Shown: piece after piece, positions 1 to 64,000 of the stretch
Position numbering within the stretch: the first letter of the stretch is position 1
Layout of the letters: the number at the start of each line of letters is the position of its first letter
NCBI GenBank assembly: GCA_963817525.1
Contig: CAWFOU010000001.1
Coordinates: 384,001-448,000, forward strand
Origin: an uncultured archaeon
GTDB lineage: Archaea; Thermoproteota; Nitrososphaeria; Nitrososphaerales; Gagatemarchaeaceae
Direction: 5' to 3'
Length of the DNA stretch: 64,000 nt
Program-made: the position numbers and the translations under genes
The notes under the pieces: model-generated
Told to the model about the DNA's origin: nothing
Databases searched by the model: none
The model's input: the letters and a program-made list of their open reading frames with translations, nothing else

Positions 1-962
1 TGGGCATCGTCCTGCGAGAAGGACTTGACCCTGAAGAGCCCGCTCGCCACCCCGCTCAGCTCGTTCCTGTAGAGCCAGTCGAAGCACGAGACCCTCAGGG
101 GAAGCTCCCTGAAGCTCCACCTCCTCGTCCGGTAGAATAGCATGGTCGGAGGGCAGTTCATCGGCTTTAGGGCGAACTCCTCACCGCCCAGGTCCGTCAG
201 GAACATGTTCTGCTTGTAATAGCCCCAGTGGCCGCTAACCTTCCACAGGGCGCTGCTGAACATCGCAGGGGTGCTGACCTCGATGTAGCCGCCCTTCGCG
301 AGCTCTCCGCGCATGAACTCGATCAGGAGGTTCCTGAGCTTCAGCCCCTTGTTGTGCCAGTAGACCATCCCCGGGGCGGGCTCCTGGAAGCTGAACAGGT
401 CGAGCCTCTCGCCTATTATCCTGTGGTCGGTCTCCGGGAGACCTGCAAAGTCGCTCTTCCTCAGCCGCGCGAAAAGCTGCTCCTCGGTGAGCTCGTGCTG
501 GGGCTTCCTCTCTGGCTGCGGGGCCGCCTCCGCCTTTGCCGCTGGCGCGGCGCTGGTGTATACACGCGACTGCTCGGCCAGAGGGTGGCCCTTTACCTTG
601 ATCTGGAACGCCTTGTTCCAGCCGAACGGCGCGCGGTAGGTCTCCAGCCCGGCCTCGTTCGCCAGCCTCTCCATGGTCTTCAGCACTTCGAGCGCGTCCT
701 TTGGCCTTGCGAGGTTCGAGCTCAGGTGGGCGTAGGGGTAGATGATTATCCTCCTGACCTTCAGCTTCTCGAGGAACGCCCTTGTCCCTTCGACCGCCTT
801 TCTTGCGACCTCGTCGTCGTCGCCCGGCTCAACGCTCACGAACAGCGCGACTATCTCCTCGTACCTGCGCTTCTGCTTGTCGGGTATGTCCTCCGCCGCG
901 GATATCTCCTTGCCTATCGGCTCGTACTCGATGAAGTCAAGGTGCTGCTGGAGTATCCTCAT
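1..962 (-). CDS. thrS: Threonine--tRNA ligase, archaeal type with N-terminal editing domain; 3' end runs off the window
   Basis: Minus-strand frame from ATG at 962 reads MRILQQHLDFIEYEPIGKEISAAED...YPYAHLSSNLA...RAPFGWNKAF...GHPLAEQS...DHRIIGERLDLF...PGMVYWHNKG...ALKPMNCPP, typical of archaeal ThrRS. It is missing from the ORF track because it has no stop inside the window. Confidence 0.95.
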   Translation of the reverse strand, partial: MRILQQHLDFIEYEPIGKEISAAEDIPDKQKRRYEEIVALFVSVEPGDDDEVARKAVEGTRAFLEKLKVRRIIIYPYAHLSSNLARPKDALEVLKTMERLANEAGLETYRAPFGWNKAFQIKVKGHPLAEQSRVYTSAAPAAKAEAAPQPERKPQHELTEEQLFARLRKSDFAGLPETDHRIIGERLDLFSFQEPAPGMVYWHNKGLKLRNLLIEFMRGELAKGGYIEVSTPAMFSSALWKVSGHWGYYKQNMFLTDLGGEEFALKPMNCPPTMLFYRTRRWSFRELPLRVSCFDWLYRNELSGVASGLFRVKSFSQDDA

Positions 963-983
963 CGGTGTTCCCCGGAGTCCTTC

Positions 984-1190
984 CTAGCCCCATCGGGCCC
1001 GTTCTATGTCTCTGTCCTTCTTGGTGGCCTTCTTCCAGGTCTTGTAGTGCTCGCGGCAAAGGTAGACCCGCCTCCCCTCACCGCCGGCGGTGAGGCCGCT
1101 CCCCGCTAGCTGGTCCCTTCCCATGGACCTCTCACTCGGGTTCTTGCAGCCTGCAATTGAGCACGTGACGCCCTTCTCGACTTTGCCCAT
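984..1190 (-). CDS. Small conserved hypothetical protein, probably Zn-binding (CxxxxC...CxxH)
   Basis: 68 aa with host-like codon usage, co-oriented just upstream of thrS; TATA-like TATAAATAT 24-32 nt upstream of the ATG. Confidence 0.75.
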   Translation of the reverse strand: MGKVEKGVTCSIAGCKNPSERSMGRDQLAGSGLTAGGEGRRVYLCREHYKTWKKATKKDRDIERARWG

Positions 1191-1213
1191 TCTGAATCCG
1201 GGCTGCCGAGTCC

Positions 1214-1232
1214 ATATTTATAATCTGTTAAC
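1214..1232. repeat. attL: 9-bp core ATATTTATA plus element arm ...TAATCTGTTAAC
   Basis: Core identical to 6613-6621; arm TAATCTGTTAAC (1221-1232) is the reverse complement of GTTAACTGATTA (6602-6613) at 11/12 positions. Confidence 0.85.
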
Positions 1233-1375
1233 GCATCGTTAACGCTTAACGTAAGGCACGCGATAGGTTCTGTCTGGGTTTTGCTAGATTCCGGCGGACG
1301 GGGTGCGGCATCGGGCGTCGCTGGCGACGATGGCGACCGTTCTTCAGGTTCTTTCTTTGGTTCGAGGTCTGTCAT
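1214..1375 (-). pseudogene. 5' fragment of the split integrase gene (int-N)
   Basis: ATG at 1375 opens MTDLEPKKEPEER...LSVNDALTD-YKY, with YKY encoded by the att core. The same YKY begins the int-C frame at 6621. An AT-rich TATA-like sequence lies ~25 nt upstream (~1399-1407). Confidence 0.75.
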
Positions 1376-1426
1376 TAGGTAGGTATGGTGTGGAGTTTGT
1401 AATAAATTCAATTTCCCTAAACGTTA

Positions 1427-1590
1427 GCCGCCCGTGTTAACGCGAAAGGGCGGCCTGATTCGGTCGGTCTAAAGCCGCCGCCGTGTCTCTAGCGCAGCGA
1501 TAGGCGCGGCCACTGGAGGCCGCGGACGGCGGCGGCGTGTGGTCTAAGGACACTGGAGGCCGCCCCGTGCTAGCACGAGAAGGGCGGCGG
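1427..1590. other. Dense cluster of GC-rich hairpins, candidate single- or double-strand origin
   Basis: Stems 1427-1433/1448-1454, 1474-1484/1526-1536 (inner 1505-1511/1518-1524) and 1559-1565/1582-1588 (inner palindrome CGTGCTAGCACG); CACTGGAGGCCGC repeated at 1511 and 1551; non-coding. Confidence 0.5.
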
Positions 1591-1592
1591 GA

Positions 1593-1670
1593 GGCGGCGG
1601 TTCTACGCGGAGCGTTTCAGCGAGCGAAATCCGTTCCCCGGAACGGTGATTGAGCGAGCTACGCCGCCGA
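1593..1670 (+). repeat. Structured direct repeat, copy 1
   Basis: GGCGGTTCTACGCGGAGCGTTTCAGCGAGCGA-[24-nt hairpin]-GAGCGAGCTACGCCGCCGA; near-identical to copy 2 apart from the variable central hairpin. Confidence 0.85.
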
Positions 1671-1755
1671 TAAGATGACGCGTAGACTGGATTGTGTTAA
1701 CTTATCTGCGCTCAGCGATTGATGGGCCAAGAATAGTCACCATAGGCCGCCCCAT

Positions 1756-2454
1756 TTATTCCGTTACCGTGGTCATTAGAGGTGGTGCAAGCAACTGTGA
1801 CTCACACAGTGGAGGCTCGTGCAACGAGCACGGTAAGTATTGCTTCGTAATGAACAAGGTAACTTGGTAAGTCCCAGAAGGCATTCCTGCAAAGGAGCCA
1901 ACGTCGCAATAGGTATAGCCGGTCTTCGGGATATAACAGGAGCTGCTCGTGGTGACATTCTGGCCAGTCGATACATCCTGGTAAAATGCAGTAGCAGTTA
2001 CCGTATAATTTGAGCCCTCAAAAGGGATGATGGTAATTGGGGTAGCATTGCCCAAGTCCTGACCCGCGAATGCGAGTGTTAGTTCGAGGCAGTTTGTATC
2101 GCACCACTTTACCGGAGAGTTCGGCGCCCACATTAGCGGATATTGAGCGCTTGATTCAACCGTTGATTGCATACTGGACGTTGACTTACTGGTTGAGGTC
2201 GGGGCAACGGTTGACTGAATGATAGAGCCGCTGGTAGAGAGGATTGAAGACGCCGAGCCGATGGAAGAACTCGAATGGACATTGTTGGGATTTTCGGGTA
2301 ATGAGCTGGTCCTCTGTGATGAAATGAGAGCGGCGGCAATCACGATTAGCCCAACAGTAATGGCGCAAGTAACAAGGAAGAAGTTCCCTGCCGCAAGGCC
2401 TTTCCTCTTTTGCCCGGCTTCAAACCTCATTCCTACCGAGCGTCTGTGGTTCAA
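1756..2454 (-). CDS. Membrane-anchored cargo protein: N-terminal TM helix, Ser/Thr-rich linker, Cys-containing extracellular domain
   Basis: 232-aa ORF with hydrophobic FFLVTCAITVGLIVIAAALI followed by an S/T-rich stretch; no family recognised. Confidence 0.75.
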   Translation of the reverse strand: MNHRRSVGMRFEAGQKRKGLAAGNFFLVTCAITVGLIVIAAALISSQRTSSLPENPNNVHSSSSIGSASSILSTSGSIIQSTVAPTSTSKSTSSMQSTVESSAQYPLMWAPNSPVKWCDTNCLELTLAFAGQDLGNATPITIIPFEGSNYTVTATAFYQDVSTGQNVTTSSSCYIPKTGYTYCDVGSFAGMPSGTYQVTLFITKQYLPCSLHEPPLCESQLLAPPLMTTVTE

Positions 2455-2511
2455 AGCGTAGAAATGAGGGCGAGGGTGATATTTCAGGGGTTCGCATCAT
2501 TGTTCTATTAG

Positions 2512-2580
2512 GTCGGGCGGTTCTACGCAGAGCGTTTCAGCGAGCGAGGATTTCATTTCCGAGCGAGCTACGCCACCGAC
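2512..2580 (+). repeat. Structured direct repeat, copy 2
   Basis: GGCGGTTCTACGCAGAGCGTTTCAGCGAGCGA-[GGATTTCATTTCC]-GAGCGAGCTACGCCACCGA. Confidence 0.85.
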
Positions 2581-2606
2581 TCGATCAGAATATAGGTTGG
2601 AGGCAG

Positions 2607-2954
2607 TCAAGCCTTAGAGGTTGACTCTACGGGAATAGGTCTGACTTCCTTCATGCTGTACGTCAACTCTTTCTTGCATCGCGGGCACGTTGCCTTGAAG
2701 GTTACTCCAATAGACCTGTCCGTTATCATGTTCTCCCAGAATGACGTAGACCTAACTCCGCCTTTGGGCTGTATCTCAGTAAGGTCTATTGTTGCGAAGC
2801 AGTGTCTGCAGATGACGCCATTGTGTGAGGAGACGTAATTCTCAATCAGGGTTTCGATGACATCATTCTTCTTGCGGCCTCCCTGCTCCTCCATTACGGT
2901 GATGCTGAATTTCTTCCACAGTTCGTCCGGGACGTCGATAGTTGTTTTTACCAA
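2607..2954 (-). CDS. Ribbon-helix-helix (CopG-like) regulator with C-terminal Zn-ribbon
   Basis: N-terminus KTTIDVPDELWKKF...KNDVIETLIENYV fits the RHH pattern; CRHC...CPRC; divergent from rep. Confidence 0.75.
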   Translation of the reverse strand: MVKTTIDVPDELWKKFSITVMEEQGGRKKNDVIETLIENYVSSHNGVICRHCFATIDLTEIQPKGGVRSTSFWENMITDRSIGVTFKATCPRCKKELTYSMKEVRPIPVESTSKA

Positions 2955-3016
2955 GCTGACTTCTGCCCTTCTGCTTTCTACGTTCTGGGTTCTGCTCTTT
3001 TAACCTTATTCCCGTT

Positions 3017-3034
3017 TACCCGCGTATGCGGGTA
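3017..3034. promoter_or_regulatory. Palindrome between divergent RHH and rep genes, candidate operator
   Basis: TACCCGC-GTAT-GCGGGTA, extendable to CCCG/CGGG at 3011/3041, next to TATA-like CCTTATAT (~3043). Confidence 0.5.
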
Positions 3035-3082
3035 TAGCGGGCCCTTATATTCGCCTTATAGAAGGGGATAAGGGGATAGCGT

Positions 3083-4243
3083 ATGCCGATGCAAACTCAC
3101 GCGTTTAAGGCAAGCATGGAGGTTCGGGTAACAGCCGAAACGTGCGGAGGGAGGAAGCCGAATCCGGGGCTGGACGCAATCAGGACAGAACTCTTTCCGT
3201 TGGAGTCGACGGAGTGTGAGGCATGCGGGACGCGTTTGTGGACCGCGAAGTGCAGCAGCGGATGCGTTACTCATGTAAGGCAGATGTGCAGGAGGGACAA
3301 TCTATGTCCCGCCGATTCGTTCAGGCGTTCGAGCGAGCTGGCGGGCGATTTTGTGCGGGTAGCTCAAGGCTTGTGTAGCGCCGCGGGGGTAAAGCTTCGA
3401 TTCTGGCGTTGGGAGGTGACGATGCCCAGAGACACGCAAAAGGGCATGACGCTGGACGAGGGGTATGAGTTCACAAGAGAGGCGAAGCGCTACGTGGAGG
3501 GCTACCTTCGGGAGAGGTTCGGGATACCCGAGGAAGTCCAGCTAGGCAGCGCGGTGGTCTTCCAGATGCTGCACAGCAGCGACCCGTTCGGAATGAAGAA
3601 GAACCATCGCGGCGCTGACCGGAGACACTTCCACTATCACGGGGTGACGCTGGGGTGGGGCGTGTGGAAGTCGGAGGCCACCGTCTATCGGGGTCCCAAC
3701 AGCTTGTTCGTCCAAGACAGCGCGATCGTGGACGGCGAGAAGAGGAAGTTCGTAAGGTTCCGCGCTGGCTGGCGCGCCGTGGTTGAGGGCCGCTTTGGAA
3801 GGTCGAGCGCTAAGGACGTGGACGGCTTCATCCGCTATGAGAGCGGGACGGCGGAGCTGTATCACCGTTTCAGATACATGATGAGAGGCGGGGTGGAGGA
3901 CTTTGCACAGTGGACCCGGAGATACGGGTATCCGCAGGACTACGACAAGGAGTGGGTGCGGGAAGCGCTGACGTGGAAGAAGGGGAGGCCGAGGGTCTTG
4001 TATTACGGCTTCCTGTCTCCCAAGAACCTGTCGGAGAAAAACAGGTTCATGCGGAAGATCGCCTTGGCGATTCCGACCAAGGCGCTGCGGCTGAGAGAGG
4101 CGAGGAAGCTGTATTGCGACAAGCATGGCGAGGAGCTACGGATAGACTTCGCGGCTGGCCTGAAGCACATCAGCGAGGTGATGGCTGAAGGCGGCACGAT
4201 AGTGGTGCGGCTTCGAAGTGCGGTCGAGTATGGAGGCGGCTAA
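3083..4243 (+). CDS. HUH-superfamily rolling-circle replication initiator, IS91-transposase-like
   Basis: Cys cluster CEAC...CSSGC...CRRDNLCP; motif I WEVTMP; HUH motif HFHYHG; motif III LYHRFRY; C-terminal RVLYYGFL as in IS91-family proteins. Confidence 0.75.
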   Translation: MPMQTHAFKASMEVRVTAETCGGRKPNPGLDAIRTELFPLESTECEACGTRLWTAKCSSGCVTHVRQMCRRDNLCPADSFRRSSELAGDFVRVAQGLCSAAGVKLRFWRWEVTMPRDTQKGMTLDEGYEFTREAKRYVEGYLRERFGIPEEVQLGSAVVFQMLHSSDPFGMKKNHRGADRRHFHYHGVTLGWGVWKSEATVYRGPNSLFVQDSAIVDGEKRKFVRFRAGWRAVVEGRFGRSSAKDVDGFIRYESGTAELYHRFRYMMRGGVEDFAQWTRRYGYPQDYDKEWVREALTWKKGRPRVLYYGFLSPKNLSEKNRFMRKIALAIPTKALRLREARKLYCDKHGEELRIDFAAGLKHISEVMAEGGTIVVRLRSAVEYGGG

Positions 4244-4267
4244 AAAATGACGCTCCTGAAAGGGTCT

Positions 4268-4323
4268 GGGGAAAGCTCAGAGAGTTTCCCCACGCTCGGC
4301 GGCAGGCGCGAAGCGCCGCCGCC
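4268..4323. other. Two hairpins immediately downstream of rep, candidate nick-site origin or terminator
   Basis: GGGGAAA...TTTCCCC (4268-4291) and GGCGGC-A-GGCGC-GAA-GCGCC-GCCGCC (4298-4323). Confidence 0.45.
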
Positions 4324-4345
4324 GCATGCAGGACGGCGAGCGTGA

Positions 4346-4573
4346 ATGGCGGAGTCAGAGCTAATCCCAAGGCCAACATGGGTCTATTTCCGCATTGTAG
4401 GCAAAGACCACAATTTGTTGAAGGTCACATTTGATGTTGATATTGGAGGTTCGTTCCTGTTGAAGCTGGATTACATAGAGAAGCTGAAAGCTGAACTGAT
4501 TGATAGGGCGTATAGTCGGTTCTCTCCCGATTCGATGGAATATAGGAACCGGTCGAAAAGACCGGACTTTTAG
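4346..4573 (+). CDS. Small hypothetical protein of the element
   Basis: 75-aa ATG-initiated ORF filling the gap; its stop overlaps the convergent gene's stop. Confidence 0.5.
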   Translation: MAESELIPRPTWVYFRIVGKDHNLLKVTFDVDIGGSFLLKLDYIEKLKAELIDRAYSRFSPDSMEYRNRSKRPDF

Positions 4574-5361
4574 CCAGTTTGCAATTCGGAGATAAACTGA
4601 GCCAGAGGAACCCCATCAACCTTGATGGGGAGCCAAGCGTCGGCTTGGGGATACATGTTGTCAAGGGAGAAGACCTTTCCGTCTTGCACGTAGAATAGGC
4701 CTTCGGCCCCTGCTGCCGTAACGTATGCATTACAGCAGACCGCTAGGTTGTTGATGTTGGTCCAATAGGGGATGTATGCGCTGGGGAAGCTGTCGGTGAC
4801 AAAGAAGATGTACGTCCCTCCTACTGTCAAGGTCGGGTATCCGAGAGGCGTCATAGTCGTCCCGTTCACGGTTCCGCCGATCCAAGCGAGGGTAGCGACT
4901 GTTCCCGCCGGAGCCACATAAGTTCCCGGTGACGAAAGTGTCTCCACATCTGTGAAGTTATACAGCATGAATGGGATGCCATTCACGGACACTGTGGTGG
5001 CTGACGTCACGTTCGCGAGCACCGCGGCTGAGTTCTGGAGTAAGTCGTGGAGAGTCGGGAACGTTGAATCAGGAAAGACGTAGACCGTGCAGTTGCACGG
5101 CCCCTTAAGGAAGCCAACCGTTTCAATACCTCCGTCTATGCTGGTTCCTATGGTGACGGTTCGCGTCTGCGATGTGACGCTAGCCGAGGCACTCGTGGTG
5201 AGGTTCTGAGTTTGGCTCGATGTTGTAGAATAAAATATCGTTTGTTCCGCTGACGAAACAGGACTCGTCGTCCTAGAATACATTGAGGCGGCGATTAGCG
5301 CCAAGAGTATCAGCGCCGCTATTACAACGGCCGCGGCGGTGAGGCCTCTCGGAGTTGGCAC
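4570..5361 (-). CDS. Membrane-anchored cargo protein: N-terminal TM helix, Ser/Thr-rich linker, extracellular domain
   Basis: 263 aa; AAAVVIAALILLALIAASM then a T/S-rich linker; same layout as 1756-2454. Confidence 0.8.
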   Translation of the reverse strand: MPTPRGLTAAAVVIAALILLALIAASMYSRTTSPVSSAEQTIFYSTTSSQTQNLTTSASASVTSQTRTVTIGTSIDGGIETVGFLKGPCNCTVYVFPDSTFPTLHDLLQNSAAVLANVTSATTVSVNGIPFMLYNFTDVETLSSPGTYVAPAGTVATLAWIGGTVNGTTMTPLGYPTLTVGGTYIFFVTDSFPSAYIPYWTNINNLAVCCNAYVTAAGAEGLFYVQDGKVFSLDNMYPQADAWLPIKVDGVPLAQFISELQTG

Positions 5362-5454
5362 GATGTGTCGGGAAGATAAATTCCCAAGGTTGATTTAAAG
5401 GATAAGAATACGAAATCGAACCAAAGGAGAAGCGCCCAAGGGCTGAGGCGCGTC

Positions 5455-6621
5455 TCAGCCCAGTTTGGCTAGGAGCTTCTGCATGATTCGGTTGTTCTCG
5501 ATGACCTGAGCCTTTAGCTCGTCGTTCTGTTTGCGAAGCGCCTCGATTTCGTCTGTATTGGCACTAGATCGGATTGGGTCTTTTGGCGTGTCTGGTTCGT
5601 TGGTTTCTCCGATTGAAAGATAGGGCGCTAGGAACCTATCGTATTCGTTGATGAGGTCTGCAAAGTCCTCCAGCGTATAGGTTCCTGCGTTGTGCCCAAG
5701 CGATTGCTTGTCGCCCATGAGGTAGTCCCATGAGTTGACGGGCATTACCGTCTTGCCTGCGATGGTGTGGAATCGCTTCCGCAGGTAGTGGCTCGTCAGC
5801 CTGACGCCGAACCTGTCAAGCGCGAGCTTGGTAATCTCGCGCCATATGCTGTCGTGGTTCGGGAAGGGTCTGTTTCGTCCCGCTGCCCTGGCGCGTTCTC
5901 TGATGCGGTCCGCCAAAGCTTTAGGGATGATGGAGATGTGTGCGTTTCGGGCCTTGGTCTGGCGCATCTGGACGTGAATTAGGACGTAGGAGCCCGCATC
6001 CTCCCACTGGTCTATGGTGACTTGGGACGCCAAGCAGGTAACTCGTTCCCCAGCGTAGGCTTGCAAGTCGATGATGTCTCGCTGCTCCTCCGTGGCGGCT
6101 TGGTAGATGGCTTGGAGGATGCCAATGCTAATCTTCTTCGTTGAATGCGTCCATGATGTGTTGAAGGACGCTTGGAGCGGCGTTCTGTTCGCCTTGAAGA
6201 TGCCTTTCACATAGGCGCCATACTGGCAGTTGGTGATTACGGGCGGCTTTGATACGAATTCAAGCAAGGCGTTGTCGATGGAAAAATCGTCGCGCCGTCG
6301 TCGCTCTCTTGTCTCACTGATTAGTTCCGAGACGGCTGTTCCTGTAATGGGTCGGTTGAGGTGCTGGAGGAAGCATCGTATGCCGTTGATTGAGTGGGTT
6401 CGTGTGCTGTGGCATACCGTGCCTCCGTTGCGCCGCCGGCTTCCCACAGATGCGTAGTATAGCTTCATGGCGGGGTCTGCTTGCAAGATGCGGTGAAGCG
6501 CTGCAAGTTCTTCGATTCGCTTGCGGTTCGGTCGTGGGTGGAATTGTCTGTAGGTGTTTACAAATGATTGCGCTTGCGGTTTTTCGCTTAACGCTTGACG
6601 AGTTAACTGATTATATTTATA
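5455..6621 (-). CDS. Tyrosine recombinase/integrase, 3' part (int-C) with complete catalytic domain
   Basis: Catalytic signature R (AGERV), K (QTKAR), HxxR (SHYLRKRF), LMG and Y (HNAGTY); C-terminal coiled coil. Frame is open up to the att core; first internal ATG at 6468. Confidence 0.92.
   Translation of the reverse strand, partial: YKYNQLTRQALSEKPQAQSFVNTYRQFHPRPNRKRIEELAALHRILQADPAMKLYYASVGSRRRNGGTVCHSTRTHSINGIRCFLQHLNRPITGTAVSELISETRERRRRDDFSIDNALLEFVSKPPVITNCQYGAYVKGIFKANRTPLQASFNTSWTHSTKKISIGILQAIYQAATEEQRDIIDLQAYAGERVTCLASQVTIDQWEDAGSYVLIHVQMRQTKARNAHISIIPKALADRIRERARAAGRNRPFPNHDSIWREITKLALDRFGVRLTSHYLRKRFHTIAGKTVMPVNSWDYLMGDKQSLGHNAGTYTLEDFADLINEYDRFLAPYLSIGETNEPDTPKDPIRSSANTDEIEALRKQNDELKAQVIENNRIMQKLLAKLG
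6602..6621. repeat. attR: element arm GTTAACTGATT plus 9-bp core ATATTTATA
   Basis: Mirror of attL; host-like GC-rich sequence resumes immediately afterwards. Confidence 0.85.
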
Positions 6622-6699
6622 GCATATTCCCGGGGCCGAGGGCCGTTCCCAGGTGCAAGTTATCAAGCCAGGCCGCCCGGCAGCAAGAGAGGCGGACGC

Positions 6700-7296
6700 T
6701 TGCTAGACAGGCTGAGGGGGTCCCTCACTGAGGTCCTCGCCTCGCTGGGCAAGAGCGCCGCCAAGCTCGTCCCCAGCCCCACCGCGTGGACGCTCGTGGG
6801 TCTGCTCTTCGCGCTGCTCGCGTTCGCATTTTACAGCCGGGGTGATCCGTTCCTGGCGGCCCTCATGCTCCTCGTCTCGGGGTTCTTCGACGTCCTGGAC
6901 GGGGCAGTGGCCCGGGCGACGGGCAGGACGAGCCAGAGGGGTGCGTTCCTCGACTCGACGCTGGACCGGGTCGCGGAGGTCCTCGTCTATCTTGGGATAA
7001 TCGTCGGCGGGTACACCAACCCCTCCCTCGTCCTAGTTGCGCTCTCCTCAAGCCTTCTGGTGAGCTACACCCGCGCGAAAGGCGACGCGCTAGGCGTGAG
7101 CCTCGCGGGCATAGGCGTCGGCGAACGGCCAGAGAGGCTGCTCGTGCTGATAGTGGCCTCCCTTCTGGGAATAGTCTGGCTCGGGGTCCTGATTGTGGCA
7201 CTGCTCGCGCTGATCACCTTCGTCCAGAGGACGGTCACCGTGAGCAGGGCGCTCGGGCGCCCAAAGGCGGCCGGCGCCACACAGCCGCCCCCGTGA
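6700..7296 (+). CDS. pgsA: CDP-alcohol phosphatidyltransferase (archaetidylinositol phosphate synthase-like)
   Basis: DVLDGAVARATGRTSQRGAFLDSTLD signature; SYTRAK and GERPER motifs. Confidence 0.92.
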   Translation: MLDRLRGSLTEVLASLGKSAAKLVPSPTAWTLVGLLFALLAFAFYSRGDPFLAALMLLVSGFFDVLDGAVARATGRTSQRGAFLDSTLDRVAEVLVYLGIIVGGYTNPSLVLVALSSSLLVSYTRAKGDALGVSLAGIGVGERPERLLVLIVASLLGIVWLGVLIVALLALITFVQRTVTVSRALGRPKAAGATQPPP

Positions 7297-7316
7297 GCTC
7301 TAGCTAGTCAAGGCGC

Positions 7317-7595
7317 TCAGAACTTGTTGTGTCTCTCGGACTTGGCCCGTACGTTCACTATACCGTAATGTACGGAACAGCTGATACAATAGTAACGAAC
7401 GGTGGTGGGCGCCGCGATGTAAGCGCCGGCCGCCCTGAGCTCCCTCGCGAGGAGGGGCTCGACCAGGCTCAGCCTCGTCGTGACCTTCTTCGCCTTGTCT
7501 CTCGGGACAAGCGCGCCGCAGTTGCTGCACGAAATGAAGCCGGAGCTCCCCTTTCCGCCCTTGGACCTTCCCCGACTCTTTCTCTTCTTTGTCAT
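7317..7595 (-). CDS. rps26e: 30S ribosomal protein S26e
   Basis: MTKKRKSRGRSKG...CSNCGALVPRDKAKK...YCISCSVH...VRAK. Confidence 0.97.
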   Translation of the reverse strand: MTKKRKSRGRSKGGKGSSGFISCSNCGALVPRDKAKKVTTRLSLVEPLLARELRAAGAYIAAPTTVRYYCISCSVHYGIVNVRAKSERHNKF

Positions 7596-7710
7596 CCTAA
7601 TACCGGGAAAGGCGGCGCCAGGGCCTGCTTAAAAGGTTGGGGCACGCCAAAGGCGACGTCCGACTCCAGAAGTCTTAAGACGCTTCCGGAGTGGACGAAG
7701 GGGAGCCGGG

Positions 7711-8610
7711 TTGAATGTCCTTGTCGCGGGTTTCATCACTATCGACAGGATCGAGCTCAACCTGCGGCAGATAGTCTCGATAGGCGGGCCTCCGTGCTAC
7801 GCCGGCCTCCTGTGCGCCAGGTTCGGCTTCGACGTGACGCCCCTCACCAAGGTCGGACCCGACTTCCCCGACGAGCAGATCGTATGGCTCGCGCGCAACG
7901 GGCTCCAGCTCCGCGCAATCGACAGGAGCAGCACAAAGAAGACGACCCGCTTCAAGCTCGTCAACAAGGGGGACGAGCGCTCGCTATACCTCGTCGAGAG
8001 GTGCGAGGACCTGACCCTCGACCAGGTCCCGGACAAGCAGTTCAACGCCTCGCTCATCAGCCCGCTGGCGCACGAGGTCTCGACGCAGCTCTTCGAAGAG
8101 ATAAGGAAGCGCTCTGACTTTTGCTTCTTGGACCCCCAGGGGTTCGTGAGGATGTTCGAGGCCTCGGGGAGGGTCATCGTCGACAGCTGGAACGACGAGA
8201 AGGTGCTCGGGAACGTGGACGCGCTCAAGATGGACCTCGAGGAAGCCCACGCGCTGACCGGGACCTCCGATGGCAAAGCCGCCCTCGTGAAGCTCTCAAA
8301 GAAGGTGAGGAAGGCGGTGGTCACCAGGGGGAGCGAGCCCGCCCTGGTTCTCGACGGGAACAAGATCTCTCAGGTGGAGGTCCCGAAGGTCAAGGTGCTG
8401 GACAGCACCGGCGCGGGGGACATCTTCGCGGGCTCGCTCATCAGCTGCTTCCTGCGGTCGCGCGACTTCCTCTGGTCGTGCTGCTTCGGCATAGCCGCGT
8501 CCTCCATGTCTCTCACCTCCATAGCCCTGGGCAAGATAGAGCTCCCGCACAGCGTCGACCAGCAGGCGAGGAAGCTCTACGCCTCGGCGACGACCGTCGA
8601 GACCGTGTGA
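7711..8610 (+). CDS. PfkB/ribokinase-family carbohydrate kinase
   Basis: N-terminal GG motif, DPQG, C-terminal DSTGAGDIF signature. Confidence 0.9.
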   Translation: MNVLVAGFITIDRIELNLRQIVSIGGPPCYAGLLCARFGFDVTPLTKVGPDFPDEQIVWLARNGLQLRAIDRSSTKKTTRFKLVNKGDERSLYLVERCEDLTLDQVPDKQFNASLISPLAHEVSTQLFEEIRKRSDFCFLDPQGFVRMFEASGRVIVDSWNDEKVLGNVDALKMDLEEAHALTGTSDGKAALVKLSKKVRKAVVTRGSEPALVLDGNKISQVEVPKVKVLDSTGAGDIFAGSLISCFLRSRDFLWSCCFGIAASSMSLTSIALGKIELPHSVDQQARKLYASATTVETV

Positions 8611-8612
8611 GC

Positions 8613-10046
8613 TCAGTAGGCCTTTGCCAGGTAGGCCAGCTCCGTCCCCTTCATCCCGCACCAGGTGCATGTCTCTGCGTGCTTCTCCTGGATGTCGACC
8701 CTCTTCCCACGCACCTCGTACCCCCCCGTCTGGGCCTTTATCTCGCGGGCGCACTCCTCCCTCCCGCAGAAGGTGAACTTGATGAAGCCCCCCACACCCC
8801 TCGCCTTGGCGAGCAGGTCCTCCTTCGATGAGGCCTCGTGGATGTTGGAGTTCAGCCACTCCCACGCCTTCCGGGACATGTCGGCGAGCATCTCGCGCTC
8901 GAGCGAGGCCAGGTGCGAGACCAGCGAGTCTTCCTTCACGCTCTCCCTCTTCCTCAGGTCTCTCCTGGTGACGGTGAGCACCTTGCTCTCCGCCTCCCGA
9001 GGGCCTATCTCGATCCTGACCGGGGTCCCGAGCATCTCCCAGCGGTAGAACTTCTCGCCCGCGGTCTCCGAGCCGTCGTCGACCTTGACCCTGTAGCCGG
9101 CATCCGCCAGCCTCCCTTCGAGGGCCCGGGCGTAGAACGCCAGCTCGGGCTCGTTCCTTATCGGGATGATCACAACCTGGACGATGGCCGCCTTGAAGGG
9201 CAGCACGAGGCCGTAGTCGTCGCCGTGGACGGATATCACAAGGGCGGCTATCCTGGAGACCCCAGGCCCGAAGCAGGTGGACTCGGGGACCACCTTCTGC
9301 CCGTCGGACGCGAGGTATGACACCTCGAACGGGCCTGTGAACCTCTTCCCCAGGAGGTGGGTCGTAGCGGACTGGAGCACCTGCTTGTCAGGCAGGACGA
9401 CGTCGTACGCGAGGCTCCTCTCCGCGCCAGGGAACCTGTCGAAGGGCTCCCTCTCGATGGGGAGGAAGGGGAGGCCGAACTCCTCGAACGTCTTCCTCGT
9501 GATCTCCATGTCCTCGGTGAGCTGGGCCTCCGCCCCCTGCCTCGTCGCAAAGACGTCGTGGGACTCGATCCAGAGGAACTCCCTCCCTCTGAAGAGTGGC
9601 CGGGTGGCCTTGGTCTCGTGGCGGTAGACCGCGCAGGACTGGAAGGCCTTGAACGGGAGGTCCCTGTAGCTCCTGATCCAGAGCGCGTACATCGGGTATA
9701 TCGCAGTCTCCGAGGTGGGCCTGATGAAGAGCCTCTCCTCCAGCTCCTCGCCCCCGGCCTTCTCCACCGAGAAGACCTGGTTCTCAAAGCCCTTGACGTG
9801 CTCCTTCTCCACAAGGAGGTTCTTGTACGGTATCAGGAGGGGGAAGAGCATCGCCTTGTGCCCGCTGGCGATGAGGTGCCTCTCGAGGCTCTCGTAGATC
9901 TCGCGTATTATGTGCATCAGGTTGGGCCTGAACACGACGAACCCCTTCACCCCGTACCTCACGTCGGCGAGCTCTGCCTTCTCCGAGACGAGGTCGTACC
10001 ACTCGCCGAACTGCTTCGTCTTTTCAGGGAGGGGGGCCTTCGCCAA
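8613..10046 (-). CDS. proS: Proline--tRNA ligase, archaeal/eukaryotic type
   Basis: IRPTSET, WIRSYRDLP, YRHETKATRPLFRGREFLWIE and C-terminal LAKAY; start placed at TTG 10046 rather than 10109. Confidence 0.96.
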   Translation of the reverse strand: MAKAPLPEKTKQFGEWYDLVSEKAELADVRYGVKGFVVFRPNLMHIIREIYESLERHLIASGHKAMLFPLLIPYKNLLVEKEHVKGFENQVFSVEKAGGEELEERLFIRPTSETAIYPMYALWIRSYRDLPFKAFQSCAVYRHETKATRPLFRGREFLWIESHDVFATRQGAEAQLTEDMEITRKTFEEFGLPFLPIEREPFDRFPGAERSLAYDVVLPDKQVLQSATTHLLGKRFTGPFEVSYLASDGQKVVPESTCFGPGVSRIAALVISVHGDDYGLVLPFKAAIVQVVIIPIRNEPELAFYARALEGRLADAGYRVKVDDGSETAGEKFYRWEMLGTPVRIEIGPREAESKVLTVTRRDLRKRESVKEDSLVSHLASLEREMLADMSRKAWEWLNSNIHEASSKEDLLAKARGVGGFIKFTFCGREECAREIKAQTGGYEVRGKRVDIQEKHAETCTWCGMKGTELAYLAKAY

Positions 10047-10105
10047 CGAATTCCGTGCGCCCGCGCCCCGGACGAGATTTAAGGCTTCGGCGCTTTGGAG
10101 GCGCC

Positions 10106-10726
10106 TCACGCCCCGGCCAGGGTCGTGACTATCACCGTCACGCCTATCACCGTGAAAACGACGATCGAGAGGTACTTTATCCGTTTGGGGGACAAGATCC
10201 TCCCCAACCTGTTCCCGAGCGCCGTCTCGACCGCGACCGCGCCGACGAGACCAATGACCGCCCCCGCGAAGACCACGAGGGCGTCCTGGAAGCGCGCGAG
10301 GAAGACGATGGTCACGAGCTCCGTGGCATCCCCGGCCAGGTCGAGGAGGACGAGCGTCGCCACGGCGGGGATGAATATCGACCAGACGCTCTTCGCGCTC
10401 TTCTCGAGCAGCCTCTCCTCCCTCTGGTCGACCTTGCTCTCCTCCCTCGAGAGCCTGTAGAACTCCAGCGCGGCGTACCCCAGCATTATCGCGCCGCCCG
10501 CCAGCTTGATGGCGAACACGGGGACGACCGCTATCAGAACTGAACCCACGAGTACGATCACGGCGGTGCTGATTGTGAACGCGACCGACCCGGCGAGGAA
10601 GACCACCGAGGCCTTGGTCTTGGTGGCGAGCGCGAGGAGGAAGAGGGCGTCCTTGTCGGTGAGCTCGGCTACGAAGACCGTTCCCATCGTCGTGAAGAGC
10701 GCGGCGAGGATGGCCGTTTGGTCCAG
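10106..10726 (-). CDS. TMEM165/GDT1 (UPF0016) family membrane protein
   Basis: VFVAELTDK and LDLAGDATE resemble the two ExGD(K/R) repeats; multi-TM; start uncertain (ATG 10687 or CTG 10726). Confidence 0.8.
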   Translation of the reverse strand: MDQTAILAALFTTMGTVFVAELTDKDALFLLALATKTKASVVFLAGSVAFTISTAVIVLVGSVLIAVVPVFAIKLAGGAIMLGYAALEFYRLSREESKVDQREERLLEKSAKSVWSIFIPAVATLVLLDLAGDATELVTIVFLARFQDALVVFAGAVIGLVGAVAVETALGNRLGRILSPKRIKYLSIVVFTVIGVTVIVTTLAGA

Positions 10727-10859
10727 CTCACGTCGCCTCCGATGCCGTCTTCGAGCCCATCAGGCCCGCCCCTCTGCCGAGGTTCGGGTAAAGGCTTTGC
10801 AGACGGAATCGGGGAAGAGTGATATCTCCCCAGAGCTGGTGCCATGACGAGATACCCGC

Positions 10860-11726
10860 TTGCGCACGCTAACCATAGGCTTCCAGGGGGAGCACGGCGC
10901 CTACAGCGAGGAGGCGATCTTCAAGCAGTTCGGGAGGGACGTAAAGACAGTGCCGGCGGTGAGCATACACGAAGTCTTCAACCTCACCGAGGCGGGGGCG
11001 GTCGACCTAGGGGTCGTCCCGGTGGAGAATTCAGTCGAGGGGAGCATCAACGAGACCTACGACATGCTTCTCTCCTCCAACCTCACAGTCGTCGACGAGG
11101 TCGTCCTGCGGGTCGTCCACTGCCTCATCGCCCTCCGCGCGGCGAAGCTCGAAGGGGTCAAGGTGGTCTACTCGCACCCCCAGGCCCTCGCGCAGTGCCG
11201 TAACTTCATCACCTCGCTTGGGGTTGAGCCTATCGTCACCTACGACACGGCCGGGAGCGTCAAGATGATCAAGGAGAAGAGGCTCAAGGGGGCCGCCGCC
11301 ATCGCCGGCGAGAGGGCCGCGGCCATCTATGGCCTCAAGGTGCTCAAGAAGGGCATCGAGGACTACTCCACCAACTCGACTCGCTTCCTGGTCGTCTCGA
11401 GGGAGCCATCCGCGGAGGGCGAGCGTGGACCGGCATCCCGACGCGGGGTGAGCCAGGGGAGCAAGACGTCTCTGATCTTCGCGGTCCCCCACACGCCGGG
11501 CTCGCTCTACAACGCCCTCGAGGTCTTCGCGAGGGCGAAGATCAACCTTACGAAGATAGAGTCCAGGCCCACGAAGGAGCGTCCCTGGGAGTACTACTTC
11601 TTCGTGGACTTTGAGGGGCGAAGGGACGACAGGAAGGTCGTGGAGGTCCTGACCGAGCTCGCCACGAAGACGGCCTTTCTCAAGGTCCTCGGCTCCTACC
11701 CTCGCTCGAGGGCAGATCGCTCCTGA
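10860..11726 (+). CDS. pheA: Prephenate dehydratase with ACT domain
   Basis: GAYSE, VPVENSVEG, SHPQALAQC, TRF and INLTKIESRP motifs. Confidence 0.96.
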   Translation: MRTLTIGFQGEHGAYSEEAIFKQFGRDVKTVPAVSIHEVFNLTEAGAVDLGVVPVENSVEGSINETYDMLLSSNLTVVDEVVLRVVHCLIALRAAKLEGVKVVYSHPQALAQCRNFITSLGVEPIVTYDTAGSVKMIKEKRLKGAAAIAGERAAAIYGLKVLKKGIEDYSTNSTRFLVVSREPSAEGERGPASRRGVSQGSKTSLIFAVPHTPGSLYNALEVFARAKINLTKIESRPTKERPWEYYFFVDFEGRRDDRKVVEVLTELATKTAFLKVLGSYPRSRADRS

Positions 11727-12319
11727 CGTCAGGAGCCATCCACGACGCCGACTCCCTGTCGCTAGTCTCGGAGGAGGTCAGGCGTTGCACAAAATGCCCC
11801 CTCTCGCTTGCGAGGACCAACGCCGTCCCGGGCGAAGGCCCCCCCGACGCCGACGTGGTCCTTGTTGGCGAAGGCCCCGGAAGGAACGAGGACCTTCAGG
11901 GGAGGCCGTTCATCGGGGCGGCCGGGAAGCAGCTGGAGGCGCTCCTAAGGGAGGCCGGGCTGGCGAGAGGCGACGTATACATCACCAACGTGGTGAAGTG
12001 CCGCCCACCCGAGAACCGCCGCCCCACCGGCGCGGAGGCGGACGCCTGCCAACCCTACCTCGTGAGGCAGCTTGGGCTTCTTCGCCCCAAGGCCGTGGTC
12101 CTGCTCGGGGACAGCGCGCTGAAGCGCTTTCTCCCGGCAGAGGGCCTTTCAGGCGCGCACGGCAGGGCTTTCGAGCGGGGGGGCATCGTCTTCTTCCCTA
12201 CATACCATCCCGCCGCCATGATCTACAACCGGTCCCTCGAAGCCGTTTCTAGCGAAGACTTTCGGGCGCTCGGTAAGGTATTGGATGGCCTGGGCACGAG
12301 AAAGAGGCGGGGCCTCTAG
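11723..12319 (+). CDS. udg: Uracil-DNA glycosylase family 4 (Fe-S)
   Basis: GEGPG, VKCRPPENR and YHPAA motifs. The frame extends upstream of the called start through CTKCPL...VPGEG to a CTG overlapping the pheA stop. Confidence 0.92.
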   Translation: MTSGAIHDADSLSLVSEEVRRCTKCPLSLARTNAVPGEGPPDADVVLVGEGPGRNEDLQGRPFIGAAGKQLEALLREAGLARGDVYITNVVKCRPPENRRPTGAEADACQPYLVRQLGLLRPKAVVLLGDSALKRFLPAEGLSGAHGRAFERGGIVFFPTYHPAAMIYNRSLEAVSSEDFRALGKVLDGLGTRKRRGL

Positions 12320-12327
12320 CCGCTGGG

Positions 12328-12924
12328 CTATTCCCTGTTGTAGACGAGCAGGAAGGCCGCCGCTAGGAGCAGGATGAGCCCTACGCCTAGCCCCGCTACC
12401 GTGTTGTGCTTGCCCAGCTCATAGACGGAGACGGGGGAGAGAACGAGGAGGACTATGATGCCGAGGTTCTTGAGGTTGACTCCCTGTAACTTGACCGAGG
12501 GCAGTATCAGGTAGCTGAAGAACACGAGGACGGCCGGGAAGATGAGCGGGTATCTCCCGTCGACCATGTTGAGGACGCCGTTCCCCAGGTTCCCGTCCGC
12601 GGAATACCACGCCGAGATGAACGCGAGGACGATGGAGAGCAGTGCTAGCTGCTGGAGCCTCCTGCTGAGGGTTGCTGTCGCGCCCTTCCGCGCGTTGGGG
12701 GCCTCCGAGTCAAAGTCCAGCACCACCGCGAGCGCCACGGCCGCGAACCCGAGGAGGAAAATGTAGGGGCTCTGGGTGACCTCGATGTACACGAGCGAGG
12801 GCATGACCGCTGACAGCCCGACGCCCGCCCATACGTAGAGCGCGTACACGAAGTTGATTATGAACGGGGCGGCGTAAAGGAGCAGCGCGACATCTCCGTA
12901 CTTCGCTCCCACCTTGTCGCTCAA
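12328..12924 (-). CDS. Multi-pass membrane protein, unknown function
   Basis: 198 aa with about six hydrophobic segments and host-like codon usage. Confidence 0.75.
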   Translation of the reverse strand: MSDKVGAKYGDVALLLYAAPFIINFVYALYVWAGVGLSAVMPSLVYIEVTQSPYIFLLGFAAVALAVVLDFDSEAPNARKGATATLSRRLQQLALLSIVLAFISAWYSADGNLGNGVLNMVDGRYPLIFPAVLVFFSYLILPSVKLQGVNLKNLGIIVLLVLSPVSVYELGKHNTVAGLGVGLILLLAAAFLLVYNRE

Positions 12925-12998
12925 TGATGTTCACCCGCGCGGCCGGGACGGGGTTAAAACTCTTCGCTTGTCGTGGGCGCCCAGCCCCCTCTCGCGGC

Positions 12999-13767
12999 CT
13001 ATGCGAGCTTCCTACCGAAGACCAGGTAGGCGGTGTGCGCGACCATGAACATGGAGGGCCTTGTCATACCCGTCCTCGCCTCGATGTTGCGGGCTATCAG
13101 CTCGAGGGTCTCCGTCGCCGCGAACCCCTCATCGTGGAGGGTCTGGACGAGCTTCTCGGCCTGGTTCATCGTAGGGCAGATCGCCGCCAGCATCGCAGAC
13201 GGGGCGAGCGCCTCCTTGACCGGCTTCACGAGCTCCCACGGGATCCCCCATGTCGATGAGCGCCGCGTCGAGGTCCCTCTCCTCGATGCCGAGCTTCGCA
13301 TCCTGGGTCTTCAGGGTGACGTGCGTCAAGAGCCCGAACCGCTCGAGGTTCCTCCTCGCACCCGACTGGAACTCGTCGTTGATGTCGTAGCTGAACACTC
13401 GGCCCTCGGGCGCCACTGTGTACGCCATCGCCGCCGTCGCGGCCCCGCTCCCCGTCCCCGCCTCGAAGACCCTGCTCCCTGAGTGGATGCCGCACTTGAT
13501 TATGATCATGCCGATGTCCTTTGGGTAGATGACCTGGGTCCTCCTGGAGAACTTCATCACGATGTCCTCGAGGGTCGGCTTCAGTATCATCAGCTCGTCG
13601 TTTAGCGTGGTGAGGACCCGAATCCCATAGTCCCTTCCCACGAGGGAGGCGCAGTCGAGGATACCAAGGTGGGTGTGGAGCTTCGGCGTCTCCGATACCC
13701 TGACTAGCCACTTCCTCCTCTTGTCCCTGTACACGAGGATGAAGGAGTCCGGCGTGATCTTCTCCAT
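12999..13767 (-). pseudogene. trmI: tRNA (adenine-N1)-methyltransferase TrmI/GCD14 with a frameshift near 13242
   Basis: RRTQVIYPKD, VFEAGTGSG and IDMGDP in one frame; WELV...CPTMNQ...HTAYLVFGRK in another; one extra base in GATCCCGTGG. Confidence 0.88.
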
Positions 13768-13999
13768 GTTGCTTCTCGGGCGCCTGCCGCTAACGTTTAT
13801 TTGGCTTATGCATAGGTCCACGGCAAAACCCGCGTTCGCGCGTAGGTTGGGGCGGCACCCGCGGCGTTGCGCGCCAAGGGCGTGAAGTGGTGACTTTGGA
13901 AGGGGCCCCGGTCCGCCGAAGGGAAAGCCCCGTGAACGAGATGCCTTCGGTTGGATTCGCAGAGTCAGGCGGAGGCGAGTTTCGTGCACGAGGACCCTG

Positions 14000-14404
14000 T
14001 CATGAGTCCTTCCTCTGGTTGCGATACAAGGATCGGGTCAGTTTCTCCGCGGTCTTCGAGAGGAGTCGGGGGGCATCCATCATCATCCCCAGTCCACATA
14101 GGAACACGGCTACCCCGAGCGTGACCACGATAGGGAGGGACGTCTCGTAGAACTTCATGGAAGCGTAGCACCCTATCGACCCAGCGCCCCCGATAGCGCA
14201 TCCGAGAAAGGGCAGAGCGGTGCTGCTGAGGGCGACGACGAGACCGAACCCGCAGAGGATCGACCCGATGTTGATGAAACGGATCGCCCTCAGAGATTCG
14301 GCCGGCAGCTCCACGATGTGCCTCGGCGTCGTCAGATGGTTGCCGCACTGAAAGCAGTAGAGGGAGCTTGCTGGGATCTCCGCCTTGCAGGCCGGGCAGA
14401 TCAT
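14000..14404 (-). CDS. Zn-ribbon plus membrane-domain protein
   Basis: MICPACKAEIPASSLYCFQCG followed by three hydrophobic segments. Confidence 0.7.
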   Translation of the reverse strand: MICPACKAEIPASSLYCFQCGNHLTTPRHIVELPAESLRAIRFINIGSILCGFGLVVALSSTALPFLGCAIGGAGSIGCYASMKFYETSLPIVVTLGVAVFLCGLGMMMDAPRLLSKTAEKLTRSLYRNQRKDS

Positions 14405-14522
14405 GGGTCTTCGATGCCCATCCTCGTTGGACGAAGGTCGTCTACCTCGCACGGCCGCCCGCCCCCTGGTCGTCGCCGATGCATGTCGGAGTCGAGGGAC
14501 GTTCGACCATTGTCGCACGCCT

Positions 14523-15884
14523 TCACTTGGGGGTCACATCCCACGAAGCCTTCCCCTGAAGGAACTCGATCAGCCCCGCGACCATGGGTTCGTTCTCCAG
14601 GAAGCCTATGAACCAGAGGCTCAGCACCAGGGTAACGACGCCCTTGAGGTGCCGCCGCACCCCGCCCTGGTAGTTGTAGAGACGATTGAGGTAGAAACCA
14701 AGCAGGTAGGTGAAGGCCCAGATAGAAAGCGAGACAACGGCGCCCAGGCCCAGGACGACCTGCACGAGGCCCCCACCCAGGAGCGAATGCCATATCTGTC
14801 CGTTGATGGCCGAGAAGAGTATCTGGCCTGCCGTCATGAACGGCGGATGCAGGTAGGGAGAGATTCCTAGGTGCAAGTGGAAGAGGTCTGACGCGAAGTA
14901 GAAAGCCGTAAGGACCCAGAGGGGGATCGAGATGATGGTCGCGAAGAAGCCGGTGGTCCAGATAGAGAGCCGGAAGCCTGCTTCGCGCTTGAGCTTCCCG
15001 TCCATGTGCTTCCAGTTCTGGAGGGTCCCGACCACCCACCTCTTCCGCTGTTTCATCAGGCCGGAGATGGTCGCGGGGGAGGACTCGAGCACTATCCCGC
15101 CGTGCCAGCCGAACCCGGGATGCTTCTTGTGGGCGTAGAAGCCGAAGAGCTGGTCCTCCGCGATGCTCTTGTCGTTTGCCCACCCCGTCTCGCACTCGAC
15201 GTCAGCCCTCATGAGGAGGTTGCTCCCATGCAGGTGACTCGGGGGTCCAGAACCGGTTATCGTGGAAACGCAGAAGTAGCAGTTGGAGCTCCTTATCGAG
15301 TCGGCTACGCCCGAGAGGCCATTCTTGGAAAAGCTCGACGGGAACAGGATGGGCCCTTCGGCGAGGAGGCCGTCCCCGCTACCGATGTACTTCACGATCG
15401 CCTCTACCGTCTGAGGGAGGACGACAGACTCCTCGTCGATGTGGAAGATCCAAACGTTCTTCAGGTCGGGGAACCTTTGCTGGTACTGCTCTGCGGCGTA
15501 GTTGAGCGATCGAGCCTTCCTCACGGCGTTGCACCGATAGGAATCCGGCACGACGATTGCCTCGTCGGCGTCCGCGTGGGTGTAGGCGTCCCGGGGGTCG
15601 TCCGAGACCGTGACGACCTTGTATGACCTCAAGCCCATCTCGCTGGCGGACTTCCTTATGCTAGAAACGCCCCGGCCAACGATCCCGAGGTTGTCGGTGA
15701 CCGAGAGTGCGGTGATCTGGAAGATGACTGTCGCTCCGATTCGAGGCAAGACTCCGTTCGGTTTGTAAAGAAAGACATGGCGGTTCCGGTAGTAGTTGAG
15801 GAGGAAAGACGCGCCGTACGGAAGATATGTCAGCCAGAGGGCGAGGACGAGATACCAGCCGAGCTCGTAGTAGCTGAGGGACAT
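14523..15884 (-). CDS. Membrane-embedded family-2 glycosyltransferase (egghead-like)
   Basis: KARSL, HIDEES, HGSNLL, AED and QRKRW motifs with flanking TM helices. Confidence 0.88.
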   Translation of the reverse strand: MSLSYYELGWYLVLALWLTYLPYGASFLLNYYRNRHVFLYKPNGVLPRIGATVIFQITALSVTDNLGIVGRGVSSIRKSASEMGLRSYKVVTVSDDPRDAYTHADADEAIVVPDSYRCNAVRKARSLNYAAEQYQQRFPDLKNVWIFHIDEESVVLPQTVEAIVKYIGSGDGLLAEGPILFPSSFSKNGLSGVADSIRSSNCYFCVSTITGSGPPSHLHGSNLLMRADVECETGWANDKSIAEDQLFGFYAHKKHPGFGWHGGIVLESSPATISGLMKQRKRWVVGTLQNWKHMDGKLKREAGFRLSIWTTGFFATIISIPLWVLTAFYFASDLFHLHLGISPYLHPPFMTAGQILFSAINGQIWHSLLGGGLVQVVLGLGAVVSLSIWAFTYLLGFYLNRLYNYQGGVRRHLKGVVTLVLSLWFIGFLENEPMVAGLIEFLQGKASWDVTPK

Positions 15885-15885
15885 T

Positions 15886-16014
15886 CTAGTAGTAGAACCC
15901 TACCACGGGGATGGCGAGCCCGATCAGCAACAAGACGGCCAGCACCCCAGCGAGCGCGACGCCGAGCATGATCTTGTCCTTTCTCCCCAGAGGGTTCATC
16001 AGGACCGCTGGCAC
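15886..16014 (-). CDS. Small single-TM protein (37-42 aa), not in the ORF track
   Basis: MNPLGRKDKIMLGVALAGVLAVLLLIGLAIPVVGFYY (ATG 15999, in-frame GTG 16014) exactly fills the gap between two co-oriented genes. Confidence 0.65.
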   Translation of the reverse strand: MPAVLMNPLGRKDKIMLGVALAGVLAVLLLIGLAIPVVGFYY

Positions 16015-17241
16015 TTACTTCCTGACCTCCTTCGTAGTCTGCGGCGTCCCCGGCGGCTGGCTCACCGGGATCTTGCTCTTCATAATCAGCCACTGGATCA
16101 TCCTCGCGAGCTCCTCTTGCTTCTCGACGATCGCGTCAAGGATCACTGCATCCTCGACCGTGGAGCCGATCTGCCGACTGGGCGCGGCTGGCTCCGGCTT
16201 CCCCATAGTGATGGGAGTATCACGGGGTTTCTTTCTGGAGGTCGAGGACACCGCCCCCATCACGGCCGACTCTATCTGAAATGCGACCTGCGCCACGGTC
16301 GGGCACTCTATGATCGTGATGCCGTAGTACGAGGCCATCTTGATCCAGTCGCTGGTGGCCCTGGGTATGACCACCAAGAAAGTGTTCGGACAGCCCACGT
16401 CCAGGGCCTTCGCCACCGATGCCGCGATTTGGCCATCGAGCGGCTCCCTGGCGAGCATTACGTCCACGACGATGCTCGGCCTCCGCTCTCCCTCAGGTTC
16501 GTCGTCTGGCCAGGCAAGGAGGTCGAAGTGGTGCTGGATTCCAGACTTGCCGTTAGCGTCGCCGCCGAGCTTCGAAGTGAAGTGCCGGGCAGAAAGCTTG
16601 GCTTTCATCCCGTAGAGGGCCGAGAGGCTCGCCTCGACCTTGGCTCTCGATTCGGGGACGTACCTGTAGGTGGAGAGCGTCCCGTGGCGTGCCTCTTCGA
16701 GGGGCAGCTTCCTTCCGCACTTGTTGCAGAGGAGTAGGTCGTCGACGATCCCGCTCAGTCGGCCACAGTTGACGCATGAGTAATAGTTGCTGAAGCGCCG
16801 ATAGTCCACTCCGATGGTCTTGAGGCTCTTTTTGCAGTTGGGGCAGCGGAACCCGTCCGGCGTGACGAAGGCCTCTTCGAGCTCGGCGTGCCCGCAGTTG
16901 AGGTGCTCCAGAGCGTTTCCCACTTTGAATGCTTCTCCCTTGCACGAGGGGCACCTGATCCTGAGGAGCAGGTCTTTCGAGTCGCAATTTGGGCAGGCGA
17001 AGAAGAACTGGTAGGGCTCCTTGACGAGGATGCCCTCGCTCTCCAGCAAGTCCAGGATCTGGTTCGCCCGCCTCGAGTCGACTTCGGCGAGCTTTTCCAG
17101 CTCGCGATACCCGATCGTCTGGTTGTCTACGATTGCGGCCTTGAATTCCACGTTCTCGCCTTCGTATAGCTTGACGAGGATCCTTTGGACTTCGGGCGCG
17201 CTTAGAAGAGATTCTTCATCCTTCACGTGACCCGGGGTCAT
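16015..17241 (-). CDS. TackOD1 (thaumarchaeal output domain 1)-type multi-Zn-finger protein with C-terminal restriction-endonuclease-like domain
   Basis: wHTH-like segment then CPNC..CPSC..EHLNCG..CPNC..IGVDY..CVNC..CNKC; C-terminal GKSGIQHHFDLLA. Confidence 0.75.
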   Translation of the reverse strand: MTPGHVKDEESLLSAPEVQRILVKLYEGENVEFKAAIVDNQTIGYRELEKLAEVDSRRANQILDLLESEGILVKEPYQFFFACPNCDSKDLLLRIRCPSCKGEAFKVGNALEHLNCGHAELEEAFVTPDGFRCPNCKKSLKTIGVDYRRFSNYYSCVNCGRLSGIVDDLLLCNKCGRKLPLEEARHGTLSTYRYVPESRAKVEASLSALYGMKAKLSARHFTSKLGGDANGKSGIQHHFDLLAWPDDEPEGERRPSIVVDVMLAREPLDGQIAASVAKALDVGCPNTFLVVIPRATSDWIKMASYYGITIIECPTVAQVAFQIESAVMGAVSSTSRKKPRDTPITMGKPEPAAPSRQIGSTVEDAVILDAIVEKQEELARMIQWLIMKSKIPVSQPPGTPQTTKEVRK

Positions 17242-17390
17242 CTTCGCTCACTTTTCTCGGGGCAGAAGGCGTGAACGCCCCAGTCGAAGGTGCAATTCTT
17301 CGAAAGCGGCTGCAAAAATTGGCTTCGAGTTCAAATTTCTCCGCCGCGCATATAAGCGTTCCCCGGTATCGCGCAAAACACGGATTGACG

Positions 17391-17780
17391 TCAGGCGACG
17401 CTTCCGTGTAGACGGATGTGGAGCATCCGCAGTTCTTCGTACTGGGTGACGAACCCGCAGAACGGGCACTGCATGAGGTTCGCCGGGAGCTGATTCTGGC
17501 TCTTCTTTCTCATGGCAGAAACCGGGTCCGCCGAACGGACGACGATCCTCTCGCCGAAGGCTTCCACCGCATAGTGTGAGGCGTCCCTCCTTCGCGAGAC
17601 AAAGTCCGTGACAGCGTCCTTCACAGCGGAAGCTTCCGGTCTCTCGTCGGAGAGGTAATCCAAAACGATGTCCTCGCCCTTGACCAGGGCGAGAGCCACC
17701 CCCTCTAGCTTATCGGAGAGCCGCGATGCGAGGGCCAGCTTCTCGTTGGCTGAGAGCTCGGAGCAGTCGACGAGAATCAT
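17391..17780 (-). CDS. Conserved hypothetical protein with C-terminal C2H2 Zn finger
   Basis: CPFCG...HIRLH at the C-terminus. Confidence 0.75.
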   Translation of the reverse strand: MILVDCSELSANEKLALASRLSDKLEGVALALVKGEDIVLDYLSDERPEASAVKDAVTDFVSRRRDASHYAVEAFGERIVVRSADPVSAMRKKSQNQLPANLMQCPFCGFVTQYEELRMLHIRLHGSVA

Positions 17781-17873
17781 ATGAGGTTCGTGGCGTAAGG
17801 TCTGTAATACGCGTTGTGTGGGAGAGACGAGGCGGTAAGCGACGCCGAAATGTTGTAAGGGTTAAACGTGCTC

Positions 17874-18909
17874 AACTGTGTCGAATAACTAACTCCTCTG
17901 TCAAGCTTCTTTCATCCGCTCTCTCATGGGATTGAGAGAATCCAACTCTCTCATGCCCGAGAAGAAGAAGCGCAACTGGAAGGAGTACAACGAGTCGCTC
18001 GTGAGGAGGGGAGAGCTCCTCTTCGACACCGATTTTTTATCTGGATGGAGCAGAGAACTAGGGAAGCTCAACGAGGGGAAGGAGGGCGCAAGATACCGCT
18101 ATCCCGCCTCATTAATGAGTATGCTCGCGGCCATCCACGTGTACCTGCTCCCGTACCGGGAGCTGGAAGGGTTCCTCCGGATGTTCGCGGGGCACGTAGA
18201 AGGCCTCAAGGTCCCAGACTACACCACGATGTGGTGGAGGATATCGCGAGTAAAGATCGAGCTCGACCCGGACGTAGACCCAGAAAAGGACGTCACCATA
18301 GCGGTTGACTCCACTGGCATCAAGGTCTCGAACCGCGGGGAGTGGATACGGCAGAAGTGGGCGGTGAAGAGGGGGTTCATCAAGGCCCACCTCGCCGTCG
18401 ATGTGAAGACGGGGAAGATACTCTCGATGGAGGTGACCAAGGAGGACATCCCTGATGGGAGGATGCTCGTCCCTCTGGTGGAGGGGGCGTCGTCGAGCGC
18501 GAACGTCACGAGGGCGATGGGTGACGGCGCGTACGACTCGAGGGAGATCTTCAGGTACCTCGACCGCAAGGGGATAGAGCCCGTCATCAAGGTAAGGAAG
18601 AACGCCTCGATGCACGCGCACGGGTGCATGCCCAGGAAGCTCGTAGCGATGGAGCAGCTGAGAGACTACGAGAGATGGAAGACGAGGCGCGGGTACGGGA
18701 ACAGGGCGAGGGTCGAGTCCGCGATATCGTCCTTCAAGAGGACGTTCGGGGAGCACATAACGTCCGTGAAGTGGAGCAGCATAGTGAACGAGCTGCTCCT
18801 CAAGGCGTCCGTCTACAACCTGTTCGTGGGGATGAACCCGTAGCGAGGACGCAGGCCAGAAAGACCTGGAGGCGAGAAATGGCGCATCGTCGGGTTATTC
18901 GACACGCCT
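17874..18909 (+). mobile_element. IS5-family insertion sequence (IS903-like), 1036 bp
   Basis: Inverted repeats GTGTCGAATAAC (17878-17889) / GTTATTCGACAC (18894-18905); 8-bp target duplication ACGTGCTC at 17866-17873 and 18910-18917. Confidence 0.92.
17953..18843 (+). CDS. IS5-family DDE transposase
   Basis: NWKEYNESLVRRG, PDYTT, AVDSTG, GDGAYD and R-x-x-VE-S motifs; alternative ATG at 17926. Confidence 0.95.
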   Translation: MPEKKKRNWKEYNESLVRRGELLFDTDFLSGWSRELGKLNEGKEGARYRYPASLMSMLAAIHVYLLPYRELEGFLRMFAGHVEGLKVPDYTTMWWRISRVKIELDPDVDPEKDVTIAVDSTGIKVSNRGEWIRQKWAVKRGFIKAHLAVDVKTGKILSMEVTKEDIPDGRMLVPLVEGASSSANVTRAMGDGAYDSREIFRYLDRKGIEPVIKVRKNASMHAHGCMPRKLVAMEQLRDYERWKTRRGYGNRARVESAISSFKRTFGEHITSVKWSSIVNELLLKASVYNLFVGMNP

Positions 18910-18959
18910 ACGTGCTCCTAACGTTTATATTGGTTCTTGCCGTAAAAAGGGGCATCGGC

Positions 18960-19241
18960 ATGAGCAGCGGCACTGATGACGGAGGGCAGGGCTCGGGAGG
19001 CGACTCCCAGTCCAAGGAGAGGTTCTCAGGCCCATCAAAAGAGAAACCAGTCAAGGTCGGCGAGGAGATCGATGTTCTGGTCTCCGAGGTCAGCAGGCGG
19101 GGAGACGGAGTGGCCAGGATTCAGGGTTTCGTGATCTTCATCCCCAACACGAAGCAGGGGATGCAGGCGAAGATCAGGATCAAGGAGATAAGGCCGAACT
19201 TCGCGACCGCCGAGCTCATCGAGAGCGGGCCTTCCAGCTAG
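18960..19241 (+). CDS. Stand-alone TRAM-domain RNA-binding protein
   Basis: KPVKVGEEIDV...RRGDGVARIQGFVIFIP...FATAE; TATA-like TTTATAT at ~18924. Confidence 0.9.
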   Translation: MSSGTDDGGQGSGGDSQSKERFSGPSKEKPVKVGEEIDVLVSEVSRRGDGVARIQGFVIFIPNTKQGMQAKIRIKEIRPNFATAELIESGPSS

Positions 19242-19249
19242 GCCAGGGC

Positions 19250-19813
19250 CTAAGCCCGCCACCAGTCGAACCCGAGGAAGTCCGCCCTGCGGGAGTCCAC
19301 GTTGACTATCGCGATGATGAACTGCTTCCTTACGGTCGTGGCTAGGCGCCCGGACCTGACCATCCCGGTCGCCGTCACCTGAGACTCGTCCTTCTCGACC
19401 TGTACCAGGTAAGGCGCGTGGTCGATGCCCGGCCCGTGCTCGTAGACGGCAAAGTCGGAGCCGAACTTTATCCCGGGCCCCACGACGAACCCCGACTCCC
19501 GCAGCAGGCTGTAGACCAAGTACTGCTCCCGGAAGTTCGGGTACCCGGCCGCGCACAGCGCCTCGAGCTCCTTGGCCGAGAGCGCCTCTCCCTGCTCGCT
19601 CTCGACGCGGAGCTTCTTCTTCTTCACGAGGTAGTAGCTCTCCATGAGGTCAAGGATCAGGGGCGCGTCAAAGTCAAAGTCCTTCGGCTTTGGGATGCCC
19701 AGCGGCTTTCCGTAGTACGAGTCCTTGAAGAGCCTCCTCGAGGCCTCGACGTCCCACACTACGATCCTGTTCTCGAAAAGCCTCCCGACCGCAACCTTCA
19801 CTGTGTGGGGCAA
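19250..19813 (-). CDS. endA: tRNA-intron endonuclease, catalytic subunit
   Basis: GIKFGSDFAVYEHGPGIDHAPYL and GRLATTVRK with catalytic Y, H and K. Confidence 0.95.
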   Translation of the reverse strand: MPHTVKVAVGRLFENRIVVWDVEASRRLFKDSYYGKPLGIPKPKDFDFDAPLILDLMESYYLVKKKKLRVESEQGEALSAKELEALCAAGYPNFREQYLVYSLLRESGFVVGPGIKFGSDFAVYEHGPGIDHAPYLVQVEKDESQVTATGMVRSGRLATTVRKQFIIAIVNVDSRRADFLGFDWWRA

Positions 19814-19869
19814 GCGACTCTGCCGGATTCTTAGTGCTATATCTGCGTGCGGGGGGCCATGGGACCTGG

Positions 19870-20523
19870 CTACACGCCCAGGGCGACTATGGTGGTCGCG
19901 TCGGCCGCCGTCAGCGCCGCATCCGCGGTGTCCTCTAGCGCCTGCGCCAGGTCCCTCATCGTGATGAGGTCCCTGTACCCACGGACCGACTTGATCAGCT
20001 CAGTGATGAGCTCGCGGTGCTTGGTGTCGATCTCGCTCTCTAGCTTCTGGACCTGCGCAGCCATCTCGATTGACTGGTCCGGGTTGATGGACAGCGCCCT
20101 CACACAATCGTTCTGCTTGGAGATCGCCTCTATGAGTGTGTTGAGCAGGTCGTTGTACGCCTCCTTGTACTTCTTGAGCTTGATCACGCTCCTCCTTACC
20201 TGCGAGAGCTTGAACGCGGAGCCGTTGATGTGGCCCACCACGCTCTCTACCGCGAAGGCTACCCTCAGGAGGTCCTCCTTGTTCATGAGGAGGGTGCCGA
20301 CCTGCGCCAGCTCCCTGATGAGGGAGCGCCTGAGGGTCACCACGTCCTCCTCCGCCTTCTTCACCCTCTCTAGGCAGGACTTTATGCTGGCCTTGTCGTT
20401 CGAGAGCACGGCCTGGTACTCCTCGCGGAGCACCCTTGCCGCGTCCGTGACCCTCCTGACCTCGTCTTCGAGGACCAGAAGCGTCCTCCTGCGCGCTTGA
20501 AGGTCTGCTTCTGAGCCTGACAG
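19870..20523 (-). CDS. DUF47/PhoU-like phosphate transport regulator
   Basis: All-helical, LESEIDTKHR and LEDTAD motifs; frame open upstream of the called GTG to CTG 20523 / ATA 20526. Confidence 0.8.
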   Translation of the reverse strand: MSGSEADLQARRRTLLVLEDEVRRVTDAARVLREEYQAVLSNDKASIKSCLERVKKAEEDVVTLRRSLIRELAQVGTLLMNKEDLLRVAFAVESVVGHINGSAFKLSQVRRSVIKLKKYKEAYNDLLNTLIEAISKQNDCVRALSINPDQSIEMAAQVQKLESEIDTKHRELITELIKSVRGYRDLITMRDLAQALEDTADAALTAADATTIVALGV

Positions 20524-20641
20524 TATTTTCCCCGCTCAGGCTATGAATGCTGAGAATATAAAAGAGGGGACTGGTCGCACTTTGTGCCCCCGGCGCCAAA
20601 GCGGAGGGCCCGTGTCAGGCCTTTTATCGAGGGTCCGCGCG

Positions 20642-21961
20642 ATGGGCGCAGAGCCCGAAATGCGAACCTCCAAGGGCCAGGGCAGGCGGCAGTTTCTCCT
20701 TGTCTTCCTCGCGATCGCGTTCGCCTGCTTCTTGCTCGCCGCGGTCGCTTCCCGCGCTGAGGCGGCTCCCGGCGGCTCTAGCTCGGTGGTGGTCAACTTC
20801 GACGTCCCTGTCGACCCGGGCTCCTCTAGCTTGATGGCGGACGCCGTCGCCACCGCGGAGTCCTCCCATGCCCCAGCTTTAGTCATCGAGATGAACACCC
20901 CAGGCGGGTTGTTGAGCGACATGCTAGACATCGTGACCAGCATCGAGCAGGCCAACCAGTCGGGCATCCCCACGTACACCTACGTCCCTCCCAACGGCCT
21001 CGCGGCCTCCGCGGGCAGCTACATCGCGATGGCCACCAACGGGATACTGATGGGCTCCGGCTCGGAGATAGGCCCCTCCACCCCCATCGTGGAAGGTGGG
21101 ACCGCGCTCGAGCAGAACCACACCGAGGACGCGATGATCTCTCTCATGGTGAGCCTCGCGGAGAAGTGGGGGCGGAACTCGACCGCCGCACAGTCGATGG
21201 TCGTGTCGGACATCGCCTTCTCCGCCGCCCAGGCGTACCAGTATCACCTGACGGAGGGGAACGCTTCCTCCCTCCAGGGCGCGCTCTCTCAGTTCGGGCT
21301 CGGCCCCGACTACACGGTCGTCCAGGAGGGCGCCTACGACCAGCTCCTCAGTGCCCTCAGCGACCCCAACCTCTACGGCATCCTGATACTCCTGGGTGCC
21401 TTCGCGATCGTCCTAGACCTCACTCACCCGACGTTCATCCTCTCGATCGCGGGCGCCATCGCCCTGGTCGCGGGTCTGGTGGGAGCGGAGGTTGTCGGCT
21501 CCTCCCTCCTGGGGATCGTGGTCATCCTGATTGGCGTCGGGCTCATGTTCCTCGAGCTGTGGCAGGGGCACGGCCTCGCCATGATGGGCGGAGCGGTGGT
21601 GGGGGCGGTGGGCGTCTACCTCCTGTTCCAAGGGGTCCAGGTCTCCTCGTCGACGCTCATCGACTTCACCCAGGTCGAGGCGGTCGGGGTGGGAGCCGTC
21701 GGAGTTTTAGGGGGCCTATACTTCAGGTGGATAGTGGGGCCGATGAGACACAAGCGGAATTTGACGGGGTCGGAGTCGTTGATCGGGAAGCGCGGGATCG
21801 CTGTCTCGCCGACGGAGGTCAGGGTGGAAGGGATAATCTGGCGCGCAAGGATCGACTCGGGCGAGCTCAAGCAGGGCGAGCAGGTCCAGGTGAAGGCGGT
21901 CGAAGACCTTGTCCTTCGCGTGGTGAGAGTCGAGGAGAACCGCGCTCTCGACGCGATGTAG
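20642..21961 (+). CDS. nfeD: NfeD-family membrane-bound ClpP-class protease
   Basis: Signal peptide, NTPGG, AASAG and GRN motifs, TM domain and C-terminal OB fold (VRVEGIIWRA); adjacent to SPFH gene. Confidence 0.9.
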   Translation: MGAEPEMRTSKGQGRRQFLLVFLAIAFACFLLAAVASRAEAAPGGSSSVVVNFDVPVDPGSSSLMADAVATAESSHAPALVIEMNTPGGLLSDMLDIVTSIEQANQSGIPTYTYVPPNGLAASAGSYIAMATNGILMGSGSEIGPSTPIVEGGTALEQNHTEDAMISLMVSLAEKWGRNSTAAQSMVVSDIAFSAAQAYQYHLTEGNASSLQGALSQFGLGPDYTVVQEGAYDQLLSALSDPNLYGILILLGAFAIVLDLTHPTFILSIAGAIALVAGLVGAEVVGSSLLGIVVILIGVGLMFLELWQGHGLAMMGGAVVGAVGVYLLFQGVQVSSSTLIDFTQVEAVGVGAVGVLGGLYFRWIVGPMRHKRNLTGSESLIGKRGIAVSPTEVRVEGIIWRARIDSGELKQGEQVQVKAVEDLVLRVVRVEENRALDAM

Positions 21962-22039
21962 TCTGCTTACCCACCCAACAGGTCGGCCGGCAGAAGGCCT
22001 ATATGACCCGCCGGCGTTCTTGCAGTTAGGTGCCCTTGT

Positions 22040-22924
22040 TTGGTTGACGTAGCTGCGCTCGCTGTAGAAGCTCTCGTTGTCCTTATCGTCCTGGCGATAC
22101 TGCTTAGCGGGCTAAGGATACTGCGAGAATGGGAGAGGGCGCCCATCCTGAGCCTAGGGAGGTACAAGGGCCTGAAGGGACCAGGGATCATCTACGTCGT
22201 TCCTTTCATAAACAGGATTCCCTTTGTGATCTCGACGCGCCTCCAGACCGTCTCCTTCAAGACAGAGCAGACCTTCACCAAGGACAACGTCCCCGTGGTC
22301 GTCGACTCGGTGATGTACTTCCAGCCCGCAGACCTGCAAAAGGTCGTCCTCGGTGCAGAGAACTACATGATGGCGACCCAGCTCGCGGCGCAGACCACGC
22401 TGAGGGAGGTAATCGGCCAGGTGAGCTTCGACGACCTGCTCACCGAGCGAGAGAAGATAGGGGCCAAGGCGCGCGAGGTCATAGACAGCAAGACGGAGGT
22501 GTGGGGCGTGAAGGTCACCGCCGTCGAGATAAGGGACGTCGGGATACCGTCGGCTCTCCAGGACGCGATGTCCAGGAACGCCCAGGCGGAGAGGGAGAGG
22601 AGGGCCAGGGTCACGCTCGCCCTCGCGGAGTTCGAGGCCGCCCAAAAGATGGTCGACGCGGCCAACCTGTACGCGAACAACGACAGGGCCTTCCAGCTGA
22701 GGTGGATGAACATCATCTATGAGCTGGGACTGCAGGGAAAGAACACCATACTCCTCATCCCGTCAAACATCCCCATAGCGGGCACCGTGGCAGGGACGAC
22801 CGGGACCACGACTGGCCCAACTCTCGACCCGACGACCGGCGGACAGACGATTCCCCCCATAGGCGTGCTAGGCATCCAAGAGCTGGCGAAGAGGGCCCAG
22901 GCGGCGTCCAGCGATCAAAAATAG
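22040..22924 (+). CDS. SPFH/band-7 (stomatin-like) protein
   Basis: EWER..LGR, TKDNVPV, AQTTLR and AERERRA motifs. Confidence 0.95.
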   Translation: MVDVAALAVEALVVLIVLAILLSGLRILREWERAPILSLGRYKGLKGPGIIYVVPFINRIPFVISTRLQTVSFKTEQTFTKDNVPVVVDSVMYFQPADLQKVVLGAENYMMATQLAAQTTLREVIGQVSFDDLLTEREKIGAKAREVIDSKTEVWGVKVTAVEIRDVGIPSALQDAMSRNAQAERERRARVTLALAEFEAAQKMVDAANLYANNDRAFQLRWMNIIYELGLQGKNTILLIPSNIPIAGTVAGTTGTTTGPTLDPTTGGQTIPPIGVLGIQELAKRAQAASSDQK

Positions 22925-23006
22925 CGTCAGGCCGCAGGCTGGACGCGCTTCCGCATCGAGCACATCCCTTCCTCGTCAGGTTCATGATTGTTGATATCAT
23001 AGGTCC

Positions 23007-23600
23007 ATGTCGGGGTACTTCATGAGCAATCCGCTAGTCATAAACAAGGCAAGAACCGCGCTGGTTGTAATAGACCTGCAGAAAGGCGTAGCACAGATGG
23101 ACTGTAAACCATATACCGTCCAGGAGACGATTGCGAATGCTTCGAAGCTTGCGGAGACATTTAGGAAGAACAACATGCCTGTCTTCCTTGTACACGTAGC
23201 CATGGGGCCCGGAACAATGCTGAAGACGTTAAGTGATGAAACCTTCGCCAGACCTGCAAATGCAGCTGCTGACTGGGCTGATTTCGTGCCTGAGATGACG
23301 CCAAAGGAGTCAGACGTTGTGATAACAAAGAGGCAATGGGGTGCGTTCTATGGAACCGATCTCGAATTGCAGCTCAGAAGAAGGGAGATTGATACGATAG
23401 TGCTTTGTGGAATCGCTACCGATTACGGAGTTGAAAGCACCGCAAGATTTGCCTATGAGTATGGCTTCCAGCAGATATTTCCTGAAGACGCCATGACCTC
23501 AAGATCACAGGAGCAGCACAGCGCGGCCTTGAACTTTGTCCTCAAGAGAATTGGTAGAGTGAGAAAGACACAGGAGATACTCGAATCGATTGGGAGATAG
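23007..23600 (+). CDS. Isochorismatase-family cysteine hydrolase (YecD-like)
   Basis: VIDLQKG, KRQWGAFYGTDL and GIATDYGVESTAR; more AT-rich than neighbours. Confidence 0.92.
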   Translation: MSGYFMSNPLVINKARTALVVIDLQKGVAQMDCKPYTVQETIANASKLAETFRKNNMPVFLVHVAMGPGTMLKTLSDETFARPANAAADWADFVPEMTPKESDVVITKRQWGAFYGTDLELQLRRREIDTIVLCGIATDYGVESTARFAYEYGFQQIFPEDAMTSRSQEQHSAALNFVLKRIGRVRKTQEILESIGR

Positions 23601-23863
23601 GAGGCGCATGGAAATAGCAGACCTCCGAGTCCCTCTTACCGATTCGTTTCATGCACTCGTCTTGAGAGACGACTATCCAGATAGCCACGAAGGCTTCCTC
23701 CGCGGAGGAACAGGCCTCCGATAGAAACGCACCTTCTTACAGGAGTGAAAGAAAAGTCGAGCTTAGGTCGTCTATCCACATGGCACAGACTTCCGCTCTC
23801 TACGATCAAAGAAGGGTGAGGTTGGGACTAGGCCGTCGGTTGAAGACGCTTGACACCCTAAGA

Positions 23864-25681
23864 TCAGCTCTTAGGTGACGATATCCTACCAGCGCCCTTA
23901 TCTGCCTCGTTGGGTTGTTTTGATTGGACGCGCTTCTGCAGACCATACATCTCCACGAGCTCCTTCACCGTCGTGGCGTCCTCCGGCCCCTTCTCGTCCC
24001 GTATCTTTCCGGTGAACTTGGGGAAGCGCAGCGCTAGCCCGCTCCCCTCCCTCAGCTCGTCCATCGCCACCGGGTAGATGGGGGAGAGGGTGATTTCCGA
24101 CGCGATGGTCTCTATCACCACCTTGGGGCGATACCACACGTCTGGCACCAGCTCCGACTCCACGTCCGGTGGCTTCACGGAGCTCTCGTACGGCGCGAGA
24201 AGCTTGGGGAACCTCTCGAGGTCCGCGTCGCTGAATCCCGTGCCGATTTTGGTGGCGGTCGGGAATTTCTTCTTCTTAGAGTCGTAGGCCGCGAGGAGGT
24301 AGGCACCGTAGACTCCTACCCTCCTCCCCCTCCCGTGGAACGCCCCGACTATCACGAGGTCGATGGTGTCTGTGAGCTCGCTGCTGTACTCGCGCTTGAG
24401 CTTGATCCACCCGAACTCCCTTGCGCCGGCGCGGTAGATGCCGTCGGGCTTCTTCGCCATAATCCCCTCGCACCCCTCCGATATGGCCAGCTCCATGAAC
24501 TCCTCCATCTCCTTAGCGCTCTCGACCATCTTCTGGGGGACTGGGCGAGTGAACTCCGTCACCTGCACCACCCTCTCGAGCTTAGCGCGGCGCTTTAGGT
24601 ACGGCTGGCCCGTGATGTCCTTCCCGTCGACGTTGAGCGCGTCGAAGAAGTTCACCGAGACCGGGTACTGCTTCATCATCTCCTCTATTCCGTGCTTCCT
24701 CCTCCTGTGCATCAGCTCCTGGAACGGCAGGTACTCCCCGGTGTTGGGGTTGATCGCGACGACCTCTCCCTCGAGGACGGCGCGCTTGGACTTTACGTAG
24801 CTCCTGACGTAGCTGACCACGTCGGGGTAGTTCGAGGTGATCCTCTCGAGGCGCCTCGAGAACAGGTCCACCTTCTCGCCGTCCTTGTGCATCTGGAGCC
24901 TCTCGCCGTCGAGCTTGTACTCGGCGGCCACGGGCTTGCCAATCTGGTCGAGGATGGCTTGGGCGGATTTTAGGCGCTCCGCGAGCATCGGCCTGATGGG
25001 CTTCCCTACCTCGAGGTGTATCTTCTCGACGCCTGGGAGCCCCTCCTCCGCCGCGACGCCCACCACAAAGCCGAGGTCGGACGTGACGTTGTAGGCTCTC
25101 TCGAGGACCTTCCTGTGCGACTTGTCCCCGAGGAGCGCAACCGCAGCGCCGTCCAGGATTGTGTAGTCCGCGACTCCGAACCTGAGCACTCCCATTGCGG
25201 TCCTGAGGATGTACTTCGCCTCCACCGGGCTCGCGTCATTGAGCAGGCTCACGAGCTCCCTGAGCTTGGACTCTATCGACCCTCCGCCGCTGGTCTTTGC
25301 TATCGAGAAGAGCGAGTCGTAGACCCGCCTGAGGGTGAGGGGCTCCGAGACCAGCGAGCCCTGCCTCTCCCGCCCAGAGCCGCGCTCGAGGAGGACCTGG
25401 GCCGCGCTCCCGATGTCCCCCGCCTTGATGTAGGCGTCCTTGACCTCCTGGGGCGTTCTCCCCGTCGCGGTGGCCAGCGCCCTGAGGGCGAGCTTCTCGG
25501 CTATCCCGAGCTCAACGCCCTCGTAGTCGGGACGGAGCTTTCCCTGCATCAGGTACGCGAGGATGGGCAAGTCTGCCTTGGGGGTCTCCTTGAAGAGGGA
25601 CGAGAGTATCTCCGTCATTTGGAGCCTCCCGCTCGTAGCTTCCAGCTTGTCGAAGTATTCGGCGACGAGTGAGTACTTCAA
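23864..25681 (-). CDS. lig: ATP-dependent DNA ligase
   Basis: EYKLDGER, EGIMAK, WIKLK, DLVIVG and LRFP motifs. Confidence 0.98.
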   Translation of the reverse strand: MKYSLVAEYFDKLEATSGRLQMTEILSSLFKETPKADLPILAYLMQGKLRPDYEGVELGIAEKLALRALATATGRTPQEVKDAYIKAGDIGSAAQVLLERGSGRERQGSLVSEPLTLRRVYDSLFSIAKTSGGGSIESKLRELVSLLNDASPVEAKYILRTAMGVLRFGVADYTILDGAAVALLGDKSHRKVLERAYNVTSDLGFVVGVAAEEGLPGVEKIHLEVGKPIRPMLAERLKSAQAILDQIGKPVAAEYKLDGERLQMHKDGEKVDLFSRRLERITSNYPDVVSYVRSYVKSKRAVLEGEVVAINPNTGEYLPFQELMHRRRKHGIEEMMKQYPVSVNFFDALNVDGKDITGQPYLKRRAKLERVVQVTEFTRPVPQKMVESAKEMEEFMELAISEGCEGIMAKKPDGIYRAGAREFGWIKLKREYSSELTDTIDLVIVGAFHGRGRRVGVYGAYLLAAYDSKKKKFPTATKIGTGFSDADLERFPKLLAPYESSVKPPDVESELVPDVWYRPKVVIETIASEITLSPIYPVAMDELREGSGLALRFPKFTGKIRDEKGPEDATTVKELVEMYGLQKRVQSKQPNEADKGAGRISSPKS

Positions 25682-25723
25682 GCCGACCCGTGCGCTCTCC
25701 CCGATTCTCCGTTATAACATCTA

Positions 25724-26740
25724 TCAGGCGGAGGGGCTATACAGGGCGTCCACGAACGACGACGGGGACGGCAGCCTCAAGCCCGCCGCCTGGAGCTGGC
25801 TGATGACCGAGTGCGTCGAGAGCTCGACGGGATAGGAGTACTCGGACTCCACGCGCCTCAGCGTGGACGACTCTAGGCCCGATAGCGCTGCGTACGCGGA
25901 CGAGAAGGACCCCCTGCCCCTCTTGAACTCGTCCATGGCGGCGGAGTAGCACCTCGAGAGGTTCGAAAGGACGCGGTCGCCGAGGTGGTTCCCCGCGGCC
26001 GCGGCACAGCAGACATGCTCCGAGAGGTCCGAGTACCTCATTATCCTCCTCGCTCCCTTGGACTCGTACATGGAGGCGTAGGGTTCCCAGACAGCGCAGA
26101 CGTCGGCGGAGCCTGAGAAGAGGGCGCTCTCGATCTCGTGTGGGCTGTCCGCGTAGGAGATCGCCCCCACCTCGGGGATCGCGTGGCTGCTCTCCGCCGC
26201 CCTCATGAGCACCTCCATCGTGGACATCTTGGTGCACACCGCGCTCACGCCCTCCCGCCGCGCGCGGCTCTTCTTTGGGCTCCCCAGCACGCTCGAGCCG
26301 CCCGAGCCCGCCGGTCCGATTATCTTGAAGGGGGCGTCAAGCGAATGCATCACGAAAAGCGTGATGAGCGGCGCTATCCCGACGTCTATCCGGAGCATCG
26401 ACAGGTCGCGAGCCACCGCGACCCCGTTGTCGTAGATGCGGAAGTCCAGCTCGAAGCCTTTCTCTCTGAGGGTCCTTCTCAAGGGCACGAGGAACGGGTA
26501 CTCGGCCGCGCGGGTGAAGCCCAGTCGCAGCCTGCTGCGGGTCCGTGCCCGTCCGGCAGAGTACATTATCCTGGCATTCCTCCCCTCCCTCGTCCTCGTT
26601 ATCATCCTCCTCTCCTCTAGTCTGGAGAGGACCTCCGAAACCGTGGAGCGCGAGAAGCCCGTCGCCCTCATTAAGTCTGACTGGTAAGCTACTCCGTTCT
26701 TTCGGAGAATCTCCAGCGTCTCCACCTCCGCACGCCCCAT
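25724..26740 (-). CDS. Winged-HTH protein fused to a type-2 periplasmic-binding-protein-like (NMT1/SsuA-like) domain; probable transcription regulator
   Basis: QSDLMRATGFSRSTVSEVLSRLEERRMI HTH, then LRLGF...AVWEPY...CC; no signal peptide; ATG 26740. Confidence 0.8.
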   Translation of the reverse strand: MGRAEVETLEILRKNGVAYQSDLMRATGFSRSTVSEVLSRLEERRMITRTREGRNARIMYSAGRARTRSRLRLGFTRAAEYPFLVPLRRTLREKGFELDFRIYDNGVAVARDLSMLRIDVGIAPLITLFVMHSLDAPFKIIGPAGSGGSSVLGSPKKSRARREGVSAVCTKMSTMEVLMRAAESSHAIPEVGAISYADSPHEIESALFSGSADVCAVWEPYASMYESKGARRIMRYSDLSEHVCCAAAAGNHLGDRVLSNLSRCYSAAMDEFKRGRGSFSSAYAALSGLESSTLRRVESEYSYPVELSTHSVISQLQAAGLRLPSPSSFVDALYSPSA

Positions 26741-26774
26741 GGCGTAGTCCACGCTCCAACGTTTAATAAGATAT

Positions 26775-26790
26775 CCGAACACATGTTCGG
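26775..26790. promoter_or_regulatory. Palindromic operator candidate
   Basis: CCGAACA-CA-TGTTCGG just downstream of TATA-like TTTAATAA (26762-26769) in the divergent intergenic region. Confidence 0.6.
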
Positions 26791-26859
26791 CCTTGGAGAC
26801 CCGACGGGCATGGACTCGTTGCCTGCTCGGAACTCCTCCGACAACCAAGTGAACTTTCT

Positions 26860-28156
26860 TTGGAGAAGCTTGGCATAGAGCACGTGGAGGACGAGAAGAG
26901 GCACGGGTCACCGTTCAACACCTTCACCCTGTGGTTCGGGGCCAACCTCACAATCGCGGACTTTGCCCTGGGGTCTCTCTTCTTCGGGCTTCCCTTCTCG
27001 AGCATAGTCGTCGCCATAGTCGTGGGGAACGTCCTCGGGGGCCTCTTGCTCGGGCTCATGGCCTCCATGGGCCCCACCTTCGGCTACCCCCAGATGATGA
27101 TATCGCGGGCGGTCATGGGGAAGAGCGGGAACGTCCCCTTCGCGCTCGCGAACTGGATAAGCACCGTGGGTTGGTTCACCGTGAACATCATCCTGGGGGG
27201 CTACGCTCTGCAGCTGGCCTTCGGGCTGCCGTTCTTCGTCGGCGCGGGGATCATGGTCATCGTCGACGTAGCTCTCGCGACCTACGGGCACGACATCATC
27301 CACACCTTCGAGAAGATCATGTCTGTCGTCCTCGCGGTGATGTTCGGGGCCATCGCCGTCCTCGCGTACTTCAAGATGGGCGTCAACTTCTCCACCTATC
27401 AGGCCTCCGCCTCTTTCGGCCTCTACTTTTGGGCGCTCGTGGTCGCCGTCGTCTTCTCATACCTTATGAGCTGGTCGCCCTACGCCAGCGACTATTCCAG
27501 ATATCTCCCTCGGACCTCATCAAAGTGGAAGATCATGGCCTACACCATGGCCGGCGGGGCGATAGCCAGCGCGTGGGCGGAGTTTGCGGGTTTCTTCGTC
27601 TACGTAAGCGCCAACAACACCAGCCTCAACGCCATCGCCGCCCTCGCATCGGTCTCGGGAAGCTACCACGTCTTCGCCCTCGTCGCAATCGTTCTCGGTG
27701 CCATAGCTGCGGACGCCCTCAACCTCTACACCAACTCGCTCTCTGCCCTTGTCCTCTACAAGAAAGCGGGTCGGGTGCAGACGGTCCTCTTGGCGGGCGT
27801 CGTCGGATTCGTGCTCGCGCTTGCTGGCTCGTCGAACTTCGGCACATTCTATCAGAACTTCCTCTTGACTCTGGACTACTGGATCACGCCATGGATCGGC
27901 GTGGTGCTGGGGGCCTTCTTCGTCAAGAAAATCGCCTCGGGAGTGGAGAGCGCGCCGCCATTTCTCAAGACGGGCCTGGGAGCCTACGTCTTGGGACTCT
28001 TGGTCTCGGTGCCCTTCATGAACCTGTCCTCGTACGGGGTGAACTACGTCAGGGCCCATTGCGAACCTGATTGGCGGCGCTGACGTGAGCTACTTCGTCG
28101 CCGCGCTGGTGGCCTTCGCGGCCTATGCCCTCATCGCGCGGCGTCAGAAGACTTAA
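26860..28156 (+). CDS. Purine-cytosine permease (NCS1 family) with a frameshift near 28051
   Basis: LWFGAN, PQM, WSPYASDYSRY and NLYT motifs; the last TM (GPIANLIGGADVSYFVAAL...QKT*) lies in the shifted frame ending at 28156. Confidence 0.9.
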
Positions 28157-28195
28157 TTGCCCCGTCCGGACGCCGAGAAACCAGGCGCATTTGAG

Positions 28196-28540
28196 ATGGG
28201 CGGCACAAAGAAGAAATCACTAGCCTCGATGGAAAAGTCGCAGGACGATAACGCTAACTCCGCCGCTGGAGGAGGGGACCAGCCCGGAAAGAAGAAGGTC
28301 GAGAAGACCAAGGTGGTCGGCGAGCGTAAAAAAGTCGACGTGCTGATGCCGCGCATGAACGACCAGGAGCTCTTGAAGACCCTGACTTCGCTGAAGGCCA
28401 TCACAATCTACGGAGCCGCCAAGTCGCTCGCTGTAAACGCCGCCGTGGCAAAGAGCGTCATCTCGTCGCTCGAGTCCAAGGGCATGGTGAAGCGCGTCGG
28501 CGGCTTTAGCGGCCACTACGTCTGGACAGCCGCTTCCTGA
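28196..28540 (+). CDS. rps25e: 30S ribosomal protein S25e
   Basis: MGGTKKKSLASMEK basic N-terminus followed by a wHTH core (KAITIYGAAK..VNAAVAK..LESKG..VGGFSGHYVW). Confidence 0.8.
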   Translation: MGGTKKKSLASMEKSQDDNANSAAGGGDQPGKKKVEKTKVVGERKKVDVLMPRMNDQELLKTLTSLKAITIYGAAKSLAVNAAVAKSVISSLESKGMVKRVGGFSGHYVWTAAS

Positions 28541-28911
28541 GCCGACGCCGCAGATATCTGCACGACGTCTCCGGCTGTCGCGCTTTCAAGGACCTCCAGC
28601 CCTGCCTCTATCTTTCCGACTGGATTGAGGGGTCGCTCGCTCTTCACGTTCTTCAGAAATATGCAAATCGAGCCGGTCGCCGCCAAGAGGGCGACGTCGC
28701 CCCTCGAGAACTCCATCCTCTGCTTCTCCACCCCCGTCTTGATCGTCGTAAGCAAGATTATCATCCCCGGATAAATCGTCGCCCTCGACGCTGTCGGGAA
28801 CTCGTCGAGAAGCGCCGTCACCGTGACGGGTGCGAGGTGCCGATAGAGGCCAAGGGTGAAACCGCCCTTGCCCCTCACCGTCGCTGCGCACTCGATCTTC
28901 GAGACAGACAC
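28516..28911 (-). CDS. Cyclophilin-like fold protein
   Basis: HLAPVTV, GVEK..FSRGDVA..ICIF and NPVG pattern. Confidence 0.75.
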   Translation of the reverse strand: MSVSKIECAATVRGKGGFTLGLYRHLAPVTVTALLDEFPTASRATIYPGMIILLTTIKTGVEKQRMEFSRGDVALLAATGSICIFLKNVKSERPLNPVGKIEAGLEVLESATAGDVVQISAASAQEAAVQT

Positions 28912-29107
28912 GGGTCTTCTTCCCTTGGTGGTCGCCGGTCGGTATTTATGCCATCGTGACGCGGGTCTCCGCGTCGGGGGCGGGCGGCCCGTTGCGGCGT
29001 TAAGAGCATCCGAACAAAGTCCGAAGAAGGCGCTGGAAACTCCGAGTTTTCAGCAAGCACAAGACTTATCCGGCCCCCCAAATGGGCCTTGTAGTTCTGG
29101 GTTTTTC

Positions 29108-29404
29108 GTGGTCACTATCGCGGCATCTAAGGAGAAGAAGAGGGGAAAGAGGGCGGCAGAAGAGGGCTTTGAGATTCTTATCGGCCCGCAGAAGCTGACC
29201 AGGTTCGAAAGGGCCAGGATTGTGGGCGCCAGGTCGCTCCAGCTCGCGATGGGCGCACCCTCGTTCGTCCCCAGCGACGAGACGATACGCGACTCCATCG
29301 CCCTCGCCATGGTCGAGCTCGCGAGCGAAGCGCTCCCGATATCGATAAGGCGCTCTCTGCCCAACGGGCATTCGCAAGACATCCCGATAAAGTACCTGCT
29401 GTGA
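29108..29404 (+). CDS. rpoK: DNA-directed RNA polymerase subunit K/Rpo6
   Basis: LTRFERARIVGARSLQLAMGAP and LPISIRR; start uncertain. Confidence 0.95.
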   Translation: MVTIAASKEKKRGKRAAEEGFEILIGPQKLTRFERARIVGARSLQLAMGAPSFVPSDETIRDSIALAMVELASEALPISIRRSLPNGHSQDIPIKYLL

Positions 29405-29496
29405 GACGCGCGCCCACCGGGCCTGCAGCACCCCACATCATCTACAATCTTTTCTTCGGTATGCATAAATAGTCAAAGGAGGGAGAGCCGGCTACA

Positions 29497-29859
29497 ATGT
29501 CAGCCAAACCAAGCATGAAGAGACAACCCAGAGCCACCGTCGAGGAGAAGACTGAATCTCCAACCGAAGAAGTCCGAACGTTCTCGGGGCCATCTAACCA
29601 CATCTACGTTGGTAAGAAACCAGTGATGAGCTATGCGATGTCGGCGCTCATCCAGCTCTCGCAAGCAGGAGAGGTCAACATAAAGGCAAGGGGCCTCGCA
29701 ATCAGCAGAGCAGTCGATGTGGCGGAGATCGTCACAAAGCGACTAGGCAACGGCACCTTCACCGTGAAGAACGTCAACATCAGCACGGAGCAGGTGAAGA
29801 GCACCGAGACCGGTGAGATGCGCAACGTCTCCTCGATCGAGATACTCGTAGGCAAGTAA
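29497..29859 (+). CDS. albA: DNA/RNA-binding protein Alba
   Basis: IYVGKKPVMSY, IKARGLAISRAVDVAEI and VSSIEI. Confidence 0.97.
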   Translation: MSAKPSMKRQPRATVEEKTESPTEEVRTFSGPSNHIYVGKKPVMSYAMSALIQLSQAGEVNIKARGLAISRAVDVAEIVTKRLGNGTFTVKNVNISTEQVKSTETGEMRNVSSIEILVGK

Positions 29860-30471
29860 CTAACTCAGCTTAGAGTAGCCGAAAGTTCCGAAAAGCCAAT
29901 CGCCTCTTCAGGCATATTCACTTGCGGCCTAGCGTGGGCTGTAATGCTCGAAGCGCCTCTTTCCGGCCCTACGTGTCGGAGGGCGTGAGCACGCGGGACA
30001 TGCGGCGAGGAAGGTAGGGCGGCGCGGTAGAGGCTAGATTCTCCGGGTCGTCACGATGACGTCGATGCGGCTGACGCACCTCCGGATTTTCGCACTGCGC
30101 CGGCGCGCTTGAATGCCGGATCCTCGCAATTCTCCCTCGCGAGCCCTTCAGCGAACCCGTTCAAATCGTCGAGGCTTTCTCGACGCGACGCGCGGATCAA
30201 GACACGTTCATCTTTTGACGGGACAAACCTTTTGCGCGCGCGGCCTGCAGCGGCTGGGGACCATAGTCGAACGCGTCGGCGATCATAATCGGTTTGGAAG
30301 AATTTTGGCTGCGAGTTCTCGCAGGCCCAGAATAATTTTTTGGTTGGCGTTCGGAAACTATTTTTCCATTATAGATTTGAAATTCTTTTTTCGAGAAAAA
30401 AATCTGTGCGAGAAATTTTTTTTGCCATATCTTTTTAAGCGAATTGAAAAAGGGATTGACTATCAACAAAA

Positions 30472-31809
30472 TTGCCTGAAAATCGGGCGCAACCGGTGTC
30501 GCGAATGCGGAATGCGACACCCAAGTTCTCTGACCAAGAATTATTCCATCTGGCAGAGAAATTTGGAACACCATACTTTCTCATAGACGAGACGGCACTG
30601 CGGAAAAATGTCAGCGAGCTAGAGCAGGCATACCAAAAGTTCAAGGGACCGTTCCGCATGGCTTACTCGATAAAGGCCAACCACAACCCTAGCGTGATCA
30701 AGACCTTCGTCTCCGAGGGGATCATGTTCGACCTCACAGCCAGCAACGAGCTATACTTCCTTCTAAAGTGCGGAGGATCCGCGGAGAACGTGATCTACAC
30801 GAGCATCACCGAGACGTTGGCGGAGTACAAACAGATCCTGAAGTTCGGCGTGCGCAAGATCGTCGTTTCGAGCTACAACGGGCTCCTGAACCTGATAGAA
30901 GCGAAGACGGCGGTCGGCGATGAGGTGGAAGTCCTGGTCCGCGTCAATCCAGAGGTGAGCGTAAAGGCCGAGCTCAGGTTCTCCATAAAGCACGGAAAGT
31001 TCGGCGTCCCTCTAGACTCGGCGAACGAGGACAGCGCGATGCACCTGCTCAGGAAGATACTCTCCACTCCGGGTCTTAGCTTCGAAGGGTTCCACTTCCA
31101 CCTCGGGAGCCAGATAGACGACCCTTCGTGCTTCACCGTCGCGCTAGAGAAGCTGGAGAGCTTCATAATGGGTGCGCGACGAGAGCTGGGAGATTTTCCA
31201 ATTCGGACGATAGACGTAGGGGGCGGCCTTCCAGCGGCCTACGGGAAGATCGTCCCGACCGCGTCCGACTTCTCCGCGCAAATCCTAGAGCAGCTAAACA
31301 GCATTGTCGAGCGCTTGGGCAAGAAGTTCACGCTCATCGTCGAGAGCGGGAGGTTCCTCTCAGCGGAGTCCACCATCCTGGTGTCTCGCATAGTCAACGT
31401 CAAGAAGTTCGACGAGACGAAGTACGTCTACCTCGACACGGGCTACCACAATCTCCTCGACTCGGCGCTTCTAAAGCACGAGTACCCAGTCGAGGTCGTC
31501 CCGGGCGGGACGCACACCCCGAGGAAGAGCATATTGTCGGGTAGGCTCTGCGACGCCCTCGACATCTTTCCAACATCTTCGAGGTCCAAACTCGGGGGCG
31601 CCGAGCCTGGCAAGCTCGTGGTCTTCAGGGACGTGGGCGCGTACTCGTTCGTCCTCGGCTCGCAATTCCATTGCCAGCCCAAGCCCTACATCCTGATGCG
31701 CACGACCCAGGGGAACCACATGGTCGTCCGCAAGGGCCAAAACATCGACGACCTGTTCAGAGAGGAAGGCGGCGAGCTCCCCACCAAGTTCTCCAACACG
31801 CGGCACTAG
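30472..31809 (+). CDS. lysA: PLP-dependent fold-type-III decarboxylase (diaminopimelate/ornithine decarboxylase family)
   Basis: YSIKAN, KFG, HFHLGSQ, DVGGG, ESGR, GRLCDALD and GAY; substrate not certain. Confidence 0.8.
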   Translation: MPENRAQPVSRMRNATPKFSDQELFHLAEKFGTPYFLIDETALRKNVSELEQAYQKFKGPFRMAYSIKANHNPSVIKTFVSEGIMFDLTASNELYFLLKCGGSAENVIYTSITETLAEYKQILKFGVRKIVVSSYNGLLNLIEAKTAVGDEVEVLVRVNPEVSVKAELRFSIKHGKFGVPLDSANEDSAMHLLRKILSTPGLSFEGFHFHLGSQIDDPSCFTVALEKLESFIMGARRELGDFPIRTIDVGGGLPAAYGKIVPTASDFSAQILEQLNSIVERLGKKFTLIVESGRFLSAESTILVSRIVNVKKFDETKYVYLDTGYHNLLDSALLKHEYPVEVVPGGTHTPRKSILSGRLCDALDIFPTSSRSKLGGAEPGKLVVFRDVGAYSFVLGSQFHCQPKPYILMRTTQGNHMVVRKGQNIDDLFREEGGELPTKFSNTRH

Positions 31810-31842
31810 ACTCGAGGCAGTTTCGCGTTCTCGCTCCGTCCG

Positions 31843-33087
31843 CTAGCCCGATGCGAGGATCTTTCTCAGCACAGTCCTGCCGGCGAGCGTTCCCATCGAG
31901 CCCAGTTTGGCGTCCCTCTCCGTGAACCTGCAGGAGCTCGCGTCCTTGGCGGTCCTCTTCCCGGTCACGAGGAGCGGCACGGGGTCGGCCGAGTGCATCT
32001 TGAGGACGCAGGGGGTGGCGTGGTCGCAAGAGACCGCGAGCGTCGTCCCGTCGGCGGGCATCTCCCTTATCGCGCCGAAGAACTCCTTGTCGATTGTCTC
32101 GATGTTCTTCCTCTTCCCCGGGGCGTCGCCGTCGTGCCCGAACTCGTCAGGGCCCTTGATGTGCGCGTAGACCACAGTACCCTCTCTCGCCTCCCTCTTG
32201 AACAGCTTCGCCTTGCCAGCGAGGTCTGCAGGGTCGTCCACCTTCACCATCGTCATCTTGAGCAGCATTGCGATCCCTACCTCCGCGGGCATCTCCACCA
32301 GGGCGACTCCCCTGTAGTGGTGCTTCTCCTCGAACGACGGGAGCTTGGGTATCGAGGACCCCGCATCCCTGAATAGCAGCATGTTCGCAGCTTTCTTCCC
32401 CACCCTCCTCCTCTCCTGGTTCACCTTGGCCTCGTCGAGGATCTTCATCGCCTGGGTGGAGAACGCGTTCACCAGCTCCGCGGCCCTCTTTGCTGCCCCG
32501 CTCTTGTCGAGGGGCTTGCACCTCTGGATGACCTCCACGTCTTTCGCCTTGGTCGCGGCTCCGAACCCCTTCACCCTGATGTATCCGGGGTCGGTGTTAG
32601 AGATCTCCGCAGAGAGGGGCGTGTTCGCCCTTATCACCAAGACAGCCCTGTGGCCTATCGTGCTCCTAAACTCGAACTCGGCGTCGGGGAGCCTCACCTT
32701 CTCCAGCTCCTCCTGCAGGGTCTGCGAGTCGTAGGGCGTCATGTCCCTCCCGGCGCGCCTGTCTGTGATCTTCCCGCCCGAGGTGGTCGCGAAGTTCGCC
32801 CTGAGCGCAAGGTCCCCGTCCTTCACCTCTAACCCGGCGCCGATGGACTCGACGACGCCCCTGCCTGGGTATCCCTTGTCGAACGAGTACCCCAGCATGT
32901 TGAAGACCGCGATGTCTGACTCAGGAGATATCCCCCTGCCGACCGTGATGACCCTACCCAGCCTCCCCTTGCGCGCTATGCTGTCGAGGTTGGGGGTGTT
33001 CGCCACCTCGAGGGGGGTCGAGTAGTTGAGGGAGGGGACGGACCTGTCGCTGCTGCCGTCGAGTAGGATGTAGCCTACCTTCTTCAC
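31843..33087 (-). CDS. apgM: 2,3-bisphosphoglycerate-independent phosphoglycerate mutase, archaeal type
   Basis: TPLEVANTPNLD, PESD, GRG, DRRAGR, KGPDEFGHDGD and DHATP. Confidence 0.95.
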   Translation of the reverse strand: MKKVGYILLDGSSDRSVPSLNYSTPLEVANTPNLDSIARKGRLGRVITVGRGISPESDIAVFNMLGYSFDKGYPGRGVVESIGAGLEVKDGDLALRANFATTSGGKITDRRAGRDMTPYDSQTLQEELEKVRLPDAEFEFRSTIGHRAVLVIRANTPLSAEISNTDPGYIRVKGFGAATKAKDVEVIQRCKPLDKSGAAKRAAELVNAFSTQAMKILDEAKVNQERRRVGKKAANMLLFRDAGSSIPKLPSFEEKHHYRGVALVEMPAEVGIAMLLKMTMVKVDDPADLAGKAKLFKREAREGTVVYAHIKGPDEFGHDGDAPGKRKNIETIDKEFFGAIREMPADGTTLAVSCDHATPCVLKMHSADPVPLLVTGKRTAKDASSCRFTERDAKLGSMGTLAGRTVLRKILASG

Positions 33088-33664
33088 TTCAGATTCGCAC
33101 CCGTCGAAGTCTTCCGTTCAATGACCGTGCCTGCCTTTCGCGGCGTATTTATGCCGAATAAAACCTTGCATCGTCCAGGGTTGGGCTCGGAATCGAGCGG
33201 ACGAGCGCCGGGCGGGGTCCAGCATTGGCGGACGAGCGAAAACTGCCATCGAAAGGCAAAATGACGCTCCCCGCAGCCCCCATTTCGCGGATTGGCCTAA
33301 TTTGGCGCGTGTTTGCCGATTTCGTGAACCCGTGGCCAATTCTATATGTTTAAAGTGCATTTGGCTTTTATTCGGCTTTTCGAGCGGTCTATCCAGGTGT
33401 TTCTGAGACGTCGACGGCAAAGGGGCGGAGCCACGGTCAGTCATGGGAAACGGAGGAGCTTTGACCTGGCCCTCGGACTATGTGCGAGTTTGTCGTAAGA
33501 CAAGCTGCTTAGTCGTCCCGGAAAGTCTCTCCCAGACTCTCGGTTTCATCAAAGATAAAGGTCGGCGAGCCCGGCGTAGCACTCTCCTAGGCGAGGGTAC
33601 GGAGACAGTCACGAACCTTGGCGGCTCCAGGACGTGCCCATGCACCTTCGAGTTGAAAATATAG

Positions 33665-36600
33665 ATGCGCACCCATGTCACGCGGTCCGGACTCGTCAAG
33701 ATGGCCGTTCTATGCGCCATCCTCTTCGTTCTGCCGAGTCTGTTCCCAGGGCCGCTCGCCGGTGCCACCTTGGCGGCACCTGCCGCCGCCGCGCAAGCCG
33801 CGAACTCCCAGGTTCCGGAAGCCACGAGCGCAGGTCATGGTCCCAGCCCAACTCTCGCGCGGACCGAAGCGCCACCGGCTTCCCCTCGCGTCGCAGACGC
33901 AAGTGCACCCGCGACGGACTACGGTCAGTCCTCGGGGGACCCGATTTACTATTTCACCACCACAGCCGCGTCTGGCAAGCTGTACGACATGAAGACGACC
34001 GGAGTGGCGGGTGCAACCACCATACAGGACCTAGTCCCCTCAGTGGACGGCACTCCGGGGTCGGGGACCACCACGACCGCTTCTCTCTCAATCGGGTCGT
34101 TCGCGACCACAAGTTATCCGGACGTCGTCATCTTGTGGGTCGTCACATATCTATCAGGTTCGTCTGTAACGGTCTCAACGTCAACACCCCCCGCGGCGAC
34201 GGGGGTGACATTCCAGAGTACCCCCAGGGCGAGCCTCGTCTCTTGCTCCTCTACCGGGGCTGACGAGACAACCGAGACCGAATGGTGGGGCACGACGACC
34301 GCTGCGATCACCTCAGAGTCTGTAGCGGTAACGCTGAGCGCGGCTCCTATTCACGCGATCGGGTATGCGATAGCCTTCAAGGGTGTGGACGTCGCGTCTC
34401 CCTTCGACTCGCACACGGGCCTTCCCGCCACCGGGGTGTCCGCGACCTGCGGAACGGCCGCAGACCCGACGGCGACCGGACTGGAGACTTCCAACAGCGA
34501 CGACTTGATCGTCAACTTCTTCGGGGGAAACACGGCGGCTGAGACCTCTGGGACGATCGCCGGTTCGACCGCCACATCGATTGACGATGCCTCTCACGCT
34601 GACTACTCAATTGCGGCTGAATCGCTAGTGATGACTAGCGCGGAGTCATCGTCCCAATCCTGCGTCTTCAGTGCGGCGACCTCGACTTTCTTTGGGGACG
34701 TCTGTGACGCCTTGGTCGCCGCGCCCACGCCAACCTACGCTGTAGTCCCAGACGCCACCACCTCGGTCATCGGGGCGCCATCCGAATCGACGCCTTCGAA
34801 CGACGGGTGGGAGACGACCACGTTGAGCGGTGCGTCCATCCTCAGCAGCCCATGGACCTTCGACCTGACCACCACCGCGAGCGCTGCATCCGGGACCGCT
34901 TACGTTTGGGTAACCGTATGGAATTGCACGTCGAGCTCTGGCGGTTGCACCTTCCTCTTCAAGAACTATGATAACTCGACGAACATCTTGGCCACCACGG
35001 CCCTCACCACGAACTCCTATACCACGGGAACTGAAGGGCCTTTCTATAACGTTGATTTTCTGCGCGTCGAATTCTGGATAGTCTACGCCAGCGTAGGCAC
35101 GTCCACAGCGTCGACGATCACAGAGACATCGGCCGTCTCATCAGACTCTGAGGTCGTGGTCCCGACGCTCGGAGCCTCCTGGCCGATCACAGTCGCGACT
35201 CCCACCGGAGGGGCGGCATTCCCCTACACCATGAGCGGGTGCACCGTGTCCCCAACCTCGGGGACCTCCGGTTCCACGCCAACGGACTTTACCGCGAGCG
35301 CCTCGTGCGCCCTCACCATGACGATGCCCACGGCGGGTTCCAATACGCGGTACGTCTTCGCCTCGAGCGCATCTACGTACTCCACCGTGGCCACCTGCAC
35401 GACGCTTTGCACCAACCCGTCGCCTTCTGACTACTACCAGCTTGGCAACACCTTCGAGATATCGGCTAACGCCCAGACTGACTTTGACACAGGGATGACC
35501 GCCCTGACGATCAAGGGGACGGTGGATGGGGTCGCGAGCACTACGATCTGCACCATCACGGTCACCGCGGCGACGAGCGACAATTGCAGCACGAACCCCG
35601 CGTGGTCTGATTATGACACGGCAGTGACTGGCTTTACGAACCCGATCTCTGGGGCGCCCGCGCATTCTCAGTGGGAAGCGTCTACCACGTGCACCTACAC
35701 GTTTACATCCTATAGCACGGGTGATTGTCAGTACTACAAGCAGTGGGAGTTCGAACTCTACTATACGATCGAGGACGCTGGCACAGGCTACTCGCCACCG
35801 GTGCTCACCTCCACCCAGTACGGCTCATCGTACACCCCATCTCTGGGCACGACCAGTGGCACCGCGTACTGGCTGGACAACGGCGCGACTTGGGGCATAA
35901 CCAACCCCCTCAGCGGGTCAACAGGGACCGAGCAATGGGATAGTGATACCATAACCTCCTTCTCGGGGACTGTTTCGTCCACATCGCCCATCACGGCAGG
36001 CACTACGGCCAAGGACCTCCTCTATTACAACCAATACCCCCAGACTCTGAGCTACTCGGTCGTCGATGGAGGCGCACCGTCCGCTCCGACTGCCACGGGC
36101 ACTTCTCTCGGAGCGGCGTATGCGCCCACGCTGACCCAGACCGCCATGGCGTATTGGTTCGATGCCTCCGGCTCCATCGCGTTCAGCACGCCGACCGGCA
36201 CCAACGAGCAGTGGGCGCCAAGCCCGCCGAGCGTGTCCGCGACCTCTTCGAACACCCAGGTCGTGGGCATGTACAACCAGTACAAGCACACCCTTTCGTA
36301 CGCGGTCGTCGACGGAGGTTCGCCCAGCGCCTCTACGGCCTCGGGCACGTCGCTCGGCAGCTCCTACATTCCGACCCTCACCACGACCGCCACGGCGTAT
36401 TGGTTCGACGTTTCAGGCTCTATCACAGTCAGCACGCCGACCAACGGGGCGAGCGAAAGGTGGTCCCCGTCTCCTAGCAGCGTCTCAGCGACTACATCGA
36501 ATACTCAGGTCTTCAGCCTATACAACCAGTACTCCCAGATCCTCTCGTACAACGTGAACGACGGAGGGTCGGGGTACAGCGCCCCCTCTACACTCGGAGG

Positions 36601-39600
36601 GTTGCAGCTCGGCTCGTCCTATTCACCCACGCTCTCCACTACCTCCGCGGGATACTGGTTCGACGCCACTGGGACGCTCACGTTCGCCACTCCCTTGAGC
36701 TGCGCCGGAGGGTGTCCGACTGGTGAAAGATGGTCGGAGAACTCCGCGTCGATATCCCCGACCTCAGCAAATACTCAGGCGGTCCAATACTACAACCAGT
36801 ACGAGCCGAACGTCTCCTATCTAGAAGAGAATGGCGGCACCCCGACCGGGAACGCCCTGGTCCTGTCCTGCTCCTCCTTCGGCTCTGGCACTACCCACAC
36901 GCTGACCACCACCCCCACAGGAGAGTGGATCGACGCGGCCTCCTACACGGTGGGTGACCACTACATCTCGTCGACTGAGAGGTATTCGCAGAACCAGAAC
37001 GGGACACTCTCCAGCCCCACTGCCCTAGTCTTCGACGTCTACCATCAGTTCGCCGCGGCGTCCTCCTATTCGGGTTCCGTCGGCCCTGGAGGAGCTCCCT
37101 CGCTTTCAGGAACCACGTTCGGGTCAGGCGGCTCCGCTACACTCCTGACCATGTCCGCGACTCCGATCTGGCTAGACTCCGGGAGCAGCTACTCGGTCAC
37201 GAAGCCATCCGCCGACTTCCCCTCTCTAACCGAAAGATATGAGACCAACTTCGCCAACGGGACGATCACCTCAGCTGTCACAGTCGACCCGGTCTTCTAC
37301 CACCAGTTCGACGTCCCCGTGAGTTATTCGACGTCGGATGAGTCCGCGATACCTGGGGCGGACGGCTCGGTCACTCTGACGGCAGTCCAGTTCGGCGGGC
37401 CTGTAGCGCCGGTCGTCACCGCCACCATCACGGGGTACTGGCTCGACGCGGGTTCTAGTTGGACGCTGGCTCCGAACGTGCTCCCTGCCTCTCCTAGCGG
37501 CGAGAGATGGGACGCCAATGACATCGGCCTGACGGGGAGCGTATCATCATCCACGGTCGTCGAACCCGAATACCTACACCAGTTCCTGCTGACCGTCACG
37601 GGGGGCGACGACATCGGATATGGAACGGCCTCGCAGACCTCAGACGATTGGTACGACGCTGGCAGCAGCACCACGGTCTCGTCCAACTGGGTGTGGAACA
37701 CCGTGTCGGGACAATCGAGATCGGCGATCACGAACTACCAAATCGATGGCGTCGGCCAGTACCCCACGAGGGCGGACTTGGGGACGCTCACCTCGGCCTC
37801 GGTCACGTTCAACGCCGCACACACCGTTGCTTTCCTCTCGACCACCCAATACTACCTGACGGTCGACGGGGGCAACGGAATCTCTTACGGGACTCCCTCG
37901 GCTACGGGGGACGACTGGTACGACTCGGGCACCTCCACGACCGTCTCGTCGAACGGGGTCTACGGAAGGGCGTCGGGAACCGGGCAGCGCGTGTCCTCTT
38001 GGAACGTGGACGGCGCGTCGGACACAATAGTCGCGGCGACGGGGATCGTGACCACATCAGCAGTCACCATGAGCACTTACCACACCGTCAACTTCAACTC
38101 GGTGACCCAGTACTTCCTGACTGACAACGACCCCTCCGGGTCAGAAAGCAGCATCACTCTTCCATCCATCTCGGGAGACACCGGCTGGTACGACTCGGGC
38201 ACCTCCGTGACAATAGTCCTGAACAACGTCTACGGGCTCGTCGCGGACTCTTCGCGCAACGACCTGGTCTCCTACACCCAGGTCGGGAGCACCACACCGG
38301 TGACTAGGTCGGGGTCGGGGACGGCCACGGAGCCCACGATAGACATGACCGAGCCGACGACGGTCTCGGCCGACTACGTGGTCCAGTACTACCTCGCGAT
38401 ATCAACCGACTGCTTCAACGCGGAGGTCTCCGCGACCTCGCCGACCGGCGACAGCTGGTATGACTCGGGGACTTCGCTCGATGTGCAGTGCAGCGGGATA
38501 GGCAGTCGGTCCGACGGGACGGGCAAGAGGGCGCAGGACTACTATTGGGACTCTAGCTCGACGACCACCGAGGCGACGACTGGCACCTATACCACCTCCT
38601 CCGTCACCATGAACTCCGCTCACACGCTCAGCGTCGACGCAGCCGTGCAGTTCCAGGTCTCGTTCGCCGCCAGCCCCATCGAGGGAGGAAGCGCCTCCAC
38701 GAGCACCGCCCCTCCCATCAGCGGAGACGCTGGCTGGTATGACTCGGGTACCGTAATCTCGATAGCCGCCGACCCCAGCATCTTCTGGTCGTTCTCCTCA
38801 TGGAGCGCGAGCACCGGGTCGATAGCCCTCGCTTCCACCAGCGCCGAGCCGACGACGGCCACGATCAGCGGAACTGGGACGATAACGGGCGACTTCACGG
38901 TCACTATCCTGCTCTCGGCGGGCAGCGTCACGCCGGCTTCTCCGACCATCGACCAAGGCCAGTCGATAACCCTCACCGCCAACCCATCCGGGGGGACCAA
39001 CTCATACACCGCCTACCAGTGGTACACGGCCTCCGGATGCAGCATCCCGATCTCTGGGGCCACCTCAGCGACCTACGCCGCAGCGCCTTCGACATCCACG
39101 ACGTACTACTATGAGGTGACTGACTTGTCACTTGCGTCGGCCTGCTCTGCCGGCGACACGGTTACAGTTGACCAGGCTCCCACTGTCTCGATCTCGCCCA
39201 CTTCGGTGACCATCGACGAGGGACAATCCGTCGAGATAACCGCGACGCCCTCGCAAGGGACGGGGAGCTTCGCTTACTCCTGGTCCGCGGCCTCGGGAAG
39301 CTGTCCTGGCTTCTCAGACTCGGCGGCCGCGACGCTCACATACGACCCGAGTCGCACCTCCTCCAACTGCGTGCTGAAGGTGACGCTGAGCGACACCGGC
39401 ACGAGCGGCGGAGCCACGCCGACGGTGACCGCAACGCCGTCTATAGACTCGGCGATCACTGTCGACCCCGCGCTCTCGCTCTACGTTTCCCCCGAGACGA
39501 TCGACTCAGGCCAGACTGCCACCCTCACGGCCATCGCGACTGGAGGCTCCGGCTCGTACGCCACGTTCTCGTGGTACTCGGGCACCAGCTGCACGGGTAC

Positions 39601-42600
39601 GCCGCTCCAGACGGGGGCCTCGGACGTGTTTCTGACCACGACCTTGACTCTGACGACCGGCTACTGCGCAACTGTTGCTGACTCCGTAGGCGGCATGGAC
39701 ACCACGACGGTGACGGTTACGGTGAGCCCGGCGCTGTCGATTACGGTCTCACCAGTATCCGTCGACTCGGGTCAGGCGGCCACGCTGACCGGCGCCGCGT
39801 CCGGCGGCTCGGGAGCATATTCGGAATACGACTGGTACTCCGGAAGCGCATGCACTGGGACGCCCCTTCAGTCCGCCTCGTCAGACTCATACACCACCGC
39901 CTCCCTTACGTCCACGACGACCTTCTGCGTGCAGGTCACTGACTCGCGCGCGGGCGTCGGCACGACCACCGTCACGGTCACCGTCAACCCCGCCCTCTCG
40001 GTCTCGGTCGCCCCGACGTCGGTCGACTCGGGTCGGACTGCCACCTTGACCGCCGTTGCGACGGGCGGGTCGGGCTCGTACGCGCTCTACACCTGGTACT
40101 CGGGCGGGGCCTGCAGCGGGGCAGCCCTCAGGTCGGGCGCATCCGACTCGTACACGACCGCGTCTCTTGCCGCGGACGCCACCTTCTGCGTCGCGGCCAC
40201 TGACTCGCTCGGAGGCACCGCGACGACCACGGTGGCCATCACAATCAACCCGACCCTCTCGGTCTCGGTCTCCCCCGCCACCATCGACCAAGGGCAGACC
40301 GCGTCTCTCTCGTCGGACGCCTCCGGCGGATCCGGCTCGTATTCGACCTTCGCCTGGTACCTTGGCGACAGCTGCACGGGCAGCCCACTCCAGTCGGCGG
40401 CTTCCGCCTCCTTCACGACAGCCTCGCTCTCCACCAACACAGGCTACTGCGTCCAGGTCACCGACTCCTTGGGCGGAACCGCCACCACCTCCGTCACGGT
40501 GACGGTCAACCCAGCGCTGTCAGTCTCGGTGTCCCCGGTCACCGTCGACTTCAACCAAACCGCCGCCTTGACGGCGGTGGCCTCGGGCGGCTCTGGCTCC
40601 TATACAATCTTCGCCTGGTACCTCGGGGACACCTGCACGGGGACTCCGGCCCAGTCGGCGGCGTCGAGCGCCTACACGACCCCGTTGCTGACGGCAACCA
40701 CCGGATATTGCGTGGCTGTGATCGACTCGCTCGGCGGTACCGCCACCACCACAATCTCCGTGACTGTCAGCGGGGTGCTCTCGGACTCGGTCTCCCCGGT
40801 CACCGTCGACTCCGGCCAGGCGGCGACCCTCACAGCAACCGCGTCCGGCGGGTCCGGATCCTACGTCGAATACGACTGGTACCTGGGAGGCAGCTGCATA
40901 GGCACCCCGCTCCAGTCGAGCGCCTCCGCCGCGTATACCACGCCTGCGCTGTCGTCCACGACGGAGTACTGCGTCGTTGTGACCGACTCCCTGGGAAGCG
41001 ACGCGACGACAATGGTCACCGTTACCGTGAACGCCCCGCTCTCCGTCTCGGTCTCGCGAGTGTCGGTCGACTCAGGCCAGAGCGCCTCGCTGGCGGCCGT
41101 CCCATCCCAAGGGTCAGGCTCGTATGTCTCGTATGCGTGGTATTCGGGCGCCATCTGCACCGGAACCCCGCTCCAGGCGGGCTCGTCGAGCTCCTACGCC
41201 ACTGCGCCGCTCACCTCCAACACGGGCTTTTGCGTCACGCTCACGGACTCTCTGGGCGGCACCGCGACGGCCACCGTTACAGTCAACATCAACCCCGCCC
41301 TGTCCGTCTCCGTCGCGCCGGTGTCCATCGACTCGGGTCAGACGGCGTCCCTGGTGGCAGCGGCGACGGGGGGTTCCGGCTCCTACTCTTCGTACGCTTG
41401 GTACGCCGGGGACACCTGCACCGGGTCTCCGCTCCAATCGGCGACATCGGATTCGTTCACGACGGCCGCACTGACGTCCGGAACCGACTACTGCGTCATG
41501 CCCACAGACTCCCTTGGCGGGACGGCCGCCGCGACGGTGACGGTGTCGGTGAACCCATCCATCTCAGTCACCGTCTCTCCGGTGACGGTCGACTTTGGGC
41601 AGGCGGCCACCTTGACCGCCGTTGCGACTGGCGGGTCGGGCTCGTACGCGCTCTACACCTGGTACTCGGGCGGGGCCTGCAGCGGAACCCCTCTTCGGTC
41701 TTCGTCCTCCCCGTCCTTCGGCACGGGGGGCCTTTCGACGGCCTCGGTCTACTGCGTCAGGGTGACCGACTCCGTCGGTGGGGTCGCGACGACGACCGCG
41801 GCTGTGAGCGTCGACCCCGCGCTCGTGGCTCCTGCAATCTCGGCCTCGGCATCAACCATCAACTCCGGCGAGGGCGCGACGCTTTCGACGGTCTCGTCAT
41901 TCAGCGCCGGCACATCGCCCTACACCTGCCAGTGGCTGGTCGAAGCCCCAGGCGGGGCCTACGTCAGCCTGGGATCCTCTTTCACCTGCGACGCGGGCGA
42001 CCTACCCACCACATCCACAGGCGCCCTCGCGACCGTCGGGACGTGGTCGTTCGAGCTCATGGTGACGGACGGGTCTGGGGCGACCGCGAACTCCGGGCCC
42101 GCCATGATAGCGGTAACCCCGCCGCCGAACGCCTCTTCGGTGTACGTCGCGTGCGCCCCATCGGTTGTCGCCCCAGGTATGTCGGTCGACTGCACAGCCA
42201 CCGTCAGCGGAGCCTCTCCGACGGGGACGGCGTCGTTCGCCGCGACGGCAGGCGCCTTCGCCACATCCTCGACATGCACGCTAGAATCAGGGAGCTGCTC
42301 GGTGACCTTCAAAGCCCCTACCACCGCGGGGAGCATAACAATCACAGGGTCATACTCCGGGGACCTGGACAACGCGGCCAGCTCCGGCTCATACTCAGTG
42401 TACGTGCCCGTGTTCACCATTGCCGTGCCCGGCGGCAGCTCGGGCGCCTCGACAAGCGGTCCCACGGGCTCGCCGATAGCGATGAGCGGTTCGGGATTCG
42501 CCGCTTCCACGGACTACTATTACTGCTTCGAGGGGGGCGTTTCGAGCCCGTCGGCTTGCACCTCAAACGAATACCAGTTCACGACTGACTCGTCCGGCGC

Positions 42601-44524
42601 GATTCCGTCCTCGAGCGGCTTGGGAGGGGTCGGCGCCACAGGGCTGGTCGTCGTCTACGACCCTGCTTCTGGCGCCGTCGTGGCCTGGGCCCAGTACACG
42701 GCAATCCCGCCGGCATCTGGCCTGTCGGCGCCGACCATCACGGTCAGCCCGCCCAGCGGCACAGTCCAGACCGGGGCGCAGCTGACGGTGACGGGGACGA
42801 ACTTCGGCGCAGGCGCGACGATAACCCTGTCCTATTCCGGGGGCGTCATCGTCGTCGACTCGGGCACCATCACCGCCTCCCCGACCGGAGGGTTCACCGC
42901 GCTGGTGACGATCTTGGCAGCTCAGCCAGGGTCCTCGAACCTCACGGCCATCGGGTCCGACAGCCCCAGCGACGCCGCGTCATCAGCCTACACCCTCACC
43001 AACGTGAACGACTACGTGTCGGCCTCTCTCACGGCGTCCTCTTCGGGGACCGCGACGGTCAACCAGACCGCTACGATGGGAGTGAGTGTGACGATACAGA
43101 ACGCGCCGGACGCGAGCGGCCAGGTGACGATATCGGACCTCAGCGCTCCCGCCACCGGCGTGAGCGCGCTGAGCCTTTCGGGCACAAAGTACTACGACGT
43201 CTTGGTGACCAACCTGCCCGGCGCGGCGTCCGCGACGGTCTGCATCACCGACGCCTCGATAACATCGAGCACCGAGCTCTACTGGGCGCCCGGGGGCTCC
43301 TCCTTCGTGGCCATCGCGTCCACTTTCGACGCCCCCGACACCCTCTGCACCTCCGCGCCCATCTCGCTGTCCCAGCTCGGAGGGACGAACTTCGCAACCG
43401 GCACGCCGTCGACCAGCGGCGGAGGGGAGGGGTCGCTCTACGTCTCGCAGACCGTCACCCTGACGCCAGGGACAGGGGGCGGGCCAGTCAGCTTCTCCCT
43501 GAGCGGGTGCGGCGTGGTCCCTTCGGTAGTAGAGGGCGACGGCCAAGCACACCACATCGCGGCGTACCCTGGGTGCAGGGTGACCGTTTCGGCCGCCTCA
43601 GAGGGCGCCGACACCAGGTCGGTATTCGTGGGAGGAAACGAGACCATCGAGTTCACCAGCTGCAGCGGTCTCGGCTGCTCCTCGAGCCTGAACGCGACCT
43701 ACTACGTCCAGGTGTTCCAGAACCTGTCGTACTTCGTCACCGGGGGCGCGCAGGGGAGCTCCGCCCCGGTCGTTGCGGGCCTCCAGTTCGGCTCCGCCTT
43801 CAGCGTGACCTTGACGACAGCCCCGGAGGGATACTGGATGGACGCCACAGGCGGCGTTGCCCTCCCCAGCCTCCTGCCTGGCAGCGGAACACAAGAGCGG
43901 TGGTCGCTTGCCTCCTTCTCCGCCGGGATTCTCAGCGCTGACACCCCGCACTCCTTGATATTGGTCTACGCGCACCAGTTCTCGGTGGTGCTGGCCGTGT
44001 CCCCTCAAGGCGCCGGGACGACGACCCCCTCGGGCGAGAGCTGGCTCAACGCTTCCTCGACCGTCACGATATCGGCCGCTGCCAGCTCGGGCTATTACTT
44101 CTCGGGATGGGTCTCCAGTTCGGGGAGCATCGCCCTCACGAACCGGTCTGCGCCCTCGACCACCTTCGTTGCGGACGGCCCGGGCACGCTCACCGCGACC
44201 TTCGCGCCCTCGAGTACTTCCACTTCAACCACCTCCTCTTCCACGACCTTCTCTAGCACCAGCGCTTCGACGACCGCGTCATACACGACCTCCTCTGGCA
44301 CGTTGACGACATCGTCGTCCGCCACGAGCTCTTCCACCTCTCTGACGACGACGTCGGCCAACTCAAGCAACTCGACGGCGTCCACGAGCGGGGCCGGCCG
44401 CACTCCGCCGGCATCTGAGCCCGGGACGACGGGCGCGATCCTGGCAGCATCGGCCGCCGCCATCGCAGCGACGATGATCCTGATGCTCCCAAAGACAAGA
44501 AGGCGCCGACGGACCTCAGGCTGA
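33665..44524 (+). CDS. Giant (3619 aa) Ser/Thr-rich cell-surface protein with multiple beta-sandwich/Ig-like repeat types and C-terminal TM anchor
   Basis: Signal peptide; uninterrupted 10.9-kb ORF; QY..YW(L/F)D repeats, GWYDSG repeats and 87-aa Ig-like repeats; S/T linker, TM and KTRRRRR tail. Confidence 0.92.
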   Translation: MRTHVTRSGLVKMAVLCAILFVLPSLFPGPLAGATLAAPAAAAQAANSQVPEATSAGHGPSPTLARTEAPPASPRVADASAPATDYGQSSGDPIYYFTTTAASGKLYDMKTTGVAGATTIQDLVPSVDGTPGSGTTTTASLSIGSFATTSYPDVVILWVVTYLSGSSVTVSTSTPPAATGVTFQSTPRASLVSCSSTGADETTETEWWGTTTAAITSESVAVTLSAAPIHAIGYAIAFKGVDVASPFDSHTGLPATGVSATCGTAADPTATGLETSNSDDLIVNFFGGNTAAETSGTIAGSTATSIDDASHADYSIAAESLVMTSAESSSQSCVFSAATSTFFGDVCDALVAAPTPTYAVVPDATTSVIGAPSESTPSNDGWETTTLSGASILSSPWTFDLTTTASAASGTAYVWVTVWNCTSSSGGCTFLFKNYDNSTNILATTALTTNSYTTGTEGPFYNVDFLRVEFWIVYASVGTSTASTITETSAVSSDSEVVVPTLGASWPITVATPTGGAAFPYTMSGCTVSPTSGTSGSTPTDFTASASCALTMTMPTAGSNTRYVFASSASTYSTVATCTTLCTNPSPSDYYQLGNTFEISANAQTDFDTGMTALTIKGTVDGVASTTICTITVTAATSDNCSTNPAWSDYDTAVTGFTNPISGAPAHSQWEASTTCTYTFTSYSTGDCQYYKQWEFELYYTIEDAGTGYSPPVLTSTQYGSSYTPSLGTTSGTAYWLDNGATWGITNPLSGSTGTEQWDSDTITSFSGTVSSTSPITAGTTAKDLLYYNQYPQTLSYSVVDGGAPSAPTATGTSLGAAYAPTLTQTAMAYWFDASGSIAFSTPTGTNEQWAPSPPSVSATSSNTQVVGMYNQYKHTLSYAVVDGGSPSASTASGTSLGSSYIPTLTTTATAYWFDVSGSITVSTPTNGASERWSPSPSSVSATTSNTQVFSLYNQYSQILSYNVNDGGSGYSAPSTLGGLQLGSSYSPTLSTTSAGYWFDATGTLTFATPLSCAGGCPTGERWSENSASISPTSANTQAVQYYNQYEPNVSYLEENGGTPTGNALVLSCSSFGSGTTHTLTTTPTGEWIDAASYTVGDHYISSTERYSQNQNGTLSSPTALVFDVYHQFAAASSYSGSVGPGGAPSLSGTTFGSGGSATLLTMSATPIWLDSGSSYSVTKPSADFPSLTERYETNFANGTITSAVTVDPVFYHQFDVPVSYSTSDESAIPGADGSVTLTAVQFGGPVAPVVTATITGYWLDAGSSWTLAPNVLPASPSGERWDANDIGLTGSVSSSTVVEPEYLHQFLLTVTGGDDIGYGTASQTSDDWYDAGSSTTVSSNWVWNTVSGQSRSAITNYQIDGVGQYPTRADLGTLTSASVTFNAAHTVAFLSTTQYYLTVDGGNGISYGTPSATGDDWYDSGTSTTVSSNGVYGRASGTGQRVSSWNVDGASDTIVAATGIVTTSAVTMSTYHTVNFNSVTQYFLTDNDPSGSESSITLPSISGDTGWYDSGTSVTIVLNNVYGLVADSSRNDLVSYTQVGSTTPVTRSGSGTATEPTIDMTEPTTVSADYVVQYYLAISTDCFNAEVSATSPTGDSWYDSGTSLDVQCSGIGSRSDGTGKRAQDYYWDSSSTTTEATTGTYTTSSVTMNSAHTLSVDAAVQFQVSFAASPIEGGSASTSTAPPISGDAGWYDSGTVISIAADPSIFWSFSSWSASTGSIALASTSAEPTTATISGTGTITGDFTVTILLSAGSVTPASPTIDQGQSITLTANPSGGTNSYTAYQWYTASGCSIPISGATSATYAAAPSTSTTYYYEVTDLSLASACSAGDTVTVDQAPTVSISPTSVTIDEGQSVEITATPSQGTGSFAYSWSAASGSCPGFSDSAAATLTYDPSRTSSNCVLKVTLSDTGTSGGATPTVTATPSIDSAITVDPALSLYVSPETIDSGQTATLTAIATGGSGSYATFSWYSGTSCTGTPLQTGASDVFLTTTLTLTTGYCATVADSVGGMDTTTVTVTVSPALSITVSPVSVDSGQAATLTGAASGGSGAYSEYDWYSGSACTGTPLQSASSDSYTTASLTSTTTFCVQVTDSRAGVGTTTVTVTVNPALSVSVAPTSVDSGRTATLTAVATGGSGSYALYTWYSGGACSGAALRSGASDSYTTASLAADATFCVAATDSLGGTATTTVAITINPTLSVSVSPATIDQGQTASLSSDASGGSGSYSTFAWYLGDSCTGSPLQSAASASFTTASLSTNTGYCVQVTDSLGGTATTSVTVTVNPALSVSVSPVTVDFNQTAALTAVASGGSGSYTIFAWYLGDTCTGTPAQSAASSAYTTPLLTATTGYCVAVIDSLGGTATTTISVTVSGVLSDSVSPVTVDSGQAATLTATASGGSGSYVEYDWYLGGSCIGTPLQSSASAAYTTPALSSTTEYCVVVTDSLGSDATTMVTVTVNAPLSVSVSRVSVDSGQSASLAAVPSQGSGSYVSYAWYSGAICTGTPLQAGSSSSYATAPLTSNTGFCVTLTDSLGGTATATVTVNINPALSVSVAPVSIDSGQTASLVAAATGGSGSYSSYAWYAGDTCTGSPLQSATSDSFTTAALTSGTDYCVMPTDSLGGTAAATVTVSVNPSISVTVSPVTVDFGQAATLTAVATGGSGSYALYTWYSGGACSGTPLRSSSSPSFGTGGLSTASVYCVRVTDSVGGVATTTAAVSVDPALVAPAISASASTINSGEGATLSTVSSFSAGTSPYTCQWLVEAPGGAYVSLGSSFTCDAGDLPTTSTGALATVGTWSFELMVTDGSGATANSGPAMIAVTPPPNASSVYVACAPSVVAPGMSVDCTATVSGASPTGTASFAATAGAFATSSTCTLESGSCSVTFKAPTTAGSITITGSYSGDLDNAASSGSYSVYVPVFTIAVPGGSSGASTSGPTGSPIAMSGSGFAASTDYYYCFEGGVSSPSACTSNEYQFTTDSSGAIPSSSGLGGVGATGLVVVYDPASGAVVAWAQYTAIPPASGLSAPTITVSPPSGTVQTGAQLTVTGTNFGAGATITLSYSGGVIVVDSGTITASPTGGFTALVTILAAQPGSSNLTAIGSDSPSDAASSAYTLTNVNDYVSASLTASSSGTATVNQTATMGVSVTIQNAPDASGQVTISDLSAPATGVSALSLSGTKYYDVLVTNLPGAASATVCITDASITSSTELYWAPGGSSFVAIASTFDAPDTLCTSAPISLSQLGGTNFATGTPSTSGGGEGSLYVSQTVTLTPGTGGGPVSFSLSGCGVVPSVVEGDGQAHHIAAYPGCRVTVSAASEGADTRSVFVGGNETIEFTSCSGLGCSSSLNATYYVQVFQNLSYFVTGGAQGSSAPVVAGLQFGSAFSVTLTTAPEGYWMDATGGVALPSLLPGSGTQERWSLASFSAGILSADTPHSLILVYAHQFSVVLAVSPQGAGTTTPSGESWLNASSTVTISAAASSGYYFSGWVSSSGSIALTNRSAPSTTFVADGPGTLTATFAPSSTSTSTTSSSTTFSSTSASTTASYTTSSGTLTTSSSATSSSTSLTTTSANSSNSTASTSGAGRTPPASEPGTTGAILAASAAAIAATMILMLPKTRRRRRTSG
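39473..41821 (+). repeat. Nine tandem 261-bp (87-aa) intragenic Ig-like repeats
   Basis: Units LSVSVSP..VDSGQ.A.L.A.A.GGSGSY..Y.WY.G..C.G.PLQ...C..VTDSLGG start every 261 bp from 39473. Confidence 0.9.
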
Positions 44525-44684
44525 TGGAGAACTTACTCACCGCTGGGCACGGACCCCATGGCACTCGAGGACGACCAGCAGCGTTATTGGCCGCTGAGCG
44601 AATCGTATATCGCGAGACTTTGGCGGGTAACGAAATTACTTGAATCTGAATGCCTAAATACGGCGTTATGGCAAATAAGGGCGC

Positions 44685-47135
44685 ATGACGAAGGAATTAC
44701 CGAAGAATATAACGAAAGCATTTAGGAAAAGTATTAAGAAAACATTAAGCAACACATCAATTCGCGCAATCGCGCTTAGCCTTCTTTTCATCGTATCGGG
44801 AATCGGAGCTTCAGTGCTCCTCAACCCAGCAGCAGCCACCCCCAACGCTGCAGCGCCCTCGGTCGCGGCACCGGTCGCGGCCCAGCCATCGCTGACGCAG
44901 GCGGAGGCGAACTGGGAGTTCCCGAACGGCAACGCCTTCAACCAGGACTACAACCCCCAAAGCCAGATCAACAGCTCCAACGTCCAGTATCTCGGACTGG
45001 CTTGGATCTATCCGCTCCCTAGCGCCCCAACGTCGCTGAACGCGATCAACCCGACGGGCGCGGGTGTCGGCGTGGGCATGGACATCATCATCGCCAACGG
45101 CACGGCCTTCGCAATCACCGTGTTCGACCAGGTCATCGCCTTCAACATCGCCAACGGCGACGTGCTCTGGACCTTCCTCTCGCCTCTTGCGGTCAACCAG
45201 ACCCAAGGACAGGCGACCGGACCTGTCCCGCTGCACGACCACGATGGCAATGAGTGGTTCTCCACCTCGACGTTCGGCGCCGGAGTGTCCGGCCCGACGC
45301 TGTGGTTCCAAGGAGAGAACAACCACGTCTACGCCATCGACGCCGTAACCGGCAAGCAGGAGCTGAACTTCAGCGACTTCACTGGCCTCAACATGGTGGC
45401 AGGCAACAACCCGCAGAGCATCTACAACGGGATCGGCGCCTCGAACATCGTCATCAACCAGCAGCTAGGAATCCTAGTCTCTGGCCACGACGCTGAGCTC
45501 GACGCCGACAACGGAAGAGGCTTCTTCGCGGGATGGAACCTGAACACCAACCCGGTCACCATGAAGTGGATCACCTACGACGTTCCTCCCCAACCAGGGA
45601 GCAACGTTGCGCTGAACCCATACTACGACCAGCAGCTAATCGCCAACATGACCACCGCGACCACCTTCTACCCTGGTGAGAACGGCACTACCAACGGGTA
45701 CACCACTCCCACCGAGGTCGCAGGCGGCGTCCTCAACAACGTCAACGACGACATCGTCGTCAACTGGAAGGCGCTGTCTCCGACTCAGCTCAACACAACC
45801 CTCTACAACGACTGGGGACAGTCCGACCAGACGGCCCAGTGCCTCGCCATCGACGGCGGTGGCTCTACGGGCTCCACAGGCTCCGCATGGGGCGGCGCTT
45901 GGGTGGTCGGCTCCGGGCAGAGCGCGGGCATGGTCTTCCTCGGCACCAACAACAAGGACCCGTTCGTAGGGCCTTGCAACCCAGGACCTGACCTCTGGTC
46001 AGCTTCAGTCCTCGGAATCAACATCACCACGGGCCACATCGTATGGGGCTTCCAGACAACGACTCACGACATCTGGGACTACGACTGCTCCTGGTACCAA
46101 GCACTAGCCAACGCGACTGTAGCGGGCGTCAACACTGAGGTCATCCTGAAGACGTGCAAGGACGGATACCTCTTTGAGATCAACGCCCTCACAGGCAATC
46201 TCATCTGGGCATGGGACCCACCCGCAGGCTCAGAGGCACCCGGATCGACAAGATGCCCGGTCTGCTTCCCCATGAACCCGATGAACGCGTCACAGACCGG
46301 CGCAGACTTCCCGTCCGCGCTGACCAACTGCGCACCAGCATACACCATCGCGTGCCTGAGGGGCTCTCAGCCTCCGTTCCTCCAGTGGCCATCTGAACTG
46401 GCCGGCTTCGAGGACGAGCAGGCGTTCGACCCAGCCGTAGGCCTCATCTACGCAACCTCGCACCTTGTGCCCTTCTACATGGCCTACCTAGGCCTCAACT
46501 CGTCGTCCTACTTCTCCTCCACAGGAGAATCGACCACAGCGTGTCCCACGTGCGGTACACTGACAGACAACGCAACGACGTGGGCCATCTACGCCAGCAA
46601 CGGGACCGTCAAGTGGCACAACCTAGTCTCGAATGTCTTCGGATACCGCGGCCAGACCGACGTCAGCGGTAACGTGGTATACACCGTCGAGGCATCGGGC
46701 AACATCGGCATGGTGAACGCCAATACAGGGACCCTCATCAAGGACTACTACATCGGCGCTTCGATGGACATTGGCGTGTCGATCGGGGCAGCGGACAACG
46801 GGCAGGAGTACATCATCACACCCGTCGGGGGATGCGGTGATACAGACTCTGCCTGCGCAACATCGCCAGGCGACATCGTCGCCCTGACCTTGACCAGCGT
46901 CCCGCCGGCATCCACATCGACCACCACGGTGGTCAGTTCAAGCACAACAACAGTAACCAGCATCTCAACCGCAACCAGCGTCTCAGCATCCACAGCAACT
47001 TCAATCACGACAGTCACATCCACATCCAGCACAGGAGTCTCGTCGACAGCACTCTACGGAGTCGCCATAGTCGCCGTGATCTTCATCATAGCTACGGGCT
47101 ATCTTGCCATGCGTGGCAGGAAGCCCGCCTCCTAA
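44685..47135 (+). CDS. Membrane-anchored PQQ-dependent dehydrogenase-like beta-propeller protein, paralog 1
   Basis: QINSSNV..L..AW, Trp-docking repeats, RG(F), GTNN, PGPDLWSAS, WGFQTTTHDIWDYD and KDGYLF; C-terminal S/T linker and TM. Confidence 0.85.
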   Translation: MTKELPKNITKAFRKSIKKTLSNTSIRAIALSLLFIVSGIGASVLLNPAAATPNAAAPSVAAPVAAQPSLTQAEANWEFPNGNAFNQDYNPQSQINSSNVQYLGLAWIYPLPSAPTSLNAINPTGAGVGVGMDIIIANGTAFAITVFDQVIAFNIANGDVLWTFLSPLAVNQTQGQATGPVPLHDHDGNEWFSTSTFGAGVSGPTLWFQGENNHVYAIDAVTGKQELNFSDFTGLNMVAGNNPQSIYNGIGASNIVINQQLGILVSGHDAELDADNGRGFFAGWNLNTNPVTMKWITYDVPPQPGSNVALNPYYDQQLIANMTTATTFYPGENGTTNGYTTPTEVAGGVLNNVNDDIVVNWKALSPTQLNTTLYNDWGQSDQTAQCLAIDGGGSTGSTGSAWGGAWVVGSGQSAGMVFLGTNNKDPFVGPCNPGPDLWSASVLGINITTGHIVWGFQTTTHDIWDYDCSWYQALANATVAGVNTEVILKTCKDGYLFEINALTGNLIWAWDPPAGSEAPGSTRCPVCFPMNPMNASQTGADFPSALTNCAPAYTIACLRGSQPPFLQWPSELAGFEDEQAFDPAVGLIYATSHLVPFYMAYLGLNSSSYFSSTGESTTACPTCGTLTDNATTWAIYASNGTVKWHNLVSNVFGYRGQTDVSGNVVYTVEASGNIGMVNANTGTLIKDYYIGASMDIGVSIGAADNGQEYIITPVGGCGDTDSACATSPGDIVALTLTSVPPASTSTTTVVSSSTTTVTSISTATSVSASTATSITTVTSTSSTGVSSTALYGVAIVAVIFIIATGYLAMRGRKPAS

Positions 47136-47153
47136 GGGGTAAAACCCAATAGC

Positions 47154-47195
47154 GGGTGCCCCCTTCGGGGGGCATCCTCATTCCTTTTTCTTATC
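47154..47195 (+). terminator. GC hairpin followed by T-rich tract
   Basis: GGGTGCCCCC-TTCG-GGGGGCATCC then TTCCTTTTTCTT; conserved behind paralog 2. Confidence 0.65.
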
Positions 47196-47360
47196 TATCT
47201 CAAGCAATAATTCCGTACCCGGGCGCCTCGCCGGACCGCGCGAGCCTCACTTGAGAAGCCCGCGCAACTTCCCGACGATGCGAGCGACCAAAGGATCCTA
47301 TGCCCAAGGTCATCCCGGGACGGCACATTTCATAAGTAGGCTCATTCCCGCCGAGCGGTC

Positions 47361-48128
47361 GTGCCGCCGTTCGCCAAGCCAGAAGAGGTGAGGATCGTCC
47401 CATTGGATGGCCTCAAGAGGGTGGAGCCCGGCGACGACCTCGGAGCGCTGATAACGGGAGCCCTTCGCAGGAAGGGCTTCCACCTCGCCCACGACGACAT
47501 AGTCGTGGTGACCCAGAAGATCGTCTCGAAGAGCGAAGGAAGGCTCGTGAGATTGGAGGAGGTCGAGCCCTCGAGGCGAGCGACCTCGATAGCGAAGGAG
47601 CTGGGTAAGGACCCGCGGGTGGTGGAGCTGGCGCTCAACGAGTCAAGACGGATCGTGAGGAAGGGGCACGGCATCCTCATAACCGAGACGCATCATGGCT
47701 TCGTCTGCGCCAATTCCGGACTGGACATGTCGAACGTGGACGAGGGGTACGTCGCCCTCCTCCCGGTCGACCCGGACGCCAGCGCTCGGGCGATCCGGAC
47801 CAGCCTCGAGAAGAAGACCAAGAAAAGGCTCGCGGTGATAGTGACGGACACCTTCGGGAGGCCGTGGCGGGAGGGGCAGACCGACGTCGCGATAGGCTGC
47901 TCGGGCATCGCCCCCACTCTCAGGCTCACGGGCAAGAAGGACCCCTACGGGTACGTCCTGAAGGTGACCCAGCCCGCCATCGCGGACGAGGTGGCGGGAG
48001 CAGCGGAGCTCGTGATGCAGAAGCTCGCCCTCGTCCCGGTCGCGATAGTCAGAGGCGTCGGCTACGACCGCGACGACTCCGGCGCCAAGAGCATGGTCCT
48101 TAAGGAAGGCCTGGACCTTTTCAGGTGA
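47361..48128 (+). CDS. cofE: Coenzyme F420-0:L-glutamate ligase
   Basis: KIVSKSEG, CANSGLDMSN and TDTFGRPWREG motifs. Confidence 0.95.
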   Translation: MPPFAKPEEVRIVPLDGLKRVEPGDDLGALITGALRRKGFHLAHDDIVVVTQKIVSKSEGRLVRLEEVEPSRRATSIAKELGKDPRVVELALNESRRIVRKGHGILITETHHGFVCANSGLDMSNVDEGYVALLPVDPDASARAIRTSLEKKTKKRLAVIVTDTFGRPWREGQTDVAIGCSGIAPTLRLTGKKDPYGYVLKVTQPAIADEVAGAAELVMQKLALVPVAIVRGVGYDRDDSGAKSMVLKEGLDLFR

Positions 48129-48135
48129 GCTATTC

Positions 48136-49071
48136 GTGAACAAGGCACCGGAGGCCGTGGTCGCCCTCTCGGGCGGGACTGGGTCGGCGAAGTTCCTTCG
48201 CGGGCTTCAAAGGCTGACCAAGTTCGCCGTGGTGGCGAACGTGGGGGACAACTCCTGGTTCCACGGCCTCTATGTCTGTCCAGACATCGACACGGTGACC
48301 TACACACTGGCCGGGATCGCCGACTCGGAGAGGGGCTGGGGGGTCGAGGGAGACCAGTTCACGGTCCTGGGCCAGTTGAAGCGGCTCGGGGCAAGAGACA
48401 CTTGGTTCAACATCGGCGACCTCGACCTCGCCACCGACATCCTCAGGACGGCGCTGATGAGGGAGGGGAAGAGCCTCACTGAGGTGACGTCCATCATCGC
48501 GGAGAGGCTCGGCGTCGAGGGGTGCAGGATAATCCCAGCCACGGACCAGCACATGGAGACGCGCGTGAGGACGGCTGACGGCGCAGACCTGCACCTTCAA
48601 GAGTTCTGGGTGAAGGCGAGGGGGAGGCCGACGCCAAAGGGGGTGCGATACGTAGGCGCCCGCACGGCCAGGCCGAGCGCCGAGGCCGCGATGAGCATCG
48701 CCACCGCCAAGAGGATCGTCGTCTGCCCGGCTAACCCGATAACTAGCATACTCCCGACCCTGTCGATACCCGGGTTCAGAAGCGCGCTGCGAAAGTCCGG
48801 CGCGAGGAGGGTCGCCGTGTCGCCCATGATCGGCCAAGGGGCGTTCTCCGGACCTGCAGCCGGATTGATGGCAGCCAGGGGGCTGAAGCCCAATTCCGAG
48901 AGCGTCGCGATGCTCTACAAGGGCCTCGTAGACGTGCTCGTGCTCGACGAGAGCGACCGGTCGGAGGCAAAGGCGATAGAGAAGGTGGGGGTCTCCTGCC
49001 TTTTTACGTCAACGTTAATGAGCTCTCGCGACGATGAGGTGAGGCTGGCGAAGGTCGCGATGGAAGCATGA
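48136..49071 (+). CDS. cofD: 2-phospho-L-lactate transferase
   Basis: LSGGTGSAKFLRG, CPDIDTV, GDLDLAT, PANPITSI and SGPA motifs. Confidence 0.95.
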   Translation: MNKAPEAVVALSGGTGSAKFLRGLQRLTKFAVVANVGDNSWFHGLYVCPDIDTVTYTLAGIADSERGWGVEGDQFTVLGQLKRLGARDTWFNIGDLDLATDILRTALMREGKSLTEVTSIIAERLGVEGCRIIPATDQHMETRVRTADGADLHLQEFWVKARGRPTPKGVRYVGARTARPSAEAAMSIATAKRIVVCPANPITSILPTLSIPGFRSALRKSGARRVAVSPMIGQGAFSGPAAGLMAARGLKPNSESVAMLYKGLVDVLVLDESDRSEAKAIEKVGVSCLFTSTLMSSRDDEVRLAKVAMEA

Positions 49072-49739
49072 GCGCGAGGCATCGGACGGCGGTCGTCGTC
49101 CCCGTGAAGGGAGAGAACCCCAAGACGCGGCTGTCAGCGCTTCTCACACCCGCCCAGAGGCGACAGCTCCAAGTAGCCATGTTGGAGGACACCCTCCAGA
49201 CCCTGATGAAGGCGCGCATGGTCGGGGACACCTTCGTTGTCTCCTCTGACGCGAACATGCTAGAGTTCGCAAAGAGGTTCGGCGCCCGTGCCATCACAGA
49301 GCCCGGGGACGCCGGTGTGAATTCGGCCGTCAGCCGCGGGCTGGAGGAGACCTCGGGGTACGAGAGGCAGGTGGTCATCCCAGCTGACCTCCCGCTCCTC
49401 GCCGTCGAGGACCTGAAGGCTGGGCCGATGCTGGCGCGGGAGGGCGCCCAGGTGGTGATGTCGCCGTCCGAGACCTTCGACGGCACCAACATGCTGCTCT
49501 TGACGCGGGGGGTTGGGCTCCCTTTGCACTACGACGACGACAGCTTCCGAAAACACTTCGCCAGCGCGACCGCGCGCAGGCTGCGCGTGGCCGTCTACTA
49601 CTCTAGGGGCGTGGGGTTCGACGTCGACAGGCCCGCCGACGTCCACCGGTTCTTCAAGTACAACAAGCGAGGGAGCACTCTCACCTTCCTGGGAAGGACC
49701 TTGAGGATGCCGCAGAAGCCCCGCCCCCAGCGCCGGTGA
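49068..49739 (+). CDS. cofC: 2-phospho-L-lactate (or PEP) guanylyltransferase
   Basis: VPVK..KTRLS, PADLP, GTN, SF..H and DVD.P.D motifs. Confidence 0.92.
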   Translation: MSARHRTAVVVPVKGENPKTRLSALLTPAQRRQLQVAMLEDTLQTLMKARMVGDTFVVSSDANMLEFAKRFGARAITEPGDAGVNSAVSRGLEETSGYERQVVIPADLPLLAVEDLKAGPMLAREGAQVVMSPSETFDGTNMLLLTRGVGLPLHYDDDSFRKHFASATARRLRVAVYYSRGVGFDVDRPADVHRFFKYNKRGSTLTFLGRTLRMPQKPRPQRR

Positions 49740-49749
49740 GGCGCCCGCC

Positions 49750-50529
49750 TCACATCTCTTCCATGTTCGAAGAGAGCATCGCCAAAAGCTTGTCGACCGT
49801 CTCGAAGAAGAGAGGATCGCGGAGGTGCTCGAACCTCGGACGGGGCAAAGGTACCTTGAGCTCCCCCACCACCCTTCCAGGCCGGGGGGACAAGACTATG
49901 ATGCGGTCTGCCATCATCACAGCCTCCTCCACGTTGTGGGTCACCATTACGAAGTTGTTGGTGGGGAGCGACGGGTCGCCCCAGATCTTGAGGAGCAGGA
50001 CGCGGAGCGACTTGGCGGTGAGCTCGTCCAGAGCGGAGAACGGCTCATCGAGGAGGAGCACCTCAGGCCCGAGAGCCAGCGCTCTCGCGACGCCGACCCT
50101 CTGCCGCATCCCGCCCGAGAGGTCGTGGGGATACGCGTTCTCGAACATGCCCAACCCGACCATCCTGAGGTAGCGGTCCGCGCGCGACTTGGCCTCCGCC
50201 TTTTCGATCCCTACCACCTCCATCGGCAGCTCGACGTTCTCGATGGAGTTCTTCCAAGGCAGGAGCCCGAACGTCTGGAACACCATGGTAACCTTCGGGG
50301 TCGGACCGGTCTTGGGCTCGCCCCGGAAGAGGATCTGCCCTGAGGTGGCCGTCTCGAGTCCGGCGATTATCCTCAGGAGGGTGGACTTGCCGCAGCCGGA
50401 CGGCCCTATGATGCAGACGAACTCGTCGTGGTTGACGTCGAAGCTGACGTCGTCTATCGCCTTGACCTCAGAGCCGTTCTTGAAGACCTTGACGATGTCC
50501 TTGACGCTCAGTATCGGGGTGCTGCTCAA
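49750..50529 (-). CDS. NitT/TauT-family ABC transporter ATP-binding protein
   Basis: GPSGCGKST, LSGGMRQR and LLLDEPFSALD; TTG start overlaps the permease stop. Confidence 0.93.
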   Translation of the reverse strand: MSSTPILSVKDIVKVFKNGSEVKAIDDVSFDVNHDEFVCIIGPSGCGKSTLLRIIAGLETATSGQILFRGEPKTGPTPKVTMVFQTFGLLPWKNSIENVELPMEVVGIEKAEAKSRADRYLRMVGLGMFENAYPHDLSGGMRQRVGVARALALGPEVLLLDEPFSALDELTAKSLRVLLLKIWGDPSLPTNNFVMVTHNVEEAVMMADRIIVLSPRPGRVVGELKVPLPRPRFEHLRDPLFFETVDKLLAMLSSNMEEM

Positions 50530-52178
50530 TTGAACTCCACTCCGAACCTCTCCACACGCCTCAGGAGCCGCCTCCAGACCAGACGCTCTAATAGGATTAC
50601 TATCCCCGACATTATGAACAAGAAGAAGATGACGAGCGGGATGTCGCCCAGCACGTAGGCGGCGTTGTCCAGAAGATAGCCGAGGCCCGGCAGGACGTAG
50701 GGCGTGCTCTGCCCGGCCAGCTGCACGTACTCCGAGTAGATCACCACGTTCCACCCGCCGCCCCAAGCCAAGAGGGAGCCGGTGATGAACGCGGGGAGCA
50801 CTGCGGGAAGGATTATGTCGGTGACCCGTCTCCATCCCTGCACGCTGAAGATCGACGAGACCTCCAGGAGCTCAGCCGGGAGGGCGCGGGCCGCCGTGAC
50901 GACGTTGAAGAGGAGGTACCAGACCATCGCGAGCATGAGGAGGATGAAGGACGCTATCTCCTGGCTTATCCCCGCCGAGAGATACCCGTGCAGGGTGACG
51001 AAGAGCGGGAGGAAGATCGCGAGGTACGGGACCGACCTCCCCAGGTCGTAGAGAGGGTAGAAGTAACGATAGAAGTTCTTCTTGGTCACGGCCAGGACTG
51101 CGCACGTGAGGGAGATGGCCACGCAGGTGATGTAGGCGGCGAACAGCCTTCCTACCGTGAAGAGGGAGTAGAGTGGGACGTTCTCCAGCTGTCCGCCCGG
51201 CTTGGTGAGGGCCGAGACGAACCTTTGGAGCCCGCCTATGGGTAGGTGGGCGTAGACCAAGAACCCCACCAGTAGGAGGACGACGATGAAGAGCGCGGCG
51301 AGCACCCTGGTGCTTATCTGGTCGGAGACCCGGACCATCTGCGAGACCTGTCTCACTCGGAGCCCGAATATCCGTCTGAAACGCCTCCGGATCCCCAGGG
51401 GTGATTGGAGGTCCGGTCTTACTATGCTCGCCAACATCGGCTTGTGTGCGGCCACCCTGTTCTGGAGGTTGTGCCAGATGAGCTGGTTAGAGATGAAGAT
51501 GATCTCCCCCATGATCAGCACGCCATACCAGGAGTCGATGACGTGACCCTGCTGCGTCGCGAACTCTATGTAGGAGCCGAGGCCGGTGACGGTGTAAGTC
51601 GTCAGCGTCCCTGCGCTGTTGGCGAATTGGACGAACTCGGCCGCGACATCGAACGTCCAGCCATCGTTCCAGGCGAGTACCGATGCCGACAGGAGGGCGG
51701 GCAGCACGGCGGGGAGGACGACGTATCTGAGGTGGTTGGAGCCCGTGAAGCCATAGCCGCGGGCCGCCTCTTCGACCGAGCTCGGGATGTTCTTGACCGC
51801 TCCCACAACTCCGAAGAAAATGTCCCACTCCATTGCGGTGAATAGGAGGAAGTCCGCGCCTATCTCGTTTCCAACGCCGTGAGGGAACGCGATTATCAGG
51901 AAGGTCAGCACAACCGGAAAATACCCGAGGATGGGCACGCTCTGCCCGATGTCGAACAGGGGGACGAGGACTCGTTCTGCGTGTCTGTTCGTGGCCGCGA
52001 GGATCCCGAAGGCCAGCCCCACGCCCAGGGATATGAAATAAACGATCGCTATGCGTCCGATTGAGAGAAGCGCGTAGTAGGGGATGTCCATGACGGCGGG
52101 AGCGCCCAGGAAATGCACCCCGAGGAGGTACGTCGCAGCTAGGACAACGATGGCCGCCAGAGCTCGCAGGCCGCGCAC
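50526..52178 (-). CDS. NitT/TauT-family ABC transporter permease with two fused TM domains
   Basis: Duplicated D..QSVP / D..RSVP and EAA-loop segments. Confidence 0.9.
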   Translation of the reverse strand: MRGLRALAAIVVLAATYLLGVHFLGAPAVMDIPYYALLSIGRIAIVYFISLGVGLAFGILAATNRHAERVLVPLFDIGQSVPILGYFPVVLTFLIIAFPHGVGNEIGADFLLFTAMEWDIFFGVVGAVKNIPSSVEEAARGYGFTGSNHLRYVVLPAVLPALLSASVLAWNDGWTFDVAAEFVQFANSAGTLTTYTVTGLGSYIEFATQQGHVIDSWYGVLIMGEIIFISNQLIWHNLQNRVAAHKPMLASIVRPDLQSPLGIRRRFRRIFGLRVRQVSQMVRVSDQISTRVLAALFIVVLLLVGFLVYAHLPIGGLQRFVSALTKPGGQLENVPLYSLFTVGRLFAAYITCVAISLTCAVLAVTKKNFYRYFYPLYDLGRSVPYLAIFLPLFVTLHGYLSAGISQEIASFILLMLAMVWYLLFNVVTAARALPAELLEVSSIFSVQGWRRVTDIILPAVLPAFITGSLLAWGGGWNVVIYSEYVQLAGQSTPYVLPGLGYLLDNAAYVLGDIPLVIFFLFIMSGIVILLERLVWRRLLRRVERFGVEFN

Positions 52179-52236
52179 GACGAGATACCTGGGGTCTGCG
52201 CGCCTAGCTTGACGTTATAGGGATTTCCTGTGTTGC

Positions 52237-52740
52237 TCACGCGATGTAAGAGGTGCTCGAGGTGTCGAACTTCTTGACCGTCTCGAAGCTCCCGTTGTCC
52301 CTGAACATCGCGAACTCCGTGATCTCTGGGAAGAACTTGTCCAGCGAGCTCACTGCCATCTCCCCGGCGATGTGGTCCCTCCCAACGTAGGCCTCGGTGA
52401 CCCTCTTAGAGAGCTCCCTCACCTGGGCGTCGTCCTCGAAGCCGAGTGTGTGCAGGTACTCGTGGAGGAGTATCATGAAGGTGTACGCGTTCCGCGTCCT
52501 CTTCGACTCCGTCGACCTCCAGACGATCTTCATGATGTTCCTGTTCATCACAATGGCGTTGGAGCCCATCTCGTGGTAGGCCCCGACCTGGTTGGGTATG
52601 TCCCCCAAAACCAAGGTCAGCCCTGCCCGGTGAACGCCGAGGACCTGGTCGACGGCCTTCTTGACCAGCTCGAAGATCTCGTCGAAGCCGTTCGCGGACG
52701 CCAGCTTCCTCTCGTTCTCACGCCACTCGATATCAGTCAT
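52237..52740 (-). CDS. Conserved archaeal protein with HExxH zincin-like motif
   Basis: LLHEYLHTLG...D motif. Confidence 0.75.
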   Translation of the reverse strand: MTDIEWRENERKLASANGFDEIFELVKKAVDQVLGVHRAGLTLVLGDIPNQVGAYHEMGSNAIVMNRNIMKIVWRSTESKRTRNAYTFMILLHEYLHTLGFEDDAQVRELSKRVTEAYVGRDHIAGEMAVSSLDKFFPEITEFAMFRDNGSFETVKKFDTSSTSYIA

Positions 52741-52785
52741 GCGCTACAGAGTTTTCGAGGGGGTCCCGTATAAGCTATTCCTCGC

Positions 52786-53664
52786 CTACAGCGAGGAGCG
52801 CCCGCAGCTGGGGCAGAAGGTAGCTCCCCCCAGCTTGGCGCCGCAGTACTTGCACTTGTCGGGCTCGGGCTTGGGCTCGAGGTTCTTGATGGAGCGGCCG
52901 CCGAGAAACACGGCCAGTTCGAGCAGTGTGATTATGGGGATGAACAGGATTATGTCGAGGATGGGCCCTCCGTCCGGGGTGATGATTGCCGTCGCTATGT
53001 AGACGATCACCCAGATGATCACTCTGTTCTTCGTGAAGGTCTGGGGACTGAGGACCCTGAAGCGGATGAGCGCGAAGACGTAGACGGGGGTCGTGAAGGC
53101 CACCCCGCTCATCCCGATGACGAGGAAGACGATGAAGTAGAAGTTCGAGACGTCGATGAGAGGCAGTGCCTGCGCGGTCGCGAAGAAGGGCGAGATGGCG
53201 ATGAAGAGGAACTTGGCCAGCAGGAAGTAGCCGAAGAGGACCCCGACCGCGAAGAGCGCCGACGACGACACGACGAAGGGGTAGAGGAGGCCCTTCTCCC
53301 TCTCGGTCAGCGCGGGTGTGATGAACTTCATCGTCTCGTAGGCGAAGATGGGGCCGTTGAAGACGGCCGCCAGGATCACGGAGGCGACAAGGTACACCAT
53401 GAGGGGCTCGCTGAGGTTGCTGGCGATCAGCGTCCAGCCGGCGGGCAGGAGGTCGAGTTTCACCCTTGCGAGGAAGAAGGCCACGAAGGGGACGTATGTC
53501 CCGGTGAAGGTGATGGCCTTGGAAGGCTCGGCGGGAGCCAACATCAAGATCGCGAGGAGGACTACGTAGCTGAGGAAGGCGACTTTCATCCGGTGCTTGA
53601 GCTCGCCGATGTGCTCGCCGATGTTGAGGGACTCGCCGCTCACCGGATCGCCCCTTTCAGGCAA
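52786..53664 (-). CDS. tatC: Twin-arginine translocase subunit TatC with C-terminal Zn-ribbon
   Basis: EHIGELKHR, FITPAL..E and AIITPD motifs; CKYC...CPSC tail. Confidence 0.93.
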   Translation of the reverse strand: MPERGDPVSGESLNIGEHIGELKHRMKVAFLSYVVLLAILMLAPAEPSKAITFTGTYVPFVAFFLARVKLDLLPAGWTLIASNLSEPLMVYLVASVILAAVFNGPIFAYETMKFITPALTEREKGLLYPFVVSSSALFAVGVLFGYFLLAKFLFIAISPFFATAQALPLIDVSNFYFIVFLVIGMSGVAFTTPVYVFALIRFRVLSPQTFTKNRVIIWVIVYIATAIITPDGGPILDIILFIPIITLLELAVFLGGRSIKNLEPKPEPDKCKYCGAKLGGATFCPSCGRSSL

Positions 53665-53793
53665 CCCACAGCGGGGAGGATGTGAGAGAGGACCTCGCCT
53701 CGGCTGGCGGTCAAGCGTTGGCGACCTAGGAACTTCTCGATTTAAACGATTGAAACTCTATTTTCAGGCGCGGAGGGCTCGACGAGGCATGCG

Positions 53794-54075
53794 CTAGGTT
53801 CCGGCCGTCTTGCGGACGATTTCAGCGGAGATCTGCTCCCTGGTCTTGCCCTCAGTGGAGATTCCAAGCTTCCTCGCAGCCACCATGAGGTCGTCCTCTG
53901 CGTTGGTCGCCCCCGCCATGCCGGCGCCGGCCGCCTGAGGAGTGGATGCCGCTCCCGCGTTGAACTCCTTCTTGGCCGAGCCCAGCGCCCGCGCGAGTTC
54001 GGGGATCCTCTTTGGTCCCATGACCACTACGACGACTATGATGATTCCTATAATCACCAGCTCTATAGGGTCCAT
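53794..54075 (-). CDS. tatA: Twin-arginine translocase subunit TatA
   Basis: TM then GPKRIPELARALGSAKKEF; archaeal LGISTEGKT tail. Confidence 0.93.
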   Translation of the reverse strand: MDPIELVIIGIIIVVVVVMGPKRIPELARALGSAKKEFNAGAASTPQAAGAGMAGATNAEDDLMVAARKLGISTEGKTREQISAEIVRKTAGT

Positions 54076-54200
54076 TCTTGCGAAACGTCCGCGCGGAGCT
54101 ATTTACGCTTTGCGAGCGGGAATAATGCTACAGCCATCCGTGCTTGGTCGTCCGATGCAGACAGAAGACTTATCACGACCACGAAAAGGCTGCGATTTTG

Positions 54201-55094
54201 ATGAGCTCCGTAGTCTCCACCGTGAAGCTCTACTGGGAGCTCTCCAAACCGAAGATCATCATGCTGCTGGTCTTCACCGGCATCGCCGGGATGCTCGTGG
54301 CCTACAAGGAAGTGCACCCTACCCCCTCGCCGGACTCGCTATTCGCGTCGTTGGCGGTGGGTTTTGTCGCCATCCTGCTAGGCTCGATGGGGGCCGAGGT
54401 GCTCACGAACTATCACGACCGAGACATCGACAGCATGCTGAAGCGGACGCACAACCGCCCGATCCCCTCAGGCAGGGTCACGCCGCGCAACGCCCTGATT
54501 TTCGGGCTGGTGACCTCCGTGCTCTCCGTCCTGCTGTGCCTTTACTTCAACCCGCTCGCCGCTGGCTGCATGCTGTTCGGCCTGGTGGACAATGTCGGTG
54601 TCTATTCGCTTTGGCTCAAGCGGAGGAGCTGGCTCAACATCATCCTAGGGGGCATCTCGGGCGGGATGCCGGTTCTGGTAGGATACACCGCCATCGCTGA
54701 CACGATCACGCCCCTTGCTCTCTTCATGTCCGCCCTGGTGATAGTATGGATTCCCACGCACATCTGGAGCCTGGCCATCAAGGAGAGGGAGGAGTACAGG
54801 GCCGCGAAGATACCGATGCTCCCGGTAATCGTCAGCGAGAGGGTGGCCACGGTCTGCATCGCGATAACCAGCTCACTCCTGGTCGTCTTCTCCCTGGCAA
54901 TCCTCTTTGTGCCCAACGCGGCGAGCCTCTTCTACATCGTGTCCGCCGCGGCGCTGGGGGCCGTGATATTGGGCTACAGCGTGAAGCTGGTCATAGACAA
55001 GACCACCAAGACGGCGTGGACCCTGTTCAAGCTCTCGAGCCCCTATCTCACCGTCATCTTCATAGTCATCGTCCTGAACATCTGGCTGTTCTGA
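54201..55094 (+). CDS. cyoE: Protoheme IX farnesyltransferase (heme O synthase)
   Basis: LSKPKI, NYHDRDID..LKRT.NRPIPSG, LKRR..NI..GG and WIPTHIW..EY...PMLP. Confidence 0.95.
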   Translation: MSSVVSTVKLYWELSKPKIIMLLVFTGIAGMLVAYKEVHPTPSPDSLFASLAVGFVAILLGSMGAEVLTNYHDRDIDSMLKRTHNRPIPSGRVTPRNALIFGLVTSVLSVLLCLYFNPLAAGCMLFGLVDNVGVYSLWLKRRSWLNIILGGISGGMPVLVGYTAIADTITPLALFMSALVIVWIPTHIWSLAIKEREEYRAAKIPMLPVIVSERVATVCIAITSSLLVVFSLAILFVPNAASLFYIVSAAALGAVILGYSVKLVIDKTTKTAWTLFKLSSPYLTVIFIVIVLNIWLF

Positions 55095-55125
55095 CCTCTG
55101 CCCAGCCTAAGGAAGCGTCTGCATA

Positions 55126-56348
55126 GTGGTGATTAAATACTGACCACGACTTTATGGACGTGAGAGTCGTAAAGGGAGTCAAGTTCGCCTATACGGCGAC
55201 TCCTCAATCTCGAGAACTCCTTTCCACGTTCAGGGATATGGTCAACGACGCAATCCGAATCTGCCTTGCGGAGAACATCGAGGGACGATTGAAGCTCAGG
55301 GACAGAATCTACAAGGATCTTCAAGATCGATGTGGCGCCGTCTCCTGCCTCCCATACGCCGTCGCTGAAGTCGCCTGGTCAATCGTCAAGAAGCACAAGA
55401 ATTGGCATAGGAAGCCCCATGCGAAAAGGTTGATGTTCAAGATGGACGCCGCAAACATCACACTCAATTACTCCATCCTCTCCCTCCCCTTTAGAAAGGG
55501 AGAGCGGATTCTGATCCCCTTGCGATACGGCGAGTATCAAAGGTCATTCCTGATGGACAAGACGCTCAAGCGTGGCTCCGTCACGATGACGGAGTCGTCA
55601 ATCGTCATCGCCTTCTCGAAGGAGCCTGTAATTGCAGAACCGTCGAGGAAGGTCGGCTACGACCTCAACGAGAAATCAATCGTTGGAAGCGACGGGACTA
55701 CGCACGACCTTTCTGAGGTCGCTCGCCTCCACACCCTCTATGGGATAAGGCGCGCCAAGTTCTACGAGAGACATCCCAATGACAAGCGTCTGAAGAAGAA
55801 GTTCGCAGGCTCTCGAAGAGAGAAGGAGCGCGTGACCCAAGCCCTCCACAGGGTCTCGACGCTGATAGTGGAGAAGGCGAGGGCGAACAAGGAGGCGATC
55901 GTCCTCGAGAATCTCAAAGGCATCAGATATGTCCACCAGAAGAGGAACGGAGAAAGAAGGGGGACTCGCCGAAGAATCGCCTTGTGGCCGTTCCACCAGC
56001 TGCAATCATACATCGAGTACAAAGCAAGGTGGGCCGGAGTCCCGCTCGAGTACGTCTCTGCAGCTTACACTTCGAAGACGTGCAACCTCTGCGGGTACCT
56101 CAACAGAAAGCTGAAGGCAACTGATAGAAGCTGGCGATGCCCTAATTGTGGTGCCATGCTCGACCGCGACCCCAACTCTGCCATAAACATCGAGCGTCGC
56201 GGGAAGATAAGATGTCTGGGTGAGGCTCACCCAGAAGCGCGGGGCACAGATGAAGCAGTGAAGGGGAACGAGACGACGAAGGCTCGAATCCTCCAAGCCG
56301 AAGCCCTGGAGTCTGGCCTACAACATCTCCCGTAGACCGGACAGAGTC
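55126..56348 (+). mobile_element. Non-autonomous IS200/IS605-type element carrying only tnpB; ends approximate
   Basis: tnpB without tnpA between host genes; short hairpin GTGGT...ACCAC (55126-55147) upstream; ends not precisely identified. Confidence 0.6.
55154..56335 (+). CDS. tnpB: RNA-guided endonuclease TnpB
   Basis: RuvC D (GYDLNE), E (IVLENL) and D (DRDPNSAINI); YTSKTCNLC...CPNCG Zn finger. Confidence 0.93.
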   Translation: MDVRVVKGVKFAYTATPQSRELLSTFRDMVNDAIRICLAENIEGRLKLRDRIYKDLQDRCGAVSCLPYAVAEVAWSIVKKHKNWHRKPHAKRLMFKMDAANITLNYSILSLPFRKGERILIPLRYGEYQRSFLMDKTLKRGSVTMTESSIVIAFSKEPVIAEPSRKVGYDLNEKSIVGSDGTTHDLSEVARLHTLYGIRRAKFYERHPNDKRLKKKFAGSRREKERVTQALHRVSTLIVEKARANKEAIVLENLKGIRYVHQKRNGERRGTRRRIALWPFHQLQSYIEYKARWAGVPLEYVSAAYTSKTCNLCGYLNRKLKATDRSWRCPNCGAMLDRDPNSAINIERRGKIRCLGEAHPEARGTDEAVKGNETTKARILQAEALESGLQHLP

Positions 56349-56399
56349 TAAATAAGCGTCGCATCTTTACACCGCCTCCGCTTGACGTGCCGCCCTTCT

Positions 56400-56655
56400 T
56401 CCATGAGGAAGGATTCCACTGGATGAGGGTTCCTTCCTGGACGACCACAAAAGGGTAGTAAGCCCAACTCATGCCCCGGAATCACAGTAAAGGGCACGCT
56501 CGTAATCCGCTGGTCGCAAGGGCAGCCTGTCGCGCTGTGAAATCCGGGATGACCCAATGGAGGGTTGGAGGCAAACTCCAACCACCTAAGAGGGAGAATA
56601 GGGTTGGCTACGCCAGGCCTAAGTTTACGGAGCCCTGCATCAACAATTGTTGAGC
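56400..56655. ncRNA. Candidate structured non-coding RNA, family not recognised
   Basis: At least five compatible helices, including GCAA- and GCAAA-capped hairpins, in an intergenic gap downstream of a TATA-like TAAATAA (~56349). Confidence 0.5.
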
Positions 56656-56699
56656 CCGCCTCTTCTAAGGCCCATGCTCGTCACTCAGCCCAACACGCG

Positions 56700-57428
56700 A
56701 TGGAAAGCCTCGAGCACCGGCCCAGAGGACTTGCTAGCTTGGTTTCCAGAGCGGATGCTGTGGCCCTGGTCGCGACACTGCCCCAGAACAACAGCGAATA
56801 CGCGTCCGCGGCGGCCCAGGCTGGTGCCGACGCCATAATGGTCGGAATAGACAAGACCGACACCTCGCTGCCTGGCCTCTTCGGCAGCTTCGATCTCATG
56901 GAGGAGTCGATCGATTCCATCCTGAGCACGACCAGCGTCCCTGTCGGCATATCGATCGGGGACTCGAGGCCGTTGATCGAGGAGAACTGGGAGAGGATAG
57001 TCTCAAAGCCGTTCGAGTTCGTGAACATGTTCGCCCACCACATGCCTCCCTTCGTCCTTGAGGACGAGAGGATAGAGAAGCTGGTCTCGATCGGCTCGGG
57101 GTACATGCTCGAGCAGGTCAAGAGCCTCTCCGAGATAGAAGGCGTGACCGCCCTCGAGGCCGCGATCGTCGCGCCCCAGGGGAGGAACCACATCTTCAGC
57201 GCGCTCGACCTCGCCACCCTTGGAGTGCTTACCAGCCTCTCCACGAAGCCCGTCCTGATGAGGACCCAGAAGAAGATGGGCCCAAAGGACATCAAAAGCG
57301 CGATGAGGTCGGGGGTGCGCGGAATAAGCGTCGACGCAGCCGCCCTCGAGCCCGGGATCGAAGCATATAGGGACGCCATTCTGACCTTCAGGTCTCAAGT
57401 GAATCCCCCTGCCCAATCCCAATCGTAA
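56700..57428 (+). CDS. Hypothetical protein, probable TIM-barrel fold
   Basis: ATG 56700; alternating beta/alpha pattern (AAAQAGADAIMV, VPVGISIG, GVRGISV); host-like codons. Confidence 0.7.
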   Translation: MESLEHRPRGLASLVSRADAVALVATLPQNNSEYASAAAQAGADAIMVGIDKTDTSLPGLFGSFDLMEESIDSILSTTSVPVGISIGDSRPLIEENWERIVSKPFEFVNMFAHHMPPFVLEDERIEKLVSIGSGYMLEQVKSLSEIEGVTALEAAIVAPQGRNHIFSALDLATLGVLTSLSTKPVLMRTQKKMGPKDIKSAMRSGVRGISVDAAALEPGIEAYRDAILTFRSQVNPPAQSQS

Positions 57429-58140
57429 GGCCCCGGTCAAGGCCGTGATACTGTGCGGGGGACTCGGCACCAGGCTGAGGCCTTACACGCTCTTTCTTCC
57501 AAAGCCTATGCTCCCTGTGGGCCCAAAGCCCATCCTGGAGCACATACTCGACTGGCTGAAGGCCAACGGCATCACCGACGTCGTGATAGCGACCGGGTAC
57601 CTGGGGAGGTACATCGAGCAGTACTTCGGGGAGGGGGGTGACTTTGGTATGCGGATCGAGTACGCCCGCTCCGACAAGCCCCTGGGCCACGCCGGGCAGC
57701 TAAAGTCGGCGGAGAAGCTCCTGCCCGAGACCTTCCTCTGCCTCTACGGCGACGCGATCCTCGACTTTGACCTCAAGAAGCTGCTCGAGTTCCACGCAAA
57801 GAAGAGGGCCTTCGTCACGATGGCCATCATGAAGTTTGAGACCCAGATGAAGTACGGGGTGATCTCCACCAACGCGCAAGGGCGGATCTCAAGGTGGAAG
57901 GAAAAGCCGGTGATCGCCAGCGACATCAACGTGGGCTGCTACGTGATCGAGAAGAAGTTCCTCGGCTACATACCCAGAGGAGAAGTGTACGGGATGAAGG
58001 AGGCCTTCAGGAGCGCGATGAAGGACGACAAGCCGGTCTACGCCCTCAGGGTGAAGGGGGAGTTCACCGACATCGGAGACATCGCGGCCCACAAGGAAGC
58101 CGACAAGGCCTACATCGCGCGATACGGAAAGATACCCTGA
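57409..58140 (+). CDS. Nucleotidyltransferase (NDP-sugar pyrophosphorylase, mannose-1-phosphate guanylyltransferase-like)
   Basis: KAVILCGGLGTRLRPYT..PKPMLP, PLG.AG and YGD; KAV lies upstream of the called GTG, so the start is uncertain. Confidence 0.92.
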   Translation: MPNPNRKAPVKAVILCGGLGTRLRPYTLFLPKPMLPVGPKPILEHILDWLKANGITDVVIATGYLGRYIEQYFGEGGDFGMRIEYARSDKPLGHAGQLKSAEKLLPETFLCLYGDAILDFDLKKLLEFHAKKRAFVTMAIMKFETQMKYGVISTNAQGRISRWKEKPVIASDINVGCYVIEKKFLGYIPRGEVYGMKEAFRSAMKDDKPVYALRVKGEFTDIGDIAAHKEADKAYIARYGKIP

Positions 58141-58247
58141 CCTCCGGCGCCGCTGCGGGGCGGCAGGGATGTATCGGCGCTGCGTTTAATACCGATGGCA
58201 AAGGACAAACGCGCGCAAATCTAGGATACCACGAGTGCCCATAAACG

Positions 58248-59297
58248 ATGCCACAGGACCCACTATCTCCGCAAGCAATAGCGCGAGCGGACCCGAAGAA
58301 CATCTATCGAGTGTTTGAGGCCTGGCCGCGGTTCGCGGAGCAGGAGTCCTCACTCTCGGTCGAGGTCGGGTCTCGCCATTTCGACCGCGTCATCTACGTT
58401 GCGAACGGGGGCTCCGCCTCTGCGGGGGACATCATCGCAGACTGGTTCTTGGCCTCCGGCGGCGTGGAGGTTAGCGTCTTCAAGGGCTACCTCCCGAAGG
58501 TCAACCTCGCAAGGGCGTTCGTCCTGGTCTGCAGCACCTCAGGAAGCACCGAGGAGACCATCCTGCTCATGAGGAGGCTCGCCCTCAAGAAGGCGGCCAT
58601 GGTCGCGATCTCTTCGGGCGGTAAGCTCCAACAGCTCGCCATGGAGCTGAAGGTGCCGCACATCACTATCCCCATCGAGATGGCCCCCCGGTACTCCCTG
58701 CCCCACGTGCTCTTCGCGGCCATCGCGGCCCTTCGGAGCGCGGGGCTCGTGGGTGAGAAGAAGTGGCGGGAGGTGCGGGATGCCATCGAGTGCATGAAGA
58801 AGGTCGCGCCCTCGCTCGCCTCGAACTCCCCCATATCGCAGAACCCATCGAAGCAGTGTGCCCAACTGGTCGCCCCTTCCGGTGTCCTTCCCAAGATCTA
58901 CGGCTCTTCGGTGACCAAGAGCGTCGCGGAGCGGTTCAAGACCTGCCTCAACGAGAACGCCAAGATGAACGCGGCGTGGGACTCCGGTCCGGAGCTATTC
59001 CACAACGAGGTAGAATGCTGGGAGACGCCCGAGAGGAAGATGGTCCCGATATTCCTCCGTCACACCGCCGAGCCGAAGTACGAGAGGATGAGGTTCGACT
59101 CGTTCATCGACATCCTGGGCATGAAGGGGATAAGGAGCCTTGAGATATGGGGCAAGGGGAAGGGCAACCTGGCGCAGCTCATCACTCTTGACTACCAGAC
59201 CGATTTTGCGACCTACTACGCCGCGATACTCCGGGGGGTCGACCCCTCGAGCATCAAGCTCATCGACAGGCTAAAGTCGACGGTCGCCGGCCCCTAG
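58248..59297 (+). CDS. Bifunctional phosphoglucose/phosphomannose isomerase (double SIS)
   Basis: GGS..GD, S.SGSTEET, SSGG, PR, RFK..LNENAK and PELFHNE. Confidence 0.9.
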   Translation: MPQDPLSPQAIARADPKNIYRVFEAWPRFAEQESSLSVEVGSRHFDRVIYVANGGSASAGDIIADWFLASGGVEVSVFKGYLPKVNLARAFVLVCSTSGSTEETILLMRRLALKKAAMVAISSGGKLQQLAMELKVPHITIPIEMAPRYSLPHVLFAAIAALRSAGLVGEKKWREVRDAIECMKKVAPSLASNSPISQNPSKQCAQLVAPSGVLPKIYGSSVTKSVAERFKTCLNENAKMNAAWDSGPELFHNEVECWETPERKMVPIFLRHTAEPKYERMRFDSFIDILGMKGIRSLEIWGKGKGNLAQLITLDYQTDFATYYAAILRGVDPSSIKLIDRLKSTVAGP

Positions 59298-59299
59298 CG

Positions 59300-60337
59300 C
59301 TAGGTGATGCCGACGAGGTGGGCGAGCTCCCTCCTGCTCGCCGCTCCCAGCTGCTCCGCGGCGAGCTCCGGGGATATCTCGTTGACGAACACTCCCGAGC
59401 CGAGCTCCAGCCCGGAAAAGGTGGAGACGCGCGGATAGACCTCGAAGTGCCAGTGGATTTGCTTCGTCGTCTTCTTCTCCGAGGAGTTGTGGACTACCAG
59501 GTTGAACGCGCAGTCGCCCAGGACCTTGGCCATGCCTCCAAGGGTGGCGCGGAGTATGAGGGCGAGGTCCATGAGCTCCTTCTGGGATAGCTTCAGCATG
59601 CTGGTCTGGTGCCGTTTGGGGTATATCCAGAACTCGTAGGCGTGTGCGGAGGCCCACGGGGCGAAGGCGATGAAGTACTCCGTGGAGAGGATCTGCCTCG
59701 GCCCCCCGGTCTCCGACGCCACCACTTGGCACATGGGGCATATGCCTAGCTCGTTGAGCGAGTTTTGGACGGTGACCGCCTCGGACTCGACCGCCGGCGG
59801 CAGCCTAGGAATCGTGACCATCTGGATGTGGGGGTGGTCGACCGTGGCCCCGGCGAGCTTGCCCTGGTTGATGAATATCGCAACATATCCCACGCCTCTC
59901 TGGGCGTAGAGCCAGCGCGTCTTGTCCTGCAGGGTCGCCAGCACGTTGGTCCACTGGTCGATGTCCAGCTTGGGGAACGTCAGGTCGTGCTTCGGCGTCG
60001 CGACGAGGATGTAGTGGTACCCGACCGCCGGCTCGCTGTAGTGGGGCGCCTCGCCATATGAGGGTGCGGCGTTCGGCGTCACTATGGGGAACTTGTCAGG
60101 GAAGACGCGCACGATCCAGCCGCGGACGGGGTCCCCCTCCGAGTCGGTCTGCTTCACGAGGGTGTCCCCCATCTTCACGACGACGAGGTCAGCCTGCGCG
60201 GTCATCTCCTCGTTGCCCGGGCAGTAGGGGCACTTGGTCCCATGGTCGGAATACGGCTTGAGCTGAGAGCGCGCGCCTCTGTCAGACGTGACGATGGAGA
60301 GCTTGTCGGTAAAGTAATCTTTCCTTATCTCGACCAT
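59300..60337 (-). CDS. galT: Galactose-1-phosphate uridylyltransferase-family (GalT/HIT) protein
   Basis: EIRKD, CPYCPGNE, GAT..HPHIQ and HWHFEVYPR; ATG 60337. Confidence 0.88.
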   Translation of the reverse strand: MVEIRKDYFTDKLSIVTSDRGARSQLKPYSDHGTKCPYCPGNEEMTAQADLVVVKMGDTLVKQTDSEGDPVRGWIVRVFPDKFPIVTPNAAPSYGEAPHYSEPAVGYHYILVATPKHDLTFPKLDIDQWTNVLATLQDKTRWLYAQRGVGYVAIFINQGKLAGATVDHPHIQMVTIPRLPPAVESEAVTVQNSLNELGICPMCQVVASETGGPRQILSTEYFIAFAPWASAHAYEFWIYPKRHQTSMLKLSQKELMDLALILRATLGGMAKVLGDCAFNLVVHNSSEKKTTKQIHWHFEVYPRVSTFSGLELGSGVFVNEISPELAAEQLGAASRRELAHLVGIT

Positions 60338-60426
60338 AGGTAGCGCGTGTGTTGTTCGAAACGATATATTACTTCTCCGCACTGCGAGCCCGGGTGCGAC
60401 TTCCGAGGTAGAGATGCCGCTCGGTG

Positions 60427-60795
60427 CTAGTCCATCGAGCGCCGAAGCCCGAGCCTATAGCCCCCGGCGACCGCCAGGCGGATCTCCCTCCCGTCGTGGA
60501 AGAGGTCGAAAGAGACGAGGCCCAGCCCAACGGCTAACACGCCGACGACGGCCCATCCGATCCAAGGGTACAGAAACGCGACGACCATCATCATCACGAA
60601 CGCGGTGATGCCTCCCGCCTGCATGACGGTCCAGCCTGCATCCTCCCCAAGCCATCTCGTGAGGCACCTGGCTACGAAGCTGTCTTCTTCAAAATCAGCG
60701 AGGGGCATCCTCCTATTCAACCTGATCAGCCGGTCGTCAGCGATCGCCAATGCGACCCCAAGGATGGACGCAAGGACGATGGCCAAGTCTACCAT
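60427..60795 (-). CDS. Small membrane protein, unknown function
   Basis: 122 aa with three hydrophobic segments. Confidence 0.55.
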   Translation of the reverse strand: MVDLAIVLASILGVALAIADDRLIRLNRRMPLADFEEDSFVARCLTRWLGEDAGWTVMQAGGITAFVMMMVVAFLYPWIGWAVVGVLAVGLGLVSFDLFHDGREIRLAVAGGYRLGLRRSMD

Positions 60796-61149
60796 GTGTC
60801 ACGCGTCTCCCAGGCCTCGCGGCGGTCTTTCGCTTCCGTGACAATCGTCGGCATCTCGCTTCGACGTCTTTCGCATGGGGTTGTCGCGCTTTATACCACG
60901 TAGAAGGCAAATCACGTGCCGAAGACATGCAGCCATAACCTCCAGCCAGGCTCTATGTTTTCATAGAGAAATTGCACATTTCTGGGGCTGATTATCCACT
61001 TGTTCTAAACTCGGGGGGTGCGTCTTCCGCGACCTCGAGGAAAAGGCCGTCGTGGGATGAGGCCGCCCAGGCCTCGGGTTCACCCCCCGGCCTAGAAGCA
61101 TGACGACGGCGAGGGCATCCCGAGGCCCAGGCGAAATTCTGCGCGATGG

Positions 61150-61190
61150 GAAAGAAAAAGGATGGAGGATGCCCCCGCAGGGGCACCCGC
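61150..61190 (-). terminator. GC hairpin plus T-rich tract downstream of PQQ paralog 2
   Basis: Minus strand GCGGGTGCCCC-TGCG-GGGGCATCC...TCCTTTTTCTTT, homologous to 47154-47195. Confidence 0.6.
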
Positions 61191-61206
61191 TGTTTTGGTT
61201 GCCTCC

Positions 61207-63651
61207 CTAGGAGGCGGGCTTCCTGCCACGCATGGCAAGATAGCCCGAGACGATGATGAAGATCACGGCGACTGCCGCTACTCCATACAATGCTGTGGAG
61301 CTGACTCCTGTGCTAGACGTCGAGATGACCGTTGTGATTGATGTCGATGTGGCTGTCGTTGCGGAAACGCTGACACTGGTCGTAGTGCTGACGACCGTTG
61401 TGGTGCTAGTGCTGGCGGTGCTTGGCGGTGGAGTCGACAGCGTCAGGGCAACGATGTCTCCTGGCGTTGAGCCCGGACACGTCGATACGGCCTCGAAGCT
61501 GCAAGTCCCTACAGGTAGCAGGATGTACTCCTGCCCGCTGACTGCCGCTCCAATCGACACGCTAACGTCCATGGGTGCGCCGATGTAGTAGTCTCTGATG
61601 AGCGCGCCCGTCAGGGCGTTCACCATCGTGACGTCGCCCGAGGACAGCACATTGTAGACTACATTGCCGCTGACGTCGGTCTGACCGCGGTACCCCTGTA
61701 GCGATGCTACCGGGTAGTGCCAGTTGACGACTCCGGTGTTAGCGTTGATGGACCAGAGTGTGGCGTTGTTGGTGTCCAAGCTGCAGTTGGGACATACGGC
61801 CGCTCCGAACCCAGTCGCAGAGAAGTAGGTTGACGAGTTCAGTCCGGCGTAGCCCGTGTAGAGAGGCACCAAGTGCGAGGTGGCGTAGATTGTATCCGTG
61901 GTCGGGTTGAACGCCTGCTCGTCCTCGAAGCCCGCAAGCGCCGATGGCCACTGGAGATACGGAGGTTGGGAGCCCCTCTCGCACGAGATTGTCCATGTTG
62001 GAGCGCAGTTGGTCACTGCTGTGGGGAAGTCTGCTTCCGTGAAGCTCGCGTTGAGTGGGTTGAATGGGTAGCACAACGGGCACCTACTCGATCCGGGCGA
62101 CTCTACACCCGCTGGTGGGTCCCACGCCCAGATCAAGTTGCCTGTCAAGGCGTTGATCTCGAAGAGGTATCCGTCCTTGCACGTCTTCAGGATGACCTCG
62201 GTGTTGACGCCAGACAGGGTGACGTTGGCCAGTGCTTGGTACCAGGAGCAGTCGTAGTCCCAGTTGTCGTGTGTGGTAGTCTGGAAGCCCCAGACTATCT
62301 GGCCTGTTTCAATGTTGAGTCCGAGGACTGAAGCTGACCAGAGGTCAGGTCCTGGCGTGCAAGGTCCTGCGAACGGGTCCTTGTTGTTCGTCCCTAGGAA
62401 GACCATGCCTGCGGTCTGGCCGGAGCCGACCACCCAAGCGCCGCCCCATGCGGAGCCTGTGGAGCCCGTAGAGCCGCCGCCGTCTATGCTGAGGCACTGC
62501 GAGGTCTGGTCAGACTGTCCCCAGTCGTTGTAAAGGGTTGTGTTGAGTTGTGTCGGTGACAGGCTCTTCCAGTTGACGACGATGTCGTTGTTGTTGTTGA
62601 CGAGCAGGCCTCCTGCCACCTCGGTCGGGGTGGTGTACCCGTTGGTAGAGCCGTTCTCACCAGGGTAGAAGGTCGATGCCGCTGACATGTTGGCGATGAG
62701 CTGCTGGTCGAAGTATGGGTTCAGCGACGCCGTTGGGCTCCCTGGTTGGGGAGGAACGTCGTAGGTGATCCACTTCATAGAGACCGGGTTGGTGTTCAGG
62801 TTCCATCCCGCGAAGAAGCCTCTTCCGTTGTCGGCGTCGATCTCAGCGTCGTGGCCAGACACCAGGATGCCCAGCGTCGGGTTGATGACGATGTTCGAGG
62901 AGCCGATCCCGTTGTAGATGCTCTGCGGGTTGTTGCCGGCGACCATGTTGAGGCCGGTGAAGTCGGAGAAGTTGAGCTCCTCCTTCCCGTTGATAGCGTT
63001 GATTGCATAGACGCGGTTGTTCTCTCCCTGGTACCACAGCGTCGGGCCGGACACGCCGGAGCCGAACGTAGCTGTGGAGAACCACTCGTTGCCGTCGTGG
63101 GTGTGCAGGGGTACAGGTCCTGTGGCCTGTCCTTGGGTCTGGTTGACCGCGAGGGGCGAGAGGAAGGTCCAGAGGACGTCGCCATTGGCGACATTGAAGG
63201 CGATGGTCTGGTCGAAGCTGGTGGTGGCGAATGCGGTGCCGTTGACGATGATGATTGCCATGCCCACGCCCGGAATTCCGCCTGCTGTAAGCGCGCTCAA
63301 CGAGGTCGGAAATGAGGGCAGTGGATAGATCCAAGCTAATCCAAGATACTGGACGTTCGAGCTGTTGATCTGGGTCTGCGGGTTGTAGTCCTGGTTGAAG
63401 GCGTTGCCGTTCGGGAACTCCCAGTTCGCCTCCGCCTGGGTCAGCGCCGGCTGGGCTGCGACTGGTGCCGCGGCCGAGGGCGCTGCCGTGTTGGTGGTGG
63501 CAGCTGCGGGGTTCATGAGCACCGAGGCGCCGATGCCTGAGATGATGAAAAGAAGACTGAGTGCGATTGCGCGGATTGATGTATTGCTTAATGTTTTCTT
63601 AATACTTTTCCTAAATGCTTTCGTTAAATCTTTCGGTAATTCCTTCGTCAT
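61207..63651 (-). CDS. Membrane-anchored PQQ-dependent dehydrogenase-like beta-propeller protein, paralog 2
   Basis: Colinear with and highly similar to 44685-47135; start set at MTKELPK by alignment; HDNWDYD motif. Confidence 0.85.
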   Translation of the reverse strand: MTKELPKDLTKAFRKSIKKTLSNTSIRAIALSLLFIISGIGASVLMNPAAATTNTAAPSAAAPVAAQPALTQAEANWEFPNGNAFNQDYNPQTQINSSNVQYLGLAWIYPLPSFPTSLSALTAGGIPGVGMAIIIVNGTAFATTSFDQTIAFNVANGDVLWTFLSPLAVNQTQGQATGPVPLHTHDGNEWFSTATFGSGVSGPTLWYQGENNRVYAINAINGKEELNFSDFTGLNMVAGNNPQSIYNGIGSSNIVINPTLGILVSGHDAEIDADNGRGFFAGWNLNTNPVSMKWITYDVPPQPGSPTASLNPYFDQQLIANMSAASTFYPGENGSTNGYTTPTEVAGGLLVNNNNDIVVNWKSLSPTQLNTTLYNDWGQSDQTSQCLSIDGGGSTGSTGSAWGGAWVVGSGQTAGMVFLGTNNKDPFAGPCTPGPDLWSASVLGLNIETGQIVWGFQTTTHDNWDYDCSWYQALANVTLSGVNTEVILKTCKDGYLFEINALTGNLIWAWDPPAGVESPGSSRCPLCYPFNPLNASFTEADFPTAVTNCAPTWTISCERGSQPPYLQWPSALAGFEDEQAFNPTTDTIYATSHLVPLYTGYAGLNSSTYFSATGFGAAVCPNCSLDTNNATLWSINANTGVVNWHYPVASLQGYRGQTDVSGNVVYNVLSSGDVTMVNALTGALIRDYYIGAPMDVSVSIGAAVSGQEYILLPVGTCSFEAVSTCPGSTPGDIVALTLSTPPPSTASTSTTTVVSTTTSVSVSATTATSTSITTVISTSSTGVSSTALYGVAAVAVIFIIVSGYLAMRGRKPAS

Positions 63652-63847
63652 CAGCCCCATTTGAATTAACATCCGATATTTAGATATTACATAAATGCAG
63701 AAATTCGTCATCTGCCTAAGCTCGGCGATTATGCAAGGGTCATGCCACTCTTAACGCTTCGGGAATGGCGGGGCTTTTTTTTGGGCTCATGGTCCAAGCG
63801 TTGCTGCTATGGTTATAAGCGTCCGGAGCGCCGTATCTAAGATTTAC

Positions 63848-64000
63848 TTGGTAAATAGCGGGCAGGTCATGGATGCCCTCAGGGGAGTGAAGGACCCCGA
63901 GCTTCACAGGGACGTGGTCTCCCTGGGCATGGTAGAAGACCTCAAGGTCGACGGCGGAACTGTCTCTTTCACGCTGAATCTCACGACTCCGGCCTGCCCT
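63848..64000 (+). CDS. Fe-S cluster assembly (DUF59-domain) protein, probably the N-terminus of an Mrp/NBP35 carrier; partial
   Basis: VMDALRGVKDPELHRDVVSLGMV...FTLNLTTPACP. Confidence 0.85.
   Translation, partial: MVNSGQVMDALRGVKDPELHRDVVSLGMVEDLKVDGGTVSFTLNLTTPACP

What the first reader, a model, noticed from the sequence alone, without database searches (positions are those of the whole stretch)
1214..6621. Integrated element whose integrase gene is split by integration into a TATA box rather than a tRNA
Seen: the element is bracketed by ATATTTATA (1214-1222 and 6613-6621). On the minus strand this core reads TAT-AAA-TAT (Y-K-Y). It is in frame both with a short ORF at the left end (ATG 1375: MTDLEPKK...ALTD-YKY) and with the integrase at the right end (YKY-NQLTRQ...). 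Excision through the core gives a 5399-bp circle encoding one continuous 439-aa integrase with its own start and a TATA-like sequence upstream. Known: integrase gene partitioning is the hallmark of SSV1-type and pTN3-type archaeal integrases, which use tRNA genes as attB. Seen: here the core lies 24-32 nt upstream of the ATG of the host gene at 984-1190, at the TATA-box position, with no tRNA nearby. Inference: this is a promoter-targeting, self-splitting integrative element whose core duplication leaves the host gene a TATA box. I do not recall this combination being described.
Basis: partly seen in the sequence, partly recalled or inferred. Interest (0 to 1): 0.92.

Follow-up and report, generated by a model that had tools for sequence, protein, structure and literature searches.

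The report
Self-splitting integrase element in a TATA box
A 5.4-kb mobile element in a soil Nitrososphaerales archaeon has inserted exactly into the TATA-box-like sequence of a conserved host promoter. Insertion cut its own integrase gene in two, a trick known from hot-spring archaeal viruses but carried out here by an unrelated-looking integrase family at a new kind of target.

Summary
ATATTTATA brackets a 5,399-bp element at 1214-1222 and 6613-6621. The 9-mer occurs only 7 times in the 2.82-Mb genome. Same-genus genomes carry the empty site with one core and matching flanks. Related elements occupy the same site in two metagenome contigs and one relative, whose assembly also holds the empty form. 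The two inner ends would join into a near-palindromic attP. In 4 of 4 fully bounded family members, an ATG-started ORF at the far end runs into the core in phase with the integrase. The stretch between core and first internal start evolves as coding sequence. So attP lies inside the int ORF.

The core sits 24-32 nt before the ATG of a conserved small gene (followed by thrS), where AT-rich boxes peak genome-wide. Promoter function is inferred, not mapped.

The integrase is a canonical tyrosine recombinase but not recognisably SSV-type: no PF16795 match, hhalign probability 5.7% against SSV1 Int, 9-bp core, no tRNA. Sister lineages use other short cores. Split integrases, 8-bp att sites and intergenic targets are already known in Thaumarchaeota, so this is a new variant of a known kind.

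The parts
1214..1222 (.). attL core (ATATTTATA). It is also the TATA-box-like element 24-32 nt upstream of the host gene's ATG at 1190.
6613..6621 (.). attR core, the second copy of ATATTTATA.
1214..1375 (-). Int(N): a 54-codon 5' part of the integrase ORF (ATG at 1375) running into the core in the frame Y-K-Y. It is rich in Pro, Ser and Glu and is not conserved in sequence.
   Evidence: positional counterparts
1400..1408 (-). TATA-like run (TAATAAATT on the + strand) 25 nt upstream of the Int(N) ATG. Putative int promoter with leaderless geometry.
   Evidence: a similar run lies in G015
5455..6621 (-). Int(C): 388 codons from the core to the stop. It holds the N-terminal helical domain and a catalytic domain with R193, K223, H278, R281, H310 and Y315.
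6602..6612 (.). Element-side arm next to attR. It contains GTTAAC and is one half of the inverted repeat that would flank the core in attP.
1223..1232 (.). Element-side arm next to attL. It contains GTTAAC and is the other half of the attP inverted repeat.
1237..1251 (.). Further GTTAAC / TTAACG(C) motifs near the left end. Others start at 1436-1437, 1696 and 6588. Candidate accessory integrase-binding sites.
   Evidence: GTTAAC occurs 89 times in the genome; 5 copies lie in the window, all inside the element
3083..4243 (+). Rep-like protein of 386 aa with invariant E-x-T, H184-x-H186, Y252 and Y265 and Cys clusters. Putative HUH rolling-circle initiator; this is a lead only.
   Evidence: it co-occurs with int in L022, L081 and L083
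2607..2954 (-). 115-aa protein. An N-terminal ribbon-helix-helix-like segment is judged by eye. The C-terminal Cys pairs give only sub-threshold zinc-ribbon matches.
1756..2454 (-). 232-aa protein with an N-terminal hydrophobic segment and a Ser/Thr-rich region. No family match.
4570..5361 (-). 263-aa protein with an N-terminal hydrophobic segment, a Ser/Thr-rich linker and several N-x-T sequons. No family match.
4346..4573 (+). 75-aa ORF with no family match.
984..1190 (-). Host gene for a 68-aa Cys-rich protein found in 40 of 41 genomes of the order. thrS (3-962) follows 21 nt downstream on the same strand.
6700..7296 (+). Host CDP-alcohol phosphatidyltransferase gene (pgsA-like), the divergent neighbour of the small gene in the empty site.

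Best explanation
Bases 1223-6621 are a 5,399-bp integrative element of the kind called a cryptic integrated element in Thaumarchaeota. It is probably a small rolling-circle plasmid, or possibly a virus. Its own tyrosine recombinase inserted it by site-specific recombination between a 9-bp core in the circular element and the identical 9-bp sequence in the host. That host sequence is the TATA-box-like element of the divergent promoter region between a conserved small gene (followed by thrS) and pgsA. In the circle, the core lies inside the 5' end of the int ORF and is flanked by inverted GTTAAC-containing arms. Integration therefore separates the promoter, start codon and a short non-conserved leader (Int(N), 54 codons) from the whole folded recombinase (Int(C), 388 codons). 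Duplication of the core leaves a TATA-like box at the native distance from each flanking host gene. The sequences upstream of each box are exchanged, however: the host's former upstream half now faces Int(C), and element DNA faces the small gene. Shown: the boundaries, the empty site, repeated use of the site, the recombinase fold and catalytic residues, and the in-phase split in four elements. Inferred: that the core works as a TATA box, what is expressed after integration, and that the element can still excise.
For: Boundaries. The exact 9-bp repeat sits at both edges. The small gene and pgsA are neighbours in 17 of 19 relatives' loci. In 12 of the 16 loci measured the gap is 60-130 nt. Five of those 12, plus G019:C55, carry a single exact ATATTTATA with flanks matching the computed empty site.
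Repeated use of the site. L030 and L031 (integrases 92% and 90% identical) and G019:C128 carry the same core, the same element-side arm and the pgsA flank. The G019 assembly also holds the empty form.
attP. The joined inner ends are complementary at 13 of 16 positions per arm around a centre inside the core. The best value for the computed attB is 9 of 16. GTTAAC occurs 89 times in the genome, and 5 copies cluster at the element ends.
Split gene. In 4 of 4 fully bounded elements an ATG-started ORF at the far end enters the core in the phase of int: the window, G096, G046 and G015. Between the core and M52 there is no in-frame ATG or GTG, and the only in-frame TTG is codon 46. Yet changes there fall mostly at third codon positions: 10 of 15, 10 of 13 and 11 of 14 in three comparisons.
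Recombinase. R193, K223, H278, R281, H310 and Y315 are invariant or nearly invariant in 33 sequences. The model has pLDDT 87. The best PDB match is XerA at E = 1e-5, followed by other tyrosine recombinases.
TATA position. Runs of 8 or more A/T peak 24-31 nt before ORF starts genome-wide, and the core centre is 28 nt from the ATG at 1190. A TTTA[T/G]A motif is kept at this position in relatives. In L008 and L014 it lies about 24 nt from the small gene and 26 nt from pgsA.
Clade. The integrases with (T)ATAAATAT cores group together with support 92/92. L037 has the same core beside another gene, L24e.
Against: The Int(N) sequence has no detectable homologue: none scored among 30 candidates in longer proteins, and only chance-level matches appeared among the 91 int homologues. 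Residues 1-30 of Int(C) are predicted disordered, so the leader could be dispensable and the in-phase ORFs less meaningful than they look. Part of the shared L-T-D-Y-K-Y ending may simply be the DNA arm read as protein. No circle junction or empty-site junction was seen in public reads; coverage was very thin, contigs only. No transcription start is mapped, so 'TATA box' rests on position and conservation. Five other copies of the 9-mer in the genome are unoccupied, so site choice needs more than the core, and I could not find what. Sister lineages use cores that are not TATA-like. The Rep assignment is weak.
Confidence: 0.8

Rival explanations
1. attP lies in the 5' untranslated or promoter region of int rather than inside its ORF. 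On this view the real integrase starts downstream of the core, and the upstream 'Int(N)' ORFs are fortuitous open frames in GC-rich DNA. The gene would be separated from its promoter but not split.
For: Int(N) is not conserved in sequence or length: 54, 27, 26 and about 40 codons. It has no homologues. Database gene calls start after the core. In L022 a GTG lies 10 codons after the core. Residues 1-30 of Int(C) are disordered in the model.
Against: The phase matches in 4 of 4 elements, each with an ATG. Substitutions right after the core follow a coding pattern, and the first in-frame start in the window is codon 46. Starting there would remove the first predicted helix, residues 33-47. M52 is not conserved in the family.
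Confidence: 0.15
2. The coincidence with a TATA box is a by-product. The integrase simply needs a short AT-only overlap sequence, and in a 61% GC genome such sequences survive almost only in promoters. Promoter function plays no part in targeting or in the outcome.
For: Only 7 copies of the 9-mer exist in the genome, and AT-rich runs concentrate before gene starts. Related integrases use other short cores: in the 3' end of a DNA ligase gene, at a gene start, and 29 nt before the ProRS ATG.
Against: The same locus is used in at least 4 hosts or samples, while the other 5 copies in this genome are empty. The (T)ATAAATAT core was seen at three different loci (this one, L24e, and the G096 locus), each upstream of a gene. 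This rival overlaps with the main reading and does not exclude it.
Confidence: 0.3
3. The element is a fixed, immobile remnant. It integrated once in an ancestor and is now inherited vertically.
For: Public contigs bridge only the integrated attL junction. Decayed relatives exist: G015 and L037 have frameshifted int genes, and L031 has host-like genes directly behind int.
Against: All ORFs and both cores in the window are intact. Most same-genus genomes have the empty site. The G019 assembly holds both occupied and empty forms. This genome has a single copy.
Confidence: 0.1

Closest known systems
SSV-type ('suicidal', type I) archaeal integrases: SSV1, pTN3 and pT26-2 families
   Same: The recombination site lies inside the int ORF, so integration partitions the gene into Int(N) and Int(C). 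The att site is translated as part of the protein. The module is compact, and no recognisable directionality factor was found. (Passages of PMC8371274 and PMC7253208; SSV1 record.)
   Different: There is no PF16795 or PF07935 match in 0 of 33 family members, whereas SSV1 Int scores 1.5e-61 and 2.6e-34. hhalign probability against SSV1 Int is 5.7%. The core is 8-9 bp rather than 40-50 bp. The target is a promoter-like intergenic box, not a tRNA gene. Int(N) here is a short, non-conserved and probably disordered leader rather than a conserved domain.
Thaumarchaeal cryptic integrated elements (Krupovic et al. 2019, PMC6563490)
   Same: Same host phylum. Small integrase-bearing elements with very short att sites (as short as 8 bp). 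In that survey 15 of 68 elements lie in intergenic regions. One element, NitEve-E3, is reported with an SSV1-like integrase split on integration. Some elements carry rolling-circle initiators.
   Different: The passages I read never mention a TATA box or promoter as target ('tata' 0 and 'promoter' 0 occurrences). This integrase family is not shown to be among theirs.
Xer/Cre-like simple tyrosine recombinases (archaeal XerA)
   Same: Best structural matches: 5hxy at E = 1e-5, also 4a8e, XerH and Cre. Two-domain architecture, R-K-H-R-H-Y active site, and an inverted-repeat site around a short central region.
   Different: The protein is encoded on a mobile element with its site inside its own gene. 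The profile finds no PDB sequence at E <= 1 and only 227 cluster representatives among 1.84 billion proteins.
pTN3-type integration, where the recombinant tRNA gene is expressed from the integrase promoter
   Same: Integration swaps promoter parts between element and host gene. Int(C) may be read from the host promoter. (Passages of PMC8371274.)
   Different: There the target is the 5' half of a tRNA gene. Here it is the TATA-like box of protein-coding genes.

Membership tests
Tyrosine recombinase superfamily | Catalytic R...K...HxxR...H/W...Y residues in a C-terminal domain | tested here: met
   R193, K223, R281 and Y315 are invariant and H278 and H310 are at least 90% conserved in 33 sequences.
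Tyrosine recombinase superfamily | Two-domain recombinase fold | tested here: met
   AF2 model with pLDDT 87. Foldseek hits at probability 1.00 to XerA, XerH, Cre and lambda Int and to viral integrases.
Tyrosine recombinase superfamily | Match to Pfam PF00589 | tested here: inconclusive
   The window protein has no match at E <= 0.1. Seven of 33 family members match at E <= 0.01, best 5.4e-7.
SSV-type / suicidal integrases | attP inside the int ORF, so the gene is partitioned on integration | tested here: met
   In-phase ATG-started Int(N) in 4 of 4 bounded elements, and a coding substitution pattern after the core. Inferred from sequence; no protein data.
SSV-type / suicidal integrases | Phage_integr_3 domain (PF16795), as stated in PMC8371274 | tested here: not met
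   0 of 33 members match. The SSV1 Int control scores 1.5e-61. hhalign probability is 5.7%.
SSV-type / suicidal integrases | tRNA gene as attB, with about 40-50 bp of identity | tested here: not met
   0 tRNA genes in the window. The core is 9 bp and the repeat does not extend.
pNOB8-type (type II) integrases | int gene stays intact after integration, with attP outside the ORF | tested here: not met
   The int frame is open through the core, and there is no in-frame start before codon 46.
Cryptic integrated elements of Thaumarchaeota | Integrase plus flanking direct repeats, validated against an empty site; no capsid or conjugation genes | tested here: met
   No Pfam or PHROG hit to virion or conjugation proteins.
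HUH rolling-circle initiators (Rep_1 / IS91-like) | HUH motif and catalytic Tyr in an HUH fold | tested here: inconclusive
   H184-x-H186, Y252 and Y265 are invariant. Atlas neighbours include Rep_1 clusters at score 0.96. Pfam gives only sub-threshold hits: Zn_Tnp_IS91 in 3 of 13, Rep_1 in 1 of 13. Foldseek best E is 0.21.
Archaeal TATA box | AT-rich box about 26-27 nt upstream of the transcription start | not testable with these tools
   The position relative to the start codon fits the genome-wide peak, and the motif is conserved in relatives. No TSS data are available.

The most novel reading that the evidence does not exclude
A compact family of tyrosine integrases in Nitrososphaerota evolved the self-splitting ('suicidal') gene layout independently of the SSV/pTN3/pT26-2 superfamily. 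One clade of it uses the TATA box of conserved, essential operons as attB. On this reading, integration is a promoter-half exchange. The duplicated TATA keeps both host genes expressed, the host's upstream promoter half is redirected onto Int(C), and the element's int promoter reads into the small-gene/thrS operon. Integrase expression and host gene control would then be tied to the integration state.
Probability: 0.3. Interest if true: 0.8.

Novelty: new variant of a known kind. Interest (0 to 1): 0.64.

Why it matters
Self-splitting integrases have been treated as a single-origin, tRNA-targeting speciality of PF16795 enzymes, mostly in hyperthermophiles (PMC8371274). This case puts the same layout in a mesophilic soil lineage, on an enzyme that Pfam and profile comparison do not link to that family, with a 9-bp core in a promoter. 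It gives a concrete, testable example of a mobile element using an archaeal TATA box as its attachment site. It also bears on the review's open question of whether non-tRNA archaeal att sites have dyad symmetry: attP does, attB barely. Small integrative replicons of Nitrososphaerales have also been named as wanted starting points for genetic tools (PMC6563490, Discussion). A 5.4-kb element with a defined attP/attB pair is a candidate.

Tried and rejected
Public reads. One study with 4 runs held 19-27% of the sampled words. When laid, only short low-depth contigs matched. Two of them bridge attL (1095-1270 and 1095-1360), and no joint for a circle or an empty site was listed. This says nothing either way.

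The contigs of P0001-P0006 and P0092-P0099 could therefore not be read. Some are 4.3-5.5 kb long and might be episomes.

Int(N) homologues. None scored among 30 word-sharing candidates in longer proteins. BLAST against the 91 int homologues gave only low-complexity matches at E >= 0.15.

Virus collections. IMG/VR gave no relative by protein patterns or by a 20-nt attR stretch. tblastn of Int and Rep against 50,697 phage and virus records gave no match. The plasmid collection was not searched.

Other negative or uninformative results:
- Rfam found no match in 1-9000.
- PDB sequence profiles gave nothing for Int and nothing meaningful for Rep.
- The Foldseek search with the Rep model gave nothing significant.
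- A crude upstream A/T profile from first-ATG ORFs was useless, because coding periodicity persisted upstream. It was replaced by the AT-run distance histogram.
- The L083 (G107) element abuts the 3' end of a host gene. Its distal core could not be fixed, so it is not counted among the bounded elements.
- G010 lacks pgsA beside the small gene because of a rearrangement, not an insertion.
- The 32-nt and 19-nt direct repeats at 1596-1670 and 2516-2579 do not fold better than shuffles (z from -0.1 to -1.3).
- The sigma-70 and terminator scan is not applicable to archaea and was not used.
- I looked for shared positions in the attB flanks of the three (T)ATAAATAT loci and found nothing convincing.

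Supplements of PMC6563490 were closed and not requested. Table S2 may list the NitEve-E3 target and the intergenic att sequences.

Full report
**What is there.** The + strand carries ATATTTATA at 1214-1222 and at 6613-6621. The bases on either side differ, so the exact repeat is 9 bp. The 9-mer or its complement occurs only 7 times in the 15-contig, 2,822,328-bp genome (61% GC), and two of those are these ends. Inside, GC is 0.50-0.57 over most of the stretch and 0.60-0.62 over the Rep-like gene, against 0.61-0.66 outside. ARAGORN finds no tRNA gene in the whole 64-kb window. Record titles of homologous loci name Nitrososphaerales / Nitrososphaerota MAGs.

**Empty site.** The 68-aa protein encoded at 984-1190 is found in 40 of 41 genomes of the order. 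In 17 of 19 relatives' loci a pgsA-like gene lies next to it, in divergent orientation. I measured the gap in 16 loci. It is 60-130 nt in 12 and 665-722 nt in 4. The empty site computed from the window (left flank, one core, right flank) has a 110-nt gap and aligns base for base with L003, L005 and L006. Five of the 12 short-gap loci (L003, L005, L006, L011, L014) carry one exact ATATTTATA at that place. The others carry close variants such as GTATTTATA, ATCTTTATA or a TTTAGAA form.

**Repeated use of the same site.** Two metagenome contigs, L030 and L031, have integrases 92% and 90% identical to the window's. Both show the same core, the same element-side arm and the pgsA flank, and both align with the window straight through attR. 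In relative G019, contig C128 runs from int through the core into pgsA. In the same assembly, contig C55 runs from the small gene through a single core into the same pgsA sequence. So occupied and empty forms coexist there, whether as strains or through excision.

**attP.** In a script I joined the two inner ends through one core. The product is complementary to itself at 13 of 16 positions per arm, around a centre inside the core. The best value anywhere in the computed attB is 9 of 16. Each arm (6602-6612 and 1223-1232) contains GTTAAC. This hexamer occurs 89 times in the genome. The window holds five copies, all inside the element: at 1227, 1238, 1436, 1696 and 6602. TTAACGC occurs 37 times genome-wide and 4 times here. 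This is the layout expected for a tyrosine-recombinase core site with accessory sites. Equivalent inverted arms flank the cores of the G096 and G015 elements.

**Is the integrase gene split?** On the minus strand the core is read TAT-AAA-TAT by two ORFs. One is ORF 1106-1411, with its ATG at 1375. The other is the integrase ORF 5455-6666. Joined in a script, they give 439 aa. Three lines of evidence support a real split.
- *Other bounded elements.* I found three other family members whose two ends could be fixed. G096:C75 has ATAAATAT at 7922 and 17070 (9,148 bp). G046:C6 has TCCGTATA at 9996 and 15266. G015:C8 has TATGTTCAT at 6893 and 14206 (7,313 bp, with a decayed int). In all three, as in the window, an ATG-started ORF at the far end enters the core in the same codon phase as int. 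That makes 4 of 4.
- *Coding pattern.* Between the core and M52, the window, L030 and L031 differ mostly at third codon positions: 10 of 15, 10 of 13 and 11 of 14 changes. Synonymous changes outnumber replacements 8:5, 9:4 and 10:2. The segment F-H-P-R-P-N-R-K survives codon-sized indels in L076 and L037.
- *No start codon.* That translated stretch has no in-frame ATG or GTG, and the only in-frame TTG is codon 46. Starting at codon 46 or at M52 would delete the first predicted helix, residues 33-47.

A TATA-like run at 1400-1408 lies 25 nt before the ATG at 1375.

Against the split, the Int(N) sequences are short (54, 27, 26 and about 40 codons) and unrelated to each other apart from the part encoded by the DNA arm. 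They have no database homologues. The first 30 residues of Int(C) are predicted disordered. What integration removes is therefore a promoter, a start codon and a floppy leader, not a folded domain. This differs from SSV1, whose N-terminal part matches its own Pfam family.

**What the integrase is.** The window protein matches no Pfam family at E <= 0.1. In an alignment of 33 homologues, R193, K223, R281 and Y315 are invariant and H278 and H310 are at least 90% conserved. The AF2 model (pLDDT 87) is a two-domain recombinase. Its best PDB matches are archaeal XerA (E = 1e-5), Brujita Int, XerH, Cre and lambda Int. The SSV1 catalytic domain ranks 30th, but it is a shorter target, so ranks are not comparable. 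Seven of 33 members match PF00589, and none matches PF16795, the domain the review gives for all suicidal integrases (PMC8371274, passages). SSV1 Int, fetched as a control, hits PF16795 at 1.5e-61. hhalign of the family profile against SSV1 Int gives 5.7% probability over 46 columns. A profile search of 1.84 billion cluster representatives returns only 227 proteins at E <= 0.001, so this is a small, sharply separated family. The family search found a match in 31 of 97 genomes, G000 included. The layout therefore works like a suicidal integrase, but membership in the SSV-type family is not supported.

**Is the core a TATA box?** The evidence is positional.
- The core centre is 28 nt from the A of the ATG at 1190.
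- Genome-wide, the distance from runs of 8 or more A/T to the next ORF start peaks at 24-31 nt. Counts there are 42-53 per 2-nt bin, against 9-28 in the bins from 4 to 23 nt and 31 falling to 4 beyond 32 nt. This fits leaderless genes with a TATA box.
- The motif is conserved at this place across the genus.
- In L008 and L014, where the gap is only 60-62 nt, the box lies about 24 nt from the small gene's ATG and 26 nt from pgsA's TTG. It may therefore serve both divergent genes.
- thrS starts 21 nt after the small gene's stop on the same strand. The box thus probably heads an operon with an essential gene, which would explain why the target is so well conserved.
- After integration each side keeps a core copy at its native distance, but the sequence upstream of each box is exchanged.

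No transcription start is mapped. Function as a promoter and any effect on expression are inference.

**Range of targets in the family.** The same (T)ATAAATAT core is found beside two other genes. One is L24e in L037, 54 nt before its TTG with a GGTGA in between. The other is the host gene beside the G096 element, 29 nt before its TTG. In a maximum-likelihood tree of 33 rows, the four (T)ATAAATAT integrases included form one group with support 92/92, which is below the tree tool's threshold for strong support. Partial or frameshifted genes such as L028, L046 and L037 were left out of that tree. Other lineages use other cores:
- the 3' end of a DNA ligase gene;
- the start of hisI, my reading of the flank in L039 and L046;
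- the start of another gene, in L024, L028 and L060;
- a site 29 nt before the ProRS ATG.

TATA targeting is thus a clade trait, and short 8-9-bp cores are the family trait. Five further copies of the window's 9-mer in this genome are empty. What gives locus specificity is unexplained.

**The rest of the element.**
- The 386-aa protein at 3083-4243 has homologues next to int in L022, L081 and L083 and 10 database relatives, none with a Pfam domain on record and the few that are named called only 'hypothetical protein'. It has invariant E-x-T, H-x-H and two Tyr. Atlas neighbours include Rep_1 clusters at 0.96. Pfam hits are sub-threshold and there is no significant structural match despite pLDDT 87. 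I call it a putative rolling-circle initiator, a lead only.
- ORF 2607-2954 looks like a ribbon-helix-helix protein with a zinc ribbon; the former is judged by eye, and the zinc-ribbon hits are sub-threshold.
- ORFs 1756-2454 and 4570-5361 have N-terminal hydrophobic segments and Ser/Thr-rich regions, with no family match.
- No capsid or conjugation gene was recognised. Whether the element is a plasmid or a virus is open.

**Comparison with the literature.** For each paper I read passages and the sections named here, not the whole text.
- Krupovic et al. 2019 (PMC6563490; section 6 and find-passages). Of 68 thaumarchaeal integrated elements, 39 lie in tRNA genes, 15 in intergenic regions and 14 in 3' ends of genes. 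att sites are as short as 8 bp. One element, NitEve-E3, has an SSV1-like integrase split on integration. The words 'TATA' and 'promoter' do not occur in the main text.
- Badel et al. 2021 (PMC8371274; section 19 and passages). Suicidal integrases carry PF16795, probably arose once, and have 40-50-bp att sites. Non-tRNA sites are untested, and their dyad symmetry is an open question.
- Badel et al. 2020 (PMC7253208; passages). pT26-2-type integrases all target tRNA genes.
- Three further full-text searches found no paper describing a TATA box as attB of an archaeal integrase. Supplements were closed.

**Earlier notes of this scan.** Other first-stage notes on this stretch propose the same promoter-half swap, the capture of Int(C) by the host promoter, the repeat pair around 1756-2454, and an IS91-like Rep. 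I reached the first two independently and tested them only as far as sequence allows. The third I tested by folding, with no support. The fourth has only sub-threshold support.

**Verdict.** The finding is a new variant of a known kind.

Noticed in passing
window 1596-1670 and 2516-2579: Two direct repeat blocks, 32 nt (1 mismatch) and 19 nt (1 mismatch), lie 920 and 909 bp apart and bracket the gene 1756-2454. They do not fold better than shuffles (z from -0.1 to -1.3). Their role is unknown; they could be Rep iterons or an origin.
   Followed up: partly
L010 (G019:C55) 1-100 and L076 (G019:C128) 1-250: One MAG assembly holds both the empty site and the occupied attR junction with identical pgsA flank. 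This points to strain heterogeneity or active excision.
   Followed up: partly
L031 2447-3630: Directly behind a 90%-identical integrase at the same site come host-like membrane-protein genes and a 57-nt copy of the int 3' end (3277-3333). The element there appears truncated or rearranged.
   Followed up: no
L037 1276-2562: A related integrase, broken into three overlapping frames, sits at the same TATAAATAT core beside an L24e gene and an ndk-like gene. It is either a decayed copy or carries assembly errors.
   Followed up: partly
L091 (G015:C8) 6893-14214: A 7.3-kb related element with a decayed integrase is bounded by TATGTTCAT, 29 nt upstream of the ProRS start. It has a TAATAAATTT run before its Int(N) ORF, like the window.
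   Followed up: partly
P0045, P0052, P0053, P0057 and similar proteins (about 476-520 aa): Long-form homologues carry an extra N-terminal segment of about 120 aa that looks, by eye, like a duplicate of the family's N-terminal helical domain (compare 'DPAIQLYL' with 'DPAIEQYF').
   Followed up: no
L008 and L014, small gene-pgsA spacer: In two relatives the whole divergent spacer is 60-62 nt, with the TATA-like box about 24-26 nt from both start codons. This suggests one shared box for two leaderless genes.
   Followed up: no
window 6622-6666: The Int(C) frame stays open into the host flank up to a TTG at 6666. In L030 an in-frame ATG lies 4 codons before the core. Chimeric starts for Int(C) are therefore conceivable.
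   Followed up: no
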